42,519 nucleotides of DNA from an uncultured Gammaproteobacteria bacterium (GTDB lineage: Bacteria; Pseudomonadota; Gammaproteobacteria; Chromatiales; Chromatiaceae), in NCBI GenBank assembly GCA_965372385.1, contig CBDVCD010000001.1:1-42519 (forward strand). Reading direction: 5' to 3'. Made by a program: the position numbers and the translations under genes. The notes under the pieces are model-generated. The model was not told where the DNA came from and ran no database searches. It saw only the letters and a program-made list of their open reading frames with translations. Positions 1 to 42,519 of this stretch are shown here, one piece after another (positions within the stretch are counted from its first letter, which is position 1; each line of letters starts with the position of its first letter).

Positions 1-833
1 ATACCCACCACGGAGCTATTGGCAAGCTCCTCCACTCTTCTGGGAGGATACCCCAGTTCCCCATAGGGAATATAGGGGTCCGTAGTGTTGTGGCACTCAT
101 CACAGGCAACAGGCTCTTTACTGAGATTTTTATGAATGATTTCATTCATCTGTGATTTTTGCTGTGTGCTAAGTTTGTTCTCTTCCTCCAGATAACGATC
201 GACGAACTCTTTATTTTCAACCCCATTGATAAAATCAAAAATATTTTCCTCGAACTGGCCAGGAGCAATCTTTGCACCATAGTTGCCATAGGCAGGGTAA
301 TAGGATCTGTCACCTACCGCATGCTTACCTTCAATCTCGACCAGCGAAACTGGATTGACCGTCTGCTGCCCTGTCTTTTTGTCATACCAGCGAAACGAGT
401 ATTTGGACAGCTTGTCTTTAGCCGCAATATGACAGGTTTGACATGCGGTATAGAATGCATGCATGTTTAAAAAACTACGCGTTTCCTTGTCTTTATTATG
501 CGGTATATCGCCATGGCAGATTATGCAGGTACTGGCTCTATCCTCATCCATCTCAAAACCTATGTGATGAAAGCGACCCGCGATATAGGGCTGCTCTATG
601 ACGCGGTAGCCCAAATCGGTTTTTTTGGTTTCTCCTTTATCGGCTAGCAGTTTAATAAAGAGCCTCTCTTCATCAGTACCCGCTTGACCCAGTTCCATCA
701 AGGAGGCCCCCGCCTCTTCCTTACCTTCAAAACCGAATATCAGCGGATACATGAAAACGCCATACCAGACGGTAAAGGCCATCAATAAAATAACATAGGC
801 CTTGAATACCAGAGATTTAAGGGTCTTCACCAT
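1..833 (-). CDS. multihaem c-type cytochrome with N-terminal membrane anchor (partial; 3' end runs off the window)
   Basis: Absent from the ORF track because it has no stop inside the window. My minus-strand translation from ATG 833 gives MVKTLKSLVFKAYVILLMAFTVWYGVF (a TM helix), then the haem motifs CIICH, CQTCH and CDECH. The ATG overlaps the stop of the upstream gene (ATGGTGA, 827-833), suggesting translational coupling. Confidence 0.75.
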   Translation of the reverse strand, partial: MVKTLKSLVFKAYVILLMAFTVWYGVFMYPLIFGFEGKEEAGASLMELGQAGTDEERLFIKLLADKGETKKTDLGYRVIEQPYIAGRFHHIGFEMDEDRASTCIICHGDIPHNKDKETRSFLNMHAFYTACQTCHIAAKDKLSKYSFRWYDKKTGQQTVNPVSLVEIEGKHAVGDRSYYPAYGNYGAKIAPGQFEENIFDFINGVENKEFVDRYLEEENKLSTQQKSQMNEIIHKNLSKEPVACDECHNTTDPYIPYGELGYPPRRVEELANSSVVG

Positions 834-1642
834 TCGTAATTCTCCCCGGCAAAGCTCTGAGGCTTGATTTCGTCTTCTAATCCATTTTCGATCATGACCC
901 GAACATAATCGGCGTAGTGCTCATGCACCATGTCATGTTCATTGAGATAACCCGTTATCCATACTGTCGCCGAAGGAAACTTCTCGGGGGCGTAGTGCAC
1001 ATTGTACCAATGCACAAAAAATAGAAATAACACCGCCAGCAATGCCTCATCGGTGTGCATGATGTAGAACGCATTCAAGGCAAAACCCGGGAGTATTTGT
1101 GAAAACTCATCCCGCCACCACAAGGCAAAACCCGCGGGTCCAAGGATGGGGATACCCCAGTATGGCGCAAAGTAGTCGAACTTTTCCCTCCATGACATCC
1201 GGTCATGTCTTGGCGGACGATTGGTGAAATAGAGCAGATATTTCCAGATCTGCACGATATCTTCCCAATCCTTTTTATTCGGCACCATTTCGAGGGACAA
1301 CAATGCCTTAGTAGCACTACCGACGGTAAGCCTATTTTCTCGCTTTAATTTAACCAGATGCTTAGTGTAAAAAATATAGATCCAATAAAACGTGTGGTAG
1401 AAGAATAACAGCATAAGCACCGTACCCGCGGCCCGATGAATCAATGGCGCGATTTCTGTCCCGCCCATAAAATCATACAGGGGTTTCGCCCAAGCCTCTT
1501 CCGCATGCCTTAAAGGAAACCCTGTCACCGCAAGGAGAATGATCGTGATGAACAGCACCACATGCTGTACCCGCTGGTGCGCGGAAAAGCGATAGAAGAA
1601 ACGCTTTCCAGCCTTATAGATTATGGGTTCGTATGTTCTCAT
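827..1642 (-). CDS. membrane b-type cytochrome (FdnI/HydC-like di-haem cytochrome b family)
   Basis: 271 aa with several hydrophobic helices carrying conserved His (HQRVQHVVLF, LIHRAAG, FFYHTF, FFVHWYNVHY). It sits between two multihaem cytochrome c genes. Confidence 0.65.
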   Translation of the reverse strand: MRTYEPIIYKAGKRFFYRFSAHQRVQHVVLFITIILLAVTGFPLRHAEEAWAKPLYDFMGGTEIAPLIHRAAGTVLMLLFFYHTFYWIYIFYTKHLVKLKRENRLTVGSATKALLSLEMVPNKKDWEDIVQIWKYLLYFTNRPPRHDRMSWREKFDYFAPYWGIPILGPAGFALWWRDEFSQILPGFALNAFYIMHTDEALLAVLFLFFVHWYNVHYAPEKFPSATVWITGYLNEHDMVHEHYADYVRVMIENGLEDEIKPQSFAGENYEW

Positions 1643-1654
1643 TTTATTACCCTT

Positions 1655-2767
1655 TTACCGATCGTCCGAGCGAGATTCTGTCTTTATTTCCCTTATGATT
1701 TCATCGTAGTCATCTACGTGCTTTTCTTTGAAAAATGCAAAGGTTGGGAACAGCCTGCGCATCAACTCCAGGAATATCAGGGCCAGGAAGAAATACAGAA
1801 CAAATGCCATGAGGGCCTTGAAACCTATCAGCATGTAAAACTGCATCGGGTATTTTTCTCTGTCGTAGGTGACATGCGTCTGGAAACTTGCCAGCATGGG
1901 CCCAGCCTGCTCGTGACACTCTGACGTTCTACAAGTGGTTGCTACGTTATTTTCATGCACAGAGGATGTATTGACATCTTTCGCTTCGATTAAGTGGGAG
2001 TTCTCACCCTCTACAATATGGCAATCGATACAGTCCGGCATGCGCTCGGAACCCAATGTGATCAACTTGCCATGGAAGGTTTCTTTATAGGATGTAACAA
2101 CATCATCCAGGTTATGTCTTTCCCTGAAGCCTTTGTCCTGATGGCATTTCGCGCAAACCTCTATGGTCTCCAACGGGAACCGGGTTTTGTGCAGACGAGT
2201 TGTAATGTGCTCATAAAAGTCTTCCGCGAAGGCACCGCTTGTATGACAGCTTTTGCATCGACTGATTGCGCGTTTTGAAACACCCGCAATTTTCTCGCCT
2301 TTGTAGATGGAAAAAGGTCTGTACACGGGTTGGTCGTGACAGCTTTTACAGTCTGGATAATCCTCCTCATGCTCCTTGGGCAAGCCATTTTCATCCAGTC
2401 GACCATGGACACTCTTAGCCAGGGTCTGCGCTACCGCTTTATGGGAAAAGTTGGTTTGTCCTGACGGCTCGACAATATGGCACTCCTGGGTACAATCGAC
2501 CTTTTTCGCGGGCTCATGGGGGATCTGGTCAATGTCGGCATGACAATCCTTGCAGTCGACCCGTCTATGCGGGCCGCTGTTGAACAGCTCCTCATTGATA
2601 TAGAAGAGTCTGAATTGGCCATTTTCATCGATACGGCTCAAGCCTCTGTGTTTATGACAGAGTACGCAGTTCATCTCATCATCTGAGTAGACCGAAGCAG
2701 GCAGGACAAAGAGGAAAATTGCAGTCAACGCAAAAAGAAGATAACTGGTTGCCTGAGGTTTTTTCAT
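1655..2767 (-). CDS. multihaem c-type cytochrome (6 CXXCH plus CX3CH and CX4CH) with signal peptide and C-terminal TM helix
   Basis: Motifs seen: CVLCH, CKDCH, CTQECH, CKSCH, CKSCH, CAKCH, CIDCH, CRTSECH. I prefer ATG 2767 (MKKPQATSYLLFALTAIFLFVLPA) because AGGAAG lies 5 nt upstream; the track start is 2824. The C-terminal hydrophobic segment is YMLIGFKALMAFVLYFFLALIFL. Confidence 0.8.
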   Translation of the reverse strand: MKKPQATSYLLFALTAIFLFVLPASVYSDDEMNCVLCHKHRGLSRIDENGQFRLFYINEELFNSGPHRRVDCKDCHADIDQIPHEPAKKVDCTQECHIVEPSGQTNFSHKAVAQTLAKSVHGRLDENGLPKEHEEDYPDCKSCHDQPVYRPFSIYKGEKIAGVSKRAISRCKSCHTSGAFAEDFYEHITTRLHKTRFPLETIEVCAKCHQDKGFRERHNLDDVVTSYKETFHGKLITLGSERMPDCIDCHIVEGENSHLIEAKDVNTSSVHENNVATTCRTSECHEQAGPMLASFQTHVTYDREKYPMQFYMLIGFKALMAFVLYFFLALIFLELMRRLFPTFAFFKEKHVDDYDEIIREIKTESRSDDR

Positions 2768-3289
2768 TTTTCTTCCTGTGAATCGTGAATAATCCAGTCT
2801 TATCAAACTATGATTATTTGTCATTCATTGGCTATAACGACTTTCATCTGCTCGTAGAATCAAACGTAGCTTAAGTCTACGCATGATTATACAGCCTGCA
2901 CATTAAATCAGGGATGCGATACGCGGTAAGCGTAGAAATAGAGAATGCACGATTCTGTCGATACTGCGACTCAAACTCCAAGCGCAGTAAGTAGATACTG
3001 AATTTCAAAGCGCTCCTCACCCCAAATTTTTATTATTAGGCATCTGCCCACCATCCCGACAAAACCTCATACCATTAGCAGTCAGTCAATGGATACAAGG
3101 CTAGGATTTTCTTTCTTTGCAAGTTTGCATCGTCCAGGCCACATCGTCAACCCAAATTATTTTATTCCTTGGCTGTAAATGTCATTTCAATGGGTTAAGT
3201 CAATTGCAGGTTCACTATATTTTAGACAAACATGAGGATTACGATCCGATACAATACTTTATCAGGATCTGTCATTAATACTTTTGTAC

Positions 3290-3368
3290 TAGTGCTCCGT
3301 CAAGGTTGTATTGATGGCTTCAGCGTTACTGTGGTGTTTCGCAACAAGACAACCTTGCCGGAGTACTA
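3290..3368. repeat. 79-bp hairpin element with 20-bp inverted arms (18/20), overlapping the stop codon of the 3366-3629 gene
   Basis: Left arm tagtgctccgtcaaggttgt (3290-3309), right arm acaaccttgccggagtacta (3349-3368). The first 28 nt recur at 11245-11272 (27/28). Confidence 0.7.
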
Positions 3369-3629
3369 AAACGAACCATAGAGCTCCTCACTGTTTAAAT
3401 TGGTCCAATCCCCTTGTTCAAAATAACCCGGAGAAAATGATTTTTGTCCAAACGGATGGCTGCTATCTCCAATAACGGGTTGTTGTGCGGTTGCGGGCTG
3501 ATAGCCTGAATCGTCTTTCACCTGCTGTTTAACGTCTGAATCCGTTTCGCTCCATACGCCTCCTTTCCAATCTGCATACGCACTACCAGCGAAAAACAGT
3601 AAAACCACGATAGTCAGTACCTTTTTCAT
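3366..3629 (-). CDS. small secreted hypothetical protein
   Basis: ATG 3629 is preceded by AAGAGGA. The signal peptide is MKKVLTIVVLLFFAGSAYA. No recognisable family. Confidence 0.5.
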   Translation of the reverse strand: MKKVLTIVVLLFFAGSAYADWKGGVWSETDSDVKQQVKDDSGYQPATAQQPVIGDSSHPFGQKSFSPGYFEQGDWTNLNSEELYGSF

Positions 3630-3730
3630 GATCGTCATCCTCTTGGTATAGAAATTAAGAAGGCAGATTTTTCTCCACCTTTCCATCACTAATACGCATC
3701 ACGGTGACTATTGGTTTCACCCATGATGGA

Positions 3731-4840
3731 TCACTCATAGCCCGCCATCTCCAGATAACCCCGTCCCAGTACCGCTCCATTCACCTCGTCGCTGACCTCA
3801 ACCGCACCCTCCCAGTAGCGCACGCTGAGATGCATCTCCTGATCGGCAAGCAGGGCTCGAATGCGCCAGGGATGGGCTTCATCCTGCAGCCGAAGCTGCC
3901 ACTCGATGGGATAGCGTCTTGCATCAGACCCCCAATATTTCAACGGGGTAAGCGTGACAAGACTGGAATCTAAATGTATCCGCACACCCTCACTGTCACT
4001 TACGGAACCGGCACTGTGGGAGTCTGTGGCGCCATCTTTGCGCCGCAGTTGGTAGTACATCAGATTGCGCCCATCCTGCAAATGCAAAGAAAACCAGTCC
4101 CAGCCTGTCTGATCGGGGCCAAGAACGCTGGTGCTCCACTCCCGGTCGAACCAGGCCAGACCGCTGACTGGCAGGCTCTCGCCCTGGATCTTCAGGCGGC
4201 CATGAGCCCGTAGACGTGGGATCGAGTAGTAGTAAGAGGCGTTACCGGACTCTGCGCTTTTCTGGCTCAGCCCTGCGTTGCCCTGGAGGATGATGGGGCT
4301 GATCGGAGCAAGTTCAAGGGTCAGATCGAAGCCCTCGGCGGGTAGCCGCAGTCGCCAGTTTTGTTCTCCTTCATCTTCCCACAACTGCCAATCCTCCAGC
4401 CAGACCTTGAAGGGCAGGGCGGTTGCGCCCGCCAGCCCAATACCCTGACGGGCGAAGCGTTCATCGGCCAGGTGTTGACCCGCGGAAAGATCGCTGAGGG
4501 CGGCATGGGCCATCCAGATCTGATGGGTGCGCCAAGCGGATGGACTGTCGATGGACTCCGGCTGCAGGGCAATGCGGAAGAAGGTGACCTGGAAGCCGAA
4601 GGCACGCCCATCTTCGCCCCGCAGATTGCCGGTGATATACCACCACTCGTTGCGGTAGGCCGGATGGGGGCCGTGGTCCTGGGGAAAACTGAAGGGGCGC
4701 ACTTGTGTGGCGCGGGCGAAGCCCTCCAGATCACCATCGCCCAGGGCATCGGTCACCTGGAACTCATCGGGCTCTGGCATGGGCTGGCCGCAGCCAATCA
4801 GCAGCAGGATGAGCAGGAGTAGTGGAGACCAGTGCATCAT
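3731..4840 (-). CDS. AttH/CrtC-like (hydroxyneurosporene-synthase fold) lipoprotein, partner of the FtsX ABC transporter
   Basis: Lipobox LLLIGC, and the motif DHGPHPAYRNEWWYITGNL...FGFQVTFFR typical of AttH-like proteins. Same strand, directly downstream of the permease and ATPase. Confidence 0.7.
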   Translation of the reverse strand: MMHWSPLLLLILLLIGCGQPMPEPDEFQVTDALGDGDLEGFARATQVRPFSFPQDHGPHPAYRNEWWYITGNLRGEDGRAFGFQVTFFRIALQPESIDSPSAWRTHQIWMAHAALSDLSAGQHLADERFARQGIGLAGATALPFKVWLEDWQLWEDEGEQNWRLRLPAEGFDLTLELAPISPIILQGNAGLSQKSAESGNASYYYSIPRLRAHGRLKIQGESLPVSGLAWFDREWSTSVLGPDQTGWDWFSLHLQDGRNLMYYQLRRKDGATDSHSAGSVSDSEGVRIHLDSSLVTLTPLKYWGSDARRYPIEWQLRLQDEAHPWRIRALLADQEMHLSVRYWEGAVEVSDEVNGAVLGRGYLEMAGYE

Positions 4841-4841
4841 C

Positions 4842-4963
4842 CTAGAATCTGCAGTTGGACGGGGTAGCGTGATTCACCCAGTAGACGTGTCGGTCTATCG
4901 AACAAAATACACATGAATTCAACTCGTTAATAGTAGAATGGAGTGGTCAACTGCAGAATCTAG
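4842..4963. mobile_element. 122-bp MITE/ERIC-like palindromic element (family A, 'gcag' subtype) in the permease-attH spacer
   Basis: TIRs are ctagaatctgcagttggac and ggtcaactgcagaatctag (16/19). It is flanked by catcatc and gatcaac. A 60-bp short form lies at 32481-32540. Confidence 0.7.
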
Positions 4964-4970
4964 GATCAAC

Positions 4971-7484
4971 CTACTCCTCCCGCAAAGCCAGGGCCGGCTG
5001 TACCCGGCCCATACGCCAGGCGGGATAGAGCCCAGCCAACAGGGCGGCGCTGAGCGCCAGCAACAGGGCCTCGATTATTGCGCCGGGTGGCAACAGGGTT
5101 GTGATGCTCCAGCCGAAGGAGCGCCGGTTGATCACCTCGATCAGCACCACCGACATCAGCCAGCCCAGGGGCAGGGAGAGTATCCCCGCATAGAGCCCCA
5201 TCAGGCCGGTCTGCAGCAGGGTCAACAGGGTTAGCTGGCCCGGGGTGACGCCGGTGGCGCGCAGCACAGCCTGCTCCCGGGTACGCTCGAGCTGCAGCGC
5301 CATCAGGGCGCTGAGCACCCCGACGAAGGCGACGCCGATCACCAGCAGGCGCAATACCTGAGTGATGGCGAAGGTACGGTCGAAGACCTCCATGGAGTGC
5401 TCGCGGATCTCCCGGTTGGAGCGGATCTGCACCTCCTGCTCCAGGCTGTTCAGCGTCTTGCGTATCGCCTCGATGGCGCTTGCTGTCTCCACTCCCGGTT
5501 GCAGAAACACCCCCAGGGTGGAAAAACCTTTGTCCCCCCACAGCCGGGCATAGGTCGCATGGTCCAGATTGATCACGCCCTGGTCGGAGCCATAGTCGTA
5601 AAACACCCCGCCAATTGGCAGACTCACAGGTCCCTGTGGAGTATGCAGCAGCAGCTCGTCCCCGGTCCTCAGCCGGTGCCTGTAGGCATAGGGCTCGGAG
5701 ATCAACACCACCTCTCCCTTGCGATAACGGGACCAGATATCCGCAACAGGAGAATCAACAAAACCAAAGCCCTTATGGCTCTTAGAGCCCATGTCGATGG
5801 CCATCAGATCCACCGGGCCATACTCGCTGATGACCCGGGTTCGCCGGCCTCCACTGGTCTCCGCCACCCCTGGCACGGACTGAATCAGGGTTCGGGTGGA
5901 GGTCAGCAGGGTGCCATCCGAACCGTTCAAGCGGCTGGAGAGGGCGGAGACATAGATATCGCTGCGCAGGGTATGGCCCAACCAATCCTCCACGGTGGCG
6001 CGGAAACTGGTGATCATGATGCTGACCCCCAGGGTGGTTGCCACCGCCACGCTGAGGGCGGCGATGGAGAGCCCGGTGCGACTCAGGTTGGCGCCGATGC
6101 CACGCAGGGCAAAGCGTGCCAGCAGGCTGCCACGCCCGGCCAGATTGCTGCTGAGCCGGCTTATCAGCACCACCGCCAGAGGCATCAGCAGGCTGTAACC
6201 GGCGATAATCAGGAACAGGCCGGCAAAGCCGCCGGTAAGGCCATTCTCTTCCTGTCTCACCAGCAGCAGTCCGCTCAGCAGGGCGGTTAACCCCAGCAGC
6301 CCCACCCAGGGCAGCCCCCGGTGGACCCGCTGTTCCAGCAGGGAGCGGCGCAGGGCGCTGACCGGGACGGTGCCGGCGGCCTCGATGGCAGGCGCCAGCG
6401 CCGCCAGCAGGGTGATGCCGAGACCGATCAGGATACCCTTGAGCAGCAGCAAGGGCTCCAGCATCAGCTGGGTGACCGTGAGCACAAAGTAGAGATCGTT
6501 GATGGTGCGGGTGACCAGTTGCACCAGGTAGTGGGCGGTAAACACCCCCAACGCCAGCCCCAGGGCAGTACCAATCAGGCCGAGTAGAAAGGCCTCCAGC
6601 AACAGCAGTTGGAACAGGGCCTGGCGGGTGACGCCGAGCAGGCGCAGGGTGGCCAGCAACTGACGGCGGCGCAGCACCGAGAAGGTCATGGTGTTGTAGA
6701 TCAGAAAGGCCCCCACCAGCAGCGCCAGCAGACTCATGGCAGCCAGGTTGGTCTGAAAGGCCTCGATCATCTCAGACATAATCCGGGTGCGGGATTCCGG
6801 CACCTCCAGGCGCAGCCCGGGCGGCAGCTCTTCGGCCAGCCGTTGCGCCTGTTCCGGCTGCAGGATCAGATCGATGCGGTCGAGCCAGCCGGTGTGTTCC
6901 AACAGCTCCTGGGCGGTGCTGATATCGGCCAGCAGCAACCCCTCCAGCACTGCGGGGTTATCCCCCTCCAGCAACCCGGCGATGCGCAGGGTGACCGGCC
7001 GTCCTGCCACGGTAACGTCAAACCTGTCGCCAGGCGTGAGCTCAAGTCGCTCGGCGGTGATGCTCGACAGCAGCACCGTGGCGGGCTCGGTAAACAGCTC
7101 CCTGACCGCCTGCGTACCCAGGCCGACACCGATCTGGCGGAAGGGTGCTTCGGCCAGGGGATCGATGCCGATCAGCTGCAGGTTCTCCACCCCCAGTTTC
7201 ACCAGCCCCTCCACCACCGGGGCGGACTGGCGCAGGCCCCGTTCGATGCGCAGCTCCCGGTAGAAAGACTCGGGAATGCCGCGATGACCGCCGAGGATCT
7301 GGTGGGTGACCCGGCCGGTGAGGGTTTCGGCGGAGAGCAGGAAGGCTTGACGGGCACTCTGATTGGCCAGGTCCACCGCCACGATTACCGTCACCCCGAG
7401 GGCGATGCCGATGATCGACAGCCAGGTCTGCCAGGGATGCCGCCGCAGATGACGCAGGGCGCTGAGCAGCAGCAGACGGTTCAC
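4971..7484 (-). CDS. ABC transporter permease, duplicated FtsX/MacB-type (837 aa)
   Basis: Two FtsX-like 4-TM modules with large extracytoplasmic loops. It overlaps the ATPase gene by 4 nt. Confidence 0.85.
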   Translation of the reverse strand: MNRLLLLSALRHLRRHPWQTWLSIIGIALGVTVIVAVDLANQSARQAFLLSAETLTGRVTHQILGGHRGIPESFYRELRIERGLRQSAPVVEGLVKLGVENLQLIGIDPLAEAPFRQIGVGLGTQAVRELFTEPATVLLSSITAERLELTPGDRFDVTVAGRPVTLRIAGLLEGDNPAVLEGLLLADISTAQELLEHTGWLDRIDLILQPEQAQRLAEELPPGLRLEVPESRTRIMSEMIEAFQTNLAAMSLLALLVGAFLIYNTMTFSVLRRRQLLATLRLLGVTRQALFQLLLLEAFLLGLIGTALGLALGVFTAHYLVQLVTRTINDLYFVLTVTQLMLEPLLLLKGILIGLGITLLAALAPAIEAAGTVPVSALRRSLLEQRVHRGLPWVGLLGLTALLSGLLLVRQEENGLTGGFAGLFLIIAGYSLLMPLAVVLISRLSSNLAGRGSLLARFALRGIGANLSRTGLSIAALSVAVATTLGVSIMITSFRATVEDWLGHTLRSDIYVSALSSRLNGSDGTLLTSTRTLIQSVPGVAETSGGRRTRVISEYGPVDLMAIDMGSKSHKGFGFVDSPVADIWSRYRKGEVVLISEPYAYRHRLRTGDELLLHTPQGPVSLPIGGVFYDYGSDQGVINLDHATYARLWGDKGFSTLGVFLQPGVETASAIEAIRKTLNSLEQEVQIRSNREIREHSMEVFDRTFAITQVLRLLVIGVAFVGVLSALMALQLERTREQAVLRATGVTPGQLTLLTLLQTGLMGLYAGILSLPLGWLMSVVLIEVINRRSFGWSITTLLPPGAIIEALLLALSAALLAGLYPAWRMGRVQPALALREE

Positions 7485-8179
7485 CAGGCCAGCTCCATAC
7501 CCTGTTCATTGAGCTGGCCATCCTGCAGGGTGAGGATGCGGTCGGCCCGGCGGGCCACCGCCAGGCTGTGGGTGACCAGCAGCAAGCTGCTGCGTTCCTC
7601 CCGCGCCAGGGCGATCATCAACTCGATTGCCTGCTCCCCGGTCGCCTGATCCAGGTTGCCGGTGGGCTCGTCGGCGAGCACCAGGGCAGGGCGGTGCACC
7701 AGGGCGCGAGCGATGGAGACCCGCTGCTGTTCACCACCTGAAAGCTGGTCAGGGAAGGCCGCGTCACGCTTACCCAAATCCACCGCGTCCAGCATCTGCG
7801 CCACCTGAAGCCTGATCTCGTCTCGCGGATGGCCGTTCAGTTCCAGGGGCAGGGCGATGTTCTCCGCCACGTTGAGGGTCGGGATCAAATTGAAGAACTG
7901 GTAGACAAACCCGATGCGACGCCGTCGGAACAGGGTCAGGGCCGGTTCCTTGAGCTTGGTGATACGCTCCCCGCCGATGAAGATCTCCCCGCTGTCCGGC
8001 CGATCGATGCCGGCGATCAGATTCAGCAGGGTCGACTTACCCGAGCCACTGCGGCCCAGCAGCGCCACGCATTCGCCAGGCAGGATCTGCATGTCCGCAT
8101 CACGGATCACCTGGTGGGTACGATCACCCTCCCGATAACCGCGGCTCAGGTTCAGAATGTGTACAGCGGTTTTATCCAT
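7481..8179 (-). CDS. ABC transporter ATP-binding protein (LolD/MacB-type)
   Basis: Walker [10 protein letters not shown], signature [15 protein letters not shown], Walker [13 protein letters not shown]. Confidence 0.9.
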
Positions 8180-8319
8180 CGCGCCCGGGACTCTTTGTTG
8201 AATGCCATATTATATTGGCATGCATTATCATTCTCGACCAATCACCCTAAAACCACCGGTTTAAGCCAACAGGCTTTTTCGGCATGCTGCTCATAGGCAA
8301 TATCCTCAGGAGAACAACC

Positions 8320-8673
8320 ATGTCCGCCCCCCATATCAAGACCGCCATCCCCCTGCAACGCCACCAGATCGGCAGCTTCGTCGCCACCGTGCTCGGTGAT
8401 ATCGTTAGCGACGATCCAGTTAACTACCGCTTCATCATGGCGATAGTGGAGGATGGCAAGCAAGAGCCTGCGCTTTATGTGGCCTCGGAGCGCAACACCG
8501 GAGCCTCGACCACCGAGGGTCGCTACCGCTTGCGGGTGGTGATGGGGGAGGAGGAGAAGCTGCTGCCTCCCTCGGACGAATGGGGTGAGGTGGACAAATT
8601 CTCCCTGGCCGGCATGGGCATTATCGCCAAGCTGATGCGCCTGGAGGACGAACAGCCGGTACGCTTGATGTAA
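8320..8673 (+). CDS. hypothetical protein
   Basis: ATG 8320 has AGGAG 7 nt upstream (the track start 8284 lacks an RBS). No family recognised. Confidence 0.45.
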   Translation: MSAPHIKTAIPLQRHQIGSFVATVLGDIVSDDPVNYRFIMAIVEDGKQEPALYVASERNTGASTTEGRYRLRVVMGEEEKLLPPSDEWGEVDKFSLAGMGIIAKLMRLEDEQPVRLM

Positions 8674-8676
8674 AGC

Positions 8677-8774
8677 AATCACCTGCGTGTGAGCGCAACC
8701 GTCGGCGGGAGCGATCACGCCGTCGAGCGTACAGGGAGGTATTCATCGCGTGTTGCGAGCACACGCAGGCGATT
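8677..8774. repeat. 98-bp inverted-repeat element (23-bp arms, 20/23) just after the stop codon
   Basis: Arms are aatcacctgcgtgtgagcgcaac (8677-8699) and gttgcgagcacacgcaggcgatt (8752-8774). Confidence 0.55.
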
Positions 8775-8891
8775 ACTTTCATAATGATGAATATCATCAC
8801 GGCACTTGCACTCTGGCCTATTTAGGGTCTAATAAATCCTCAATATCAAGATGAACAGAAGGGAATTCCCCTGTCCAAGATAAGCGCCTCG

Positions 8892-10232
8892 GTGCGTCCC
8901 CAAGGCAGCCTTGAGGTCCTCTCACAGCTGGAGGTCAACGCCCTGCTGGATACCAGCGCCAAAGGGCTGTATGGCCTGTTCCGGCGCTGCGCCCTGGCGG
9001 TGCTCAACTGCGGCAGCGAGACAGACGACGCACGTGAGATCTTCAACACCTATAGAGATTTCGACATCAACCTGATGCAGCGTAACCAGGGCATCAAACT
9101 ACGGCTCGAGAATGCGCCGGAGAGTGCATTCGTAGAAGGCCGGATGATCAAGGGCATTCAGGAACACCTGTTTGCCGTGCTGCGGGACATCATCTATGTG
9201 CACAACGAGATCCACAACGATCCGAGCTTCGATCTGGAGATCTCCAGCCACATCACCTCCGCCGTGTTTCATATCCTGCGCAATGCGCGGGTGCTGCATA
9301 CCGGTGCCCAGCCCAATCTGGTGGTCTGCTGGGGTGGTCACTCCATCGACCGGGAGGAGTATGACTACTCGAAGGAGGTGGGTTACGAGATGGGGCTGCG
9401 GGGTCTGGATATCTGCACCGGCTGCGGCCCTGGGGCGATGAAGGGGCCGATGAAGGGGGCGACCATCGGCCACGCCAAGCAGCGCATCAATAACGGCTGC
9501 TATCTGGGCATCACCGAGCCAGGCATCATTGCCTCCGAGCCCCCCAATCCCATCGTCAACGAACTGGTGATCATGCCGGATATCGAGAAGCGCCTGGAGG
9601 CCTTCGTGCGCACCGGCCATGGCTTTGTGATCTTTCCTGGCGGCGCGGGCACCACCGAAGAGCTGCTCTACCTGCTGGGCATACTGATGCATCCGGACAA
9701 CCGGGAGCATCCCTTTCCCCTGATCTTCACCGGCCCGGCCAAGTGCGCCGATTATTTCCACGAGATCGACCGCTTCATCGGCATCACCCTGGGAGCAGAG
9801 GCGCAGCAGCACTACCAGATCATCATCGATGATCCCGTTGCGGTGGCCAGGGCCATGCGTGAGGCGATGGAGAGCGTCAGGGCATACCGCACCGAAGGTA
9901 ACGATGCCTTCTACTATAATTGGAGGCTGAAGATCGACCATGAGTTGCAGCAGCCCTTCATCCCCACTCACAAGGCAATGCGCGGGCTCAGCCTGAACCG
10001 GCAGCTGAAATCCAATGTGCTGGCGGCGAATCTGCGCCGCGCCTTTTCCGGTATCGTGGCCGGCAACGTCAAGGAGGAGGGCATTCGCGCGGTGGAACAG
10101 CATGGTCCCTTTCAGATCCACGCAGAACCGGAGATCGTCTCGGCGATGGATCATCTGCTGTTGGCCTTCGTGGAGCAGAACCGGATGAAGCTGCAGGGCC
10201 ACTATTCACCCTGTTATCAACTGGTTACATAA
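8892..10232 (+). CDS. ppnN: nucleotide 5'-monophosphate nucleosidase PpnN (LOG-family, YgdH-like)
   Basis: Collinear with my recollection of E. coli PpnN. Shared stretches: LSQLEV, FRRCALAVLN, VVCWGGHSI, CTGCGPGAMKGPMKGA, IMPDIEKRLEAFV, FPGGAGTTEELLYLLGILM, LRRAFSGIVAGNVKE. GTG start. Confidence 0.9.
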   Translation: MRPQGSLEVLSQLEVNALLDTSAKGLYGLFRRCALAVLNCGSETDDAREIFNTYRDFDINLMQRNQGIKLRLENAPESAFVEGRMIKGIQEHLFAVLRDIIYVHNEIHNDPSFDLEISSHITSAVFHILRNARVLHTGAQPNLVVCWGGHSIDREEYDYSKEVGYEMGLRGLDICTGCGPGAMKGPMKGATIGHAKQRINNGCYLGITEPGIIASEPPNPIVNELVIMPDIEKRLEAFVRTGHGFVIFPGGAGTTEELLYLLGILMHPDNREHPFPLIFTGPAKCADYFHEIDRFIGITLGAEAQQHYQIIIDDPVAVARAMREAMESVRAYRTEGNDAFYYNWRLKIDHELQQPFIPTHKAMRGLSLNRQLKSNVLAANLRRAFSGIVAGNVKEEGIRAVEQHGPFQIHAEPEIVSAMDHLLLAFVEQNRMKLQGHYSPCYQLVT

Positions 10233-10314
10233 CTCTAGCTGACCTATTGCGAGTTAATTACCTTGCTTGCGCAAAAACCATGTTTTGTCGAGCTGTATTT
10301 TTCACCCTCTATTC

Positions 10315-10343
10315 TTGACTAAAGTACTAGGTTTTTCTATAAG
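10315..10343 (+). promoter_or_regulatory. sigma70-like promoter (TTGACT, 17-nt spacer, TATAAG)
   Basis: The -35 is at 10315-10320 and the -10 at 10338-10343, about 180 nt upstream of the 10527 gene. Confidence 0.4.
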
Positions 10344-10526
10344 ATTAGTAAACCTCCAACAAGGAGGGAGAACCCATGAACACTCGCACTATCACTGATC
10401 CCACAGGAGGTAACTGATCCACAGCTACTCCATTGAATCCAATCAACCGTTACTTGCGTAATATTTAACACAAGGCGATCTTCAAACCCTTGTCATGACC
10501 AACCAGAAAACGTAGAGGAAATCAAA

Positions 10527-10898
10527 ATGAAAAAGTTAATTACACCTGTTGCAGCACTTCTTTTTGTCGGATCCGTCAGCGCCGCTACCGATGCTGAGAT
10601 CTATCATGGCTTCGCGAAGGGTAATCCGGACCTCTCAAGCGGATCTTCATACAGTGAAAGCAGAACGGCCGTGCAACCCGGTATCGGTAGCGGTACAGGT
10701 CTATCATCTGTCTATGGCGTTTCGAATAATGGAATCTATCATGGTTTCGAAAGGGGTAACCCTGATCTGTGGTCCGGAGTATCCCGGACTGCGTCCGCGT
10801 CAATCCCGGGTATAGGCAGTCGTTCCGGCAGCTCCAGCCGTCATGTCAGCGACAACGATATCTATCATGGTTTCGAAAAGGGTAACCCAGACCTTTGA
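10527..10898 (+). CDS. secreted repeat protein with three IYHGF-x-[KR]GNPDL units
   Basis: Signal peptide MKKLITPVAALLFVGSVSA. Repeats start at nt 10599, 10734 and 10860 (spacing 135 and 126 nt). PGIGS-x-x-G also recurs. Confidence 0.7.
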   Translation: MKKLITPVAALLFVGSVSAATDAEIYHGFAKGNPDLSSGSSYSESRTAVQPGIGSGTGLSSVYGVSNNGIYHGFERGNPDLWSGVSRTASASIPGIGSRSGSSSRHVSDNDIYHGFEKGNPDL

Positions 10899-11244
10899 TA
10901 CTCGCTAACAGAGGGAGACCCTTTACAATGGATGTTTCATTTGCTGCTATTCCTGGTCGGATTTTGCGGGTGGAAAGCAGCCTGCTCGACAAGTGGCCGG
11001 AGTGCATCCTTTAGGATGCACTCCCTGCCAGGAGTGGCAACCAGACCGATATCCCAACCATCACAAATGGGTGATACTGGCTTTCAGCCCATTCATTCAA
11101 ATCGAATATTGTCATTTTTCTACTCTCTACCCTCCCAATACTGACAGATGCATGAGCAGCGGTTTTTATTCCAGCCTATTTTCATTTTTTCATGTAGAAG
11201 CTCTATTTCACCTCCTTTGGAATAAACCAAGTCCTTCTTGCATT

Positions 11245-11272
11245 TAGTACTCCGTCAAGGTTGTATTGATGG
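11245..11272. repeat. second copy of the tagtactccgtcaaggttgtattgatgg motif
   Basis: 27/28 identical to 3290-3317. It is followed by a different GC-rich hairpin (gttgcgtaaccacaagggttaccac). Confidence 0.6.
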
Positions 11273-11344
11273 AGTACGAGTGTTGCGTAACCACAAGGGT
11301 TACCACAATCAGCAGTTAAATCATTCTTAGAGAGGAGATGAATT

Positions 11345-11809
11345 ATGGAGGCGTTCAAGAAATCGGCTATTTTTCCAGCCGTCCTGTTCCTTTGTACTTT
11401 CCTGATACTGGGCTCCCAGGCTGTACGGGCCGAGAAAGAGGAGGCCAAGCCATTTGCCGAAAAGCATGTGGTCCTGCAGATCAGTGACACCGATCCGTTC
11501 AAGCAGACCCTGGTGCTCAATGTGGCGAACAATCTGCTCAAACACTATGGCCCGGACAAGGTGGAGGTAGAGATCGTGGCGTTTGGCCCCGGCCTGCGTC
11601 TGCTGCAGGCCGAGAATACCAACGTGGGACGCATCGATGGCCTGGTGAACCAAGGTGTTCGTTTCAGCGCCTGTGAGAACACCATCCGCGGTTTCACAAA
11701 AAAACTGGGTAAAAAACCCGTGCTGAACCAACACGCGATACATGTCAGCGCGGGTGTGGTCCGCATCATGGATCTTATCGATCAGGGCTACGTCCTGATC
11801 AAGCCCTGA
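11345..11809 (+). CDS. DsrE/DsrF-like family protein (COG1416-type) with signal peptide
   Basis: Matches the family pattern: HVVLQISD..., VEVEIVAFGPGLRLL, GVRFSACENT, VSAGVVRIMDLIDQGYVLIKP. Confidence 0.7.
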   Translation: MEAFKKSAIFPAVLFLCTFLILGSQAVRAEKEEAKPFAEKHVVLQISDTDPFKQTLVLNVANNLLKHYGPDKVEVEIVAFGPGLRLLQAENTNVGRIDGLVNQGVRFSACENTIRGFTKKLGKKPVLNQHAIHVSAGVVRIMDLIDQGYVLIKP

Positions 11810-11958
11810 TCGTTCATCAGCATAAAACTTACTCAAGATGTGGGTATCGTCTGGACCACCGAGGGATCCTGGCTAAGCATTAGAGGCAGTTGATAGATAA
11901 TTAAAACCTTTCATATATAATTGAGTTATCGAAATCACCTATAAGATAGTGTGGTGTA

Positions 11959-12882
11959 ATGAATCTCCGAGATCTCAAATACATCATCGCGGTTGCCGAT
12001 ACCCAACATTTCGGCCATGCGGCGGAACGCTGTTTTGTCAGCCAGCCAACCCTGAGCGGCCAGATCAAGAAGCTTGAGCATGAGTTGGGCGTAACGCTTT
12101 TTGAGCGGACCAAACGCTCCGTTGAAGTGACACCCATCGGCGAAGCGATCATCTCCCATGCACGCCAGGTGATGGAACAGGCGGATGCCATCCAGCAGCT
12201 GGCCAGGGCCCAGCAGGATCCGCTTTACGGCCCTTTGCGCATCGGTGCCATACCCACCCTGAGCCCCTATCTGATCATGCTGATCCTGATCCCCCTGAAA
12301 ACCCAGTATCCTCAGCTGAAACTGGTGCTAACGGAGGAGATCACCGAGACCCTGCTGCGGCGTCTGCGCAATTACGAAATCGACGCGGCCCTGGTGGGTA
12401 CCGCGGTAGATGAAGCTGATCTGATCTCGAGGCCCTTGTTCGACGAGCCATTCTGGCTTGCCCATCCCCGTTCCCATCCACTCTATTACAAGGACGAGAT
12501 CACCCGGAATGACCTGAAGGATGTGGATGTCCTGCTGCTGGCTGATGGACACTGCCTGGCGGATCAGACCATGCAGATCTTCGGTCTGACAGATCGATCC
12601 GTGCAGAGTGAGATGGGTGACCTACGGGCCTCCAGTCTCGAGACCCTCTTGCAACTGGTGGGGGCAGGTTTCGGCTGCACCCTGGTGCCGGCGCTGGCGA
12701 TTCGTGGACCCTGGATGACCGACAGCGGGGTGATTGCCCGCAAGCTGGAGATACCGGAGGCCTTCCGGTGTATCTCGCTGATCTATCGCAAAACCTTTCC
12801 GCGTCCTCAGGTACTGGATGCCTTTGCGGAGATAGTCACCGGCAACCTACCGAATACCGTACATCCCTACAAGCAGAATTAG
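11959..12882 (+). CDS. oxyR: LysR-family peroxide sensor OxyR
   Basis: Collinear with E. coli OxyR: MNLRDLKYIIAVA..., FVSQPTLSGQIKKLEHELGV, LFDEPF, ADGHCL, SLETLLQLVGAG. Confidence 0.85.
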   Translation: MNLRDLKYIIAVADTQHFGHAAERCFVSQPTLSGQIKKLEHELGVTLFERTKRSVEVTPIGEAIISHARQVMEQADAIQQLARAQQDPLYGPLRIGAIPTLSPYLIMLILIPLKTQYPQLKLVLTEEITETLLRRLRNYEIDAALVGTAVDEADLISRPLFDEPFWLAHPRSHPLYYKDEITRNDLKDVDVLLLADGHCLADQTMQIFGLTDRSVQSEMGDLRASSLETLLQLVGAGFGCTLVPALAIRGPWMTDSGVIARKLEIPEAFRCISLIYRKTFPRPQVLDAFAEIVTGNLPNTVHPYKQN

Positions 12883-13110
12883 TCAGGCAGCTTTCCAGAA
12901 GCTGTTCTGAGAACCAGAACAACGCCAATAATAATTCTTTGGGGGTAGTCAACTAGCGCCTCCAGCCACGAGATATTGTGATGTGCAATTATCGATTAGC
13001 AATATAGGCACAACATGTAGGCCGAGGAGGTGCTAATTAACCACCCCTCTAATTCTTTAACCTTGGGAAGATACAATAAGGGATGTATACCTGCCATGGA
13101 GCCTGCCGTG

Positions 13111-13489
13111 AAGCTGCCCTCGAATAAGACCAAGGGGGACAAGCTCTTTCTGAATGATGGTCTGATTTCACTCAAGGTCGAACAGATTCAGGATAACGAA
13201 GTGCATTGCCAGGTACGCGCTGGAGGGGAGCTGCTGTCACGCAAGGGACTCAATCTGCCGGGTATCGATCTGGGTTTCAGTGCCTTTACCGAGGCAGTTT
13301 TCCTACGGCGTGCACCCGGTCCAGGTGCAGGAGGAGTTTCTGGACTGGGGCCCCTTCTGCTGCAAGTGGCTGCATGACCAGGGATTCGAGAGCGGTGCCG
13401 CCGTACTTACCCAGGGCCCCTCACCGGAAAATCCCTACGCGAGCCACAGCATGGCGATCGCCAATCTGGCCTGTCGAGTGTCGCCTTGA
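13111..13489 (+). pseudogene. pyruvate kinase remnant (B-domain piece joined to the C-terminal ~65 aa; catalytic core deleted)
   Basis: Frame 1 reads GDKLFLNDGLISLKVEQIQDNEVHCQVRAGGELLSRKGLNLPGIDLGFSAFTE. Frame 2 reads from ~13286: LPRQFSYGVHPVQV...GFESGAAVLTQGPSP...SMAIANL. There is no N-terminus and no A-domain. Confidence 0.55.
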
Positions 13490-13524
13490 TATGCCGTAAC
13501 CTGGAAATTCCCCATTCCAGGAAA

Positions 13525-14526
13525 TCAGTTCGCCGTGGTTATCTTCCTGGTGACGGTCAGCATGATCAGGGTGGCAAGCACGGCAGACATCAGGCACCAG
13601 ATGCAGACGGCGTGTATGACAAACAGCTCAAGGCCGGTCAGGTAGATGGAAAACATGAGACCGAAGATACTGAGGACCAACAGGCCAAGGGTTGAGCGCA
13701 GGCGCCAGCTGCCGGCCAGCAGCCGCTGCAGGAGCCATAGCCCCAAGATTCCCAGGTAAAACACCATGCCCCAGATGGCCATGGGAATACCGAACAGCTT
13801 GGAGTGGGGACTGGCATGAACCCTCATGCAGTCACCGATCGGACCGCACATGGCTTCACTGTGCGTCAGTGACACCGAAGTCAGATAGATCCCAATACCC
13901 AGGCCAAGCAGGGCGAATAGGGGCAGGCCCCAGGAGCTGACCGATGGTGCATTCGACAAGCGACTGTCGTTATACGCCAAGCGCCAGGCCCCATGCATCA
14001 GGGAGAATAACATGGCGACCATCACGCTCCAGGCGAGCCAGCTCGCTATACTGTCGTTTCCCGCCGTTGTCTCCGCCGTGTCGTCCGTCTCCTCCCCGTC
14101 AATCAGCATCTGTAGTCCGGGCACGTCCGGCCAAGCGAAACCTTTGGCAGGCACTTCACCTTCGATGAGCGACGGCAGGCCCTCGGTAATTTCACTCTTT
14201 CCCCTCAGCAACTGCTTACCCACCAGAACCGAGGGGCGATTCAAGGACTCGGTTCCGATCCCAAAATAGTCCAACACCTCTTGGAAAATTTTATCGCCGG
14301 GCGACTCGGAAATATCCACCGGATAGAGTTCCAATCTCTCCGCATGCATCGCGCTCAGCGGAACTAGAAATTCATCGATGACCTCTGGACACTCCTCACA
14401 GAAAGGGGGATAAAACAATATGGCCCTTATGCTTGCTGAATCCTGCGCCATCGCCTCAGCCAGAGGTAAGGCCATGAGCAACAGATGGAGTAAAAAGTAA
14501 ACGCTTTTTCTTTTTAGTGGCGCCAT
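13525..14526 (-). CDS. VKOR-family thiol oxidoreductase fused to an N-terminal periplasmic thioredoxin-like domain
   Basis: Signal peptide, then a Trx-like CEEC motif (FYPPFCEECPEV). VKOR hallmarks: loop cysteines CGPIGDC, SKLFGIP, and CIWC in the last TM. Confidence 0.7.
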   Translation of the reverse strand: MAPLKRKSVYFLLHLLLMALPLAEAMAQDSASIRAILFYPPFCEECPEVIDEFLVPLSAMHAERLELYPVDISESPGDKIFQEVLDYFGIGTESLNRPSVLVGKQLLRGKSEITEGLPSLIEGEVPAKGFAWPDVPGLQMLIDGEETDDTAETTAGNDSIASWLAWSVMVAMLFSLMHGAWRLAYNDSRLSNAPSVSSWGLPLFALLGLGIGIYLTSVSLTHSEAMCGPIGDCMRVHASPHSKLFGIPMAIWGMVFYLGILGLWLLQRLLAGSWRLRSTLGLLVLSIFGLMFSIYLTGLELFVIHAVCIWCLMSAVLATLIMLTVTRKITTAN

Positions 14527-14650
14527 TTCGAATACCGGATAATTTCGTAATAAAGTCTGGGTCTGATCGCATCAGCTCCCAGTAAAAACTTAACATCAAT
14601 AATGATTTCTTTCGACGGTGAAAGTTCGCTGTAGATCCGACAAGGTGGAG

Positions 14651-14690
14651 AAAAAAACAAAACCCACTTCAGGCGGGCCTGAAGTGGGTT
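14651..14690 (-). terminator. Rho-independent terminator of the rubrerythrin-DUF3501 operon
   Basis: Perfect 13-bp stem aacccacttcagg/cctgaagtgggtt with loop cggg. On the minus strand it is followed by TTTTGTTTTTTT. Confidence 0.8.
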
Positions 14691-14723
14691 TATGCGAAAG
14701 TCCTTTTCAGCCTTGCCAGGCGG

Positions 14724-15308
14724 TTATTGAAGATCCTGCAGCAGTGAGATACGCACGGAGGGATCCAGCTCGGATACTGTGTGGTTGTATACCGGATGAT
14801 CTATACCCATGGCGAGTCCTGCCCCACCCTGCAGCGCATCGACCATCTCCTGATTGAGCTCAAAACGCATGAAGTGAACCGCCGAGGTCTTGTCCTCGGT
14901 TTCCCGCTCCAGATCCTCGTTGGCGATAGGACGGACCTTGTCAAAACCCTCGACCTGCACCCAGACCGCCTTGTCGATGCCGATCATTCTGGCCAGGGCC
15001 GCCTTGCGCTCTTCCTCGTCGGCGAATTCGACCATGAAGGTGGCCTTCCAGTTCAATCCGTCCGGGATCAGCGGATTGTAAACATCCAACTCATCCTGGA
15101 TACCTTCGGGTTCGAAGATGCGTTCGATGCGCAGCATCTCCTGCACCTGGTACTGCATGGTCAGAGCATCCTCGAAATAGAGTGCCGCATTGGGTCCGAT
15201 GGGGACGCGGCGGCTCTTTTTGTGCTGCATCACCCGGGCACGGAACTCCGGGCGGATGCGGGCATATTCTTCCAGGCCATAGAGATCTGTATGTGACAAC
15301 TGGCTCAT
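14724..15308 (-). CDS. DUF3501 family protein
   Basis: 194 aa. Pattern YARIRPEFRARVMQHKKSRRVPIGPNAALYFED...MLRIERIF...TSAVHFMRFEL, as I recall for DUF3501. It usually neighbours rubrerythrin and CCG-domain proteins. Confidence 0.65.
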   Translation of the reverse strand: MSQLSHTDLYGLEEYARIRPEFRARVMQHKKSRRVPIGPNAALYFEDALTMQYQVQEMLRIERIFEPEGIQDELDVYNPLIPDGLNWKATFMVEFADEEERKAALARMIGIDKAVWVQVEGFDKVRPIANEDLERETEDKTSAVHFMRFELNQEMVDALQGGAGLAMGIDHPVYNHTVSELDPSVRISLLQDLQ

Positions 15309-15323
15309 TGGTTACTTCTCCCG

Positions 15324-15611
15324 TCACTCGTGGGCAATCGATTTGTCGGTAAACAGGTAATCCTTCAGCTCCTTGTCAAAGCTGGGGTCCTGGCGGCGGA
15401 TCCACTCCAGCAGCATGGATGCGTGTTCTTTTTCCTCGTCCCGGTTATGCGCCAGGATGGCACCCAGTTCCGGGTCGGCGCAAGCGTCCACCCGCTGGTT
15501 GTACCAGTCTACCGCCTCCAACTCTTCCATCAGCGAGACGATGGCCCGGTGCATGTCACGGGTCTCTGCACTCAGTTGTTCTACGGGTTCGTGATAGCCT
15601 TCATTTGCCAT
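15324..15611 (-). CDS. EncFtn-like (encapsulated-ferritin family) ferritin-like protein lacking a C-terminal targeting peptide
   Basis: HEPVEQLSAETRDMHRAIVSLMEELEAVDWYNQRVDACADPELGAILAHNRDEEKEHASMLLEWIRR is nearly collinear with the R. rubrum EncFtn core as I remember it. The protein ends ...LFTDKSIAHE. Confidence 0.7.
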   Translation of the reverse strand: MANEGYHEPVEQLSAETRDMHRAIVSLMEELEAVDWYNQRVDACADPELGAILAHNRDEEKEHASMLLEWIRRQDPSFDKELKDYLFTDKSIAHE

Positions 15612-15629
15612 TTTTTAACTCCTAAGTCT

Positions 15630-16973
15630 TCAGATACCGTACGCCTTGCGCAGCATGCTGATAGGGTGTTCCGGTTCACGACCGTCTTGCAGGCCGCTTT
15701 CGATATGATGGCCGGCCATGGGGCAGTCGCTGCCATAGTGGTCGGCCTGTAGCTGCTTGACCTTGTTCACCACCGGGCGGCCGATCTTCATGGCGTATTC
15801 ATGGAATTCGCTCTTCACCGCATAGGTGCCGTCATGGCCTGAGCAACGTTCAATGATCTCGACCTGGGTATCGGGTATCAGCGAGAGCATCTCCTTGGTC
15901 TTCTGGCCGATGTTCTGCACCCGCTGGTGACAGGCGGCGTGGTAGGCAACCTTGCCCAGGCCCTGTTTGAAATCGGTCTTCAGCTTGCCGTGCTTGTTGC
16001 GAATTATCAGGTATTCGAAGATATCGAAAATTGCCTCCGCGACCTTTTTTACCTGCGCATCATCAGGGAACATCAGTGGCAGTTCCTGTTTGAACATCAG
16101 GGCACAGGAAGGTACCGGGGCGACGATGTCCCAACCCTCGTCCACCAGCTTGGCGAGCACCGGGATGTTGGCGTCCTTGGCCTTCTCCACGGCCTCCAGG
16201 TTGCCCAGTTCCAGTTTCGGCATGCCGCAGCACTGCTCTTTCTCGGCGATGGTCACCGGGATCTCGTTGTGCTCGAACACCGCCACCAGGTCCTCGCCCA
16301 CATGGGGTTCGTTATGGTTGCCATAGCAGGTGGCGAACAGAGCGACCTTGCCTTGCGTTTTCCCCGCGGGATCTCCCTCGGCCTGGATGCTGCGATGATC
16401 GGCCAGGCGGCTACGCAGGGACTTGCTGTGAAACTCCGGCAGTTTGGCCTCTGGGTGGACACCCAGGCCCTGATCCAGGATCTCACGAAAATTCTTTGCC
16501 TTGTTGAGGGCATTGACCACTCCGGAAACCACCGGGATACCCGCCAGCTTACCCAGGTTGTCGGTACTGGTGAGGATGCGATCACGCAGTTTCACGTCAC
16601 CCTTCTGGTACTTGACCGCCTTGGCGCGCAGCATCAGATGGGGAAAGTCGATATTCCACTCATGGGGTGGCGTATAGGGACACTTGGTCATGAAGCAGAG
16701 GTCACACAGATAGCAGTGATCGACCACCTGCCAGTAATCCTGCTTGGCAACTCCATCGACCTCGAAGGTATCCGACTCATCCACCAGGTCGAACAGGGTG
16801 GGAAAACTCTGACACAGACTGACACAACGACGGCAGCCGTGGCACAGGTCGAAGACCCGTTCCAGCTCGGTGAACAGGCTCTCTTCGTTGTAATAATCCG
16901 GGCTTTTCCAGTCGATAGGGTGCCGTGTGGGAGCATCCAGGTTGCCTTCACGCTGGCCTGTGGGTCCTGCCAT
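15630..16973 (-). CDS. (Fe-S)-binding CCG-domain oxidoreductase (HdrD/GlpC-like)
   Basis: Two ferredoxin-type clusters (CHGCRRCVSLC, CYLCDLCFMTKC) and C-terminal Cys-rich CCG-type motifs (EQCCGMP, ERCSGHDG). I prefer ATG 16973 (GAAGAGG upstream) over the track's TTG 16994. Confidence 0.8.
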   Translation of the reverse strand: MAGPTGQREGNLDAPTRHPIDWKSPDYYNEESLFTELERVFDLCHGCRRCVSLCQSFPTLFDLVDESDTFEVDGVAKQDYWQVVDHCYLCDLCFMTKCPYTPPHEWNIDFPHLMLRAKAVKYQKGDVKLRDRILTSTDNLGKLAGIPVVSGVVNALNKAKNFREILDQGLGVHPEAKLPEFHSKSLRSRLADHRSIQAEGDPAGKTQGKVALFATCYGNHNEPHVGEDLVAVFEHNEIPVTIAEKEQCCGMPKLELGNLEAVEKAKDANIPVLAKLVDEGWDIVAPVPSCALMFKQELPLMFPDDAQVKKVAEAIFDIFEYLIIRNKHGKLKTDFKQGLGKVAYHAACHQRVQNIGQKTKEMLSLIPDTQVEIIERCSGHDGTYAVKSEFHEYAMKIGRPVVNKVKQLQADHYGSDCPMAGHHIESGLQDGREPEHPISMLRKAYGI

Positions 16974-17002
16974 GACGAATACCTCTTCAATCAAATAGGT
17001 AT

Positions 17003-17022
17003 GGGCGGCCCGTGGGCCGCCC
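17003..17022 (-). promoter_or_regulatory. GC-rich intercistronic hairpin between the rubrerythrin and Fe-S protein genes
   Basis: gggcggccc-gt-gggccgccc. This could be a partial terminator or an mRNA-stabilising element. Confidence 0.4.
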
Positions 17023-17032
17023 GGAGAAGGAT

Positions 17033-17449
17033 TTATTCCATCTCGTCCAGCGCTCTCTGGTAACGGTTGGCGTGAGAACGCTCGGCCTTGGCCAGGGTCT
17101 CGAACCAGTCGGCCACTTCGTCGAAGCCTTCGTCACGAGCGGTCTTGGCCATACCCGGGTACATGTCGGTGTACTCGTGGGTTTCACCCGCCACAGCAGA
17201 CTTTAGGTTATCGGCGGTGCCGCCAAAGGGCATGCCGGTTGCGGGATCGCCGCACTGCTCCAGGTACTCAAGGTGGCCGTGGGCATGGCCGGTCTCGCCT
17301 TCAGCGGTGGAACGGAACAGGGCTGAAATGTCGTTGTAGCCTTCCACGTCGGCCTTGCCGGCGAAGTAGAGATAACGGCGGTTGGCCTGGGATTCTCCGG
17401 CAAAAGCGTCTTTCAGGTTTTGCTCGGTGTTGCTGCCTTTGAGTTCCAT
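17033..17449 (-). CDS. rubrerythrin-family di-iron protein without a rubredoxin domain (erythrin-like)
   Basis: Two E...ExxH sets (GESQANRRY / [10 protein letters not shown]; AGETHEY / [11 protein letters not shown]). No CxxC pairs. ATG 17449 has GGAG upstream; the track start 17464 is TTG. Confidence 0.85.
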
Positions 17450-17642
17450 AAGGTGGTTCTCCAATAAATTAATGTGGTTATAGCAAGATGGTTGCGCAGG
17501 GATAGTGAGCCCTCCGTGCTTACAAGGATAGCCCTAATCACTTTGAGTACATAATGGTAGTTTCGATGGCACTGATAGCCAGCACCTATTAATCATTTAT
17601 CCAAAAAAAGCGGCCACCCGCCATAGGAAAATCCAAAAACCG

Positions 17643-18013
17643 TTTACCTTCCAGTGGCTGCTGGGCGATAAAAACGCCCTCACGGCTGAAGAGCTGGCCG
17701 GTTATGAGCTGTTTAAAAGCAGTGGTTGTGTAGCCTGTCACAACGGCCCTGCCGCGGGTGGCAACTCGTTCCAGAAGATGGGGGTGATAGAACCCTATCA
17801 GACCAAGAGTGGCGCGGAAGGCCTGGTCGCCGTCACCGGTAAGGATGCCGATCGGTTCAAATTCAAGGTGCCGACCCTGCGGAATGTAGAGATGAGGAAA
17901 ATGCACAGGTGGTCGCTTTCCTCAAGACCTTAACGGGCGACCAGCCGGCATTTATTCTGCCGCTCCTGCCACCGTCAACCGACAAAACACCGCAACCGAA
18001 ACCATTCGATTAA
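17643..18013 (+). pseudogene. di-haem cytochrome c peroxidase (CcpA/MauG family) C-terminal remnant with an internal deletion and frame change
   Basis: My translation in frame 0: FQWLLGDKNALTAEELAGYELFKSSGCVACHNGPAAGGNSFQKMGV...DRFKFKVPTLRNVE. From 17894 in frame 2: EENAQVVAFLKTLTGDQPAFILP...*. The N-terminal haem domain and the PYFHDG segment are absent. Confidence 0.65.
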
Positions 18014-18062
18014 CCTGGAATTCAACTCTCCACTAAAAACCGTGGAGCTCTTTGTATGGTTT

Positions 18063-18099
18063 AAGGCCCGCCTTGATTGGGGCGGGCCTTGCTGTTTTT
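18063..18099 (+). terminator. Rho-independent terminator (10-bp stem aaggcccgcc/ggcgggcctt followed by a T-run)
   Basis: Stem at 18063-18072 and 18081-18090, then gctgttttt. It lies between the peroxidase remnant and the convergent 18115 gene. Confidence 0.6.
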
Positions 18100-18114
18100 A
18101 ACCATCGATGGTCT

Positions 18115-19584
18115 TTAGCCGATTGCCGCGTAGTGCCAATCCTCTGGCTTGAGCCCCTTTGCCCGGGCTGCTGCGAGCAGTCTCTCAAGCCAATCGTCAG
18201 GGCCTGCCAAATAGACTTCCACCAGAGGCACGCCTGCAATGGCGGCGGCCAGAATATCCGCCAGTTCTTCGCTGCTGCACCTCGTTGGTGTGGCTGAGTA
18301 GACGAAGTTGTCCAGTGAGTCGTTCCAGGCGCGACAGAGGTTGTCCAGTGAGGAACCGGGTGGATTGCCACCTACCTGGATCAGTTGCAGCCCCTCGGCG
18401 TTATCGATAGTGATCGCTTGCTCCACCAGGCTCTTGATGGGCGCAAACCCCTCTCCTTTGGCCAGAAAAAGTGCCGGAGCGGTGGAGTCTTCCTGTAATA
18501 CGAAACCGCCCATAGGTCCTTCAATCAAGACCGTCTGTTTGGCCATGGCGCCATCGAAAACCGCCTTGCTGAACTCGTCATCAGAGCTGCGGTCAACGAT
18601 GAACTGGAGGTTTCGACCATCGCAAGGGCAACTGGCGATGAAAAGCTCGCCAACACTGCCGTTCTCGGCGGTGAGCCTTACCTGCTGTCCCGCCTTGAAG
18701 CGCAGTGAGTGGGTCCGTGGTGTCTGGACATTCAGCAGGGCCAATTCCTCACCCATCTGTTCGATCTTGCGCACATTGGTGCGGATCTGCTGATAGGGCA
18801 AAGCCTCCTCCATACCTGCTTCGGTGGCTTCGATCACCAAGTCGGAGATGGCGGTGTTGGAACAGGCGAGGATATAGCCCTCCTCCTGCTCCCTGGCGCT
18901 TATCACATAGTCATGATCCCGCAGCTTACGCACGGCGCCGGAGACCACCTTACATTTACAGGAGCCACAGTTGCCGCTGGTGCAGCCATAGTCAAGATAG
19001 AGGCCGGCCTTGAGGCCAGCATCCAGGATCGAGTCATTACCCTCGAGAAAAAATTCATGGCCACTGGGCAGCAGACGCACACTGGCGGTGACGATCTTCA
19101 GCATCGCATCCTTGGCGAACAGTGCCGCGCGGGCATCATCGGCCCGCTCCACCCGCTGCATTGCCTTCTCCAGTTGTGCGATGCAATGGGCAACCTCACT
19201 GCGCAGCTTCTCCTCCGGTGCATCCACCGAGGCGTTCAGACTGTCCAGGGTCTCCTGCAGCAGCCCATCCGAGGCGTTGAGTGCGGACTTGGTCTGTACC
19301 AGGGTGTGCTGAAACCCCCTCAGGCGGCTCATCAATACTTCAGGATCGGGCATCCAACCGTCACTGTAGTGGGTCTTGGGCTTGGCCTCCGTCCTAATTC
19401 GTTGCACCCGCTCCAGCACCGGGTCGGCCTCCATATCGATATGCGGATAGAGTTCCAACAGTACCTCAATCGAGACACTGCCCTCGAAGGTCTTGGCGTC
19501 ATCCTCGCGAATGCGTTTTTGTAGATCTCCACGACTGACGCCGGCCAGGCGGGCAGCACGGGAGAGAGAGAGTAATTGCGGCAT
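18115..19584 (-). CDS. fusion protein: N-terminal MerR/excisionase-like HTH + helical linker + plant-type [2Fe-2S] ferredoxin + FNR-like reductase domain
   Basis: HTH LSLSRAARLAGVSRGDLQKRI. Ferredoxin motif CTSGNCGSCKC...ILAC. FNR-like EGPMGGF and AKGEGFAPIKS. ATG 19584 is preferred over the track start 19680. Confidence 0.7.
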   Translation of the reverse strand: MPQLLSLSRAARLAGVSRGDLQKRIREDDAKTFEGSVSIEVLLELYPHIDMEADPVLERVQRIRTEAKPKTHYSDGWMPDPEVLMSRLRGFQHTLVQTKSALNASDGLLQETLDSLNASVDAPEEKLRSEVAHCIAQLEKAMQRVERADDARAALFAKDAMLKIVTASVRLLPSGHEFFLEGNDSILDAGLKAGLYLDYGCTSGNCGSCKCKVVSGAVRKLRDHDYVISAREQEEGYILACSNTAISDLVIEATEAGMEEALPYQQIRTNVRKIEQMGEELALLNVQTPRTHSLRFKAGQQVRLTAENGSVGELFIASCPCDGRNLQFIVDRSSDDEFSKAVFDGAMAKQTVLIEGPMGGFVLQEDSTAPALFLAKGEGFAPIKSLVEQAITIDNAEGLQLIQVGGNPPGSSLDNLCRAWNDSLDNFVYSATPTRCSSEELADILAAAIAGVPLVEVYLAGPDDWLERLLAAARAKGLKPEDWHYAAIG

Positions 19585-19694
19585 TGGAGCTCTTCCCTTG
19601 TCGGTCTGATTTTTGATATAGCTTGAACGCTTACCCTTGAGTTGGCAACCAGCTGACCAAGGCCAGTACCCCAACAACATTGGTTTGATGGGTA

Positions 19695-20696
19695 CTAGTG
19701 TAGTGCGGCAAATCGGGCAGCCCCCAACAGCGCAGTCTTATCGTTCAGGATGACCTTTACCGGCATCGCCTCCATCAGGTGGCGCATCCGGCCCTTGTTG
19801 AAAAAGGCCTGTAGGAAATCTGCTTGTTCCAGTCGCGAGAGAATTTTGGGGGCAATGCCGCCACCCAGATAGACACCACTGCTGGCCATAATTTTGAGGG
19901 CGTGATTCGCGGCTTCCCGGGCGTAGAGACTGACAAAGAGATCCAGTGCCTCTTCGCAGACCGGGTCGCGCTTCGCCATTGCAGTCTCTGAGATGACTGG
20001 GGCGGCGCCCAGGCGACCGATCTCCTGGTGCAACCACTCGGGCTCAAGCAGGGAGCGGTGGTGACGCAGAAATGCATAGATGTTTTCCAGGCCGGGGCCG
20101 GAAACCAGCCGCTCCCAGCTGACATGACCGTACTGTTCCGCGAGAAATTCGTAGAGCTCATACTCCAGTTTGTTCGAGGGACTGAAGTCGGTATGCCCTC
20201 CTTCGGATGGAAACGGCCGGTGCATCCGCCCATCCCAGTAGAGTGCGGCCTCACCCAGCCCGGTGCCGGCAGATATAATCGAGGCATTGCCAAGGCGGCC
20301 AGGCTGGCCTTGGTTGAGGATATGAAAGTCTTTTTCCGTCAGGGCATCGATGCCCCAGGCATTGGCTTCCAGGTCATTCAACAGCCAGCAGGACTGTAGA
20401 CCAAACTCTTCCTTGATCGATTGGGCGCTAATCTGCCAGGGGAGATTGGTGGCATCGCAGGTCTGGTCGATGATCGGGCCGGCAATCCCAAAGCAGGCGC
20501 GCTTGGTTGCCGCATGGGTGCTGTCCAGAAACAGCTTGAGAATCTGCTCCAGGGTTTGAAACTCCCGGCTGGGGAAGGTCTGTTCCGCGAGGGCCTCGAA
20601 GCTCGCGCCATCATCGGTATGATAGATTGCCAGACGGGTGTTGGTGCCGCCGATATCGCCAGCCAGTAGTTCCATCGAGATCTGCTCCGCTGTCAT
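19695..20696 (-). CDS. glk: glucokinase
   Basis: LLAGDIGGTNTRLAIY ATP-binding motif, and Glk-like length and layout (333 aa). Confidence 0.85.
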   Translation of the reverse strand: MTAEQISMELLAGDIGGTNTRLAIYHTDDGASFEALAEQTFPSREFQTLEQILKLFLDSTHAATKRACFGIAGPIIDQTCDATNLPWQISAQSIKEEFGLQSCWLLNDLEANAWGIDALTEKDFHILNQGQPGRLGNASIISAGTGLGEAALYWDGRMHRPFPSEGGHTDFSPSNKLEYELYEFLAEQYGHVSWERLVSGPGLENIYAFLRHHRSLLEPEWLHQEIGRLGAAPVISETAMAKRDPVCEEALDLFVSLYAREAANHALKIMASSGVYLGGGIAPKILSRLEQADFLQAFFNKGRMRHLMEAMPVKVILNDKTALLGAARFAALH

Positions 20697-20752
20697 GTGA
20701 ATTGGCCATCTTAGCGGATAATCCGATTAAACCTAAGTAGATTACTCACATA

Positions 20753-20793
20753 GACTTCAGCTCAGCGTAACCGCGAACAGAAGGTCAGCCGCG
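20753..20793 (+). repeat. 41-bp direct repeat, copy 1 (gacttcagctcagcgtaa...ggtcagccgcg)
   Basis: 36/41 identical to 21815-21855. The two copies bracket the vapBC module. Confidence 0.7.
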
Positions 20794-20968
20794 TGAGCGG
20801 TCAATGGAGGATAGAGTTGAGGAGCGTCGAAGTTTTACACTTGTAATAACAGCCCATTCTGCTATCGAGTGGCAGGCCACCAGCTAAGATTTGACTGATA
20901 TAGTGACTTGAATTTCAATCAATCTATACCCATCGATAACCCTTGATCGACAACCAGGACGCAACCAT

Positions 20969-20988
20969 AATGAAACCATTGTTTCATT
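20969..20988 (+). promoter_or_regulatory. candidate vapBC operator (aatgaaac-catt-gtttcatt)
   Basis: Perfect 8-bp inverted repeat ending 15 nt upstream of the vapB ATG. Confidence 0.45.
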
Positions 20989-21003
20989 TGAGGGGTACAC
21001 GCT

Positions 21004-21246
21004 ATGCCCGCGTTAACCATAAAAAACATCCCTGACGACCTATACCATGAACTAAAACATGTTGCAGAACAACATCATAGAAGTATTAATAATGAAGTCA
21101 TCATGTGCCTTAAACGCTCTCTTCTGCCTAAAAAGGTATCTCCCGAGGACAGATTAAACGACATTCGCGCTCTTCGGGCACAGATTGCCCCTAATTCCAT
21201 TACTGAAGAAGATATTGAACAAGCCATTAATGACGGCAGACCATGA
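21004..21246 (+). CDS. vapB: VapB-type antitoxin (ribbon-helix-helix, Arc/FitA-like)
   Basis: MPALTIKNIPDDLYHELKHVAEQHHRSINNEV. It overlaps the PIN gene by 4 nt. Confidence 0.75.
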   Translation: MPALTIKNIPDDLYHELKHVAEQHHRSINNEVIMCLKRSLLPKKVSPEDRLNDIRALRAQIAPNSITEEDIEQAINDGRP

Positions 21247-21663
21247 TCGTTGCTGATACAAACATCATTTCATATCTTCTTCTACCCACTTCCTATTCAG
21301 AGTCAGCCGATGCAGCGTACAAACTTGATTCCGATTGGGCAGCTCCACTGCTCTGGAAAAGTGAATTCCGAAATGTTTTAGCGCTATACCTCAGGAGGAA
21401 AATCATTAATCTTGAAAAAGCATTTCAACTTCAAGAAATCGCTGAATCAATCATGACTCAGAACGAATTTGATGTTTCCTCTTATCAAGTGCTTGCGTTA
21501 ATCAATGAGAGTCAATGCTCCTCGTTACGATTGCGAATTTATCGCCCTTGCTCACCACCTCAACACTCCACTTGTTACACAAGATAAAAAGATTTTAAAA
21601 GAATTTCCATCTACGGCGATAACGGTCGCTTACTTTATATCCAGTTACGCGAGCAAGCCCTAA
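21243..21663 (+). pseudogene. vapC: VapC PIN-domain toxin, frameshifted near 21513-21525
   Basis: The N-terminus MIVADTNIISYLL is in frame 0. The conserved C-terminus YDCEFIALAHHLNTPLVTQDKKILKEFP... is readable only in frame +1 and ends at 21661-21663. Confidence 0.7.
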
Positions 21664-21814
21664 CGATCGATGAATATCTGCTTATCCTTGAACAGTTCGG
21701 CATGGGCATGAGTATGGCATTGAAAGACTAAAAGGAGTAGTTGGACCGGCTTACCCCAAAGGTACTTCCTGCGGGGCGCAGAGGGAGCCATATTGTGCCG
21801 ATTTGAGAAGTTAC

Positions 21815-21855
21815 GACTTCAGCTCAGCGTAATCATGAACGGCAGGTCAGCCGCG
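21815..21855 (+). repeat. 41-bp direct repeat, copy 2
   Basis: See 20753-20793. Confidence 0.7.
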
Positions 21856-21926
21856 AAACCAACCATTCAGTTGATTGGTTGGAAAGGAATAAGTAAGAAA
21901 AAGTTAGGTAAAAAGAAGAGGGTATA

Positions 21927-21947
21927 ATATACTACATTGTAGTATAT
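21927..21947 (+). promoter_or_regulatory. candidate parDE operator overlapping a TATAAT -10 box
   Basis: atatactaca-t-tgtagtatat has perfect 10-bp arms. TATAAT is at 21923-21928, and the parD ATG is 27 nt downstream. Confidence 0.5.
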
Positions 21948-21973
21948 CTTCATCTAATTCTTGGAGAACAAAT

Positions 21974-22240
21974 ATGCCAATGGTCAAAAAAAGCATATCG
22001 GTGACTGATCAACAAGACAGTTGGATAAAGGCACAGATTGAAACCGGACATTACGGCAACGAGAGCGAAGTTATCCGAGAGTTAATCCGAGAGCGTCAAA
22101 TTCGAGAGCAAGAAACCCCCGCCGAAATTGAAGCGATCCGCGCCGCGTTGATTGAAGGCGAGAAGAACGGTTTTAGTGATAGCTCTGTAGACGAGATATG
22201 GGAAGAAGCCAGAAAACGCCACAGGGCGAAACATGCCTGA
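21974..22240 (+). CDS. parD: ParD-type antitoxin (RHH, COG3609)
   Basis: KKSISVTDQQDSWIKAQIETGHYGNESEVIRELIR. Confidence 0.8.
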   Translation: MPMVKKSISVTDQQDSWIKAQIETGHYGNESEVIRELIRERQIREQETPAEIEAIRAALIEGEKNGFSDSSVDEIWEEARKRHRAKHA

Positions 22241-22532
22241 TTATCGGCTTGCTGAAAGTGCCAAAGAGGATTTGGTAGTGATTGCACAATATGGCGATGA
22301 GCATTTTGGCGTGGCACAGTCAGACCGATACCGCGACCAGCTCAAGCAACGATTTTCCGTGTTGGCAGACCAGCCAATGCTTTACCCCGCCGTTGAGCAT
22401 ATCCGCGCCGGATACAGGCGTAGCGTGTGCGGGGTGCATTCGATTTATTACCGGATTGAAGGCGAGAGCGTGGAAATCATACGCATTCTGAAACACCAAG
22501 ACGCGACAAAATCCCTATACTCCAGCAGCTAA
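22233..22532 (+). CDS. parE: ParE-family toxin (apparently intact)
   Basis: 99 aa with an 8-nt overlap with parD. YRLAESAKEDL...YRRSVCGVHSIYYRIEGESVEIIRILKHQD. Confidence 0.8.
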   Translation: MPDYRLAESAKEDLVVIAQYGDEHFGVAQSDRYRDQLKQRFSVLADQPMLYPAVEHIRAGYRRSVCGVHSIYYRIEGESVEIIRILKHQDATKSLYSSS

Positions 22533-23158
22533 CGGTAGAGTAAAGATGTGGCGTGGTGGCCTAAGGTGACATTTGAATGGATTAATGGCTGGCAATTCAA
22601 GCAATACTTTTCCGAATTCTGTCTGTTGTACCAAATAAAACTGTTAGTTTGAAACTGTACATAGAGGCGCTTATGTATAGCTATACATAAATATCTGTAG
22701 CTGACCCTCCAGGATCTTGTTCAGAAGACAGGGATCGACCCACCTGAGACAGTTAGGCTAAGAGCGATGAGGGTCTAGCTTTGTAGCATGAATGAGTACA
22801 TTTGGGACAGTCCTTTCGAACCAGTAACTGGATGATGGTTATCAATCGTTTTGAGGCAACTGTCAATACGCCAGGACCAGCGCTCTGTGACAGCTCGATG
22901 CTTAAACTGCTTTTCGGGGATTTAACCCGATGGTCAGGCGCTATTTCTTAGTCATCAGTGCCCATGTACCTTTTCTTGCAGCCATATATTTATCAGAGAT
23001 TGGTAAGGTACATCACGAGCATGAGCCGCAATCTTCGCAAGCGATGGTGCTGGGAGCCTATGTCAACAATAGTGTCTTTCATTGTGCGCATGATAAAAGT
23101 CTTGGCACTGTGTTCTCCTGGAGCGCAAGAGACGGAGGTGGTCGGCAGGAGTGATTGG

Positions 23159-23419
23159 CTATGCCGCAGATTCTCGGTGGACATCCCAGCCCGGAAAGAC
23201 AAGAACTGCAGGATGACACTTCAGTACCCTGGCAAGAACCTTGGCTCTCTCTCCCCCCAGATTAACCCGATCATTTTCAATGGCGGAAATGGTGGATTGT
23301 GGAATACTTGTTAACTCAGATAGCTTGTTTTGGCTCATCTCCTGTAATTCCCGAAGAATCCGAACCGACTCCCCAACAGAGACATCCACCAATTTTTTCG
23401 CTTTTTGATAATCTTTCAT
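23159..23419 (-). CDS. XRE-family HTH antitoxin (HigA-like position, downstream of its toxin)
   Basis: SQNKLSELTSIPQSTISAIENDRVNL. ATG 23419 has GGAG 8 nt upstream; the alternative ATG 23440 overlaps the toxin. Confidence 0.75.
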   Translation of the reverse strand: MKDYQKAKKLVDVSVGESVRILRELQEMSQNKLSELTSIPQSTISAIENDRVNLGGERAKVLARVLKCHPAVLVFPGWDVHRESAA

Positions 23420-23420
23420 C

Positions 23421-23711
23421 TTACTTTCTCCGGTAATCATGCGGAGTCACATTAACCACCTTAACCAACACAAGATCTTTCTCGATTTTATAGATGACAC
23501 GGTACTGAATATTGAGGCGGGACGAACGGTGCCCTTTCCATTCACCCCGAAGAGCCTCATCTCTGAAGCCTCTAATTTGCCTTAATCCATCAGGGCCACT
23601 TATCGATACGATATCTTTCCACTTTTCATTCAGTGGCTGTTGGTCCTCGGAGTCGAGGGTTATTGAGAGGTTACCGCTTCAGACAAGCACGGTATTTCCG
23701 GAAAACACCAT
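23421..23711 (-). pseudogene. RelE/ParE-superfamily toxin with an in-frame TGA at codon 11
   Basis: Not in the ORF track. My translation: MVFSGNTVLV*SGNLSITLDSEDQQPLNEKWKDIVSISGPDGLRQIRGFRDEALRGEWKGHRSSRLNIQYRVIYKIEKDLVLVKVVNVTPHDYRRK*. The TGA is at 23679-23681. No ATG, GTG or TTG follows soon after the stop. Confidence 0.65.
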
Positions 23712-23765
23712 GCGTTGAGTTCACTCGGTAGCGGTCAACCACTCTTTTTAGGTTAAAATGCTCCG

Positions 23766-25928
23766 ATGGATGTCTCGCTAATTCTCGATCCCCTGAATGA
23801 CGCCCAGCGTGAAGCAGTCACCGCCCCGGTGAGTAATCTGCTGGTACTGGCTGGCGCCGGCAGCGGTAAAACCCGGGTGCTGGTGCACCGTATCGCCTGG
23901 TTACTGGCGGTGGAAGGCGCCTCGCCCTGGTCGGTGCTGGCGGTGACCTTCACCAACAAGGCGGCGCGGGAGATGCGCCAGCGCATCGAAGAGCTGCTGG
24001 GGCAGCCGATTGGTGGCATGTGGGTCGGCACCTTTCATGGCCTGGCTCATCGCCTGTTGCGTGCCCACTGGAAAGAGGCGGGACTACCCCAGAGTTTTCA
24101 GATTCTTGACTCGGACGATCAGTTCCGGTTGGTCAAGCGGGTGGTGAAGAGCCTGGAGCTGGATGACAGTAAGTGGCCGCCCCGGCAGCTGCAATGGTTT
24201 ATCAACGGTCGTAAGGACGAGGGGCTGCGCGCCCAGCATCTGGATGACGGTGGAGATCCTTACCAGCGGCAACAGATCCGGGTCTATACCGAATATCAGG
24301 CCGCTTGCGAGCGCGGCGGCATGCTGGATTTCGCCGAGCTGTTGCTGCGCGCCCATGAGCTGTGGCGGGACAGATCAGACATCCTGCAGCACTACCAGGA
24401 ACGCTTCCAGCATGTGCTGGTGGACGAATTTCAGGACACCAATGCGATTCAATACGCCTGGCTGAGTCTGCTGACCCGCAGCCGCAACAATCTGTTTATC
24501 GTGGGTGACGACGATCAGTCGATCTATGGCTGGCGCGGCGCCCGGGTGGAGAATATCCAGAGCTTTCAGAGCGATTATCTCAACACCCAATTGATCAAAC
24601 TGGAGCAGAATTACCGCTCCACCGGCAACATTCTAAATGCTGCGAATGCCCTGATCACGAATAACCCGACACGTCTTGGCAAGCAGCTCTGGACTGCCGA
24701 TGGCGAGGGTGAGCCGATCAACCTCTACGCGGCATTCAACGAAGTGGATGAGGCGCGTTTCGTGGTGGATCGTATCCGCCAATTCATCGAGCAGGGTCAT
24801 GCCCGTGCTGAGAGTGCGATTCTCTATCGGACCACAGCCCAGTCGCGTCTGTTTGAAGAGGCGCTGATCCAATTCTCCATCCCCTATCGGGTGTATGGCG
24901 GCCTGCGCTTTTTCGAGCGGGCCGAGATCAGGGATGCCCTGGCCTATCTGCGCTTGCTGAACAATCCCAATGATGACGCCGCCTACGAACGGGCGGTGAA
25001 TATGCCGCCGCGGGGAATCGGACCCAAGACGGTAGACGGGGTGCGAGCCCATGCGCGGGATTTCGTTTGCTCCCTGTGGCAGGCTACTACAGATCTGCTC
25101 AAAGGCGGCGCCCTGCCCAAGCGGGCGGCCAGCGCCCTGCAGGGCTTCCATGACCTGATCGAGGAGTTGCGGATTGATACTGCCCCGCTGAGTCTGCCGG
25201 AGAAGGTAGCGCAGACCCTGGCCGCCAGCCGTCTGCCGCAACATTTCGAGAAAAGCCGGGACGGCAAGGGTGTCGACCGCCAGGAGAACCTGGAGGAGCT
25301 GGTCAATGCGACCCGTCAGTTCGGCTATGACGTGCACGAAGACGAAGATCTGGACGAGTTATCCGCCTTCCTCTCCCATGCGGCCCTGGAGGCCGGTGAG
25401 GCCCAGGGCGACCCGTTTGAGGATTGTGTTCAATTGATGACCCTGCACTCCGCCAAGGGGCTTGAGTTTCCCCAGGTGTTCCTGGTGGGCGTAGAAGAGG
25501 GGTTATTCCCGCACCGTATGTCCGCGGATGATCCCGCCAGGTTGGAGGAGGAGCGCCGACTCTGCTATGTGGGAGTGACTCGGGCCATGCAGACCCTCTA
25601 CCTGACCCATGCAGAGAGTCGCCGGCTGCACGGCAACGAGAACTATCCCCTGCCCTCCAGGTTCATTCGCGAGATACCGTCAGACCTGATGCGTGAGGTG
25701 CGTTCCGGTCCGCGGATCACCCGGCCGATCTACAGCTCTCCAATGGCCTATGGGAGTGAGGAACTGACAGGCTTCAGACTTGGACAGCGGGTGCGGCATA
25801 CCAAATTCGGTGAAGGGGTGGTATTGAATGCGGAGGGCCAGGGCCGCCATGCACGGGTACAGGTGAACTTCGAGACCGACGGCAGTAAATGGCTGGTAGT
25901 GGCCTATGCCAACCTCTCTCCCTGTTGA
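23766..25928 (+). CDS. uvrD: DNA helicase II UvrD
   Basis: Collinear with E. coli UvrD from MDVS..LNDAQREAV, LVLAGAGSGKTRVLVHRIAWL, VDEFQDTN and QNYRST through to LMTLHSAKGLEFPQVF and the C-terminal KFGEG...WLVVAYA. Confidence 0.95.
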   Translation: MDVSLILDPLNDAQREAVTAPVSNLLVLAGAGSGKTRVLVHRIAWLLAVEGASPWSVLAVTFTNKAAREMRQRIEELLGQPIGGMWVGTFHGLAHRLLRAHWKEAGLPQSFQILDSDDQFRLVKRVVKSLELDDSKWPPRQLQWFINGRKDEGLRAQHLDDGGDPYQRQQIRVYTEYQAACERGGMLDFAELLLRAHELWRDRSDILQHYQERFQHVLVDEFQDTNAIQYAWLSLLTRSRNNLFIVGDDDQSIYGWRGARVENIQSFQSDYLNTQLIKLEQNYRSTGNILNAANALITNNPTRLGKQLWTADGEGEPINLYAAFNEVDEARFVVDRIRQFIEQGHARAESAILYRTTAQSRLFEEALIQFSIPYRVYGGLRFFERAEIRDALAYLRLLNNPNDDAAYERAVNMPPRGIGPKTVDGVRAHARDFVCSLWQATTDLLKGGALPKRAASALQGFHDLIEELRIDTAPLSLPEKVAQTLAASRLPQHFEKSRDGKGVDRQENLEELVNATRQFGYDVHEDEDLDELSAFLSHAALEAGEAQGDPFEDCVQLMTLHSAKGLEFPQVFLVGVEEGLFPHRMSADDPARLEEERRLCYVGVTRAMQTLYLTHAESRRLHGNENYPLPSRFIREIPSDLMREVRSGPRITRPIYSSPMAYGSEELTGFRLGQRVRHTKFGEGVVLNAEGQGRHARVQVNFETDGSKWLVVAYANLSPC

Positions 25929-25938
25929 GCATAAAGAT

Positions 25939-26049
25939 GCCGTCGTGGGAGCTGTCCATGGCTGCAACCAAAGGTGGCAAGCCTTTTTGTCATCACTACA
26001 CAAAGCGACTATCGTCGCTATTCGCAGCCATGGGCAGCTCCTACGGAGG
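25939..26049. repeat. 111-bp compound REP-like element (terminal GTAGGAGC...GGC hairpins), copy 1
   Basis: Begins 11 nt after the uvrD stop. By eye it is near-identical to the reverse complement of 36468-36577. Confidence 0.75.
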
Positions 26050-26124
26050 CTGAATAGTTAAAAAATATTGAACCCTTCTCCGTGTCTCTGTGGTTAAAAA
26101 TTTACAAAATAAGGAGCAACTTTC

Positions 26125-27243
26125 ATGAAGCGTCGCAATTTCATCAAGAAGGCCGGTGCCGGTACCTTGGCATTAGGTGTTACCGGCTTACTATCGGCCT
26201 GCGGCAAGGAGGAGCCCGTGCAGCAAGCGCAGGCCAAGACCGAGCAGCAGACCTTCGCATGGAAGATGGTCACCACCTGGCCGAAAAACTTCCCCGGTCT
26301 AGGTACCGGTGCCAACCAGCTTGCGGAACTGATCACCGAAATGAGCGGCGGCCGCATCCGGGTCAAGGTCTATGGCGCGAAAGAGCTGGTGCCTGCATTC
26401 GAAGTGTTCGACGCGGTCTCCCGCGGCACCGCCGAGATGGGTCATGGGGCGGCCTACTATTGGAAAGGCAAGAGCGAGGTGGCGCAGTTTTTCTCCACGG
26501 TACCCTTCGGCATGACCGCCCAGGAGATGAACGGGTGGATGTACCATGGGGGTGGCCTCAAGCTATGGCGTGAACTCTACAAGCAATTCGGCCTGATCCC
26601 GGCCCCTGCGGGTAACACCGGGGTGCAGATGGGCGGCTGGTTCAACAAGGAGATCAACAGTGTCGAGGACCTGAAAGGATTGAAAATGAGGATTCCGGGT
26701 CTGGGTGGGGAAGTACTCAGAAGGGCTGGTGGCACACCGGTGAACCTGCCTGGAGGTGAACTCTTCACCTCATTGGAATCTGGCGCCATCGATGCAACAG
26801 AGTGGGTGAACCCGTATAACGATCTAGCTTTCGGTCTCTTCAAGGCGGCTAAATACTACTACTATCCGGGGTTCCATGAGCCGGGCACCACGCTGGAGGC
26901 GATCATCAACCAGCAGGCCTTCGACCAGTTGCCGAAGGATCTGCAGTCGATCGTGCTCAACGCCTGCAAGGTGGTCAATCAGGATATGCTGGCGGAGTAT
27001 ACCGCACGTAATCCAGCGGCCCTGCGGACCCTGGTGGAGAAGCACAAGGTGGATATTCGCGCCTACCCGGAAGATGTGTTGGCCACTCTGAGGAAATATT
27101 CTGAGGAAGTGGTCAAGGAGCTTGCCGCTAAGGATGAGTTCTCGAAACGAGTTTTCGACTCTTACAGCGCCTTCCTGCAAGGCTCGCGTGAATGGGGAGG
27201 GCTCTCAGATCTTGCCTATCTCAAGGCCCGTGACGGTGGTTAA
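26125..27243 (+). CDS. TRAP-transporter solute-binding protein (DctP-like, COG4663-type) with a Tat signal
   Basis: RRNFIKKAGAGTLALGV twin-arginine leader with a DctP-family body. There are no DctQ/DctM genes nearby. Confidence 0.7.
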   Translation: MKRRNFIKKAGAGTLALGVTGLLSACGKEEPVQQAQAKTEQQTFAWKMVTTWPKNFPGLGTGANQLAELITEMSGGRIRVKVYGAKELVPAFEVFDAVSRGTAEMGHGAAYYWKGKSEVAQFFSTVPFGMTAQEMNGWMYHGGGLKLWRELYKQFGLIPAPAGNTGVQMGGWFNKEINSVEDLKGLKMRIPGLGGEVLRRAGGTPVNLPGGELFTSLESGAIDATEWVNPYNDLAFGLFKAAKYYYYPGFHEPGTTLEAIINQQAFDQLPKDLQSIVLNACKVVNQDMLAEYTARNPAALRTLVEKHKVDIRAYPEDVLATLRKYSEEVVKELAAKDEFSKRVFDSYSAFLQGSREWGGLSDLAYLKARDGG

Positions 27244-28409
27244 TGGAGGTACTCCCTCCCCTCTCCCTCTATATTCATATCCCCTGGTGTGTAAGGAAGT
27301 GTCCCTATTGTGACTTCAACTCACATCAGGCGCGGGAGTCTCTGGACGCAGAGGGTTACATCGATGCCCTGCTCGCCGATCTGTCACATGACCTGAAGCT
27401 GGCAGCGGATCGCCCACTGCAGACCATCTTCATCGGCGGGGGCACACCCAGCCTGTTTTCTCCAGCCTCGATTGGGCGATTGCTGGCCGGGGTAAAGGCC
27501 CGAATTGCCTGGGCCGGGCAGATCGAGATCACTCTGGAGGCCAACCCTGGCACCCTGGAGGCGGCCAACTTCGCGGGTTACCGGGATGCGGGAGTAAACC
27601 GGCTATCCATCGGGGTGCAGAGCTTCAACCCCGATTGCCTGCATGCCCTGGGCCGCATACACGGCCCCGATGAGGCAGTGCGTGCCCTGAAGCTGGCCAA
27701 ACAGGCCGGCTTCGATCACATCAATCTCGACCTGATGTTCGGCCTGCCGGGACAGTCGCTGGAGATCGCAAAACAGGATGTGCTGACCGCTCTGGAGCTG
27801 GACCCGGGACATATCTCTTACTATCAACTGACCCTGGAGCCCAATACCCCATTCCAGCATGCACCACCAGATCTGCCGCACGAGGAGGCCATCTGGCGGA
27901 TGCAGGAGCAGGGCCAGAGACGGTTACAACACGCCGGTTACCGCCAGTATGAGATCTCCGCGTTCGCCCGGAAAGGTCAACGCTGCCGACACAATCTGAA
28001 CTACTGGAGCTTCGGCGACTACCTGGGCATAGGGGCAGGCGCCCATGCCAAACTCACCCAGGCATCAGGTAGCATTCAGCGGACCTCGAAGTGGCGCCAT
28101 CCAGAAGATTATCTGAAAAAAACAGCGGATGGATGTGCCATACAGGGCGCCAGGTCCCTGACGGAGGCCGATCGGATCCTGGAGTTCATGATGAACCTGT
28201 TGCGGCTCCGGGATGGATTCGACATGACCCTGTTTACCGAGCGCACCGGTCTCCCCCCCTCCTCTCTCGATCCCGCCCTGGCGACCGCCCTGTCGAAAAG
28301 CTTGCTGGAAACCCGCACTGACCGGATCTCCGCTACCCCATTGGGCAGGCGCTTTCTCAACGATCTGTTAGGCCTGTTTGTCCCTAATGCACCCCGCCAC
28401 ATATCCTGA
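27243..28409 (+). CDS. hemW: radical-SAM haem chaperone HemW (HemN-like, oxygen-independent coproporphyrinogen oxidase family)
   Basis: LSLYIHIPWCVRKCPYCDFNS (CxxxCxxC), GGGTPS, and a HemN_C-like tail. The last 8 codons lie inside the repeat at 28386-28651. Confidence 0.85.
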   Translation: MEVLPPLSLYIHIPWCVRKCPYCDFNSHQARESLDAEGYIDALLADLSHDLKLAADRPLQTIFIGGGTPSLFSPASIGRLLAGVKARIAWAGQIEITLEANPGTLEAANFAGYRDAGVNRLSIGVQSFNPDCLHALGRIHGPDEAVRALKLAKQAGFDHINLDLMFGLPGQSLEIAKQDVLTALELDPGHISYYQLTLEPNTPFQHAPPDLPHEEAIWRMQEQGQRRLQHAGYRQYEISAFARKGQRCRHNLNYWSFGDYLGIGAGAHAKLTQASGSIQRTSKWRHPEDYLKKTADGCAIQGARSLTEADRILEFMMNLLRLRDGFDMTLFTERTGLPPSSLDPALATALSKSLLETRTDRISATPLGRRFLNDLLGLFVPNAPRHIS

Positions 28410-28651
28410 CACATTCAGCAAGCCAGGAAGGGGCTAGCCGCAAGGCATGCCTCGCAGGGAATGGTTATTCCCTTTCCAAGAGGCATAACGCCGCGGATGG
28501 CCCTTTCCTGGCTTGCCCGAAGGGAGCCACCCAAATGCACCAGTACGGTGTTGCGACTCTTGGAAAGGGCTTGCCATTCCCTGCGAGCCGCGCCTTGTAC
28601 TGGTACATTTGGGTGGCTCTGAATGTATCAGGATATGTGGTGGGGTACATT
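28386..28651. repeat. 266-bp composite, highly structured repeat element with 33-bp terminal inverted repeats
   Basis: TIRs at 28386-28418 and 28619-28651 (30/33). Nested stems at 28525-28546/28597-28618 and 28421-28433/28501-28513. The core 28496-28534 recurs at 33368-33406 (32/39). Confidence 0.7.
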
Positions 28652-28739
28652 GATTAGATGAAAAGAGTGCCGAAATCAGTTGCGCATACAAGAATAGTCG
28701 TTTAATTTCTATCTTGACTCGGAGAGCGCTCGAAAGGTT

Positions 28740-31700
28740 ATGGGACTGAAACCAAAAATTCTGGTAGTGATAGCAGGCGTCTTCCTGCTCCATTTTCTAT
28801 TTGTCGGCTATTTGGGCTATCGCCAGATCAAGACGGAAGTGATCGAGGATATCCAGGAGCAAGCGCGCATTGTCCGGGGCATGCTCATGGCACTGCGTAC
28901 TGTCTACCAGCGGCAATTCTTATCTCACAATATACCTGTCAATGAGCAGACCCTGGGGATACTTCCAGCCTACTCGATTAGCCTTATCTCCGATGAGTTC
29001 AAGGAGTGGGTATCGACTGGCCTCAGCTTCAACAATGTTGCAGAGGAGCCACGCAATCCGAAAAATGCCGCGGATGCCATCGAATTGGAGGCGATACGCT
29101 ATTTTGCCGGACATGAAGGCGAGAGCGAGCGGCTGGTCCCATATACCAATGCAACGGGTGAATCCTATTATCATTATTCCCAGCCAATCCAGATACAAAC
29201 TCACTGCCTGAATTGCCATGGCAGTGCCGAAGAGGCCTCTCCAAGCATTCAGGAGCGCTACACCACCGCATACGACTATAAGGTAGGTGACCTGCGTGGC
29301 ATCATGAGCATCAAGCTGCCAGCCAGCGTCATTGAAGAGCGGATATGGGCCCAACTGAAGCAGAATGTCATCACGCACACAGCGGGGCTCATCTTAAGCT
29401 TTCTGCTGCTGTCAGCCTTTTTGAGTAAAACCATCCTCGCCCCGATTGCCCGTTTACGACGAGCAACAAAGCGCCTGGCGGAGGGTGACTATTCGATCGA
29501 TGAGGCCCCATACGGAAAGGATGAGATTGCCGCGGTATCACACTCCTTTGACAAAATGGCCAGGGAAGTCGGCAGACGGGAAAAGGCCCTGAGTACCCAG
29601 AAGGCCCTCTATGCCGCGCTGTCCGAAACAAATAAGACCATCCTCAGACTGGACGCCCCGGAGCAGTTCTTTTCTCGTGTTTGCAACATAGCAGTCGATT
29701 ATGGCGGTTTGCAGTTCGCCTGGATCGGATTATTGGAGCCAGAGAACAACGAAATCAAAGTCGTGGCCAGTGCCGGTGGTTCCATCAGGCTAAGGAAACC
29801 GGCATTTTCACTTGATATTGAGGGTCCATTTGGCAAGAGTCCGGTCGCCGACGCAGTACGCGGCAAACGTCTGATTGTCATCGATGATCTATTCCAGCAG
29901 ATGGGAACAACTCCCTGCTATGAATTTGCAACGGAGACAAAGCTCAAATCAAGCGCAATCTTTCCAATCCTGGAAAAGGGGGAGGTGATCGGTAGCTTTA
30001 ATCTCTACGCCACGGAACCCTACTATTTCAATGAGGATATCCAGGATCTGCTGGAAGAAATGACCTCTGAAATTACCTTCGCCATACAGAACTACCGTAG
30101 GGATCAGGAGCATCGGCTGGCTCATCAGAAACTCGAGGAGTCTTCCCGGCAGCTCGGTAAAATCAATAACCAGATGCGCCTACTGCTGGAGTCAACCGGT
30201 GAAGGGATCTTCGGCACGGATACCAAGGGACTCTGCACTTTGATCAATCAAGCCGCAATCGAGATGTTCGGCTTTCCACGGGATGAGATGTTGGGCCAGT
30301 CCATACATGATTTGACCCATCACAGCTACAAGGATGGTTCCCCCTATCCATTTGATGTCTGCCCAATCTACCTGGCGTGCGAATCGGATACACCCTATCA
30401 AATAACAAATGAAGTCTTTTGGCGTAAGGATGGGACCTGTTTTCCAGTTGAGTATTCGGCCTACCCCATTCATGAATCTGGCCAGGTAATCGGCACCGTC
30501 ACCCTGTTTCGCGATGTTACCGAACGCCATGTCTTGAACGAACGGATGGATTTTCTTACTACTCATGATCCCCTGACCAAACTCCTGAATCGTTATGCAT
30601 TCGAACAACGACTGCAAGAAGTCGTCGAGGATGCGCGTCAGAACAACACTGAACATGCCCTTTGTTACATGGACCTGGATCAGTTCAAGGTTGTCAATGA
30701 CACCTGCGGTCATGTAGCCGGGGATGCCATGTTACAGATGCTCACCGAGATTCTGCACGGAACCTTGCGTCAGAGTGACACATTGGCACGGCTTGGCGGG
30801 GACGAATTTGGTCTCCTGCTCGAGGGAGCATCCCTCGAGCAGGCCCTCCACTTGGCGTATAAAATCTGTCACGCCGTAAAAGAGTTCCGCTTTTCCTGGG
30901 AGGGCAAAAGCTTTGCCACTGGCATCAGTATTGGAATCGTTGTCATCGGCCCGAATGGCGAGAAAATCCGCAACCTGCTGAGTGCTGCCGATGCAGCCTG
31001 CTATGTGGCAAAGGATATGGGGCGCAACCGAGTGCATGTCTATCGGATCAAAGATGAAGAGGTTGCCCGTAGACAGGGTGAGATGAAATGGGTGTCGGAG
31101 ATTCAGACCGCCATGGAGCAGAAGCGGTTAAGCCTCAATTTCCAACCCATCAGGCGCCTGGATAGTTCGAACACAGATGAGTGTATCGAGATTCTGTTGA
31201 GTATGATCGGCAATAATGGACAACATATCTCGCCGGGAGCCTTTATCCCCGCGGCAGAGCGATATGACCTGATTGTAGCCCTTGATCGCTGGGTAATCCG
31301 TCAGACCTTCGAGTGGCTAGCGCAGGATTCCGCTAGACTGGCCAGGCTGAGCATCTGCTCGATCAATCTGTCGGGACAGTCGTTGGGTGATGAAACACTG
31401 CCTGAATTTATCATTGCGGAATGCAGACGCAACAATCTCCCTGCTGAGAAGATCTGTTTTGAAATCACTGAAACAGCCGCTGTCAGCCGTCTTGATAAGG
31501 CAATCCATCTGATCAACCTACTGAAAAAGCTTGGCTTCCACTTCGCACTTGATGACTTTGGGACGGGTATGTCATCTTTCGCCTATCTGAAAGACCTTCC
31601 CGTGGACTTTCTGAAGATTGACGGCAGTTTCGTAAAGGACATCCTGGTTGATCCCGTAGACTGTGCGATGGTGGAGTCAATCAACCAAATAGGCCATCTT

Positions 31701-31835
31701 ATGGGTCTGCAGACGGTTGCCGAGCATGTGGAAAATGATCAGCTCTTGGACAAACTTCGGGAGATTGGGGTCGACTATGTTCAGGGCTATGGCGTTGCCA
31801 GACCGGCGCCCTTGATAACAGGCGCCGGTGTTTAA
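28740..31835 (+). CDS. membrane sensor: periplasmic haem-c (DUF3365-like, CLNCH) domain, HAMP, GAF, PAS, GGDEF and EAL
   Basis: N-terminal TM then THCLNCHGS. HAMP-like ILAPIARLRRATKRLAEGDY. Also GGDEF (RLGGDEFGLLL) and EAL-domain motifs (EILLSM variant, DDFGTGMSSFAYLK, KIDGSFV, QGY). Confidence 0.85.
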   Translation: MGLKPKILVVIAGVFLLHFLFVGYLGYRQIKTEVIEDIQEQARIVRGMLMALRTVYQRQFLSHNIPVNEQTLGILPAYSISLISDEFKEWVSTGLSFNNVAEEPRNPKNAADAIELEAIRYFAGHEGESERLVPYTNATGESYYHYSQPIQIQTHCLNCHGSAEEASPSIQERYTTAYDYKVGDLRGIMSIKLPASVIEERIWAQLKQNVITHTAGLILSFLLLSAFLSKTILAPIARLRRATKRLAEGDYSIDEAPYGKDEIAAVSHSFDKMAREVGRREKALSTQKALYAALSETNKTILRLDAPEQFFSRVCNIAVDYGGLQFAWIGLLEPENNEIKVVASAGGSIRLRKPAFSLDIEGPFGKSPVADAVRGKRLIVIDDLFQQMGTTPCYEFATETKLKSSAIFPILEKGEVIGSFNLYATEPYYFNEDIQDLLEEMTSEITFAIQNYRRDQEHRLAHQKLEESSRQLGKINNQMRLLLESTGEGIFGTDTKGLCTLINQAAIEMFGFPRDEMLGQSIHDLTHHSYKDGSPYPFDVCPIYLACESDTPYQITNEVFWRKDGTCFPVEYSAYPIHESGQVIGTVTLFRDVTERHVLNERMDFLTTHDPLTKLLNRYAFEQRLQEVVEDARQNNTEHALCYMDLDQFKVVNDTCGHVAGDAMLQMLTEILHGTLRQSDTLARLGGDEFGLLLEGASLEQALHLAYKICHAVKEFRFSWEGKSFATGISIGIVVIGPNGEKIRNLLSAADAACYVAKDMGRNRVHVYRIKDEEVARRQGEMKWVSEIQTAMEQKRLSLNFQPIRRLDSSNTDECIEILLSMIGNNGQHISPGAFIPAAERYDLIVALDRWVIRQTFEWLAQDSARLARLSICSINLSGQSLGDETLPEFIIAECRRNNLPAEKICFEITETAAVSRLDKAIHLINLLKKLGFHFALDDFGTGMSSFAYLKDLPVDFLKIDGSFVKDILVDPVDCAMVESINQIGHLMGLQTVAEHVENDQLLDKLREIGVDYVQGYGVARPAPLITGAGV

Positions 31836-31869
31836 CCTGGATAATTCATCCGGTTGCAAGACAAACAAG

Positions 31870-31884
31870 GGGGGTAACACCCCC
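31870..31884 (-). terminator. short GC hairpin (gggggt-aac-accccc) overlapping the stop of the 31884 gene
   Basis: On the minus strand it is followed by TTGTTTGTCTT. It lies between convergent genes. Confidence 0.35.
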
Positions 31885-32339
31885 TAGTCGACCCGACACT
31901 GTGCAAAAAAATCATCCAGCCCCACCTCTTCCGCATAGGCCTTGAGTACCTTGGGACGAGGGCCCTTATCCTTCACTTCAAATACAGTATCGGGTTCGCT
32001 GGGAACATGAGTATATTTTCCAGCCGGGATCTTGACCGTGGTTTTCGCTCTTGCCGCTTTACGACGACGCTTCACCGACACCTTCTTTTTTGCGGGCGCT
32101 TTTTCCGGTTGCTCCCTTTTTGCTTCTTCTTTATCAATCTTGGTGACGATTCTGCGAATCGTTTTATAGTTGAAACGAACAAATGTTTCGAATGAGAGTC
32201 CTGCCTCCTCCAAAACCTGCGTGATATGCTGATGGGCTCCCTCTAGCGCTTCCCGCTCTTTAGTCTCTTTCTCCTGTTGCTGTTCCAACTTCTCAATTTT
32301 CGCTCGCAGAGCTTCAATTTCTTTTTGCGTATTAGCCAT
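31884..32339 (-). CDS. coiled-coil, lysine-rich small protein (possible nucleoid-associated/H-NS-like; family not recognised)
   Basis: N-terminal heptad-like EIEALRAKIEKLEQQQEKE and a central basic tract KKKVSVKRRRKAARAK. It borders an AT-rich 0.5-kb spacer. Confidence 0.5.
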   Translation of the reverse strand: MANTQKEIEALRAKIEKLEQQQEKETKEREALEGAHQHITQVLEEAGLSFETFVRFNYKTIRRIVTKIDKEEAKREQPEKAPAKKKVSVKRRRKAARAKTTVKIPAGKYTHVPSEPDTVFEVKDKGPRPKVLKAYAEEVGLDDFFAQCRVD

Positions 32340-32480
32340 AATTGTTTAACTTATTTAACCTGTTATTCGGAGCAATTAATTTTAAATTGTTTTTAAGGTA
32401 GTTAACAATACTTTTATGTATCGGTTTAAATGCCAGAATCCATCAACTATTTATTACATAGTCATTGATATCTATTCAAC

Positions 32481-32540
32481 CTAGAATCTGCGGTTGGACG
32501 GGGTAGAGTGTAGAATGGAACGGTCAACTGCAGAATCTAG
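32481..32540. mobile_element. 60-bp minimal copy of family A element (essentially two TIRs back to back)
   Basis: ctagaatctgcggttggacggggtagagtg|tagaatggaacggtcaactgcagaatctag. This equals the 4842-4963 copy minus its 62-bp interior. Flanked by attcaac and gttcaac. Confidence 0.7.
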
Positions 32541-32865
32541 GTTCAACAGTTAAGGAAATAGATAATCGCAACATCTGTTCCCTTGTTCAGATAAAGCTAC
32601 AAATAGAATGAGTGATTACAAAGTGAGAAATTTGGCGAGATTGAGATCAGGCTTGCTGGGCTCATAATAGCAAGAATCTATCAGCGAGATGAACAGTCGA
32701 GTCAAAATTCCGTCGCAATACCAATAATCACATAACATACTGAATAACCTGCCTATAATATTCCACACTGTAAAGATAAACCGATCAACTCAGGAAGGTG
32801 ATTCCGCGACCCTGCAATAGATTTATGTTAGCCTGAAATTAAACTTCCACTCAGGGGGAATCCTG

Positions 32866-33222
32866 ATGAAAAAGAAAGGTTTCAGTAAGTTTGATTTTGA
32901 TTCGATGGTTGCAATTGCGCAAAATAATCCGGACGAGTTCGAGCGTCTGAGGCAACAGGCCATTGATGAATTTATCGAAAATGCCTCCCCTGAGAATCAG
33001 GCGCGGCTGCGTGGACTTCAATGGCGGATCGATCAGGAGCGGAGAAATCGCAGCCCTCTGAGCGCCTGCATAAGGATCTCCGAAATGATGTGGGATCACC
33101 TGCTGGGCTCTCATGGTCTCCTCGCGCATCAGGAGCGATTACTCTATAACAAACATCCGATCGCCAGGGACTCCGCTAAGGTTCTTCGGTTTACAACGAA
33201 CTCTAGTACTCCTTCAAGGTAA
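32866..33222 (+). CDS. DUF3135 family protein
   Basis: FDFDSMVAIAQNNPDEFERLRQQAIDEFI...ARLRGLQWRIDQER. The last codons lie in the agtactccttcaaggt motif. Confidence 0.6.
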   Translation: MKKKGFSKFDFDSMVAIAQNNPDEFERLRQQAIDEFIENASPENQARLRGLQWRIDQERRNRSPLSACIRISEMMWDHLLGSHGLLAHQERLLYNKHPIARDSAKVLRFTTNSSTPSR

Positions 33223-33440
33223 TCACTTAGGCTGCAGCCAGCCAGTCGGGTAGCGGTTAGCTGCTACGCCTACATGGATGTAGGTGGTAGAGCAACGCAT
33301 GGAGCAATTGCCGAGGCGCGCGAGCGACGTACTAACCGTAGCTAATTCGAGCAAGCGCAACAACTCAGATGACCGCTTCCCGGCTGGCCCGAAGGGAGCT
33401 TCCCAAGGCCAATAGAACAACAACTTGCCTCGCAAATAAA
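33204..33440. repeat. ~240-nt structured intergenic element sharing a core with 28386-28651
   Basis: Long-range stem 33237-33257/33372-33388, hairpin cctacat-gg-atgtagg at 33269-33284, and the shared core at 33368-33406. Confidence 0.55.
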
Positions 33441-33511
33441 TTTCTTATATCATTGCGCGCCTTCCCTTGTTCCAAGGGACAATTTTCAACAGTTTTTCAA
33501 GTGAGTCTGTT

Positions 33512-33715
33512 ATGAAAGCGGATATCCATCCTCGTTACGAGGACGTGAAGATCGTATGCAGTTGCGGTAACGAGTTCGTAACCCGTTCGACACTGGGGAA
33601 AAAAGAGCTCCATGTGGAGGTCTGCTCCTCCTGTCACCCCTTCTATACCGGCAAACAGAAGATCGTGGATACCGCCGGCCGTGTTGATAAGTTCCGTAGG
33701 AAATATCATCGCTGA
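33512..33715 (+). CDS. rpmE: 50S ribosomal protein L31 (zinc-ribbon type)
   Basis: [22 protein letters not shown]...[29 protein letters not shown]. Confidence 0.95.
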
Positions 33716-33733
33716 TTCAGCCTGCCACTGGCG

Positions 33734-34561
33734 GTGGTCCTGCGCCGCATCGCTCTCACAGTGACCAGCAAAAGAAGATCCACGAAAAAGGCTCCGCTAT
33801 GCGGGGCCTTTTTTCTTTCCGCCATAGCCCATGGCCTCGTAGTACCGACTGTTTCGTTGGCGGAATGCGCTCCGTTCACGGCTGGCGAGCCCGTGAAGGT
33901 ATCCTATATCTATGACGGAGATACGTTTAAACTTGCCGATGGGCGTAAAATCAGGTTGATCGGCATCAATACACCTGAGCTGGGCCATGACGATCGAGCG
34001 GATGAACCAGGGGCAGAGATGGCCAGACAGCAGCTGAAGGCCATCCTGTCAGCCAGCCAAAACCAGGTACGGCTCAAACTGGGCAGAGAACAGCAAGATC
34101 GCTACAAACGCTATCTCGCGCACCCATACAATCTAGCGGGTAAAAATATTACGGAACTGCTCCTGAAGAAAGGTGCGGGCTACGCCATCACAATCCCGCC
34201 CAACCAGCAAAACCTCGCGTGCTACCAGGAAGCGGAAACAACTGCCAGGACCGCCGATCTTGGCGTCTGGAAGAACGGGCCATCCGTCCGGGATGCGAGT
34301 AAGATGGACGCCCAAGTAGAGGGTTTTTATCTCATCCGGGGACAAATTGAACGCATCGGCAAGAGCCGGCGTGCGCTTTGGTTAAACCTCAGGCAGGGTC
34401 CAGCCATCCGGATCGACTGGACCGATTGGGACAACTTCAAGGGGTGGAACCCGGACGATTTTACCGGAAGACGGCTGGAGGCACGCGGATGGATCTATCG
34501 GCGCAAGGGTCAACAGCGCATGCAAGTCAGGCATCCGGCTGCCATTCAATGGCTGGATTAA
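33734..34561 (+). CDS. thermonuclease (staphylococcal-nuclease/SNase-like) family protein; true start probably downstream of 33815
   Basis: VSYIYDGDTFKLADGRKIRLIGINTPE, the ...RYLAH... SNase core, and a C-terminal extension. The track's GTG start lies upstream of the rpmE terminator. Confidence 0.7.
   Translation: MVLRRIALTVTSKRRSTKKAPLCGAFFLSAIAHGLVVPTVSLAECAPFTAGEPVKVSYIYDGDTFKLADGRKIRLIGINTPELGHDDRADEPGAEMARQQLKAILSASQNQVRLKLGREQQDRYKRYLAHPYNLAGKNITELLLKKGAGYAITIPPNQQNLACYQEAETTARTADLGVWKNGPSVRDASKMDAQVEGFYLIRGQIERIGKSRRALWLNLRQGPAIRIDWTDWDNFKGWNPDDFTGRRLEARGWIYRRKGQQRMQVRHPAAIQWLD
33785..33815 (+). terminator. Rho-independent terminator of rpmE
   Basis: aaaaaggctccgc-tat-gcggggccttttttc: an 8-10 bp stem with one G-U pair, then T6. 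Confidence 0.7.
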
Positions 34562-34640
34562 GGCATTAAGCGCAAATGAGCGACTAACCGGATCTCGTTT
34601 TCACCCCTAGCCAAGCGGATTAAAAACTGTAGGAGCAGCC

Positions 34641-35762
34641 ATGGCCAAGCATATCGGAATACTCACCGCGGGCGGGGATAGTCCTGGACTCAACGCCGCA
34701 ATCAGGGCGGTTGGCAAGGCCGCTCTAGGCCATTATGGCATGCAGGTGATCGGGTTTCGCGATGGCTTTCGGGGACTGGTGGATAACCGCATCACCCGCC
34801 TGGATGGCCAGTTGCTCTCCGGCATACTGACCCGTGGGGGCACGATCCTTGGCACCAGCCGGGACAAGCCACACCGCATGCTGTTCAATGGCAAGAAACA
34901 GGATATGACCGATGTCATCGTGCAAAATTATACATCCAATCAGCTGGATGCCCTGGTCTGTCTTGGGGGAGGCGGTACCCAGAAGAATGCATTACAACTC
35001 ATGGAGAAGGGGCTGAATGTCATCACCCTGCCCAAGACCATCGATAATGATGTAGCCATGACGGACACCACCTTCGGTTTCGATACCGCGCTGGGGATCG
35101 CCACGGATGCTATCGACCGGTTGCACAGCACCGCCCACAGCCACCACCGGATCATCGTGGTTGAAATCATGGGCCACCGTGCCGGCTGGCTGGCACTGGG
35201 GGCAGGCATTGCCGGTGGCGCGGATGTCATTCTGCTGCCTGAACTCGGCTACGACATCGAGAGCGTGGCAGCGGCGATAAAAAGCCGGGTACGCAGCGGT
35301 AAGCCATTCAGCATCGTGGCGGTGGCGGAAGGGGCCTTGCCCAAGGATCAGACCCATCTGCTCAAGACCGCACAGGAGCGAAAGGCCACCGCAGTCGAGA
35401 AAAAGGCACGCAAACTCGCCAAGAGCGAGCTGGCGCAATTGGAAGCCGCCAATGCCAATCACACAGTGACTCTCTCACGGCAACTGGAAGAACTGACCGG
35501 CCTGGAATCACGTGTGACCATCCTCGGACACCTGCAACGTGGTGGTACGCCTTCGGCGGCGGACAGGCTTTTAGCGACCCGCCTGGGAACTGCTTGCACA
35601 GACCTGATCCAGGAGGGCCGGTTCGGTGTCATGGTCGCCTCCCAGGGTGAACAGGCGGTGCCCGTTCCATTGACAGAGGTGGCTGGTAATAAAAAACTGG
35701 TGCCGGAAGACCACCCATGGATCCTTAGCGCCAAGCGGCTGGGTACCTCTTTCGGTGATTGA
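34641..35762 (+). CDS. pfk: 6-phosphofructokinase (PFK family; ATP versus PPi dependence not decidable by eye)
   Basis: [43 protein letters not shown]. Confidence 0.85.
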
Positions 35763-35920
35763 GGCGCTTTAAGCTCTGCAATACCTTGAAACCCCCAGAT
35801 TCTGCTATTTTTTGGCTGGATATTGATCGCCATCAATAGTTAAGAGCGGTTTTTGGGTACAGAAAGCCGAATTTTGAGTAACAATATTCCTTTCAGGAAC
35901 ACTACGGAAAAGAAATACTC

Positions 35921-36430
35921 ATGAACAATCAATCCAGTGAAGTACCGTCGATGATCACCAACCGAAAAATGCTCCAGGATTCACCCATTGGCCGTGAATT
36001 GAGTCCTGAACAATGCGACAAACTCGCCGAGGTAGTCGCCGTGCTCTGTCTGAAGGAAGGAGACTATCTGCTGGAAGAGGCACATCAAGACGAAATCTTG
36101 TATGTCATCGTGGATGGGCGACTGGAAGTGGTTAAATGCACCGCACTGGACGATTGTATTACGTTGCAACTACTGCGTCAGGGCGATATGGCGGGAGAAC
36201 TGGGCTTCATCGATGGCCAGCCTCACAGTGCCGGTCTGCGTGCGCTGGGTAACTGCACGGTCTTCAGCCTGGAGCGCAGTGCGCTGGAGGCGTTTCTGAG
36301 CACAGATCCCGATCTGGTCTACAAAGTGATGCGGTCAATCATCCGCACCGTCCATGTCATTCTGCGCAACATGAACCTGCAGCATGTCGAAATGATGAAC
36401 TATATCGGCAAACGGCATGGCCGATACTAG
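35921..36430 (+). CDS. cyclic-nucleotide-binding domain protein
   Basis: cNMP-binding pattern ...GDYLLEEAHQDEILYVIVDGRLEV...GDMAGELGFIDGQPHSAGLRA. Confidence 0.7.
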   Translation: MNNQSSEVPSMITNRKMLQDSPIGRELSPEQCDKLAEVVAVLCLKEGDYLLEEAHQDEILYVIVDGRLEVVKCTALDDCITLQLLRQGDMAGELGFIDGQPHSAGLRALGNCTVFSLERSALEAFLSTDPDLVYKVMRSIIRTVHVILRNMNLQHVEMMNYIGKRHGRY

Positions 36431-36467
36431 AAAAAACATATCCATCGTACCGAAAGTAACTTTTCAG

Positions 36468-36577
36468 CCTCCGTAGGAGCTGCCCGTGGCTGCGATCAGC
36501 GACGATAGTCGCTTTGTGTGAAGATACCGAAAAGGCCGCCACCCTTAGTCGCGGCCATGGGCCGCTCCTACGACGGC
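36468..36577. repeat. 110-bp compound REP-like element, copy 2 (inverted relative to 25939-26049)
   Basis: Starts 38 nt after the stop at 36430. Confidence 0.75.
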
Positions 36578-36667
36578 ATTCTCCGTGTGATGATATGGAC
36601 ATGACATAGGGAGCTGAATGGTTACCGCAATTATTTAAATAACCCCTATTTGATTCAGGAGGAGACG

Positions 36668-37456
36668 ATGAGAAGGTTTCTATTGAGCTGGATCTTGCTC
36701 TGTTTTTCCGCTGGCGCTATTGCTGAGATCGTAGGCAAAGCCGTGGCGTACCAGGCCGGGGGCAAAAACTTTAAGGGCTACCTCGCCTATGATGACGCGA
36801 TTGAAGGCAAGCGCCCGGGCATCCTGGTAGTACATGAGTGGTGGGGGCACAACGAATACGCACGGGAGCGGGCCCGCATGCTGGCGAAGCAAGGCTATAC
36901 CGCCCTGGCAGTGGATATGTATGGCGATGGCAAGCAGGCCAGCCATCCGGATGACGCCGGTCGTTTTGCCGGTGAAGTGAAAAAGAATATGGGCCAGGCA
37001 ACCTTGCGCTTCATTGCCGCCGATAATTTCCTGCAATCACAGCCAAGCGTGGATGCCGCAAAGATCTCCGCCATCGGCTACTGCTTTGGTGGAGGCATCG
37101 TGTTGGAGATGGCGCGGCGTGGCATGGATCTGGACGCAGTTGCCAGTTTCCACGGCAGCTTGGGAACCGAATACCCGGCTAAGGCCGGTACCGTCAGGGC
37201 CGTAGTATTGGTCTATAACGGCGTGGACGACCCCTTCGTCAAGCCGGAGCAGATCGCTGCGTTCAAGGCCGAGATGAACGAGGCGGGAGTGGATTACAGC
37301 TTCATCAACTACCCTGGCGCCAAACACTCATTCACCAATCCAGGCGCTGACGAATTTGGCCAGCAGTTTAACCTCCCACTAGCGTACCACAAGGAGGCGG
37401 ACGAAAAATCGTGGACCTCTCTGCTGGAAGAACTGGACTCTATTTATAGCCACTAA
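36668..37456 (+). CDS. dienelactone hydrolase family protein (secreted)
   Basis: ATG 36668 with AGGAGG upstream. Signal peptide MRRFLLSWILLCFSAGAIA. Also PGILVVHEWWG and the nucleophile-elbow-like GYCFGG. Confidence 0.8.
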   Translation: MRRFLLSWILLCFSAGAIAEIVGKAVAYQAGGKNFKGYLAYDDAIEGKRPGILVVHEWWGHNEYARERARMLAKQGYTALAVDMYGDGKQASHPDDAGRFAGEVKKNMGQATLRFIAADNFLQSQPSVDAAKISAIGYCFGGGIVLEMARRGMDLDAVASFHGSLGTEYPAKAGTVRAVVLVYNGVDDPFVKPEQIAAFKAEMNEAGVDYSFINYPGAKHSFTNPGADEFGQQFNLPLAYHKEADEKSWTSLLEELDSIYSH

Positions 37457-37731
37457 AAAAAGATCCTGGCCCAGGCAAGCAGATAGAGAATCCAGAAGAG
37501 GAGGGCATATGGCCCGGGATGATTCTCGGAGCCATAATCCCTGGCCAATACCTCGGGAAAACCAAAGCCCGCGAAATAGGCAATCATCCGATAGAAGAGG
37601 ATGAGCAGCAGCAAGATAAACAGCACAGAACTCTGCCCCAGGGCCTTGTCGAACTCATCCCTGACGAAGAGATAGATCGCGGTAAAGAGAAAGAGCCCGA
37701 TCGCGACCTTTTGGTGTCTGTCCAGATGCAT
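37453..37731 (-). CDS. small hypothetical membrane protein
   Basis: 92 aa with three hydrophobic segments. No family recognised. Confidence 0.4.
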   Translation of the reverse strand: MHLDRHQKVAIGLFLFTAIYLFVRDEFDKALGQSSVLFILLLLILFYRMIAYFAGFGFPEVLARDYGSENHPGPYALLFWILYLLAWARIFF

Positions 37732-38017
37732 CGATAGACTTATGCTTGGCTAAATTGGTAATCCCACCATTTGAGTCGTCCGGTTGGACGCAAAGCTTAG
37801 TCTCGACACTTCCCTCGATTATGCTGAACTCCACTCAGACCCTCTTGATACTTAAGTATGACCCCTTCGATTTTTTCATATGAAATTAGATGGATATTAA
37901 TCACTTACTTTTTGTAGTAGTATTCTAACCGCTTGCCCTTCTCTTTTTCTTTCCACGGAAATCCAGACCGGTGGGTGCTGAAGAGCATGAACTGGACAAC
38001 GATAAGGGGAAGTCATT

Positions 38018-39350
38018 ATGAGTATACAAAGGTTCAAATCCAGCTGTTTCAAGGGCTTGAGGCAACCACAAGGGCATTCTACTCCAAGCAAATCCATTCG
38101 CTTGCTGCGCCTCAGCTTACTCGTCCTTGCCCTGGGACTGATGGTGTCGCACCTGACTCTGGTCATGGCCAAGAACCAGGACAGCGACAACAGGGGCAAG
38201 CCGGTACCATCCACCAATCCGGTAATATCCACCAATGTCGAGATTTACGATGACGGCGCGAGTGGCACCGGCGGTGATTGCAGCACCGGAACAAATCCGA
38301 TCGGCAGCTGGGACGCCTCCAGCAAGACCTGCACCCTGATCCGGGACGTCGATGCCGCAATCCTCATCCACGACCCCAATAATACACAGTTCGGTGTGAC
38401 ACTCGACGGTGACGAATATGCGGTCAACCTGCCCCAGGATGGCTCGGTCACGATAGAAGGAAGCAATCACACCCTCGAAGATCTGACCATCAATGGATAT
38501 TCTGCGGATGAGTCTTCCGGCGCTGGGGTCTATCTGTCTGATGCCTATTCAGTCACCGTAACTGACATTGAGGTGACGAATACTGTAGTGGGCATCACCT
38601 TTCATGCCTCCATGAACAGCATCGTCAGCGACAGCACCTTTTCCGGGGTTCGAACCGGCGCCAATCTTAATGGCACCTACCACCAGTATTACTGCGAAGA
38701 AGAGGGCTACCTCCCTTACTGTGGGGCCAGCAACAATACCCTTGAGAACAACACCTTCTCGCACAACTCGACTGATCATGATGGTTATGGCATCTATTTA
38801 GGTTTCGCAGCCCGGGACAATACCATCAGGGGCAACACCATCTCCGGTTTCAATTAGGCTATGTCTGCGTTAAGTGTTGGAACAAATCTAACCTCTTGAT
38901 TTTTCACGACCTACCTTTAGTTTGCAATTTACTTTAATTTCAATAAGTTAGTGTCACTTGAAATCGAAATCAACACTTAACGCACACATAGCCTTCAATT
39001 ATGGGGTGTACATACCTGACTGGTATTGTTCCTACATCTATACCAGCTATTCATCCTGTCAGGATGGCAACACTGTCTATCAGAACAGCTTCATAGACAA
39101 TTTCATCGACGACTACACCACCAGTTTCAAAACACAGATCTATGCCGACTGGGGCTACACGACCACCGTCTTCAATCTGGATGCGCCTGACGGCGGCAAC
39201 TACTTCAATGATTTCGATGAGCCGGCCGAGGGCTGCGAAGATGCCAATGGCGATGGTTTCTGTGACATCTGCTATTACGGCAAGAATACCTACGACTGTT
39301 TGCCATGGACAACAGAGGAGGGCTGGTCACCCGAAGATGATGACGATTAG
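38018..39350 (+). pseudogene. right-handed parallel beta-helix (PbH1/NosD-like) repeat protein gene, interrupted by a MITE
   Basis: ORFs 38018-38857 and 38994-39350. Repeats of the form NTxxxNxxxG (LEDLTINGY, VTVTDIEVTNTVVGITF, NNTLENNTFSHN, DNTIRGNTISGFN). Deleting 38857-39001 fuses them as ...ISGFNYGVYIPDW.... Confidence 0.75.
38857..38993. mobile_element. 137-bp MITE (family B) with 23-bp TIRs and an 8-bp TTCAATTA target-site duplication
   Basis: TIR-L ggctatgtctgcgttaagtgttg and TIR-R caacacttaacgcacacatagcc (22/23). TSD copies at 38849-38856 and 38994-39001. AT-rich interior with no ORF. Confidence 0.85.
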
Positions 39351-39374
39351 CACGAGTACTCCTTAAGGTACGAC

Positions 39375-39400
39375 TAATAGTGGTCAACTGAGGATTTTAG
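39375..39400. repeat. solo right end of family A element ('gagg' subtype)
   Basis: taatagtggtcaactgaggattttag followed by gttcaat. It matches the right end at 41713-41731. I found no left end upstream. Confidence 0.55.
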
Positions 39401-39797
39401 GTTCAATGAAGGGTGGGCATTGCCCACTATTACAATGATAGATCGAGAGGTATTGGGTGGGCTGTGCCCAGCCTACTTGATCTATCTGGAATTCAATCAT
39501 AGTGGATTCCAAAAACAGCTCATGAATTTCGTTTTGTGCTGTATTTTATCGCGAAATAAAGCTTCAGGACGCCGCCTGACTCCCACCATTAAACGGTCCC
39601 GCTTGCGCCTAACGGGGTAGGGGCCGCACAATTTTCCGAACGCCACAGCCAGCGATGACATACCGTCCAGGCATAAAAATAACGATTCGTATTCGAAGCT
39701 GTACTCACTCCGCGAACCACTTATTTTTCCGTTTGGACCGCGACATCCGCCCAACTGTGGCCTCACTGCTCTCTGACTGAGACACGGGGTAGACAGG

Positions 39798-40859
39798 ATG
39801 CAGATAACCGGCATGCAATGGGGCGCAAAGCTCCTCAATTATGTGGACTTTCCCACTTCAGAGGTGCTGGGGCCGGAAGCCACCAGTGAACAGAACAAGG
39901 ACCTCATCGACCGCTATGGCATGAGCACCCTGGAGTTGAATCCGATCCGCATGATGCCGAAAAAAGGCCGGCTGATCCCGGTGGCCTGTGACTTCAAGTG
40001 CGCCTTCGACACCGACACCCCGCCTGGAAGCGGCTGGAGCTGCCTGCCAGCCTGGACTCCTCCAACTACTCCGATTTCGAGCTGGAGGTGAACGAACTGC
40101 GCACCTATCAGGGCCAGTCGAATGTGTTCGTCACCAACGAGCTGGGCTCGGTCACCGCCATGACCTTTGGCGGGGGTGCCAACGCCCTGGTCACCGAACT
40201 GCTCGGTGAGGCGGGCAGCATCTCCTCGGATTTCGGCGGCAACCCCCCTTACGAGAAGATGTATGAGATCAGCCGCATCGTCTACAAGCACTGGCTGGAT
40301 CAGAGCAACGTGCTGTTCATCATCGGCGGCAAGGCCAACAACACCGACATCTACACTACCTTCCGAGCGATGGCGGAGGCCCTGCGGGACTACTTCAACA
40401 GCCATGTCTATTCCGGTGGCAACGTGGTGTGCGGCACCATGCCAGGACGCTCCGGTGCGGTGCTGAAGACCGAGCTGGGGGACATCCCGGTCTACAATTC
40501 GGTGGTGGAGGCCCTGGAGGCTGACCACCACTTCAACGTAGCAGTGGTTCATGGAGAAGTTCGGCGTGGACGGCATCTATACGGCCGATAATCCAGTCTG
40601 CTCCACCAAGGGCGCGGTAGTAACCAATATTGCCGATATACCGACCGCCATGACTGCGGTCATGGCGCTGAATCAGGCCACACCCGATTTCGACTCCAGG
40701 GGCGATCTCTCCCTGAAGTGCTGGTTTGCCGATGATCTTGGGGACCTACTACTACCGCCCGAGCTGGATATTCAGCCGGTGCAGGCGGTCTCCCCCTATG
40801 GCGAACAGATCAAACTGGTGAACGATCAGATAGGGGTATCTTCCCCCGCCAAAGCATGA
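39798..40859 (+). pseudogene. ATP-citrate-lyase beta / succinyl-CoA-synthetase-beta-like gene, 5'-truncated with two frameshifts
   Basis: Aligns with my memory of ACLY: STLELNPI..., then FVTNELGSVTAMTFGGGANALVTELLG...DFGGNPPYEKMYEISRIV...LFIIGGKANNTDIYTTFRAMAEALRDYF. Frame changes occur near 40018-40021 (a C4 run) and 40542-40550. The ATP-grasp N-terminal ~200 aa are absent, and frame 0 has a stop at 39774. Confidence 0.7.
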
Positions 40860-42104
40860 AGGATGCCTCAGGCGCCTCCATGATGGACCCAAAGAGCCAG
40901 ATCACCCGCCTGTTCGGGATCAGTGTCCTGGATGTGGCTACCCACTCCTATGAGGATAATCTGGTGCTCTCCCTGATTCGGGAATATCCCGACAGCAACA
41001 GCCGCGCCCTCGCCAACGTCGCGCTGAATGCCTATATCAACCTGCACGACACACCCATGCTCACGGCGGCCTATGCAGCGCGCCAAGCGGGTAACAGCCC
41101 GAATACATCACTCTGCGCCGCCCTGAGCATCATTGGCCCAGGCATGGTGGCGGGTGCTAGAGAGAGCGCCCGGGCAATGCTCGACCTGTTTCGAAAATCC
41201 GGTCTTGCTGACCCGGCGGATGAGGAGTTCGATCTGCAACCCCTGCTCCAGCAAACCCAGGAGGAAGAGGCCATCGCCCATTTCATCGGCAGCGAAGAGG
41301 ATGAACGCGCCAGGATCATGCTCGACGGCACCGCCGCGCGGGGGGCGAACTCTGTGTTCCTGCGTTACCTTCAGCTATTGCAGCAGGAAACCAACAGCTT
41401 CATCAGCGCCGACGCCGTACTGGCGGCGATCTGTTGCCATCTGGCCTGGAAACCTCTGCTGCACAAACGGCTCTCGGTCACCACGCTGTTCAACCTAGAA
41501 ACCTCAGTTGAACACCGTGAAGGGTGCGCTTGTGGTGGTGCAGGGCAAGGCACAACGACGCGGAATAGTTGTTCTATTGCAAGGAGTTGTAACGCAGGCT
41601 TGCGCCGCCACAAGCGTGCCATTCGCAGTGTAGCGTTGCTCACCCAATAGGTGAAACCTTTCGATACTGATAAAAAACTTATTTTTTCAAAGCGATTAAC
41701 GCAGTACATAGCGGTCAACTGAGGATTCTAGGTTCAACATGCCCTGGCATCTGCGCATCTTCTCCGCCGCTTTGGGGGCCTCGGTGCGTAGCGAACGCCA
41801 GACCGAAACCTCTTTTGGTGGAGTTTTGATGGAAGAGCTGGTCAAGGCCCTGGCCAGCTACGGGGTAAGCCGCAACATCTATTGCGTCAACATCGACGCG
41901 GTGATCGCGGTGATCCTGCTGAAGATGTTATGGCGACCCTTCGTGGCGGGTGAGATCGACGAGCAGTTCCTGGAGTATGGCGCCTTCACCACCTTCGTCT
42001 ACGGACGTATGGTGGGCGAGGCGGCGGAGATCGAAGACCACACCAACCGTGGCCACAATATGGATACCCGCACCCCAGCCAGTCAGTGCCGGTTTGTCAA
42101 TTAG
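40856..42104 (+). pseudogene. citrate-synthase-like / citryl-CoA-lyase-like domain gene (ACL C-terminal-domain homologue), interrupted by a MITE
   Basis: ORFs 40856-41650 and 41739-42104. The tail NIYCVNIDAVIAVILLKML...GAFTTFVYGRMVGEAAEIEDH resembles the ACLY/citrate-synthase C-terminus. Removing 41495-41738 gives one 334-codon ORF. The ATGA overlap with the upstream gene suggests coupling. Confidence 0.65.
41495..41731. mobile_element. 237-bp MITE (family A, 'gagg' subtype) with 19-bp TIRs, flanked by direct GTTCAAC copies
   Basis: TIR-L ctagaaacctcagttgaac and TIR-R ggtcaactgaggattctag (17/19). GTTCAAC at 41488-41494 and 41732-41738. There is an internal stem gcgcttgtggtggtgcagg/cttgcgccgccacaagcg. 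Confidence 0.8.
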
Positions 42105-42235
42105 CCTCCCCCCTGACAGGAGGGAGGTATTAAGTGTTTTCTCCCTGACAGAGCGAGGTATTAAGTTCCTCCCCCCTCGGCAGGGGGTGGCAAAAAAGTC
42201 CCTTCCCCCTTGCAGGGGGGAGGTTAGGAGGGGGG
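42105..42235. repeat. tandem array of four ~30-bp C-run/G-run hairpin units (REP/BIME-like)
   Basis: Units: cctcccccctgacaggagggagg, tccctgacagagcgagg, ccccctcggcaggggg, cccccttgcagggggg. The first two are each followed by gtattaagt. Confidence 0.7.
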
Positions 42236-42246
42236 TAATCTTTCAC

Positions 42247-42519
42247 TCAATGCGACGGAATAAACTGATAGCGGTGCACCATGTGGACAAAATCCTGCAA
42301 GGCTTTGATGTTGGTCGCCTCAGCCTGCGCACACCACTGCCGCAGGGCCTCCAGCCGTATCCCATGACTTGACGCCTTCTGCTCCCAGATCTCATGCAGT
42401 CGCAACTTGAATTGATAGACGGTGGCAAGTACTGAGCTCTGATCCAGCACCTCACCCAGCCTGATGCGTTCAACATCACTCAAAAGTACCGTCTCCCGCC
42501 GCGCCATCCGCTGGGCATA
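42247..42519 (-). CDS. C-terminal part of a protein running off the window. It resembles the C-terminal extension I associate with proteobacterial fatty-acid desaturase-family proteins (low certainty).
   Basis: The frame stays open to the window edge (YAQRMARRETVLL...). The motif LRQWCAQAEATNIKALQDF is recalled from memory only. Confidence 0.4.
   Translation of the reverse strand, partial: YAQRMARRETVLLSDVERIRLGEVLDQSSVLATVYQFKLRLHEIWEQKASSHGIRLEALRQWCAQAEATNIKALQDFVHMVHRYQFIPSH

Follow-up and report, generated by a model that had tools for sequence, protein, structure and literature searches.

An operon of the aerobic-type rubrerythrin system that includes a short, EncFtn-like ferritin-like protein

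A rubrerythrin (RBR), a CCG-domain Fe-S protein (RFO) and a DUF3501 protein together make up the named "aerobic-type rubrerythrin system", which serves peroxide defence (Cardenas, Quatrini & Holmes 2016, PMC5114695). Its RBR has no rubredoxin domain, its gene order is RBR>RFO>DUF3501, and all three families co-occur in 185 genomes. The idea that RFO replaces the rubredoxin relay as electron donor to RBR is already in print (PMC5114695; 2025 BpRbr preprint PMC12154734). The arrangement is variable: DUF3501 is fused to RFO in Nitrosomonas, paired with RBR alone without RFO in Thermoproteales, and the RFO gene is unlinked in H. thermophilus (PMC5114695). The system is widespread, with about 2,500 DUF3501 clusters at 50% identity, and is found in protist mitochondria as well (Gray et al. 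2020, PMC7050145). Operons in which a Dps gene joins the same core have been described for a Blastocatellia scaffold and for Sideroxydans lithotrophicus, there with OxyR (PMC7852563), while the sole extra gene in the 2016 figure legend, given for some clusters, is labelled "HYP" without a name (PMC5114695).

Among the characterized aerobic-type rubrerythrins, the H. thermophilus ferriperoxin is a proven peroxidase that is essential for aerobic growth; NADPH with ferredoxin:NADPH reductase (FNR), and not RFO, is the sole donor that has been measured (PMC3317640). The Burkholderia pseudomallei protein BpRbr is induced by oxidative stress and binds metals promiscuously (PMC12154734). Peroxidase or catalase-like activity is what has been measured so far (PMC3317640; for sulerythrin, as cited in PMC12154734). 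A separate line of work has described a class of short EncFtn-like ferritin-like proteins (s-FLP; PMC11202242), for which a 2024 review lists the partner as unknown.

Here we analyzed a 42,519-nt stretch of DNA, called the window in the following, in which the segment 14724–17449 is exactly occupied by four minus-strand open reading frames. The features of the locus are the following:

17033–17449, minus strand: RBR, aerobic-type, rubredoxin-less rubrerythrin, 138 aa (PF02915, 2e-29)
17003–17022, minus strand: intra-operon GC hairpin in the RBR–RFO spacer, 8-bp stem and 4-nt loop
15630–16973, minus strand: RFO, GlpC/HdrD-like CCG Fe-S protein, 447 aa (PF02754, 2.5e-15)
15324–15611, minus strand: s-FLP, short EncFtn-like ferritin-like protein, 95 aa (PF22277, 2.4e-45)
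14724–15308, minus strand: DUF3501 protein, 194 aa (PF12007, 2e-72)
14650–14691, minus strand: intrinsic terminator at the operon end, 14-pair stem (14660–14691), then a T-run
17553–17589, assigned to no strand: predicted OxyR-type box, ATAG-N7-CTAT-N7-ATAG-N7-CTAT with 3 mismatches
11959–12882: oxyR
13525–14526: VKOR
17652–18010: cytochrome c peroxidase (CCP) remnant
18115–19680: 2Fe-2S/FNR-like reductase, just upstream of the operon

The preliminary description of this DNA had proposed a tightly packed operon with these four domain types, a strong terminator and a GC hairpin behind the first gene, and all of this holds. Direct reading of the sequence gave spacers of 59, 18 and 15 nt for RBR–RFO, RFO–s-FLP and s-FLP–DUF3501, the terminator folds with −35.1 kcal/mol (z = −4.2), and the four products, with 138, 447, 95 and 194 aa, were also predicted independently on metagenome contigs of identical sequence. 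For RFO, this length corresponds to an ATG start with a GAAGAGG ribosome-binding site, which we prefer over the TTG at 16994 in the ORF list; the latter is probably wrong.

As a reference we used the 80 closest DUF3501 loci, which are close relatives and not phylogenetically independent. Nearly every one of them with a long enough contig has the order RBR>RFO>(EncFtn)>DUF3501: RBR>RFO>DUF3501 was found in 50 of the 80, RBR>RFO>EncFtn>DUF3501 in 21 and RBR>RFO>DUF3501>EncFtn in 3, while contig ends truncate most of the others. This recurrence shows that the arrangement is not due to chance, and we can confirm that 14724–17449 is a real four-gene operon. The co-occurrence analysis suggested in the preliminary description had thus already been published (185 genomes, PMC5114695) and is reproduced here in the 80 closest loci. 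Its statement that the module as a whole has no defined function is wrong for the three-gene core. Indeed, a rubredoxin-less RBR, a COG0247-type RFO with a CCG domain and a same-strand DUF3501 gene in one operon are just what characterizes the published system (PMC5114695). The three-gene core is already known, and the small unencapsulated s-FLP, placed between RFO and DUF3501, is the sole new operon element, a modest variant. What we add are the enrichment of OxyR boxes, the conserved intra-operon hairpin and the alternation of s-FLP with Dps. In our view, the locus probably represents the aerobic-type rubrerythrin system in an OxyR-controlled form that has been extended by a free mini-ferritin.

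In RBR, PF02915 is the only domain within the 138 aa, and all seven di-iron ligands (E19, E52, H55, E89, E92, E123 and H126) can be read from the sequence. The protein has a di-iron four-helix bundle like classical rubrerythrin (D. vulgaris, 1RYT) and presumably works by the same peroxidase chemistry, but lacks the C-terminal rubredoxin domain of the latter. Against the NCBIfam rubrerythrin model NF045767, RBR reached 138.6 bits (cut-off 200) and covered only model positions 3–145 of 194. With a score below the equivalog cut-off and no C-terminal rubredoxin-like FeCys4 domain, a classical rubrerythrin is ruled out. The PDB matches were B. pseudomallei Rbr (4DI0/9ONM, 3e-75) and sulerythrin (1J30, 1.6e-51). 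By homology, RBR is thus predicted to be a domain-swapped di-iron peroxidase of the sulerythrin/ferriperoxin/BpRbr type; it belongs to the same subfamily as these three proteins and has the full set of ligands. For ferriperoxin the peroxidase activity is proven, whereas for the RBR of the window it is a prediction.

RFO contains two CxxCxxCxxxC(P) 4Fe-4S motifs, followed by a CCG domain with the cysteines C216, C248, C249 and C290 and a second, degenerate CCG-like domain (C348, C377, C417) in which "CSG" replaces "CCG". The protein is 54–93% identical (median 74%) to the RFO proteins of 77 related loci, and 15 out of 15 cysteines are 100% conserved among 72 orthologues. A PDB sequence search found no relative. 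The best NCBIfam match is GlpC (2e-71). Because the scores of 240.9 bits (cut-off 278) and 166.2 bits (cut-off 279.9) against the GlpC models both stay under the equivalog cut-offs, and because glpA and glpB are absent from the operon, we rejected GlpC as the identity of RFO. GlpC, HdrD and DsrK share with RFO the succession of two 4Fe-4S motifs and CCG domains, but RFO has no glpAB, hdrE or dsrM partner. HdrD possesses two complete CCG motifs, C-Xn-CC-Xn-C-X2-C, with ten cysteines in total, and a membrane cytochrome b partner. The CCG region of RFO has only seven compared to these ten, its second motif reads CSG and no HdrE-like neighbor is conserved, which speaks against an HdrD-type heterodisulfide reductase. 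Since the second CCG domain is degenerate, HdrD-like chemistry is not guaranteed for RFO. Transmembrane segments are absent from all four operon proteins, and genes for a membrane partner, quinone binding or a thiol carrier are not conserved beside the operon among the 80 related loci; the "membrane-driven" system of the preliminary description is therefore unsupported. We infer a soluble RFO of GlpC/HdrD-like build that carries a CCG-domain cluster in addition to two ferredoxin-type [4Fe-4S] clusters.

The DUF3501 protein contains no cysteine at all. Its PDB sequence match is 3FJV (6.8e-56), and when the AF2 model (pLDDT 77.7) was compared with known folds, the same entry, an unpublished structure of its own family, was the only match. 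Among diverse members of the family just 13 scattered residues are at least 90% conserved, and across the family we found no conserved cysteine, metal or redox motif. DUF3501 is probably an adaptor subunit with an orphan fold.

The best hypothesis for these data is that RFO supplies electrons to the rubredoxin-less RBR. RFO would stand in for the missing rubredoxin relay, take electrons from a general cellular donor (a quinol, or a thiol/dithiol) and re-reduce the di-iron site of RBR after each H2O2 turnover, and DUF3501 could dock the two proteins to each other. It is also conceivable, though we regard it as unlikely, that an NAD(P)H-linked flavoprotein or ferredoxin reduces RBR physiologically, while RFO and DUF3501 serve assembly, metallation or repair of the di-iron site or act on another substrate such as a peroxide-stress disulfide. 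Ferriperoxin is active in vitro with NADPH and FNR (PMC3317640), RFO is lacking beside RBR and DUF3501 in the Thermoproteales and unlinked in H. thermophilus (PMC5114695), BpRbr binds metals promiscuously (PMC12154734), and the 2Fe-2S/FNR-like reductase at 18115–19680 lies upstream of the operon in the window and in its closest relative L001. This reductase is kept in just 1 of the 80 loci, namely L001, and was hence rejected as a conserved partner. The cysteines of RFO are invariant, DUF3501 offers no conserved metal-binding motif, and RFO co-occurs almost exclusively with aerobic-type RBR (185 genomes, PMC5114695), all of which argues against this alternative.

The predicted OxyR-type box is located between the divergent RBR and peroxidase remnant, 104–140 bp before the RBR start codon. 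The 42.5-kb window contains no other match (0.07 expected), and in silico the site qualifies as an OxyR-regulon box. Of 64 related loci, 31 have an equivalent box in the 300 bp preceding RBR; at a background of 0.0012 boxes in a stretch of this length, this is an enrichment of about 400-fold. A LysR/OxyR gene adjoins the operon in 37 of the 80 loci. Within the retrieved flanks, to which all these neighbor counts are limited, we furthermore saw CCP in 14 loci, Tpx/Redoxin in 8–10, Fe/Mn-SOD in 6–7 and Fur-family genes in 5. The link to peroxide that had been suspected from the neighborhood is therefore supported by the upstream box and by the OxyR, CCP, Tpx, SOD and Dps genes beside the operons of relatives. 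The neighbors on which this suspicion was built, oxyR, the peroxidase remnant and VKOR, are all present, but VKOR is not conserved: it is syntenic solely in L001 (1 of 80 loci), and we rejected it as a conserved partner. The OxyR homologue of the window lacks an equivalent of C208, and a sigma-70 promoter scan of the region 13–20 kb gave no site. In our preferred reading, oxidized OxyR would activate transcription from the box at 17553–17589.

The hairpin behind RBR, GGGCGGCC-CACG-GGCCGCCC at 17003–17022, is part of a spacer that folds with −26.8 kcal/mol (z = −3.05). All 71 related RBR–RFO spacers form a hairpin of at least −15 kcal/mol strength (median −22.5) despite differing sequences, compared to 16 of 71 after shuffling. 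The hairpin is probably a partial terminator or an mRNA-stabilizing element that raises RBR over the downstream genes, and it could thus keep RBR in excess over its catalytic partners.

The fourth protein had been named an EncFtn-like ferritin in the preliminary description. The family match is correct (PF22277), and the score of 138 bits against TIGR04535, "encapsulin-associated ferritin-like protein", exceeds the cut-off of 125. The ferroxidase-centre equivalents E30, E60 and H63, which align with E32, E62 and H65 of EncFtn (Rru_A0973, 5DA5), are at least 98% conserved, and the same is true for E29, E32, W36 and Y37. The best PDB match is the prototype of the s-FLP class, NE0167 (3K6C, 7.5e-48), a 95-aa protein that crystallizes as a decamer and is about 81% identical to the s-FLP of the window across all 95 aa. 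This s-FLP terminates in LFTDKSIAHE (last residue 95), the signature of the class. Unlike EncFtn, it lacks a disordered C-terminal tail with a targeting peptide, and no encapsulin gene is present among the window ORFs of at least 180 aa; its neighbors are RFO and DUF3501. Without a targeting peptide and an encapsulin partner the "EncFtn" label is misleading, and the protein is a member of the s-FLP class, which is short and apparently free-standing. That it is nevertheless a true encapsulin cargo, packed by means of its conserved LFTD(K)xIAHE C-terminus into a shell whose gene lies elsewhere in the genome, and placed in the operon for co-regulation only, we consider very improbable. The TIGR04535 score would fit such a cargo, and the review leaves the short conserved C-terminus as a possible unrecognized targeting peptide (PMC11202242). 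Established targeting peptides are carried by disordered tails of 10–40 aa (PMC11202242), whereas the s-FLP ends right after the structured domain. No shell is present among the window ORFs of at least 180 aa, and none is a conserved neighbor of the stand-alone s-FLP genes.

Indeed, 71 of the 80 closest s-FLP homologues, like NE0167, stand alone, and these 71 genes have no conserved neighbor of any kind, an encapsulin shell included. For NE0167 no linked operon was found within about 6 kb upstream and about 2 kb downstream on its contig. DUF3501, RFO or RBR is nearby in just 9 of these 80 s-FLP loci, so that the class is not specific to rubrerythrin operons. The operon-embedded proteins do not form a separate clade either (84% identity between the groups versus 85–87% within), and they show no diagnostic residues but only V/I/T differences. 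Seen from the operons, 26 of the 80 close relatives have an s-FLP gene there, inserted at two different positions, between RFO and DUF3501 or after DUF3501. Downstream of the operon, 13 of 80 have a Dps-like gene, and both together were found in 0 of 80; this mutual exclusion gives p = 0.0035 in Fisher's test with related loci counted as independent. The Dps-carrying operons (PMC7852563) resemble that of the window in having a ferritin-superfamily iron scavenger on the same core and a link to OxyR, with the difference that Dps is a dodecameric cage and s-FLP an open decamer. Because s-FLP is optional in the operons, mostly unlinked elsewhere (71 of 80) and there devoid of an OxyR-type box (0 of 71), its link to RBR may be nothing beyond convenient co-regulation.

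For the system extended by a free mini-ferritin, s-FLP would act as an unencapsulated decamer of the EncFtn type whose ferroxidase centres remove free Fe2+ and thereby limit Fenton chemistry under peroxide, a task that would fall to Dps in the sister operons. Whether the module could instead handle mainly oxygen or iron was also considered, and we judge this quite unlikely. One possibility is a di-iron oxidase akin to alternative oxidase that draws on quinol or thiol, another a unit for Fe2+ oxidation and iron storage, with RBR and s-FLP as ferroxidases and RFO remobilizing the iron. Such roles would suit the two ferritin-superfamily proteins, the five loci with adjoining Fur-family genes, the substitution of Dps for s-FLP and the nearest named relative of RFO, the presumably quinone-linked GlpC. 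The unidentified electron carriers that the review on encapsulated ferritins proposes for iron release (PMC11202242) point in the same direction. The activities measured for aerobic-type RBR are peroxidase or catalase-like (PMC3317640; PMC12154734), the box is of the OxyR and not of the Fur type, and peroxide and superoxide scavengers surround the operon. Moreover, s-FLP and Dps are optional while RBR, RFO and DUF3501 are constant, and an unencapsulated EncFtn-type decamer has no closed mineral-storing shell, unlike ferritins and encapsulin–EncFtn (PMC11202242). Peroxide reduction by RBR thus stays our preferred function.

One may tentatively go one step further, to an s-FLP class of free, never-encapsulated EncFtn decamers that are the Dps equivalent among peroxide-stress ferroxidases, with the s-FLP of this operon as a genuine fourth part of the rubrerythrin machinery. 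It could, for example, share RFO as reductant or feed and repair the di-iron site of RBR, and H2O2 reduction and Fe2+ removal would then be coupled in a single OxyR-controlled unit.

The locus leaves the picture of the aerobic-type rubrerythrin system unchanged but sharpens the experiments: it offers a defined candidate OxyR box, and the conserved hairpin predicts an unequal subunit stoichiometry. It also gives a first genomic hint on the function of the s-FLP class, whose members seem able to take the place of Dps in an operon for peroxide defence. The same four-gene operon is present in cultured Sedimenticola species (L018, L058 and L060), which makes genetic tests feasible.

The operon claimed in the preliminary description is real. 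We found four minus-strand ORFs in the ORF listing of the window that occupy 14724-17449, and the same products of 138, 447, 95 and 194 aa were called independently on identical metagenome contigs.

17033-17449, minus strand: RBR, rubrerythrin, 138 aa (Pfam Rubrerythrin, 2e-29)
15630-16973, minus strand: RFO, Fe-S protein, 447 aa (CCG domain, 2.5e-15, and two 4Fe-4S motifs)
15324-15611, minus strand: EncFtn-like protein, 95 aa (Pfam EncFtn-like, 2.4e-45)
14724-15308, minus strand: DUF3501 protein, 194 aa (Pfam DUF3501, 2e-72)

The genes are separated by only 59, 18 and 15 nt. For RFO we prefer the ATG at 16973, preceded by a GAAGAGG ribosome-binding site, to a TTG farther upstream. The terminator and the hairpin after the first gene, both reported previously, are also present: the terminator stem (14660-14691, followed by a T-run) and the post-RBR hairpin (17003-17022) fold better than shuffled sequence, with z = -4.2 and z = -3.05, respectively.

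The preliminary description knew of no defined function for the module as a whole, which is wrong for its three-gene core. Cardenas, Quatrini and Holmes defined the aerobic-type rubrerythrin lineage in 2016. They showed that its RBR shares both genomes and gene clusters with DUF3501 and with a COG0247 Fe-S oxidoreductase; to the latter they gave the name RFO, suggesting that it stands in for the rubredoxin relay that has been lost (PMC5114695). The three genes occur jointly in 185 genomes, RBR and DUF3501 alone in 25, and DUF3501-RFO fusions are known from Nitrosomonas (PMC5114695). Gray et al. described in 2020 a three-component system that is mitochondria-targeted in several protist lineages (PMC7050145), and both the operon and the hypothesis of an electron partner come up again in a 2025 preprint on B. 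pseudomallei Rbr (PMC12154734). The cluster was also noted beside Dps, and beside OxyR in Sideroxydans (PMC7852563). The three-gene core is thus an already described system, and the putative electron-donor mechanism is the published one.

For the gene-neighbourhood co-occurrence check we used the best 80 of more than 583 DUF3501 loci, those closest to the DUF3501 of the window (64-87% identical). They come from sulfur- and iron-oxidising gamma- and betaproteobacteria, and the nearest relatives with a name are Sedimenticolaceae and Candidatus Thiodiazotropha. RBR is present in 74 and RFO in 77 of these 80 loci, and the order RBR, RFO, DUF3501 is fixed; the exceptions are mostly contigs that end early.

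The match of RBR to the NCBIfam rubrerythrin model ends at position 145 of 194 and scores below the cut-off, showing that the rubredoxin domain is absent. Its close relatives include B. pseudomallei Rbr (3e-75) and sulerythrin (1.6e-51), and all seven di-iron ligands are retained in the sequence (E19, E52, H55, E89, E92, E123 and H126). Ferriperoxin from Hydrogenobacter thermophilus, a member of the same lineage, is an experimentally proven peroxidase that is driven by NADPH and ferredoxin:NADPH reductase (FNR) and required for aerobic growth; FNR is the sole measured donor for an aerobic-type RBR (PMC3317640).

RFO contains 15 cysteines, every one of them invariant across 72 orthologues. Two CxxCxxCxxxC(P) motifs account for eight of them, the CCG domain for four, and a second, degenerate CCG-like domain, in which CSG replaces CCG, for three. 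GlpC is the best named relative, yet RFO stays below its cut-off (240.9 vs 278 bits), and a sequence search returned no relative of known structure. A donor gene for RFO conserved near the operon was not found among the related loci. The idea that the system is membrane-driven found no support, as none of the four operon proteins has a membrane-spanning hydrophobic segment of sufficient length.

The DUF3501 protein has no cysteine at all. Its family comprises 2,556 cluster representatives at 50% identity, and diverse members share just 13 scattered residues conserved at ≥90%. The single structure is 3FJV from B. pseudomallei (structural genomics, unpublished), and a fold search with the AF2 model (pLDDT 77.7) gave nothing beyond 3FJV. 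The simplest reading would be that DUF3501 is an adaptor, which we infer from the published RFO fusions and from the RBR and DUF3501 pairs that lack RFO.

The protein encoded by the fourth gene shares ~81% identity along its full length with NE0167 of Nitrosomonas europaea, whose decameric structure (PDB 3K6C, unpublished) served in solving the first EncFtn structure. A 2024 review places NE0167 in a separate class of short EncFtn-like ferritin-like proteins without targeting peptide, s-FLP, which share the C-terminus LFTD(E/N)KPIAHE and for which the encapsulin partner is listed as unknown (PMC11202242). The protein in the window ends with LFTDKSIAHE and scores above the cut-off of the TIGR04535 model, and no encapsulin was found among the window ORFs of at least 180 aa. 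At the positions that correspond to the ferroxidase centre and entry site of EncFtn, its residues (E30, E60, H63; E29, E32, W36, Y37) are ≥98% conserved.

The s-FLP gene is present in 26 of the 80 closest DUF3501 loci. Its usual place is between RFO and DUF3501; three loci have it 3' of DUF3501. These two positions imply that it entered the operon more than once. In a further 13 loci DUF3501 is followed, in the same orientation, by a Dps-like ferritin gene, whose distance from the DUF3501 match is no more than ~130 bp in 10 cases. No locus of the 80 has both (Fisher p = 0.0035, without phylogenetic correction). The operon thus frequently takes up a single small iron scavenger of the ferritin superfamily, which is either Dps or s-FLP.

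We also considered that the s-FLP class is generally tied to rubrerythrin operons and rejected this, since DUF3501, RFO or RBR adjoin only 9 of the 80 closest s-FLP loci (81-93% identical). The 71 stand-alone loci have no conserved neighbour whatever, and the sequence examined around NE0167 shows no linkage to a rubrerythrin operon; in N. europaea (locus L165) the s-FLP start overlaps the 3' end of a 1064-aa ORF. Sequence does not tell the operon-embedded copies from the stand-alone ones. The protein is unusually conserved, with 80-93% identity across loci from several phyla, yet it lacks a conserved neighbour (loci L081-L160 and L165-L236). The MAGs that carry it are labelled as Gamma-, Beta-, Alpha- and Zetaproteobacteria, Acidobacteria, Cyanobacteria, Actinobacteria and Planctomycetes.

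Regarding regulation, we searched for an OxyR-type box (ATAG-N7-CTAT-N7-ATAG-N7-CTAT, three mismatches allowed). The 42.5-kb window contains a single match, at 17553-17589, with 0.07 expected by chance, and it lies 104-140 bp upstream of the RBR start codon. Of 64 related loci, 31 have such a box no more than 300 bp upstream of RBR, compared with a background of 0.0012 per 300 bp elsewhere in these loci; none of the 71 stand-alone s-FLP genes has one. A LysR/OxyR-type gene adjoins the operon in 37 of 80 loci; other neighbours are cytochrome c peroxidase (CCP, 14), a Tpx-like peroxiredoxin (8-10), Fe/Mn superoxide dismutase (6-7) and Fur-family regulators (5). Additionally, every one of the 71 RBR-RFO spacers examined contains a strong GC hairpin (-15 kcal/mol or better, median -22.5). 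Its sequence varies between loci, and shuffled spacers reach the threshold in 16 of 71. This points to a conserved attenuator or stabiliser, which may lift RBR over RFO and DUF3501.

In the mechanism that we consider most likely, H2O2 would oxidise OxyR, which would switch on the operon by presumed binding to the box detected in silico. The di-iron site of RBR would reduce H2O2, as shown for homologues, and the Fe-S clusters of RFO would re-reduce RBR with electrons from a general donor, while DUF3501 would dock RFO and RBR together. Finally, an s-FLP decamer would oxidise free Fe2+ and so limit Fenton chemistry, a step we base on the conserved catalytic residues and the alternation with Dps. 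Four points weaken this mechanism: a donor gene conserved near the operon was not found, FNR is the one donor measured for this type of RBR, the second CCG domain of RFO is degenerate, and s-FLP is optional. Modestly new are the four-gene variant with s-FLP and its alternation with Dps, together with the OxyR-type box enrichment and the conserved intra-operon hairpin.

The neighbours named in the preliminary description, oxyR, VKOR and a peroxidase remnant, are all there. The OxyR homologue (11959-12882, plus strand) keeps the sensing cysteine (GHC, C199 equivalent); aligned with OxyR of P. aeruginosa and C. glutamicum, it carries Phe at the position of the resolving C208 and lacks a Cys in the vicinity. 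Its score of 252 bits falls short of the NCBIfam OxyR cut-off (329 bits), and the protein may be a one-cysteine OxyR. The VKOR-family protein (13525-14526, minus strand) looks like a fused thiol-oxidoreductase/VKOR, because a signal-like N-terminal segment and a CEEC (CxxC) motif precede the VKOR domain; its start is uncertain (ORF of 333 aa vs 316 aa called on identical contigs). Its inclusion in the system could not be supported, with synteny to the operon in 1 of 80 loci. In L001, the closest relative, VKOR and oxyR lie 3.7 kb farther from the operon than in the window.

The di-haem CCP gene (17652-18010, plus strand) is decayed. Residues ~219-299 and 330-369 of a 369-aa protein are left; the 5' part is gone, and what remains has an internal deletion of ~30 codons and a frameshift. 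L001 has an intact copy at the same divergent position. A pyruvate kinase fragment (~13030-13300, plus strand; 89-aa product on identical contigs, PF00224) lies between oxyR and VKOR, and two such remnants within 5 kb suggest local gene decay or rearrangement. Immediately upstream of the operon (18115-19680, minus strand) lies a gene for a protein of 521 aa, in which ~200 N-terminal aa without domain assignment precede a 2Fe-2S ferredoxin domain and an FNR-like FAD/NAD domain. It is noteworthy because ferriperoxin is reduced by FNR, and it is syntenic with the operon in L001 only (1 of 80 loci). Six DUF3501 loci (L016 and five others) have a metallo-beta-lactamase-fold protein of ~232 aa on the same strand, ~1 kb upstream of RBR. 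The GC content is 41-47% at window positions 1-4000, 21000-23000 and 32000-33000 and 60-66% at 4-8 kb (ABC transporter/FtsX genes), and these sharp shifts suggest that parts of the window are mosaic in origin.

Follow-up and report, generated by a model that had tools for sequence, protein, structure and literature searches.

A 137-bp segment within a secreted beta-helix protein gene of the window, i.e. the whole 42,519-nt stretch of Chromatiaceae DNA that was analysed, is very probably (a probability of roughly 0.9) a non-autonomous mobile element (MITE) that carries the ends of ISAchd1-like IS1595 insertion sequences and was inserted into the gene. The anatomy of the element, its empty site, the family of the full-length elements with matching ends and the habit of targeting AT-rich 8-bp sites were all observed directly, and the empty sites in two related loci support the initial description of the segment as a MITE interrupting a beta-helix gene. 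In the proposed mechanism, a gene elsewhere in the genome would supply a DDE transposase of the IS1595 family, bearing a zinc finger at its N-terminus, and this enzyme would have recognised both 23-24-nt ends and placed the MITE into an AT-rich octamer of the gene for the secreted beta-helix protein, with repair of the staggered cut then doubling TTCAATTA. The element would, on this account, have been mobilised in trans and have moved as a 137-bp unit. The features of the element and of the gene that it interrupts are:

38018..38857, plus strand: 5' fragment of the parallel beta-helix (NosD-like) gene, 279 codons plus TAG, Pfam Beta_helix/NosD
38849..38856, no strand: left copy of the target-site duplication, TTCAATTA, an exact octamer that is single-copy in the related loci L086 and L087
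38857-38993: MITE body, 137 bp, non-coding
38857..38879, plus strand: left TIR (IRL-like), GGCTATGTCTGCGTTAAGTGTTG, with the same sequence as the left ends of the full-length elements L003, L041 and L073
38880..38970, no strand: interior, 91 bp, AT-rich, non-coding, 30% GC
38971..38993, minus strand: right TIR (IRR-like), GGCTATGTGTGCGTTAAGTGTTG, identical at 23/23 positions to the right end of L041, including the G at position 9
38994..39001, no strand: right copy of the target-site duplication, TTCAATTA, adjoining the right TIR
39002..39350, plus strand: 3' fragment of the beta-helix gene, 116 codons that hold the conserved Cys-rich C-terminal part, no longer in frame with the 5' fragment

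The first-pass annotation, which was made from the sequence alone, had described inverted repeats matching at 22 of 23 positions and an 8-bp direct repeat at 38849-38856 and 38994-39001, and these sequence statements were all correct. The site reads ...GGT TTC AAT TA/GGCTATGTCTGCGTTAAGTGTTG...(91 nt)...CAACACTTAACGCACACATAGCC/TTCAATTATGGGGTG..., and the sole difference between the two 23-nt TIRs is C/G at position 9. No further match to the TIRs at up to three mismatches was present in the whole 42.5-kb window, nor were any obtained from shuffled sequence (0/100), and the window holds exactly two copies of TTCAATTA, each abutting one TIR. The GC content is 36% in the element as a whole, 30% in its interior and 52% in the beta-helix gene. 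There are stops in all six frames of the element, the longest stop-free read-in extending for 26 codons, and a transposase gene is absent. The element folds into a hairpin of -43.6 kcal/mol (z-score -7.4), which is the pairing of the TIRs and nothing more; searches of the element against Rfam, at both permissive and gathering thresholds, gave zero matches, and a consensus scan for promoters and terminators gave no promoter-like or terminator-like site.

The ORF at 38018-38857 terminates in a TAG made up of T38855, A38856 and G38857, the base at which the element starts, confirming that the insertion itself completes the stop. Deletion of 145 nt (38857-39001) restores one 395-aa ORF reading ...NTISGFN/YGVYIPDW..., again as had been predicted; the restored ORF is free of any other lesion, and a Pfam NosD/Beta_helix match over its residues 154-352 bridges the junction at residue 279/280. 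The ORFs 38018-38857 and 39002-39350 are therefore a single pseudogene, with the 137-bp insertion lying between them. The accompanying claim that the insertion is in codon phase carries no meaning, as 145 is not divisible by three, such that a stop is created and the frame is also shifted; the sole coincidence with a codon boundary is the start of the duplicated octamer (TTC AAT TA). Truncation at codon 279 of 395 removes 116 residues, and in the alignment with homologues most C-terminal columns that are invariant in the family lie in the lost part, namely PDGGNY, EGCxD...DxFCD and LPWT..GW. To judge from these sequence features, the gene has most likely been inactivated by the insertion. An identification of the gene as NosD, the nitrous oxide reductase maturation protein, was rejected, as the restored protein reaches 42 bits on the NosD family model TIGR04247, for which the cut-off is 300. 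Apart from Pfam NosD/Beta_helix, it passes generic beta-helix repeat models and no others, and the gene product is a secreted parallel beta-helix repeat protein.

When the restored 395-aa sequence was used as a protein query, uninterrupted homologues were returned, namely P0001 (418 aa, 78% identity over full coverage) and P0002 (361 aa, 79% identity), and the homologue alignment is continuous across the junction (...ISxFNYGVYIPDW...). Gene order on the contig encoding P0001 (L086) agrees with that of the window, namely L31, SNase, PFK, cNMP-binding, dienelactone hydrolase (DLH), a 92-aa ORF and the beta-helix gene, with a DNA identity of 89-97%. At the insertion site, L086 and L087, which originate from other metagenomes, both read ...GGCAACACCATCxCCxGT TTCAATTA TGGGGT..., with one octamer and an intact gene without the element, and the junction between octamer and gene expected in the empty allele is ...GGTTTCAATTA/TGGGGTG.... 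Bases 6895-6902 of L086 align by BLAST to both octamer copies of the window. The empty site with a single octamer in these relatives indicates transposition with an 8-bp target duplication, so that the comparison with an uninterrupted orthologue that had been recommended at the outset, in the syntenic L086 as well as in L087, bears out the repeat as a genuine target-site duplication of the MITE.

The identical 279-aa truncated product was recovered from four other assemblies (ENA ERZ25748748, ERZ25749332 and ERZ25073603, and Logan SRR22302364), the contigs of which are 99.9-99.99% identical to the window. Three of the four contigs span the element, which is identical base for base and has the same flanks, and the fourth contig ends within the element. 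The protein search with the restored sequence returned no uninterrupted allele above ~80% protein identity, and the insertion is present in every sampled population of the lineage. It is possible, if unlikely, that losing a surface protein was favoured by selection and that drift does not account for this distribution. From L086, the 115 codons of the 3' fragment differ by 14 synonymous and 2 non-synonymous changes, and the 5' part by 23 synonymous against 32 non-synonymous changes. The 3' piece thus appears to have been mostly under purifying selection during the divergence, which suggests that the insertion is recent on that scale and probably young relative to the ~5% DNA divergence from the nearest relative.

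A full-length insertion sequence with the same ends, which the first-pass annotation had recommended seeking, was found by scanning GTDB genomes, one for each species, with the 22-nt end query GGCTATGTNTGCGTTAAGTGTT, the ends then being paired with mismatches allowed. This end scan yielded 81 loci. Long elements with MITE-type ends measure 1,025-1,045 bp and are flanked by 8-bp duplications, including the following:

L003: full-length element, 8-bp duplication TTCCTCAA
L020: full-length element, 8-bp duplication AATAAATT
L041: full-length element, 8-bp duplication AAAAAAAA
L051: full-length element, 8-bp duplication TTTTCTTT

The long elements contain one long ORF of up to ~340 codons, and the transposase, ~320 aa in length, combines a zinc finger with a DDE domain. 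On the IS1595 model NF033547 of NCBIfam (cut-off 75), the transposases of L003, L020 and L041 reach 184-188 bits, and on the IS1/IS1595 N-terminal zinc domain NF050000 (cut-off 28) they reach 33-43 bits; Pfam DDE_Tnp_IS1595 (PF12762) gives 55-57 bits (cut-off 27) for L003 and L020, the two of these three that were scanned against Pfam. The ends of L003, L041 and L073 are identical to those of the MITE at 23-24 of 24 positions, and those of L041, an element of an uncultured gammaproteobacterial MAG, match fully (left 24/24, right 23/23), the C/G asymmetry included. Mutual identity among seven full-length elements is 54-92% with nearly invariant ends, and the 23-24-nt ends alone are the sequence that the MITE has in common with them. 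In L003 (1022-1045), L020 and L041, the transposase ORF enters the right inverted repeat and stops within it (...QHLTQT or ...QHLTHT followed by the stop), indicating that the end is constrained as coding sequence as well as as a binding site, and this double constraint may lie behind the near-invariance of the end among elements that are only 54-60% identical.

The nearest named relative is an ISAchd1-family IS1595 element on the Pseudomonas aeruginosa plasmid pPALO11 (CP075839.1, 45666-46692), the ends of which match those of the MITE at 19/23 and 21/23 positions and the transposase of which is 53% identical to that of L041. Both ends of the MITE begin with GGCTATG, and those of the pPALO11 copy with GGCTCTG and GGCTATG. 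The ISAchd1-like elements presumably correspond to the ISPna2 group of ISfinder, which has ends of the form GGCnnTG and an 8-bp duplication. Members of the IS1595 family usually generate 8-bp duplications and encode just one transposase, in which a zinc finger accompanies a DDE_Tnp_IS1595 domain (PMC8101967). By sequence comparison, the source of the MITE ends is assigned to the IS1595 family, and within it to ISAchd1-like elements.

Many short elements with MITE-type ends, of 122-690 bp, were also returned by the GTDB end scan. Perfect 8-bp duplications flank 26 elements, long and short together, with a mean A+T content of 86%, and within the flanking 8 bases at least 90% are A or T at positions -8, -7, -3, -2 and -1. 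The octamer TTCAATTA is among the 14 of 1,181 octamers in the beta-helix gene with at least 7/8 A/T, and the window insertion site therefore fits the target habit of the family. Across 88 distinct ends, the first 23-24 nt are almost fully conserved, conservation beyond position 24 being at background level, and a subterminal binding motif beyond the inverted repeat was rejected on this basis. Recurrence with a common interior was observed for 141-291-bp elements at five loci of the MAG MFD04716, for 166-bp elements in three Pseudomonas genomes and for a 122/123-bp pair in one MAG (L043 and L069), from which it follows that short elements with these ends move as units within a genome or genus; other Pseudomonas elements with these ends measure 480-690 bp. 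The 24-nt end is the sole common part of more than 10 unrelated short elements, whose hosts are Pseudomonas, Chromatiaceae and other gammaproteobacterial MAGs, together with bins labelled Verrucomicrobiota, Anaerolineae and Dermatophilaceae. These other short elements have the same 23-24-nt end and perfect AT-rich 8-bp duplications as the window MITE, but their interiors are unrelated to it, the apparent overall identity of 47-67% arising mainly from the ends. Within one study, the same 132-bp MITE is present at L028:1171-1302, in a bin labelled Verrucomicrobiota, and at L066:152-283, in a bin labelled Chromatiaceae, which suggests either mis-binning or recent transfer.

A second copy of the 137-bp element was not found in the window and the ~10 kb beyond its left end on the same contig (together ~52 kb of the host genome), nor in five neighbouring contigs. 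Additional ends and an IS1595 transposase were likewise absent from these stretches, and no IS1595 transposase was present in the related loci. None of the 81 GTDB loci carries the MITE interior, the ends alone being in common with the window, and IMG/VR contained no match to either a 28-mer of the interior or the end sequence. The peptides read into and out of the element were compared with a collection of 5.8 billion proteins, giving one candidate with shared words and nothing that scored. A search of JGI metagenomes with the exact 21-mer junction TTAAGTGTTGGAACAAATCTA gave a single match (L088), which lies inside an AT-rich ORF without an inverted repeat and was dismissed as chance. Such exact-match scans miss diverged copies. 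The first-pass annotation had taken a lack of both further copies and any related insertion sequence as grounds for abandoning the MITE interpretation; related insertion sequences are abundant, whereas a second 137-bp copy was not found. That unrelated short elements have just the 24-nt end in common raises the idea, which we regard as unlikely, that ISAchd1-like transposases repeatedly make new MITEs by enclosing arbitrary DNA between two ends; the window MITE, with its foreign-looking AT-rich interior and single known copy, would then be newly born.

That one copy of the exact 137-bp element is known, and that its ends are identical to those of the full-length L041, would also be expected of an in-situ remnant, i.e. 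a ~1-kb IS1595 element that inserted here and had its interior deleted later, never having moved as a small unit or belonged to a MITE family. Such an origin is improbable, as insertion-sequence DNA would then be expected beside the ends, but the 91-bp interior matches none of the seven full-length elements past the ends (0/7) and has a GC content of 30%, and same-ended short elements have spread as units in other genomes. There is very little to commend mobilisation by an ISL3- or IS256-family transposase, which the first-pass annotation had inferred from an 8-bp duplication and GG-starting ends compatible with those families. The N-terminal zinc domain of the candidate partners does match a model named IS256_N_4Cys (NF048018, 33-41 bits), but this zinc-ribbon domain is the only IS256-named model passed, and the three transposases that score as IS1595 fail both the ISL3 model NF033550 (26.6 bits, cut-off 180) and the IS256-variant model NF048019 (18.6 bits, cut-off 150). 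The only ISL3-like match in the window, an ORF at 42247-42507 on the minus strand, was rejected as a partner, its weak ISL3 matches being to the DesA/ISL3 alpha-bundle tail of a DesA-family fatty-acid desaturase (NF049919, 74 bits), the complete 393-aa gene of which is present in L082.

It is equally hard to credit that no insertion took place, and that the 137 bp represents either a hairpin conserved at the locus for a structural or regulatory role or an artefact of assembly. The strength of the hairpin would suit a structural role, but the hairpin consists of the paired inverted repeats, an Rfam match is absent, and related loci carry the single octamer without the element. An artefact is further at odds with the recovery of the insertion in four independent assemblies from different samples, three spanning the identical 137 bp and the contig of the fourth ending inside it. 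The preferred reading is that of a MITE with ISAchd1-like ends that was inserted into the beta-helix gene.

The 137-bp MITE was correctly described in the first-pass annotation as unrelated to the other small element nearby, their ends being different. Other small elements and insertions in the window are:

32474-32548: mini-copy of the second MITE family, ~75 bp, absent from L086
36458-36586: insert of ~130 bp with 29-nt imperfect inverted repeats (GCCTCCGTAGGAGCTGCCCGTGGCTGCGA...), absent from L086
39384-39408: solo end of the second MITE family, just downstream of the beta-helix gene stop
41487-41739: 253-bp copy of the second MITE family, ends TGTTSAACCTAGAAWCCTCAGTTGA, the removal of which fuses the ORFs 40856-41650 and 41739-42104

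The description of this region as an active insertion hotspot is unproven. An ORF is indeed split at 41487-41739 by the second MITE family, but the small insertions that distinguish the window from L086 are spread across 10 kb or more. The picture is one of a lineage peppered with small repeats and decaying genes, and not demonstrably one of a local hotspot. The insert at 36458-36586, which lies between the cNMP-binding and dienelactone hydrolase genes, looks REP-like or MITE-like. Upstream of the L31 gene, at ~33217-33408, the window has ~190 bp extra relative to L086, and at ~32.6 kb it is short of ~160 nt that L086 has. A 1-nt deletion at ~40838 (GGGGT-ATCTT, compared with GGGGTGATCTT in L084) converts a 361-aa ORF into ORFs of 102 and 264 aa, and this frameshift is polymorphic between assemblies of one population; the gene cluster adjoining an ORF with a Citrate_bind domain thus contains a MITE as well as a frameshift. 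At 42102-42226, downstream of a 121-aa ORF, G/C-rich hairpin repeats (CCTCCCCCCTGACAGGAGGGAGG and similar) form a cluster. GC content is heterogeneous across the window, at 57-66% in positions 4001-10000 (the ABC-transporter/MacB region) and 41-46% in positions 1-4000, 21001-22000 and 32001-33000. Taken together, the MITE, the second MITE family, the polymorphic frameshift and the small insertions portray an uncultured lineage that is accumulating gene disruptions.

Annotations should record the 137 bp as a mobile element and the flanking ORFs as one pseudogene, and for classification the element belongs with IS1595 (ISAchd1-like) rather than with ISL3 or IS256. The 24-nt sequence GGCTATGTCTGCGTTAAGTGTTGG serves as a search key that retrieves a widespread set of insertion sequences and MITEs in Gammaproteobacteria. 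Searches of the available literature returned no relevant paper for the 24-nt end sequence and none for ISAchd1. An IS1595-associated MITE is already on record, and the window element and its 24-nt end family appear to be undescribed in the searchable literature; the recent gene-inactivating insertion of an IS1595-type MITE is a clean, ordinary case of a known event.

Among the closest known systems are the ISAchd1-like IS1595 elements, e.g. the pPALO11 copy, and their relatives, which share their ends and AT-rich 8-bp duplications with the window MITE but are 1,025-1,045 bp long and encode a transposase, whereas the MITE is 137 bp, non-coding and has only the ends in common with them. An IS1595-associated MITE has been reported from Haloquadratum walsbyi, where it is tied to ISHwa6 and has a length of 165 bp, inverted repeats of 25, direct repeats of 8 and 7 copies (PMC3852290, Table 4). 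Like the window MITE it is short and non-coding, with inverted repeats of ~25 nt, an 8-bp duplication and a partner of the IS1595 family; the archaeal host and 7 copies set it apart from the one known copy here. Eukaryotic Merlin transposons and their MITEs are related through DDE_Tnp_IS1595 and likewise have GG-starting inverted repeats with 8-9-bp duplications (PMC8101967); Merlin is a eukaryotic superfamily, and its likeness to the window MITE is at the family level only.

Follow-up and report, generated by a model that had tools for sequence, protein, structure and literature searches.

Between positions 39798 and 42104 of the window (the whole 42,519-nt stretch of DNA that was analysed) lie open reading frames (ORFs) of 97, 197, 102, 264 and 121 aa, their frames broken by two frameshifts, one frame-shifting deletion and an inserted MITE, with stop codons downstream of both frameshifts. 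In tblastn searches of the window with intact relatives, every ATP-citrate lyase (ACL) match in the 42.5 kb fell inside 39798–42101, and no second ACL-like copy was found there. The beta and alpha subunits of the genome locus L008 matched at E=8e-77 and E=3e-120, respectively, whereas solved structures of type I ACL and citryl-CoA synthetase (CCS) gave only 1e-6 to 1e-13, and the remnant nests within the type II ACL tree.

The intact operon, represented by the relatives L008 and L211, consists of two type II ACL genes spanning about 4.1 kb. In L008 and L011, the two nearest genome loci, a beta ORF of 425–431 aa precedes a single alpha ORF of 920–922 aa (425 aa and a fused alpha of 920 aa in L008), and their Pfam and NCBIfam domains agree with this beta-alpha layout: ATP-grasp_2 (Pfam) spans L008 beta residues 53–197, and the GHAGAI phosphohistidine motif occupies L008 alpha residues 284–289. 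The alpha N-terminal part of the relatives, GHAGAI included, matches the small subunit of citryl-CoA synthetase (6hxq_A, E=9e-36). The ancestral operon would thus have encoded an aclB-like beta subunit (about 425 aa) with an ATP-grasp and a citrate-binding domain, and an aclA-like alpha subunit of about 920 aa that fuses CoA-binding and phosphohistidine/CoA-ligase parts, through a linker, to a citryl-CoA lyase module with the citrate synthase fold. Around L008 and L011 lie unrelated housekeeping genes, which give no clue to the pathway. Lesions were mapped by tblastn against L008 and blastn against L211, the closest full-length reference (76–90% nt identity to the window locus); the L211 assembly has fragmented genes, probably from long-read indel errors as judged from its split gene calls, and given this assembly quality the deletion lengths of 410, 590 and 551 nt carry an uncertainty of a few bases.

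The beta remnant (plus strand, as are all ACL segments described here) begins with a start codon and codons 1–41 at 39798–39921, of which 32/41 are identical to L008 beta 1–41. The DNA identity of this region to L211 6177–6352 is 87.6% and includes 52 nt 5' of the ATG, and the ATG at 39798 is, to judge from the sequence, the authentic beta start. The preliminary description had the N-terminus lost; codons 1–41 are kept (78% identical to L008) and the loss is internal (residues 42–188). It corresponds to the first deletion, of 441 nt and in frame, whose junction at 39914–39921 bears the repeat CTATGGCA and which removed beta residues of about 42–188, the ATP-grasp core; the two blastn pieces against L211 share 8 nt at this point, L211 6353–6793 is missing from the window, and in L008 the site has TACGGCA on either side. 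Residues of about 189–222, the end of the ATP-grasp domain, follow at 39922–40021 (78% identity by tblastn to L008 beta 182–222), up to a C4 run at 40018–40021 where the frame changes. The change that had been reported at this homopolymer is present, as a 1-nt deletion that is the only gap in a 488-column alignment to L211. Beyond it, beta residues 222–349 at 40019–40400 (80% identity to L008) make up the citrate-binding domain, with the Pfam match to Citrate_bind (PF16114, E=3e-9) sitting on the ORF at 39998–40591 and the large subunit of Hydrogenobacter thermophilus citryl-CoA synthetase as the best solved structure (6hxq_B, residues 188–349, E=5.8e-13). The earlier assignment to the ACL-beta/SucC family is borne out by the Citrate_bind and 6hxq_B matches and by the tblastn value of 8e-77. 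A second deletion of about 410 nt, with its junction at 40396–40400 (placed by tblastn to L008, blastn to L211 and a repeat check), removed the beta C-terminus (350–425), the intergenic spacer and alpha residues 1–55, and beta is now fused to alpha. The beta subunit has thus kept its citrate-binding domain, with the ATP-grasp domain incomplete and the C-terminus gone.

Alpha residues 56–106, a SucD-like CoA-binding fragment, are present at 40396–40548 (75% identity to L008 alpha 56–107), and the fragment matches residues 36–93 of the SucD structure 2yv2_A and residues 34–86 of CcsB 6hxq_A. It ends at the junction of a third, frame-shifting deletion of about 590 nt (40545–40548, repeat TGGT), which removed alpha residues of about 107–300 and, with them, the Succ_CoA_lig domain and the phosphohistidine motif GHAGAI. 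The frame does change near 40545 as had been noted, but the cause is this junction and not a simple frameshift. Alpha residues 301–398, which link the CoA-ligase part to the citrate-synthase-fold module, follow at 40542–40837 (67% identity to L008 alpha 301–404) and match the N-terminal extension of the homologues P0002 and P0056. The preliminary description saw no SucD/alpha-like or phosphohistidine segment between its two genes, which holds for the phosphohistidine part but not for the CoA-binding fragment and residues 301–398. The second frameshift is a 1-nt deletion at 40837–40838, where the locus L006 and P0137 read GGGGTGATC and the window and the locus L007 lack the G; it is therefore polymorphic, the reading frame being kept in L006 and P0137. 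The gene boundary formerly drawn at 40856 falls away, as the closest relatives have one 920-aa alpha ORF and the window has the 1-nt deletion after 40837.

The first half of the citrate-synthase-fold module (alpha residues 399–617) lies at 40838–41493, with 62% identity to L008 and 372 homologues, and is followed after the MITE by residues 617–652 at 41733–41843 (tblastn to L008). A fourth deletion, in frame and of 534–546 nt, with its junction at 41838–41842 and the repeat CTGGT, removed alpha residues 653–830 together with the near-invariant motifs NGPGTISAQGAKG, HTGYAHGGNG, NHP(I/V)FKG and DPRE (L008 alpha 688–810). We take HTGYAHGGNG and NHPVFKG to hold the two catalytic histidines of citrate synthase, an assumption supported in part by an HMM alignment to 6hxp. 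Alpha residues 831–920 and the stop codon remain at 41844–42104, with 82% identity to L008 and 90% to L005/P0026, and 90.5% nt identity to L211. Searched against solved structures, the citrate-synthase-like ORF gave no match as a single sequence and only E=0.16 as a 10-sequence profile, so structure prediction was needed for the fold; the AlphaFold model of the C-terminal module of the intact homologue P0005 (pLDDT 89) gave a Foldseek probability of 1.0 to citrate synthases and to the citryl-CoA lyase 6hxp, and the citrate-synthase fold of this module is confirmed at the level of the predicted structure. The second gene had been described as carrying only a citrate-synthase-like domain disrupted by a MITE; the MITE does interrupt the module, but the module is part of the fused alpha and not a separate gene.

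The MITE itself (41494–41732, 239 bp, no strand assigned) has ends CCTAG...CTAGG and terminal inverted repeats that are 16/17 identical after the first base (CCTAGAAACCTCAGTTGA and its complement), a strong internal hairpin (the fold is rich in hairpins, z = -7.2) and a 5-bp target duplication, TTCAA, at 41489–41493 and 41733–41737. The site is empty in L211, which has a single TTCAA at the homologous position, and excision of the element in silico restores TTLFNMPWH as in the relatives. The element has no transposase gene and is crossed by read-through ORFs only; its family is represented by at least 30 metagenome loci with bodies 72–95% identical, and copies elsewhere are flanked by differing 5-bp duplications. 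In the relative L212, a copy lies between the SNase and PFK genes, and the corresponding window site is empty. The possibility that the insertion is a structured RNA or intron was rejected, with no Rfam matches in 39000–42519. Further mobile-element debris comprises a solo MITE right end at 39377–39400 (no strand assigned; 22/24 identical, then G+TTCAA) and, flanking the remnant on the minus strand at 42247–42507, an ISL3-family transposase fragment (DDE_Tnp_ISL3 (Pfam), E=2.9e-9, profile positions 126–196 of 240).

In all, seven lesions were mapped (four internal deletions, two single-base deletions and the MITE) where the preliminary description had counted only two frame changes and had missed the deletion of 534–546 nt. 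The remnant measures 2063 nt without the MITE against 4112 nt for the intact span, a loss of about 2.05 kb. Each of the four deletions, of roughly 410–590 bp, is sited at a 4–8-nt direct repeat that is visible on both flanks of the deleted stretch in intact relatives. We consider, with a probability of about 0.9, that a type II ACL operon of two genes was inactivated recently and that 39798–42104 is its pseudogene remnant: selection on the operon would have ceased and the seven lesions gathered afterwards, the four deletions of about 0.4–0.6 kb presumably arising by slippage or illegitimate recombination between the short direct repeats. The earlier judgement that this is a degraded, defunct ACL-like citrate-cleavage locus accordingly stands, about half of the ancestral operon being gone and the lesions recurring in independent assemblies.

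Those assemblies are L006 (ERZ25073603) and L007 (ERZ25748748), from other samples, whose loci are 99.95% and 99.87% identical to that of the window. They share with it all four deletions, the C4 frameshift and the MITE, with one polymorphic indel as the exception, and the SNPs that separate them from the window indicate that they were built from independent reads. Coverage of the population is about 12x, 5.5x and 24.6x in the samples behind the ENA assemblies ERZ25073603, ERZ25748748 and ERZ25749332. Because two assemblies from different samples carry them, the lesions are evidently not sequencing artefacts. A reading in which the genes are intact and the changes of frame stem from sequencing or assembly errors draws on the position of one such change in a C4 homopolymer, for which sequencing error had been suggested; the C4 run is identical in L006 and L007, with alignments that are gap-free there, the deletions and the MITE recur with it, and about 2 kb of coding sequence would still be missing once the frames were mended, which makes this reading very improbable. 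It is barely credible that two genes here form a new, minimal system of the ACL/CCS-CCL kind and function without a separate alpha subunit, the unusual architecture that the preliminary description had entertained. All but one of the four deletions leave the frame intact, a pattern that might point to a shortened product under selection but for which we calculate a chance expectation of about 11%, and the leftover pieces are 62–90% identical to functional relatives; however, such identity is expected since the death is recent, the ATP-grasp core, GHAGAI, HTGYAHGGNG and NHPVFKG are all missing, stops follow both frameshifts, the last module is split by the MITE, and a full-length module of roughly 1.8 kb is present in 80/80 of the best genome loci. 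That architecture is refuted: mending every frame would still give a product with no ATP-grasp core, no phosphohistidine loop and only one of the three presumed catalytic motifs of the citrate-synthase fold. From what its sequence has lost, the remnant cannot be expected to yield an active citrate-cleaving enzyme, because the ATP-binding core, the phosphate-carrying catalytic histidine and two of the three presumed lyase catalytic motifs are absent.

Comparison with L211 gave a dN/dS of 0.07 (297 codons, dS 0.49), the mark of a long functional history, which says that inactivation was recent. Among the strains, 4/4 coding SNPs are nonsynonymous and the frameshift at 40837 is segregating; both would fit a remnant that may now be evolving neutrally, though the SNP counts are very small. 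The number of lesions is large relative to the very low substitutional age; otherwise nothing about the decay is unusual. It is very unlikely that a surviving ORF of the dead enzyme (such as 40856–41650, 264 aa, or 41739–42104, 121 aa) is retained for a new non-catalytic role: both ORFs occur in several assemblies, but the 264-aa ORF terminates by read-through into the MITE, all four strain SNPs in it change amino acids, an indel polymorphism joins it to upstream sequence in one strain, and the constraint is no more than that inherited from a recent functional ancestor. The locus is an ordinary young pseudogene.

The host looks Sedimenticolaceae-like and close to tubeworm and lucinid symbionts; its UvrD likens it to tubeworm symbionts and Sedimenticolaceae. 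The ACL tree places the remnant with L008 and L009 in a Chromatiaceae-like clade, apart from the clade of tubeworm-symbiont and Sedimenticolaceae ACL. The flanks of 80 intact loci have no genes in common with those of the window, the one exception being a Crp-like ORF close to the Lamellibrachia symbiont locus L025. Synteny with the relative L216 ends at 39361, just 5' of the solo MITE end; immediately past the beta-helix gene L216 is rearranged, and this is also where the L212 contig stops. The GC content of the remnant (59.4%) equals that of the housekeeping genes uvrD, pfk and hemN (59–60%), and the idea that composition marks it as recently foreign DNA was rejected.

Whether the pseudogene is a defunct second copy, with a functional enzyme (an ACL of type I or II, or CCS/CCL) elsewhere in the genome, is a sub-question of the pseudogene explanation and compatible with it. 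We regard a second copy as a tentative suggestion: the remnant groups with the L008/L009 clade and not with the ACL of the taxa that the host resembles by UvrD, and it sits amid mobile-element debris outside any rTCA gene cluster, the Lamellibrachia symbiont L025 having an Hdr/Flx-like ORF upstream of its ACL genes and a monomeric IDH downstream. Against it, the window holds no second copy, and the GC content bears no mark of recent foreign origin. With the Lamellibrachia-symbiont beta as query many candidates were recovered (74–97% identity), but one of them, P0331, was rejected as a second beta subunit because it derives from other samples. It is likewise possible, though doubtful, that a free-living bacterium related to the two-pathway tubeworm symbionts and to lucinid symbionts gave up reverse-TCA citrate cleavage only very recently, with this remnant as the trace; given its place in the Chromatiaceae-like clade, the operon could have come by lateral transfer.

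Automated pipelines may score ACL and the reductive TCA cycle here from Citrate_bind and a 'citrate synthase'-like ORF. As the locus is a dead pseudogene, it is no evidence for reverse-TCA carbon fixation by the host, and the ACL locus should be scored as absent. The fresh death of a type II ACL near two-pathway carbon-fixing symbionts would mean that the trait was lost, or a redundant copy purged, over short timescales; if the recent-loss reading is true, the locus is a dated snapshot of the gain and shedding of CBB-plus-rTCA within Sedimenticolaceae. It also offers a worked example of rapid operon shrinkage after selection lapses (seven lesions and half the length gone at a dN/dS of 0.07). 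Specialists would expect all of these implications.

Among known systems, type II ACL is attributed to Candidatus Endoriftia persephone, other tubeworm symbionts, Magnetococcus and Thiomargarita in the statements of PMC3522073, PMC4914600 and PMC6194059 that cite Hugler & Sievert 2011. The tubeworm-symbiont enzyme has the gene pair and domain order of the remnant's operon, and the beta subunits are of similar length (425 aa in L008, 424 aa in the Lamellibrachia symbiont); the surviving alpha segments used in the tree are about 55% identical to those of the Lamellibrachia symbiont L025, whereas the remnant is gutted and belongs to another sub-clade (L008, L009, Chromatiaceae). In Riftia symbionts, ACL lies in an Hdr-Flx/kor/IDH rTCA cluster (PMC11636981), unlike the remnant, which is outside such a cluster. 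Among solved structures, the beta piece and the relatives' alpha N-terminal part match the H. thermophilus proteins CcsAB (6HXQ) and Ccl (6HXP) best, and the CCL/citrate synthase fold of Ccl is common to the relatives' C-terminal module. In contrast to CcsAB and Ccl, the intact family fuses the CcsB-like and Ccl-like parts in a 920-aa chain with a linker of roughly 100 aa, and its lyase module (about 510 aa) aligns along whole citrate synthases and not with the 256-residue CCL chain. Type I ACL (Chlorobium limicola AclAB, 6HXJ; human ACLY) shares the chemistry and domain logic with weaker matches (E=2e-7 to 2e-11), but its sequence is far more divergent and its AclA, at about 610 aa, is shorter. 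Finally, bacterial pseudogenes reportedly decay by deletional bias, a view associated with Mira, Ochman and Moran (work of 2001), and the remnant resembles that pattern in its medium deletions at short repeats, small indels and mobile-element insertion in an unselected gene.

On the forward strand at 39798-42104 lie five short ORFs alternating between two frames, and the only Pfam match among them is PF16114, the ATP-citrate-lyase (ACL) citrate-binding domain, in the ORF at 39998-40591 (E=3e-9). The first part of the locus, conceptually translated with its frames repaired and compared with solved structures, matched residues 188-349 of the Hydrogenobacter thermophilus citryl-CoA synthetase large subunit (6hxq_B; E=5.8e-13) and also human ACLY; directly after this stretch, residues 36-93 of succinyl-CoA synthetase alpha chains were matched, so a SucD-like piece adjoins the beta piece where the preliminary description had found none. 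The citrate-synthase-like part gave no direct match among solved structures in the sequence search. We consider it highly probable (roughly 0.9) that the locus is the genuine pseudogene remnant of a type II ACL operon that was inactivated recently and has undergone extensive deletion.

The intact family of the remnant is the 'type II ACL', a name proposed for Endoriftia by Hugler and Sievert (2011), as cited in PMC3522073, PMC4914600 and PMC6194059, which also carry later reports from seep tubeworm symbionts and Thiomargarita. A genome scan showed the family to be widespread: the species-representative genomes encoding it number at least 434 and include members of Chromatiaceae, Sedimenticolaceae, Magnetococcales, Nitrospirota, Nitrospinota, Thermodesulfobacteriota and Burkholderiales as well as some Alphaproteobacteria. 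Sequence searches recovered 372 homologues (500-585 aa) of the remnant's second part. Some lineages (loci L001 and L002) have three genes (beta, ~425 aa; alpha-N, 326-374 aa; alpha-C, 509-576 aa), while the closest genome relatives (loci L008 and L011) have two (beta, 425-431 aa; fused alpha, 920-922 aa). The alpha chain is a single ORF of ~920 aa in the gammaproteobacterial loci L008, L011 and L025 (Lamellibrachia symbiont), and in L001 and L002 it is divided at the linker into two genes, with a gap of 51 nt in L002. The L008 beta protein contains ATP-grasp_2 and Citrate_bind domains; residues 37-304 of its alpha protein match 6hxq_A, the citryl-CoA synthetase small subunit (E=9e-36), with the phosphohistidine motif GHAGAI inside the alignment, and residues 641-913 match NCBIfam citryl-CoA lyase models (E=6.8e-9). 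An AlphaFold2 model of the homologue P0005, built from 61 sequences (pLDDT 89.3, pTM 0.90), resembled citrate synthases, methylcitrate synthases and the citryl-CoA lyase 6hxp with a Foldseek probability of 1.0. The citrate-synthase-fold module of ~510 aa aligns with entire citrate synthases, beyond the short CCL core.

Lesions were located by tblastn with the L008 proteins, whose residue numbers are used here, and by blastn against L211, a 346-kb ENA contig with a full-length ACL region of 76-90% DNA identity to the window. Beta codons 1-41 (39798-39921) begin at an authentic ATG at 39798, with L211 homology starting 52 nt upstream of it (blastn), and the N-terminus reported as lost is thus kept. 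Deletion 1 (441 nt; junction 39914-39921, repeat TACGGCA) removed beta ~42-188. Beta 189-222 (39922-40021) ends in a C4 run (40018-40021) with a 1-nt deletion, and beta 222-349 (40019-40400) leads into deletion 2 (~410 nt; junction 40396-40400, repeat ACCAG), which took the beta C-terminus, the spacer and alpha 1-55. Alpha 56-106 (40396-40548) is followed by the frame-shifting deletion 3 (~590 nt; junction 40545-40548, repeat TGGT), in which alpha 107-300 is gone, and then by alpha 301-398 (40542-40837), a further 1-nt deletion after 40837, and alpha 399-617 (40838-41493). A MITE (41494-41732) separates this from alpha 617-652 (41733-41843), and the in-frame deletion 4 (534-546 nt; junction 41838-41842, repeat CTGGT), lacking alpha 653-830, precedes alpha 831-920 and the stop codon (41844-42104). 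Of the two frame changes noted previously, the one at the C4 run stands as a 1-nt deletion, and the other is the junction of deletion 3. At all four junctions the short direct repeat is seen on either side of the lost segment in intact relatives, which points to slippage or illegitimate recombination as the probable mechanism.

Without the MITE the remnant measures 2063 nt against 4112 nt for the intact operon, with 48% of the beta chain and 53% of the alpha chain retained. Gone are the core of the ATP-grasp domain (beta 53-197 in Pfam), the CoA-ligase domain including GHAGAI (alpha 284-289) and the near-invariant motifs NGPGTISAQGAKG, HTGYAHGGNG, NHP(I/V)FKG and DPRE (alpha 688-810).

The frame change at the C4 homopolymer had been put forward as a possible sequencing error, and with intact frames the locus would have been an unusual two-gene architecture. 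Two sister assemblies from separate samples, L006 (ERZ25073603, NODE_4344, coverage 12) and L007 (ERZ25748748, NODE_1946, coverage 5.5), differ from the window by 1 substitution over 8.9 kb and 12 over 11.3 kb, respectively, and share with it all four deletions, the C4 state and the MITE; error is for practical purposes excluded as the source of the lesions. With the lesions common to both assemblies, and with domains and motifs missing that no repair of the frames would bring back, the novel architecture is refuted. The reading of a degraded ACL-like locus is borne out by the four deletions, frameshifts, MITE and lost motifs, and it is in the anatomical details (N-terminus, SucD-like piece, deletions) that the preliminary description needs correction. 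The sole structural difference among the assemblies is a G after 40837, present in L006 and the protein fragment P0137 and absent from the window and L007, which restores 'IGVIFPRQSMKD', the reading found in relatives; this frameshift is therefore a polymorphism segregating in an already dead gene. All coding SNPs among the three strains (4/4) change an amino acid. Of the 12 differences from L007, five fall in 41055-41645, within 600 bp of pseudogene and MITE, and none, synonymous included, in the intact genes that occupy the preceding 9 kb (32011-41054), a density at the pseudogene and MITE above simple neutral expectation. The genome may keep another citrate-cleaving system, which we consider less likely than not; the source genome was not among the matches listed by the genome scan, and the one candidate beta subunit that could be traced belonged to other samples.

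The MITE is 239 bp long, with ends CCTAG...CTAGG, a terminal inverted repeat of 16/17 and a strong internal hairpin (z = -7.2). As previously proposed, it disrupts the citrate-synthase-like part: TTCAA stands on either side of it and once in L211, the empty site, and removal in silico restores TTLFNMPWH as in relatives. A search of Rfam gave no family matching the element. In a scan of metagenome contigs its repeat motif occurred at at least 120 loci, at least 30 of them with element bodies 72-95% identical to the window MITE, and the six complete copies each had differing 5-bp duplications. In L212, a relative of ~95% identity, a family copy at 6493-6727 between the SNase and PFK genes (76% identical, duplication ATTAT) corresponds to an empty site in the window (34565-34568); this is an insertion polymorphism, and the family has therefore moved recently in the window's lineage. 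Window 4864-4966 (~100 bp), which shares 84% identity with a portion of the L212 copy, is likely a further MITE fragment. At 39377-39400 lies a solo 24-bp copy of the MITE right end (22/24) followed by G and TTCAA, the pentamer duplicated at the full copy 2 kb downstream, which may be the trace of a past rearrangement or of an element since deleted.

Over 297 ungapped codons of the window, L211 and L008, dN/dS was 0.07 between window and L211 (dN 0.035, dS 0.49) and 0.10 between L211 and L008, values indicating that almost all divergence built up under purifying selection. The dN to L008 was 0.117 for the window and 0.109 for L211, suggesting only a slight nonsynonymous excess on the window branch. 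The operon probably died recently and then quickly lost half its length, an estimate made rough by indel errors in L211 and by the near-saturated dS to L008.

The window UvrD shares 84% identity with its counterparts in tubeworm endosymbionts (Escarpia, Ridgeia) and Candidatus Thiodiazotropha and 89-93% with those in Chromatiales/Pseudomonadota MAGs, so the host is probably a Sedimenticolaceae-like gammaproteobacterium. In a rough neighbour-joining tree without support values, the retained alpha segments group with L008, L009 and a Chromatiaceae-rich clade, outside the Lamellibrachia symbiont/Sedimenticolaceae clade. GC content of the remnant equals that of housekeeping genes; along the window, GC ranges from 0.46 to 0.66. 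The remaining window genes are ordinary chromosomal ones. A minus-strand cluster at 14724-17464 (DUF3501, CCG-domain protein, rubrerythrin) is adjoined by a Fer2-domain protein. A 115-aa ORF at 13030-13377 resembles only positions 118-176 of 328 of the pyruvate kinase barrel domain (E=3.5e-10) and is probably another gene fragment; the gap between the LysR and VKOR genes in which it sits, 640 bp, could not accommodate a complete pyruvate kinase.

Synteny with the relative L216 stops at 39361, shortly short of the solo MITE end at 39377. Another MITE, 137 bp long and unrelated to the first (38857-38993; inverted repeat GGCTATGT(C/G)TGCGTTAAGTGTTG, 23/24; 8-bp target duplication TTCAATTA), its site empty in L212 and L216, interrupts a gene for a NosD-like parallel beta-helix protein, leaving ORFs at 38018-38857 and 38958-39350 (intact, 418 aa, in relatives; P0269). 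A hairpin-forming repeat of ~108 bp, in two inverted copies at 25938-26045 (after uvrD) and 36472-36578 (between the Crp-like and DLH genes) and also in L216 (83% identity), is probably another REP/MITE-like element. Between the ACL stop and the ISL3 transposase fragment (42247-42507, in L007 one ORF jointly with a fatty-acid desaturase) are three to four C-rich/G-rich, REP-like hairpins of type CCTCCCCCCTGACAGGAGGGAGG (42105-42240).

Hdr/Flx-like genes and a monomeric IDH flank the ACL genes of the Lamellibrachia symbiont, a cluster described in PMC11636981, whereas the remnant is flanked by the disrupted beta-helix gene, the solo MITE end, the REP-like hairpins and the ISL3 fragment. The ACL remnant is an ordinary pseudogene, another example of something known.

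Follow-up and report, generated by a model that had tools for sequence, protein, structure and literature searches.

Here, we identify a 239-nt non-autonomous MITE inserted at G-TTCAA-C in the citrate-synthase-like 3' part of an ATP-citrate-lyase alpha-subunit gene. The gene lies in a stretch of 42,519 nt from an uncultured gammaproteobacterium, which we analysed as a whole (the window). The insertion is of an ordinary kind and lies in a wrecked gene: judged by its sequence, this copy of the ATP-citrate-lyase operon is a non-functional relic that carries four deletions and two frameshifts beside the MITE. We regard it as highly probable that the MITE was mobilised in trans, duplicated TTCAA on insertion and resides in a relic host operon rather than acting as a regulatory device. 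The family of the element and the covarying hairpin that its full-length members carry are the more interesting by-product of the analysis, and the hairpin is a candidate for functional testing.

Results

Anatomy of the insertion

Direct copies of GTTCAAC are present at positions 41488-41494 and 41732-41738 of the window, and just inside them lies an inverted repeat, with agreement at 17 of 19 positions between 41495-41513 (CTAGAAACCTCAGTTGAAC) and 41713-41731 read as reverse complement. In the ORF on either flank of the insert, the ttc-aac of the repeat is in codon register. Removal of 244 nt joins the ORFs 40856-41650 and 41739-42104 into a 334-aa ORF that reads ...RLSVTTLFN|MPWHLRIF... (...CTGTTCAAC|ATGCCC... 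at the DNA level), and removal of 237 or 251 nt leads to stop codons. In all of these points the preliminary description of this DNA was accurate. The inverted end has three matches in the window at ≤3 mismatches compared to 0.00 expected (100 shuffles), and is, therefore, not a chance match.

The preliminary description also read GTTCAAC as a 7-bp target duplication. The listed copies of the family (see below) show that the true size is 5 bp, at a WTNAW target, and that the element has a terminal C and G. The termini thus take in C41494 and G41732, the element proper is 239 nt (41494-41732) with an inverted repeat of 18/20, and the target duplication at the acl site is TTCAA (Table 1). The repeat appears to be 7 bp because the gene bases G41488 and C41738 chance to equal the terminal G and C of the element. 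Because the inserted length is 244 nt in both cases (239 + 5 or 237 + 7), the original frame arithmetic stands. The MITE brings an in-frame stop codon at 41648-41650. It is small and has no transposase gene, its internal ORFs being only 41 and 47 aa, and a consensus scan of the element detected neither a promoter nor a terminator.

Table 1. Positions of the acl-gene MITE and its parts, of the lesions and remnants of the host operon and of other family members in the window.
Feature	Position	Strand	Details
Second family member, 124 nt	4841..4964	+	CTGCAG end variant, without hairpin; duplication ATCAT/ATCAA
Third family member, 62 nt	32480..32541	+	Two ends, little else; duplication TTCAA/TTCAA
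Solo right end CCTAAAATCCTCAGTTGACC	39382..39401	-	20 nt; truncated copy, then TTCAA
acl operon relic upstream of insertion	39798..41493	+	Beta then alpha remnants; blastn/tblastn, Pfam
~441-bp deletion	~39899-39921		Beta subunit
-1 frameshift	~40022		
~435-bp deletion	~40400		Fuses beta and alpha remnants
~590-bp deletion	~40545		CoA-ligase part
-1 frameshift	~40836		Homologues read ...GVLFPRQSMKDASG... continuously
Left target-duplication copy TTCAA	41489..41493	.	Gene-native, encodes part of F-N
MITE insertion	41494-41732		+244 nt
Left terminal inverted repeat CCTAGAAACCTCAGTTGAAC	41494..41513	+	Termini C...G in 65/71 family copies
Long imperfect hairpin domain	41512..41631	+	Basal stem ~33 pairs; inverted repeat and covariation
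Near-invariant GTAGCG	41630-41635		Upstream of small hairpin; family alignment
Small conserved hairpin CTCACC-loop-GGTGA	41639..41655	+	Helix 74% paired, 3 covarying pairs (family alignment)
Variable A/T-rich segment before right end	41656..41712	+	Family alignment
Right terminal inverted repeat	41713..41732	-	CCTAGAATCCTCAGTTGACC on minus strand
Right target-duplication copy TTCAA	41733..41737	.	
3' alpha remnant (citrate-synthase-like module)	41738..42104	+	Contains 546-bp deletion
546-bp in-frame deletion	Junction 41838-41842		CTGGT microhomology

A relative carries the empty site

A search with the restored 334-aa ORF yielded 372 homologues, mostly of 450-585 aa. Compared to 11 aligned homologues, which read TL.N[LMI]PWHLR, the junction FN|MP is colinear and gap-free, as the preliminary description had anticipated; P215 and W216 are invariant at the junction, and the Asn of F-N is nearly so. 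The closest homologue, the JGI metagenome contig L002 (DNA identity 86-89%), has a single unoccupied site that reads CTGGTCAATATTCCC. Window positions 41408-41493 align to positions 66-151 of this contig and 41734-41842 to its positions 148-256, and the two alignments overlap by TCAA only. Sequence homologous to 41495-41731 is absent from all homologues. Both the empty site in a relative and this lack of orthologous coding sequence agree with the preliminary reading of the insert as foreign to the gene. No empty-site allele from the same species emerged when metagenomes were scanned for codons that spell TTLFNMPWHLR, and a protein-based metagenome scan returned more distant homologues only; thus, the insertion is not dated relative to the other lesions.

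The insert might instead be an assembly artefact, i.e., a repeat misplaced inside the gene, and the family does disturb assemblies, since MITE copies in MAG loci often lie at contig ends. However, L001, a second and independent public assembly record of 3060 nt, agrees with positions 39045-42104 of the window at 100% identity, with the insert and all lesions included, and a perfect duplication at the preferred target of the family is unlike a chimeric join. We, therefore, consider an artefact extremely unlikely.

The host operon is a relic

The host gene is the citrate-synthase-like (citryl-CoA-lyase) part of the ATP-citrate-lyase alpha subunit. The upstream ORF 39998-40591 matches Pfam Citrate_bind, PF00285 is found in homologues, and ATP-grasp_2, Citrate_bind and CoA-ligase domains are encoded in related operons, all of which bears out the earlier assignment to a citrate-synthase-like, citrate-cleavage gene. 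In the related operon of locus L003, the order is ATP-grasp_2, Citrate_bind, CoA_binding and Succ_CoA_lig, followed by the homologue of the host protein, and the operon is fragmented by frameshifts; in locus L120, the same content is spread over two long, unbroken frames (467 and 952 codons). Compared to ATP-citrate lyase (AclB/AclA, in the long-alpha form of L120), the remnants in the window have 52-87% amino acid identity per segment and the same division of labour, with ATP-grasp and citrate-binding parts in beta and CoA-ligase and citrate-synthase-like parts in alpha. Unlike in L120, roughly half of the coding sequence has been lost and the reading frames are broken in several places.

We mapped these lesions by blastn and tblastn against L003, L120 and L002 (Table 1). 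Every deletion junction is flanked by short homology (microhomology). The 546-bp deletion is evident from the alignment of window positions 41838-42104 to positions 798-1064 of L002 and from ~197 columns that are missing in the protein alignment. It removes 182 codons of the catalytic core that are present in all full-length aligned homologues, among them the segments AHGGNG and NHPVFKG, which we take, from known citrate synthase motifs, to be the two catalytic-histidine segments. The restored 334-aa ORF has no Pfam match. Since homologues are continuous across ~40836, the ORF start at 40856 is no true start: its ATG encodes an internal Met that the -1 frameshift has exposed. The alpha remnant, therefore, does not encode a functional subunit: it carries the ~590- and 546-bp deletions, a -1 frameshift and the MITE.

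Compared to L002, the closest intact homologue, dN/dS is 0.074 and dS is 0.76 over 150 codons around the insert. Nearly all of this divergence was thus under purifying selection, indicating that the whole decay is recent. The earlier view that the insertion is recent is, therefore, reasonable (dN/dS 0.07 against L002), with the qualification that this recency belongs to the decay as a whole and is not specific to the MITE.

The preliminary description had further raised the possibility of a reversible on/off switch, in which the gene is otherwise intact, a true 7-bp GTTCAAC duplication flanks the MITE, and precise excision turns the gene on again. The exact 7-bp direct repeat and the restoration of the frame by removal of 244 nt fit this idea, and a 7-bp direct repeat around a strongly palindromic element would favour slippage-type precise excision. 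However, several lines of evidence argue against it. First, the flanks in the family are a 5-bp duplication with unconstrained outer bases. Second, the restored ORF lacks the 182 codons that include AHGGNG and NHPVFKG. Third, five more lesions lie upstream of the insert. Because excision would leave six other disabling lesions, a switch is out for the allele in the window, and we judge this interpretation very unlikely.

An unrelated 137-nt MITE at 38857-38993 (23-nt ends, 22/23; 8-bp duplication TTCAATTA) splits a NosD/beta-helix gene 2.5 kb upstream of the acl insertion, and removal of 145 nt rejoins the NosD-like ORFs 38018-38857 and 38958-39350 in frame. With this second MITE, the neighbourhood is one of active decay.

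The element belongs to a dispersed family

When CTARAAWCCTCAGTTGAMC was used as the query against 185,579 species-representative genomes, at least 116 loci matched; together with three family members or remnants elsewhere in the window, these supply the other copies of the inverted end that the preliminary description called for. Nearly all of the listed loci are in MAGs labelled as, or consistent with, Beta- or Gammaproteobacteria, and the hosts among the matches listed include Nitrosomonas, Sulfuricella, Thiobacillus, Hydrogenophilales, Rhodocyclaceae, Gallionellales, Sedimenticola and Candidatus Thiodiazotropha. Copies in MAG loci are frequently found at contig ends. In a rough ORF-spanning screen, most copies are apparently intergenic. 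Pairing of ends gave 71 complete elements among the matches listed, with a modal length of 232-235 nt and the structure C-CTAG...CTAG-G, the terminal C and G being present in 65 of them. The closest complete relative of the acl-gene copy among these matches is in a Candidatus Thiodiazotropha MAG (L042; 88.7% identity).

The flanking 5 bp form a perfect direct duplication in 43 of the 71 elements and differ by one base in another 17; in none are they inverted repeats. By our calculation, flanks constrained only to WTNAW would be identical by chance in about 6% of cases. All 43 copies with a perfect duplication have the target W-T-N-A-W, mostly TTNAA or ATNAT, and the bases outside the 5-bp target are unconstrained. 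These data also bear on a reading in which GTT-N-AAC is part of the inverted repeat, so that the element would be 251 nt or similar without a target duplication. In the window, the inverted repeat does extend across the GTTCAAC copies (92% over 25 nt), and a third end there is likewise followed by GTTCAA. Against this, the central base N is copied directly among the 71 listed copies (43 identical, 0 complementary), the left TTCAAC encodes the conserved F-N where L002 has GTCAAT, and removal of 251 nt breaks the frame; inclusion of GTT-N-AAC in the element is, thus, exceedingly improbable. An integron attC site and an XerC/D-type site were also considered and rejected because a direct 5-bp duplication fits neither.

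Altogether, the window contains three complete family copies and one solo end (Table 1). The left end of the 124-nt copy adjoins the start codon of a CrtC-like ORF, 3731-4840(-), and the solo right end lies in the interval that separates the NosD-like gene from the acl relic. The 62-nt and 124-nt copies share a common GGACGGGGTAG deletion junction. With terminal inverted repeats, a target duplication with an empty site, a small non-coding body and many dispersed copies, the family is a MITE lineage, present in many genera of Beta- and Gammaproteobacteria, that we could not find described in the searchable literature, whether we looked for the end sequence or for MITEs together with the host genera.

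Full-length members share a covarying hairpin

In an alignment of 43 full-length family members, analysed with RNAalifold and pair counts, a 120-nt hairpin (window positions 41512-41631) directly follows the left end. Its stem has 33 pairs, 28 of which have compensatory changes on both sides. The cells of the hairpin are paired in 93% of cases compared to 36-42% after a shift of the partners by 1-3 columns, and none of 500 shuffles reached the observed values. In the hairpin core, G.U outnumbers A.C by 242 to 44, and the MFE of the window copy is -108.9 kcal/mol on the plus strand vs -89.5 on the other. The G.U excess and the lower MFE on the plus strand indicate that the hairpin is favoured on one strand; in the window, this strand is the sense strand of the gene. 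Conserved motifs at the apex are GGCAAGGC and CAAGGAGTTG.AACGCAG (also CAAGGAG and GCAACG). Downstream of the hairpin, the family has a GTAGCG that hardly varies, then the small CTCACC/GGTGA hairpin and an A/T-rich stretch of variable sequence. In several members this stretch contains a WATCAANNNNTTR-like, IHF-like motif spotted by eye. A small ORF in the hairpin (AAGGAG...ATG) was rejected as a candidate because its ATG is not conserved and the corresponding column covaries as stem.

Rfam 15 gave no relevant match for the whole window at the gathering score or for the MITE copy at E up to 10, and no match in eight other loci, each with a family member, at E up to 1. The orientation of the elements is unbiased relative to neighbouring long ORFs: 12 (-,-), 8 (+,+), 6 (+,-) and 6 (-,+). 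The 124-nt and 62-nt copies in the window, which share their junction, lack the hairpin, yet each has an insertion site and a target duplication of its own, so that insertion does not depend on the hairpin.

These observations also speak to removal of the insert from RNA, by a self-splicing intron or similar, such that the product is uninterrupted. The element is highly structured (z = -8.6), and one register, U41487 | G41488...G41731 |, has a U just ahead of the insert and a G as its last base, as the group I rule demands. Nevertheless, neither the MITE copy nor the eight other loci match Rfam at the E values above, the combination of terminal inverted repeats and a 5-bp duplication is a signature of transposition, and copies without the entire hairpin exist and have moved. 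Moreover, the unbiased orientation relative to neighbouring genes and the apparently intergenic position of most copies in the rough screen do not fit splicing, the probability of which we regard as negligible.

Because the hairpin is dispensable for insertion and is placed regardless of the orientation of its neighbours, it would be a module that serves the element itself. Tentatively, and with considerable doubt, we suggest that it is selected as a single-stranded structure on one strand, i.e., as a mobile RNA or ssDNA module rather than a passive palindrome. Our preferred view is that it helps to propagate or control the element that carries it, e.g., by boosting mobilisation or controlling the partner transposase. 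Alternatively, DNA-level self-correction of the palindrome may account for its conservation.

Discussion

We suggest the following scenario for the acl site. A DDE transposase supplied in trans would bind the 20-bp ends (CCTAGAAWCCTCAGTTGRMC) of the non-autonomous MITE and make cuts staggered by 5 bp at the palindromic W-T-N-A-W target. Gap repair would then generate the 5-bp TTCAA duplication. We see the MITE as one of several events in a recent bout of gene decay. For annotation, the ORFs 40856-41650 and 41739-42104 are pseudogene fragments. ATP-citrate lyase is the key enzyme of the reverse TCA cycle, and the dead operon copy should not be counted as carbon-fixation capacity.

No autonomous partner with matching ends was found beside the ~130 ends examined among the matches listed, in PLSDB plasmids or in IMG/VR. 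Specifically, in the listed loci no transposase-like ORF of ≥250 aa lies inward of unpaired ends, and no recurrent transposase-like protein is present among ORFs of ≥200 aa; all-against-all clustering of the ORFs from the 116 listed loci gave housekeeping families only. PLSDB plasmids had no match to two different family copies used as queries, and IMG/VR had no family match. A tblastn search of plasmids with the ISEcp1 transposase gave matches dominated by ISEcp1 itself.

ISEcp1, a member of the IS1380 family, has the left end CCTAGATTCTACGT and generates 5-bp duplications (PMC6061673), and IS1247 of the same family also generates a 5-bp duplication (PMC3281130). In the 1656-bp copy of ISEcp1 on plasmid pIP843, we confirmed both ends: CCTAGATTCTACGT on the left and, as reverse complement, CCTAAATTCCACGT on the right. 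The ends of ISEcp1 and of the MITE family start alike (CCTAGA/CCTAAA), and both duplicate 5 bp, as does IS1247. Of the first 14 positions, 8-11 match between ISEcp1 and the ends in the window, the best being CCTAGATTCTGCAG of the 124-nt and 62-nt copies. By contrast, the likeness fades past ~12 nt. To our knowledge, ISEcp1 lacks the 120-nt hairpin that is present in the MITE family. Moreover, the duplications of ISEcp1 include ACTCA, TAATA and TAAGA (PMC6061673) and are not restricted to WTNAW, whereas the target of the family is strictly W-T-N-A-W. Because no autonomous partner was found, the link to IS1380 is drawn from end similarity and duplication length, a resemblance that is not proof of membership. 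On these sequence features, the IS1380 family would most likely be the source of the transposase for the MITE family, and IS1380-type transposases are a concrete lead for the missing partner.

The family is defined by a simple set of rules, i.e., 20-bp ends starting with CCTAG, a strict WTNAW target, a 5-bp duplication and a length of ~234 nt, and can be compared with other small elements. TIMEs, which are derived from Tn3, resemble the family in having a 5-bp duplication, A/T-rich targets and a length of a few hundred bp. The ends of the Tn3 family are about 38 bp and start with GGGG, unlike the 20-bp ends of the MITE, which start with CCTAG; a short shared stretch, CTCAGTKGAAC, is treated here as a coincidence. 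The Correia/NEMIS elements of Neisseria, ERIC and RUP are like the family in being small, non-coding and multicopy, with terminal inverted repeats and a target duplication, and their transcripts, too, could fold into a long hairpin. The target duplication is TA in Correia, ERIC and RUP but 5 bp at WTNAW in the family. Unlike Correia/NEMIS, ERIC and RUP, the family is present in many genera of two classes, and its hairpin is kept via compensatory changes and not by sequence identity alone.

Decay of the acl operon and a second MITE nearby

The decayed ATP-citrate-lyase (acl) operon at 39798-42104 has lost half of its length through four internal deletions (~441, 435, 590 and 546 bp), and each of the four junctions carries short homology. 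Compared to the proteins of L120, a related operon with intact acl reading frames, the surviving segments retain 52-87% amino-acid identity. For the 150 codons around the inserted MITE-family copy, dN/dS against L002, the closest homologue, which has an empty site, is 0.07. Beyond the acl stop codon lie hairpin units, two of the four followed by GTATTAAGT, and then a transposase fragment (Table).

Upstream of the operon, a NosD/beta-helix gene is split by a MITE, present as a single copy in the window, whose 23-nt ends (GGCTATGTCTGCGTTAAGTGTTG) agree at 22 of 23 positions and are flanked by an 8-bp duplication (TTCAATTA). When 145 nt are deleted here, ORFs 38018-38857 and 38958-39350 fuse into a single reading frame.

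Table. Coordinates of the features described here; positions refer to the window unless a locus is named
Feature	Position	Strand	Remarks
MITE-family derivative without hairpin	4841-4964 (124 nt)		CTGCAG end variant
MITE-family derivative without hairpin	32480-32541		CTGCAG end variant
Putative PIN/VapC-like toxin ORF	21243-21663		Identified by eye
MITE unrelated to the acl-relic family	38857-38993 (137 nt); 38849-39001 with duplication		In NosD-like gene
Solo right end of MITE family	39382-39406		Followed by TTCAA; between NosD-like gene and acl relic
Four G/C-rich hairpin units, CCTCCC...GGGAGG	42105-42235		Between acl stop codon and ISL3-family fragment
ISL3-family transposase fragment	42247-42507	Minus	Runs off contig end
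Further MITE end subfamilies (CCGCAG, CGGCAG/CGGCGG)	L050 100-473; L082 5573-5859; L083 302-572		Genome loci with MITE-family ends

The PIN/VapC-like ORF has an apparent frameshift, with a 114-aa ORF overlapping a 52-aa ORF, and lies within a cluster of small ORFs (21004-22532) that by eye resembles toxin-antitoxin pairs.

Family copies, end subfamilies and start codons

The two hairpin-less derivatives have the deletion junction GGACGGGGTAG in common and separate target duplications. The remainder of the copy represented by the solo right end is gone. In the further end subfamilies, CCTAGAA and GTTGRMC are kept and the middle of the end varies. Our genome scan demanded CCTCAG in the end; therefore, the family is under-sampled, and a transposase-bearing autonomous element was possibly missed.

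The 124-nt derivative adjoins the start codon of a CrtC-like ORF (3731-4840, minus strand), the ATG of which is contained in its ATCAT duplication. Among the matches listed (loci L004-L119), 18 of the 71 complete family copies (e.g., at loci L014, L028, L066 and L108) have an ATNAT duplication followed by G. Because this arrangement places an ATG ∼11 nt downstream of the right-end GAGG in these copies, insertion of the family exactly at start codons seems to be common or well tolerated.
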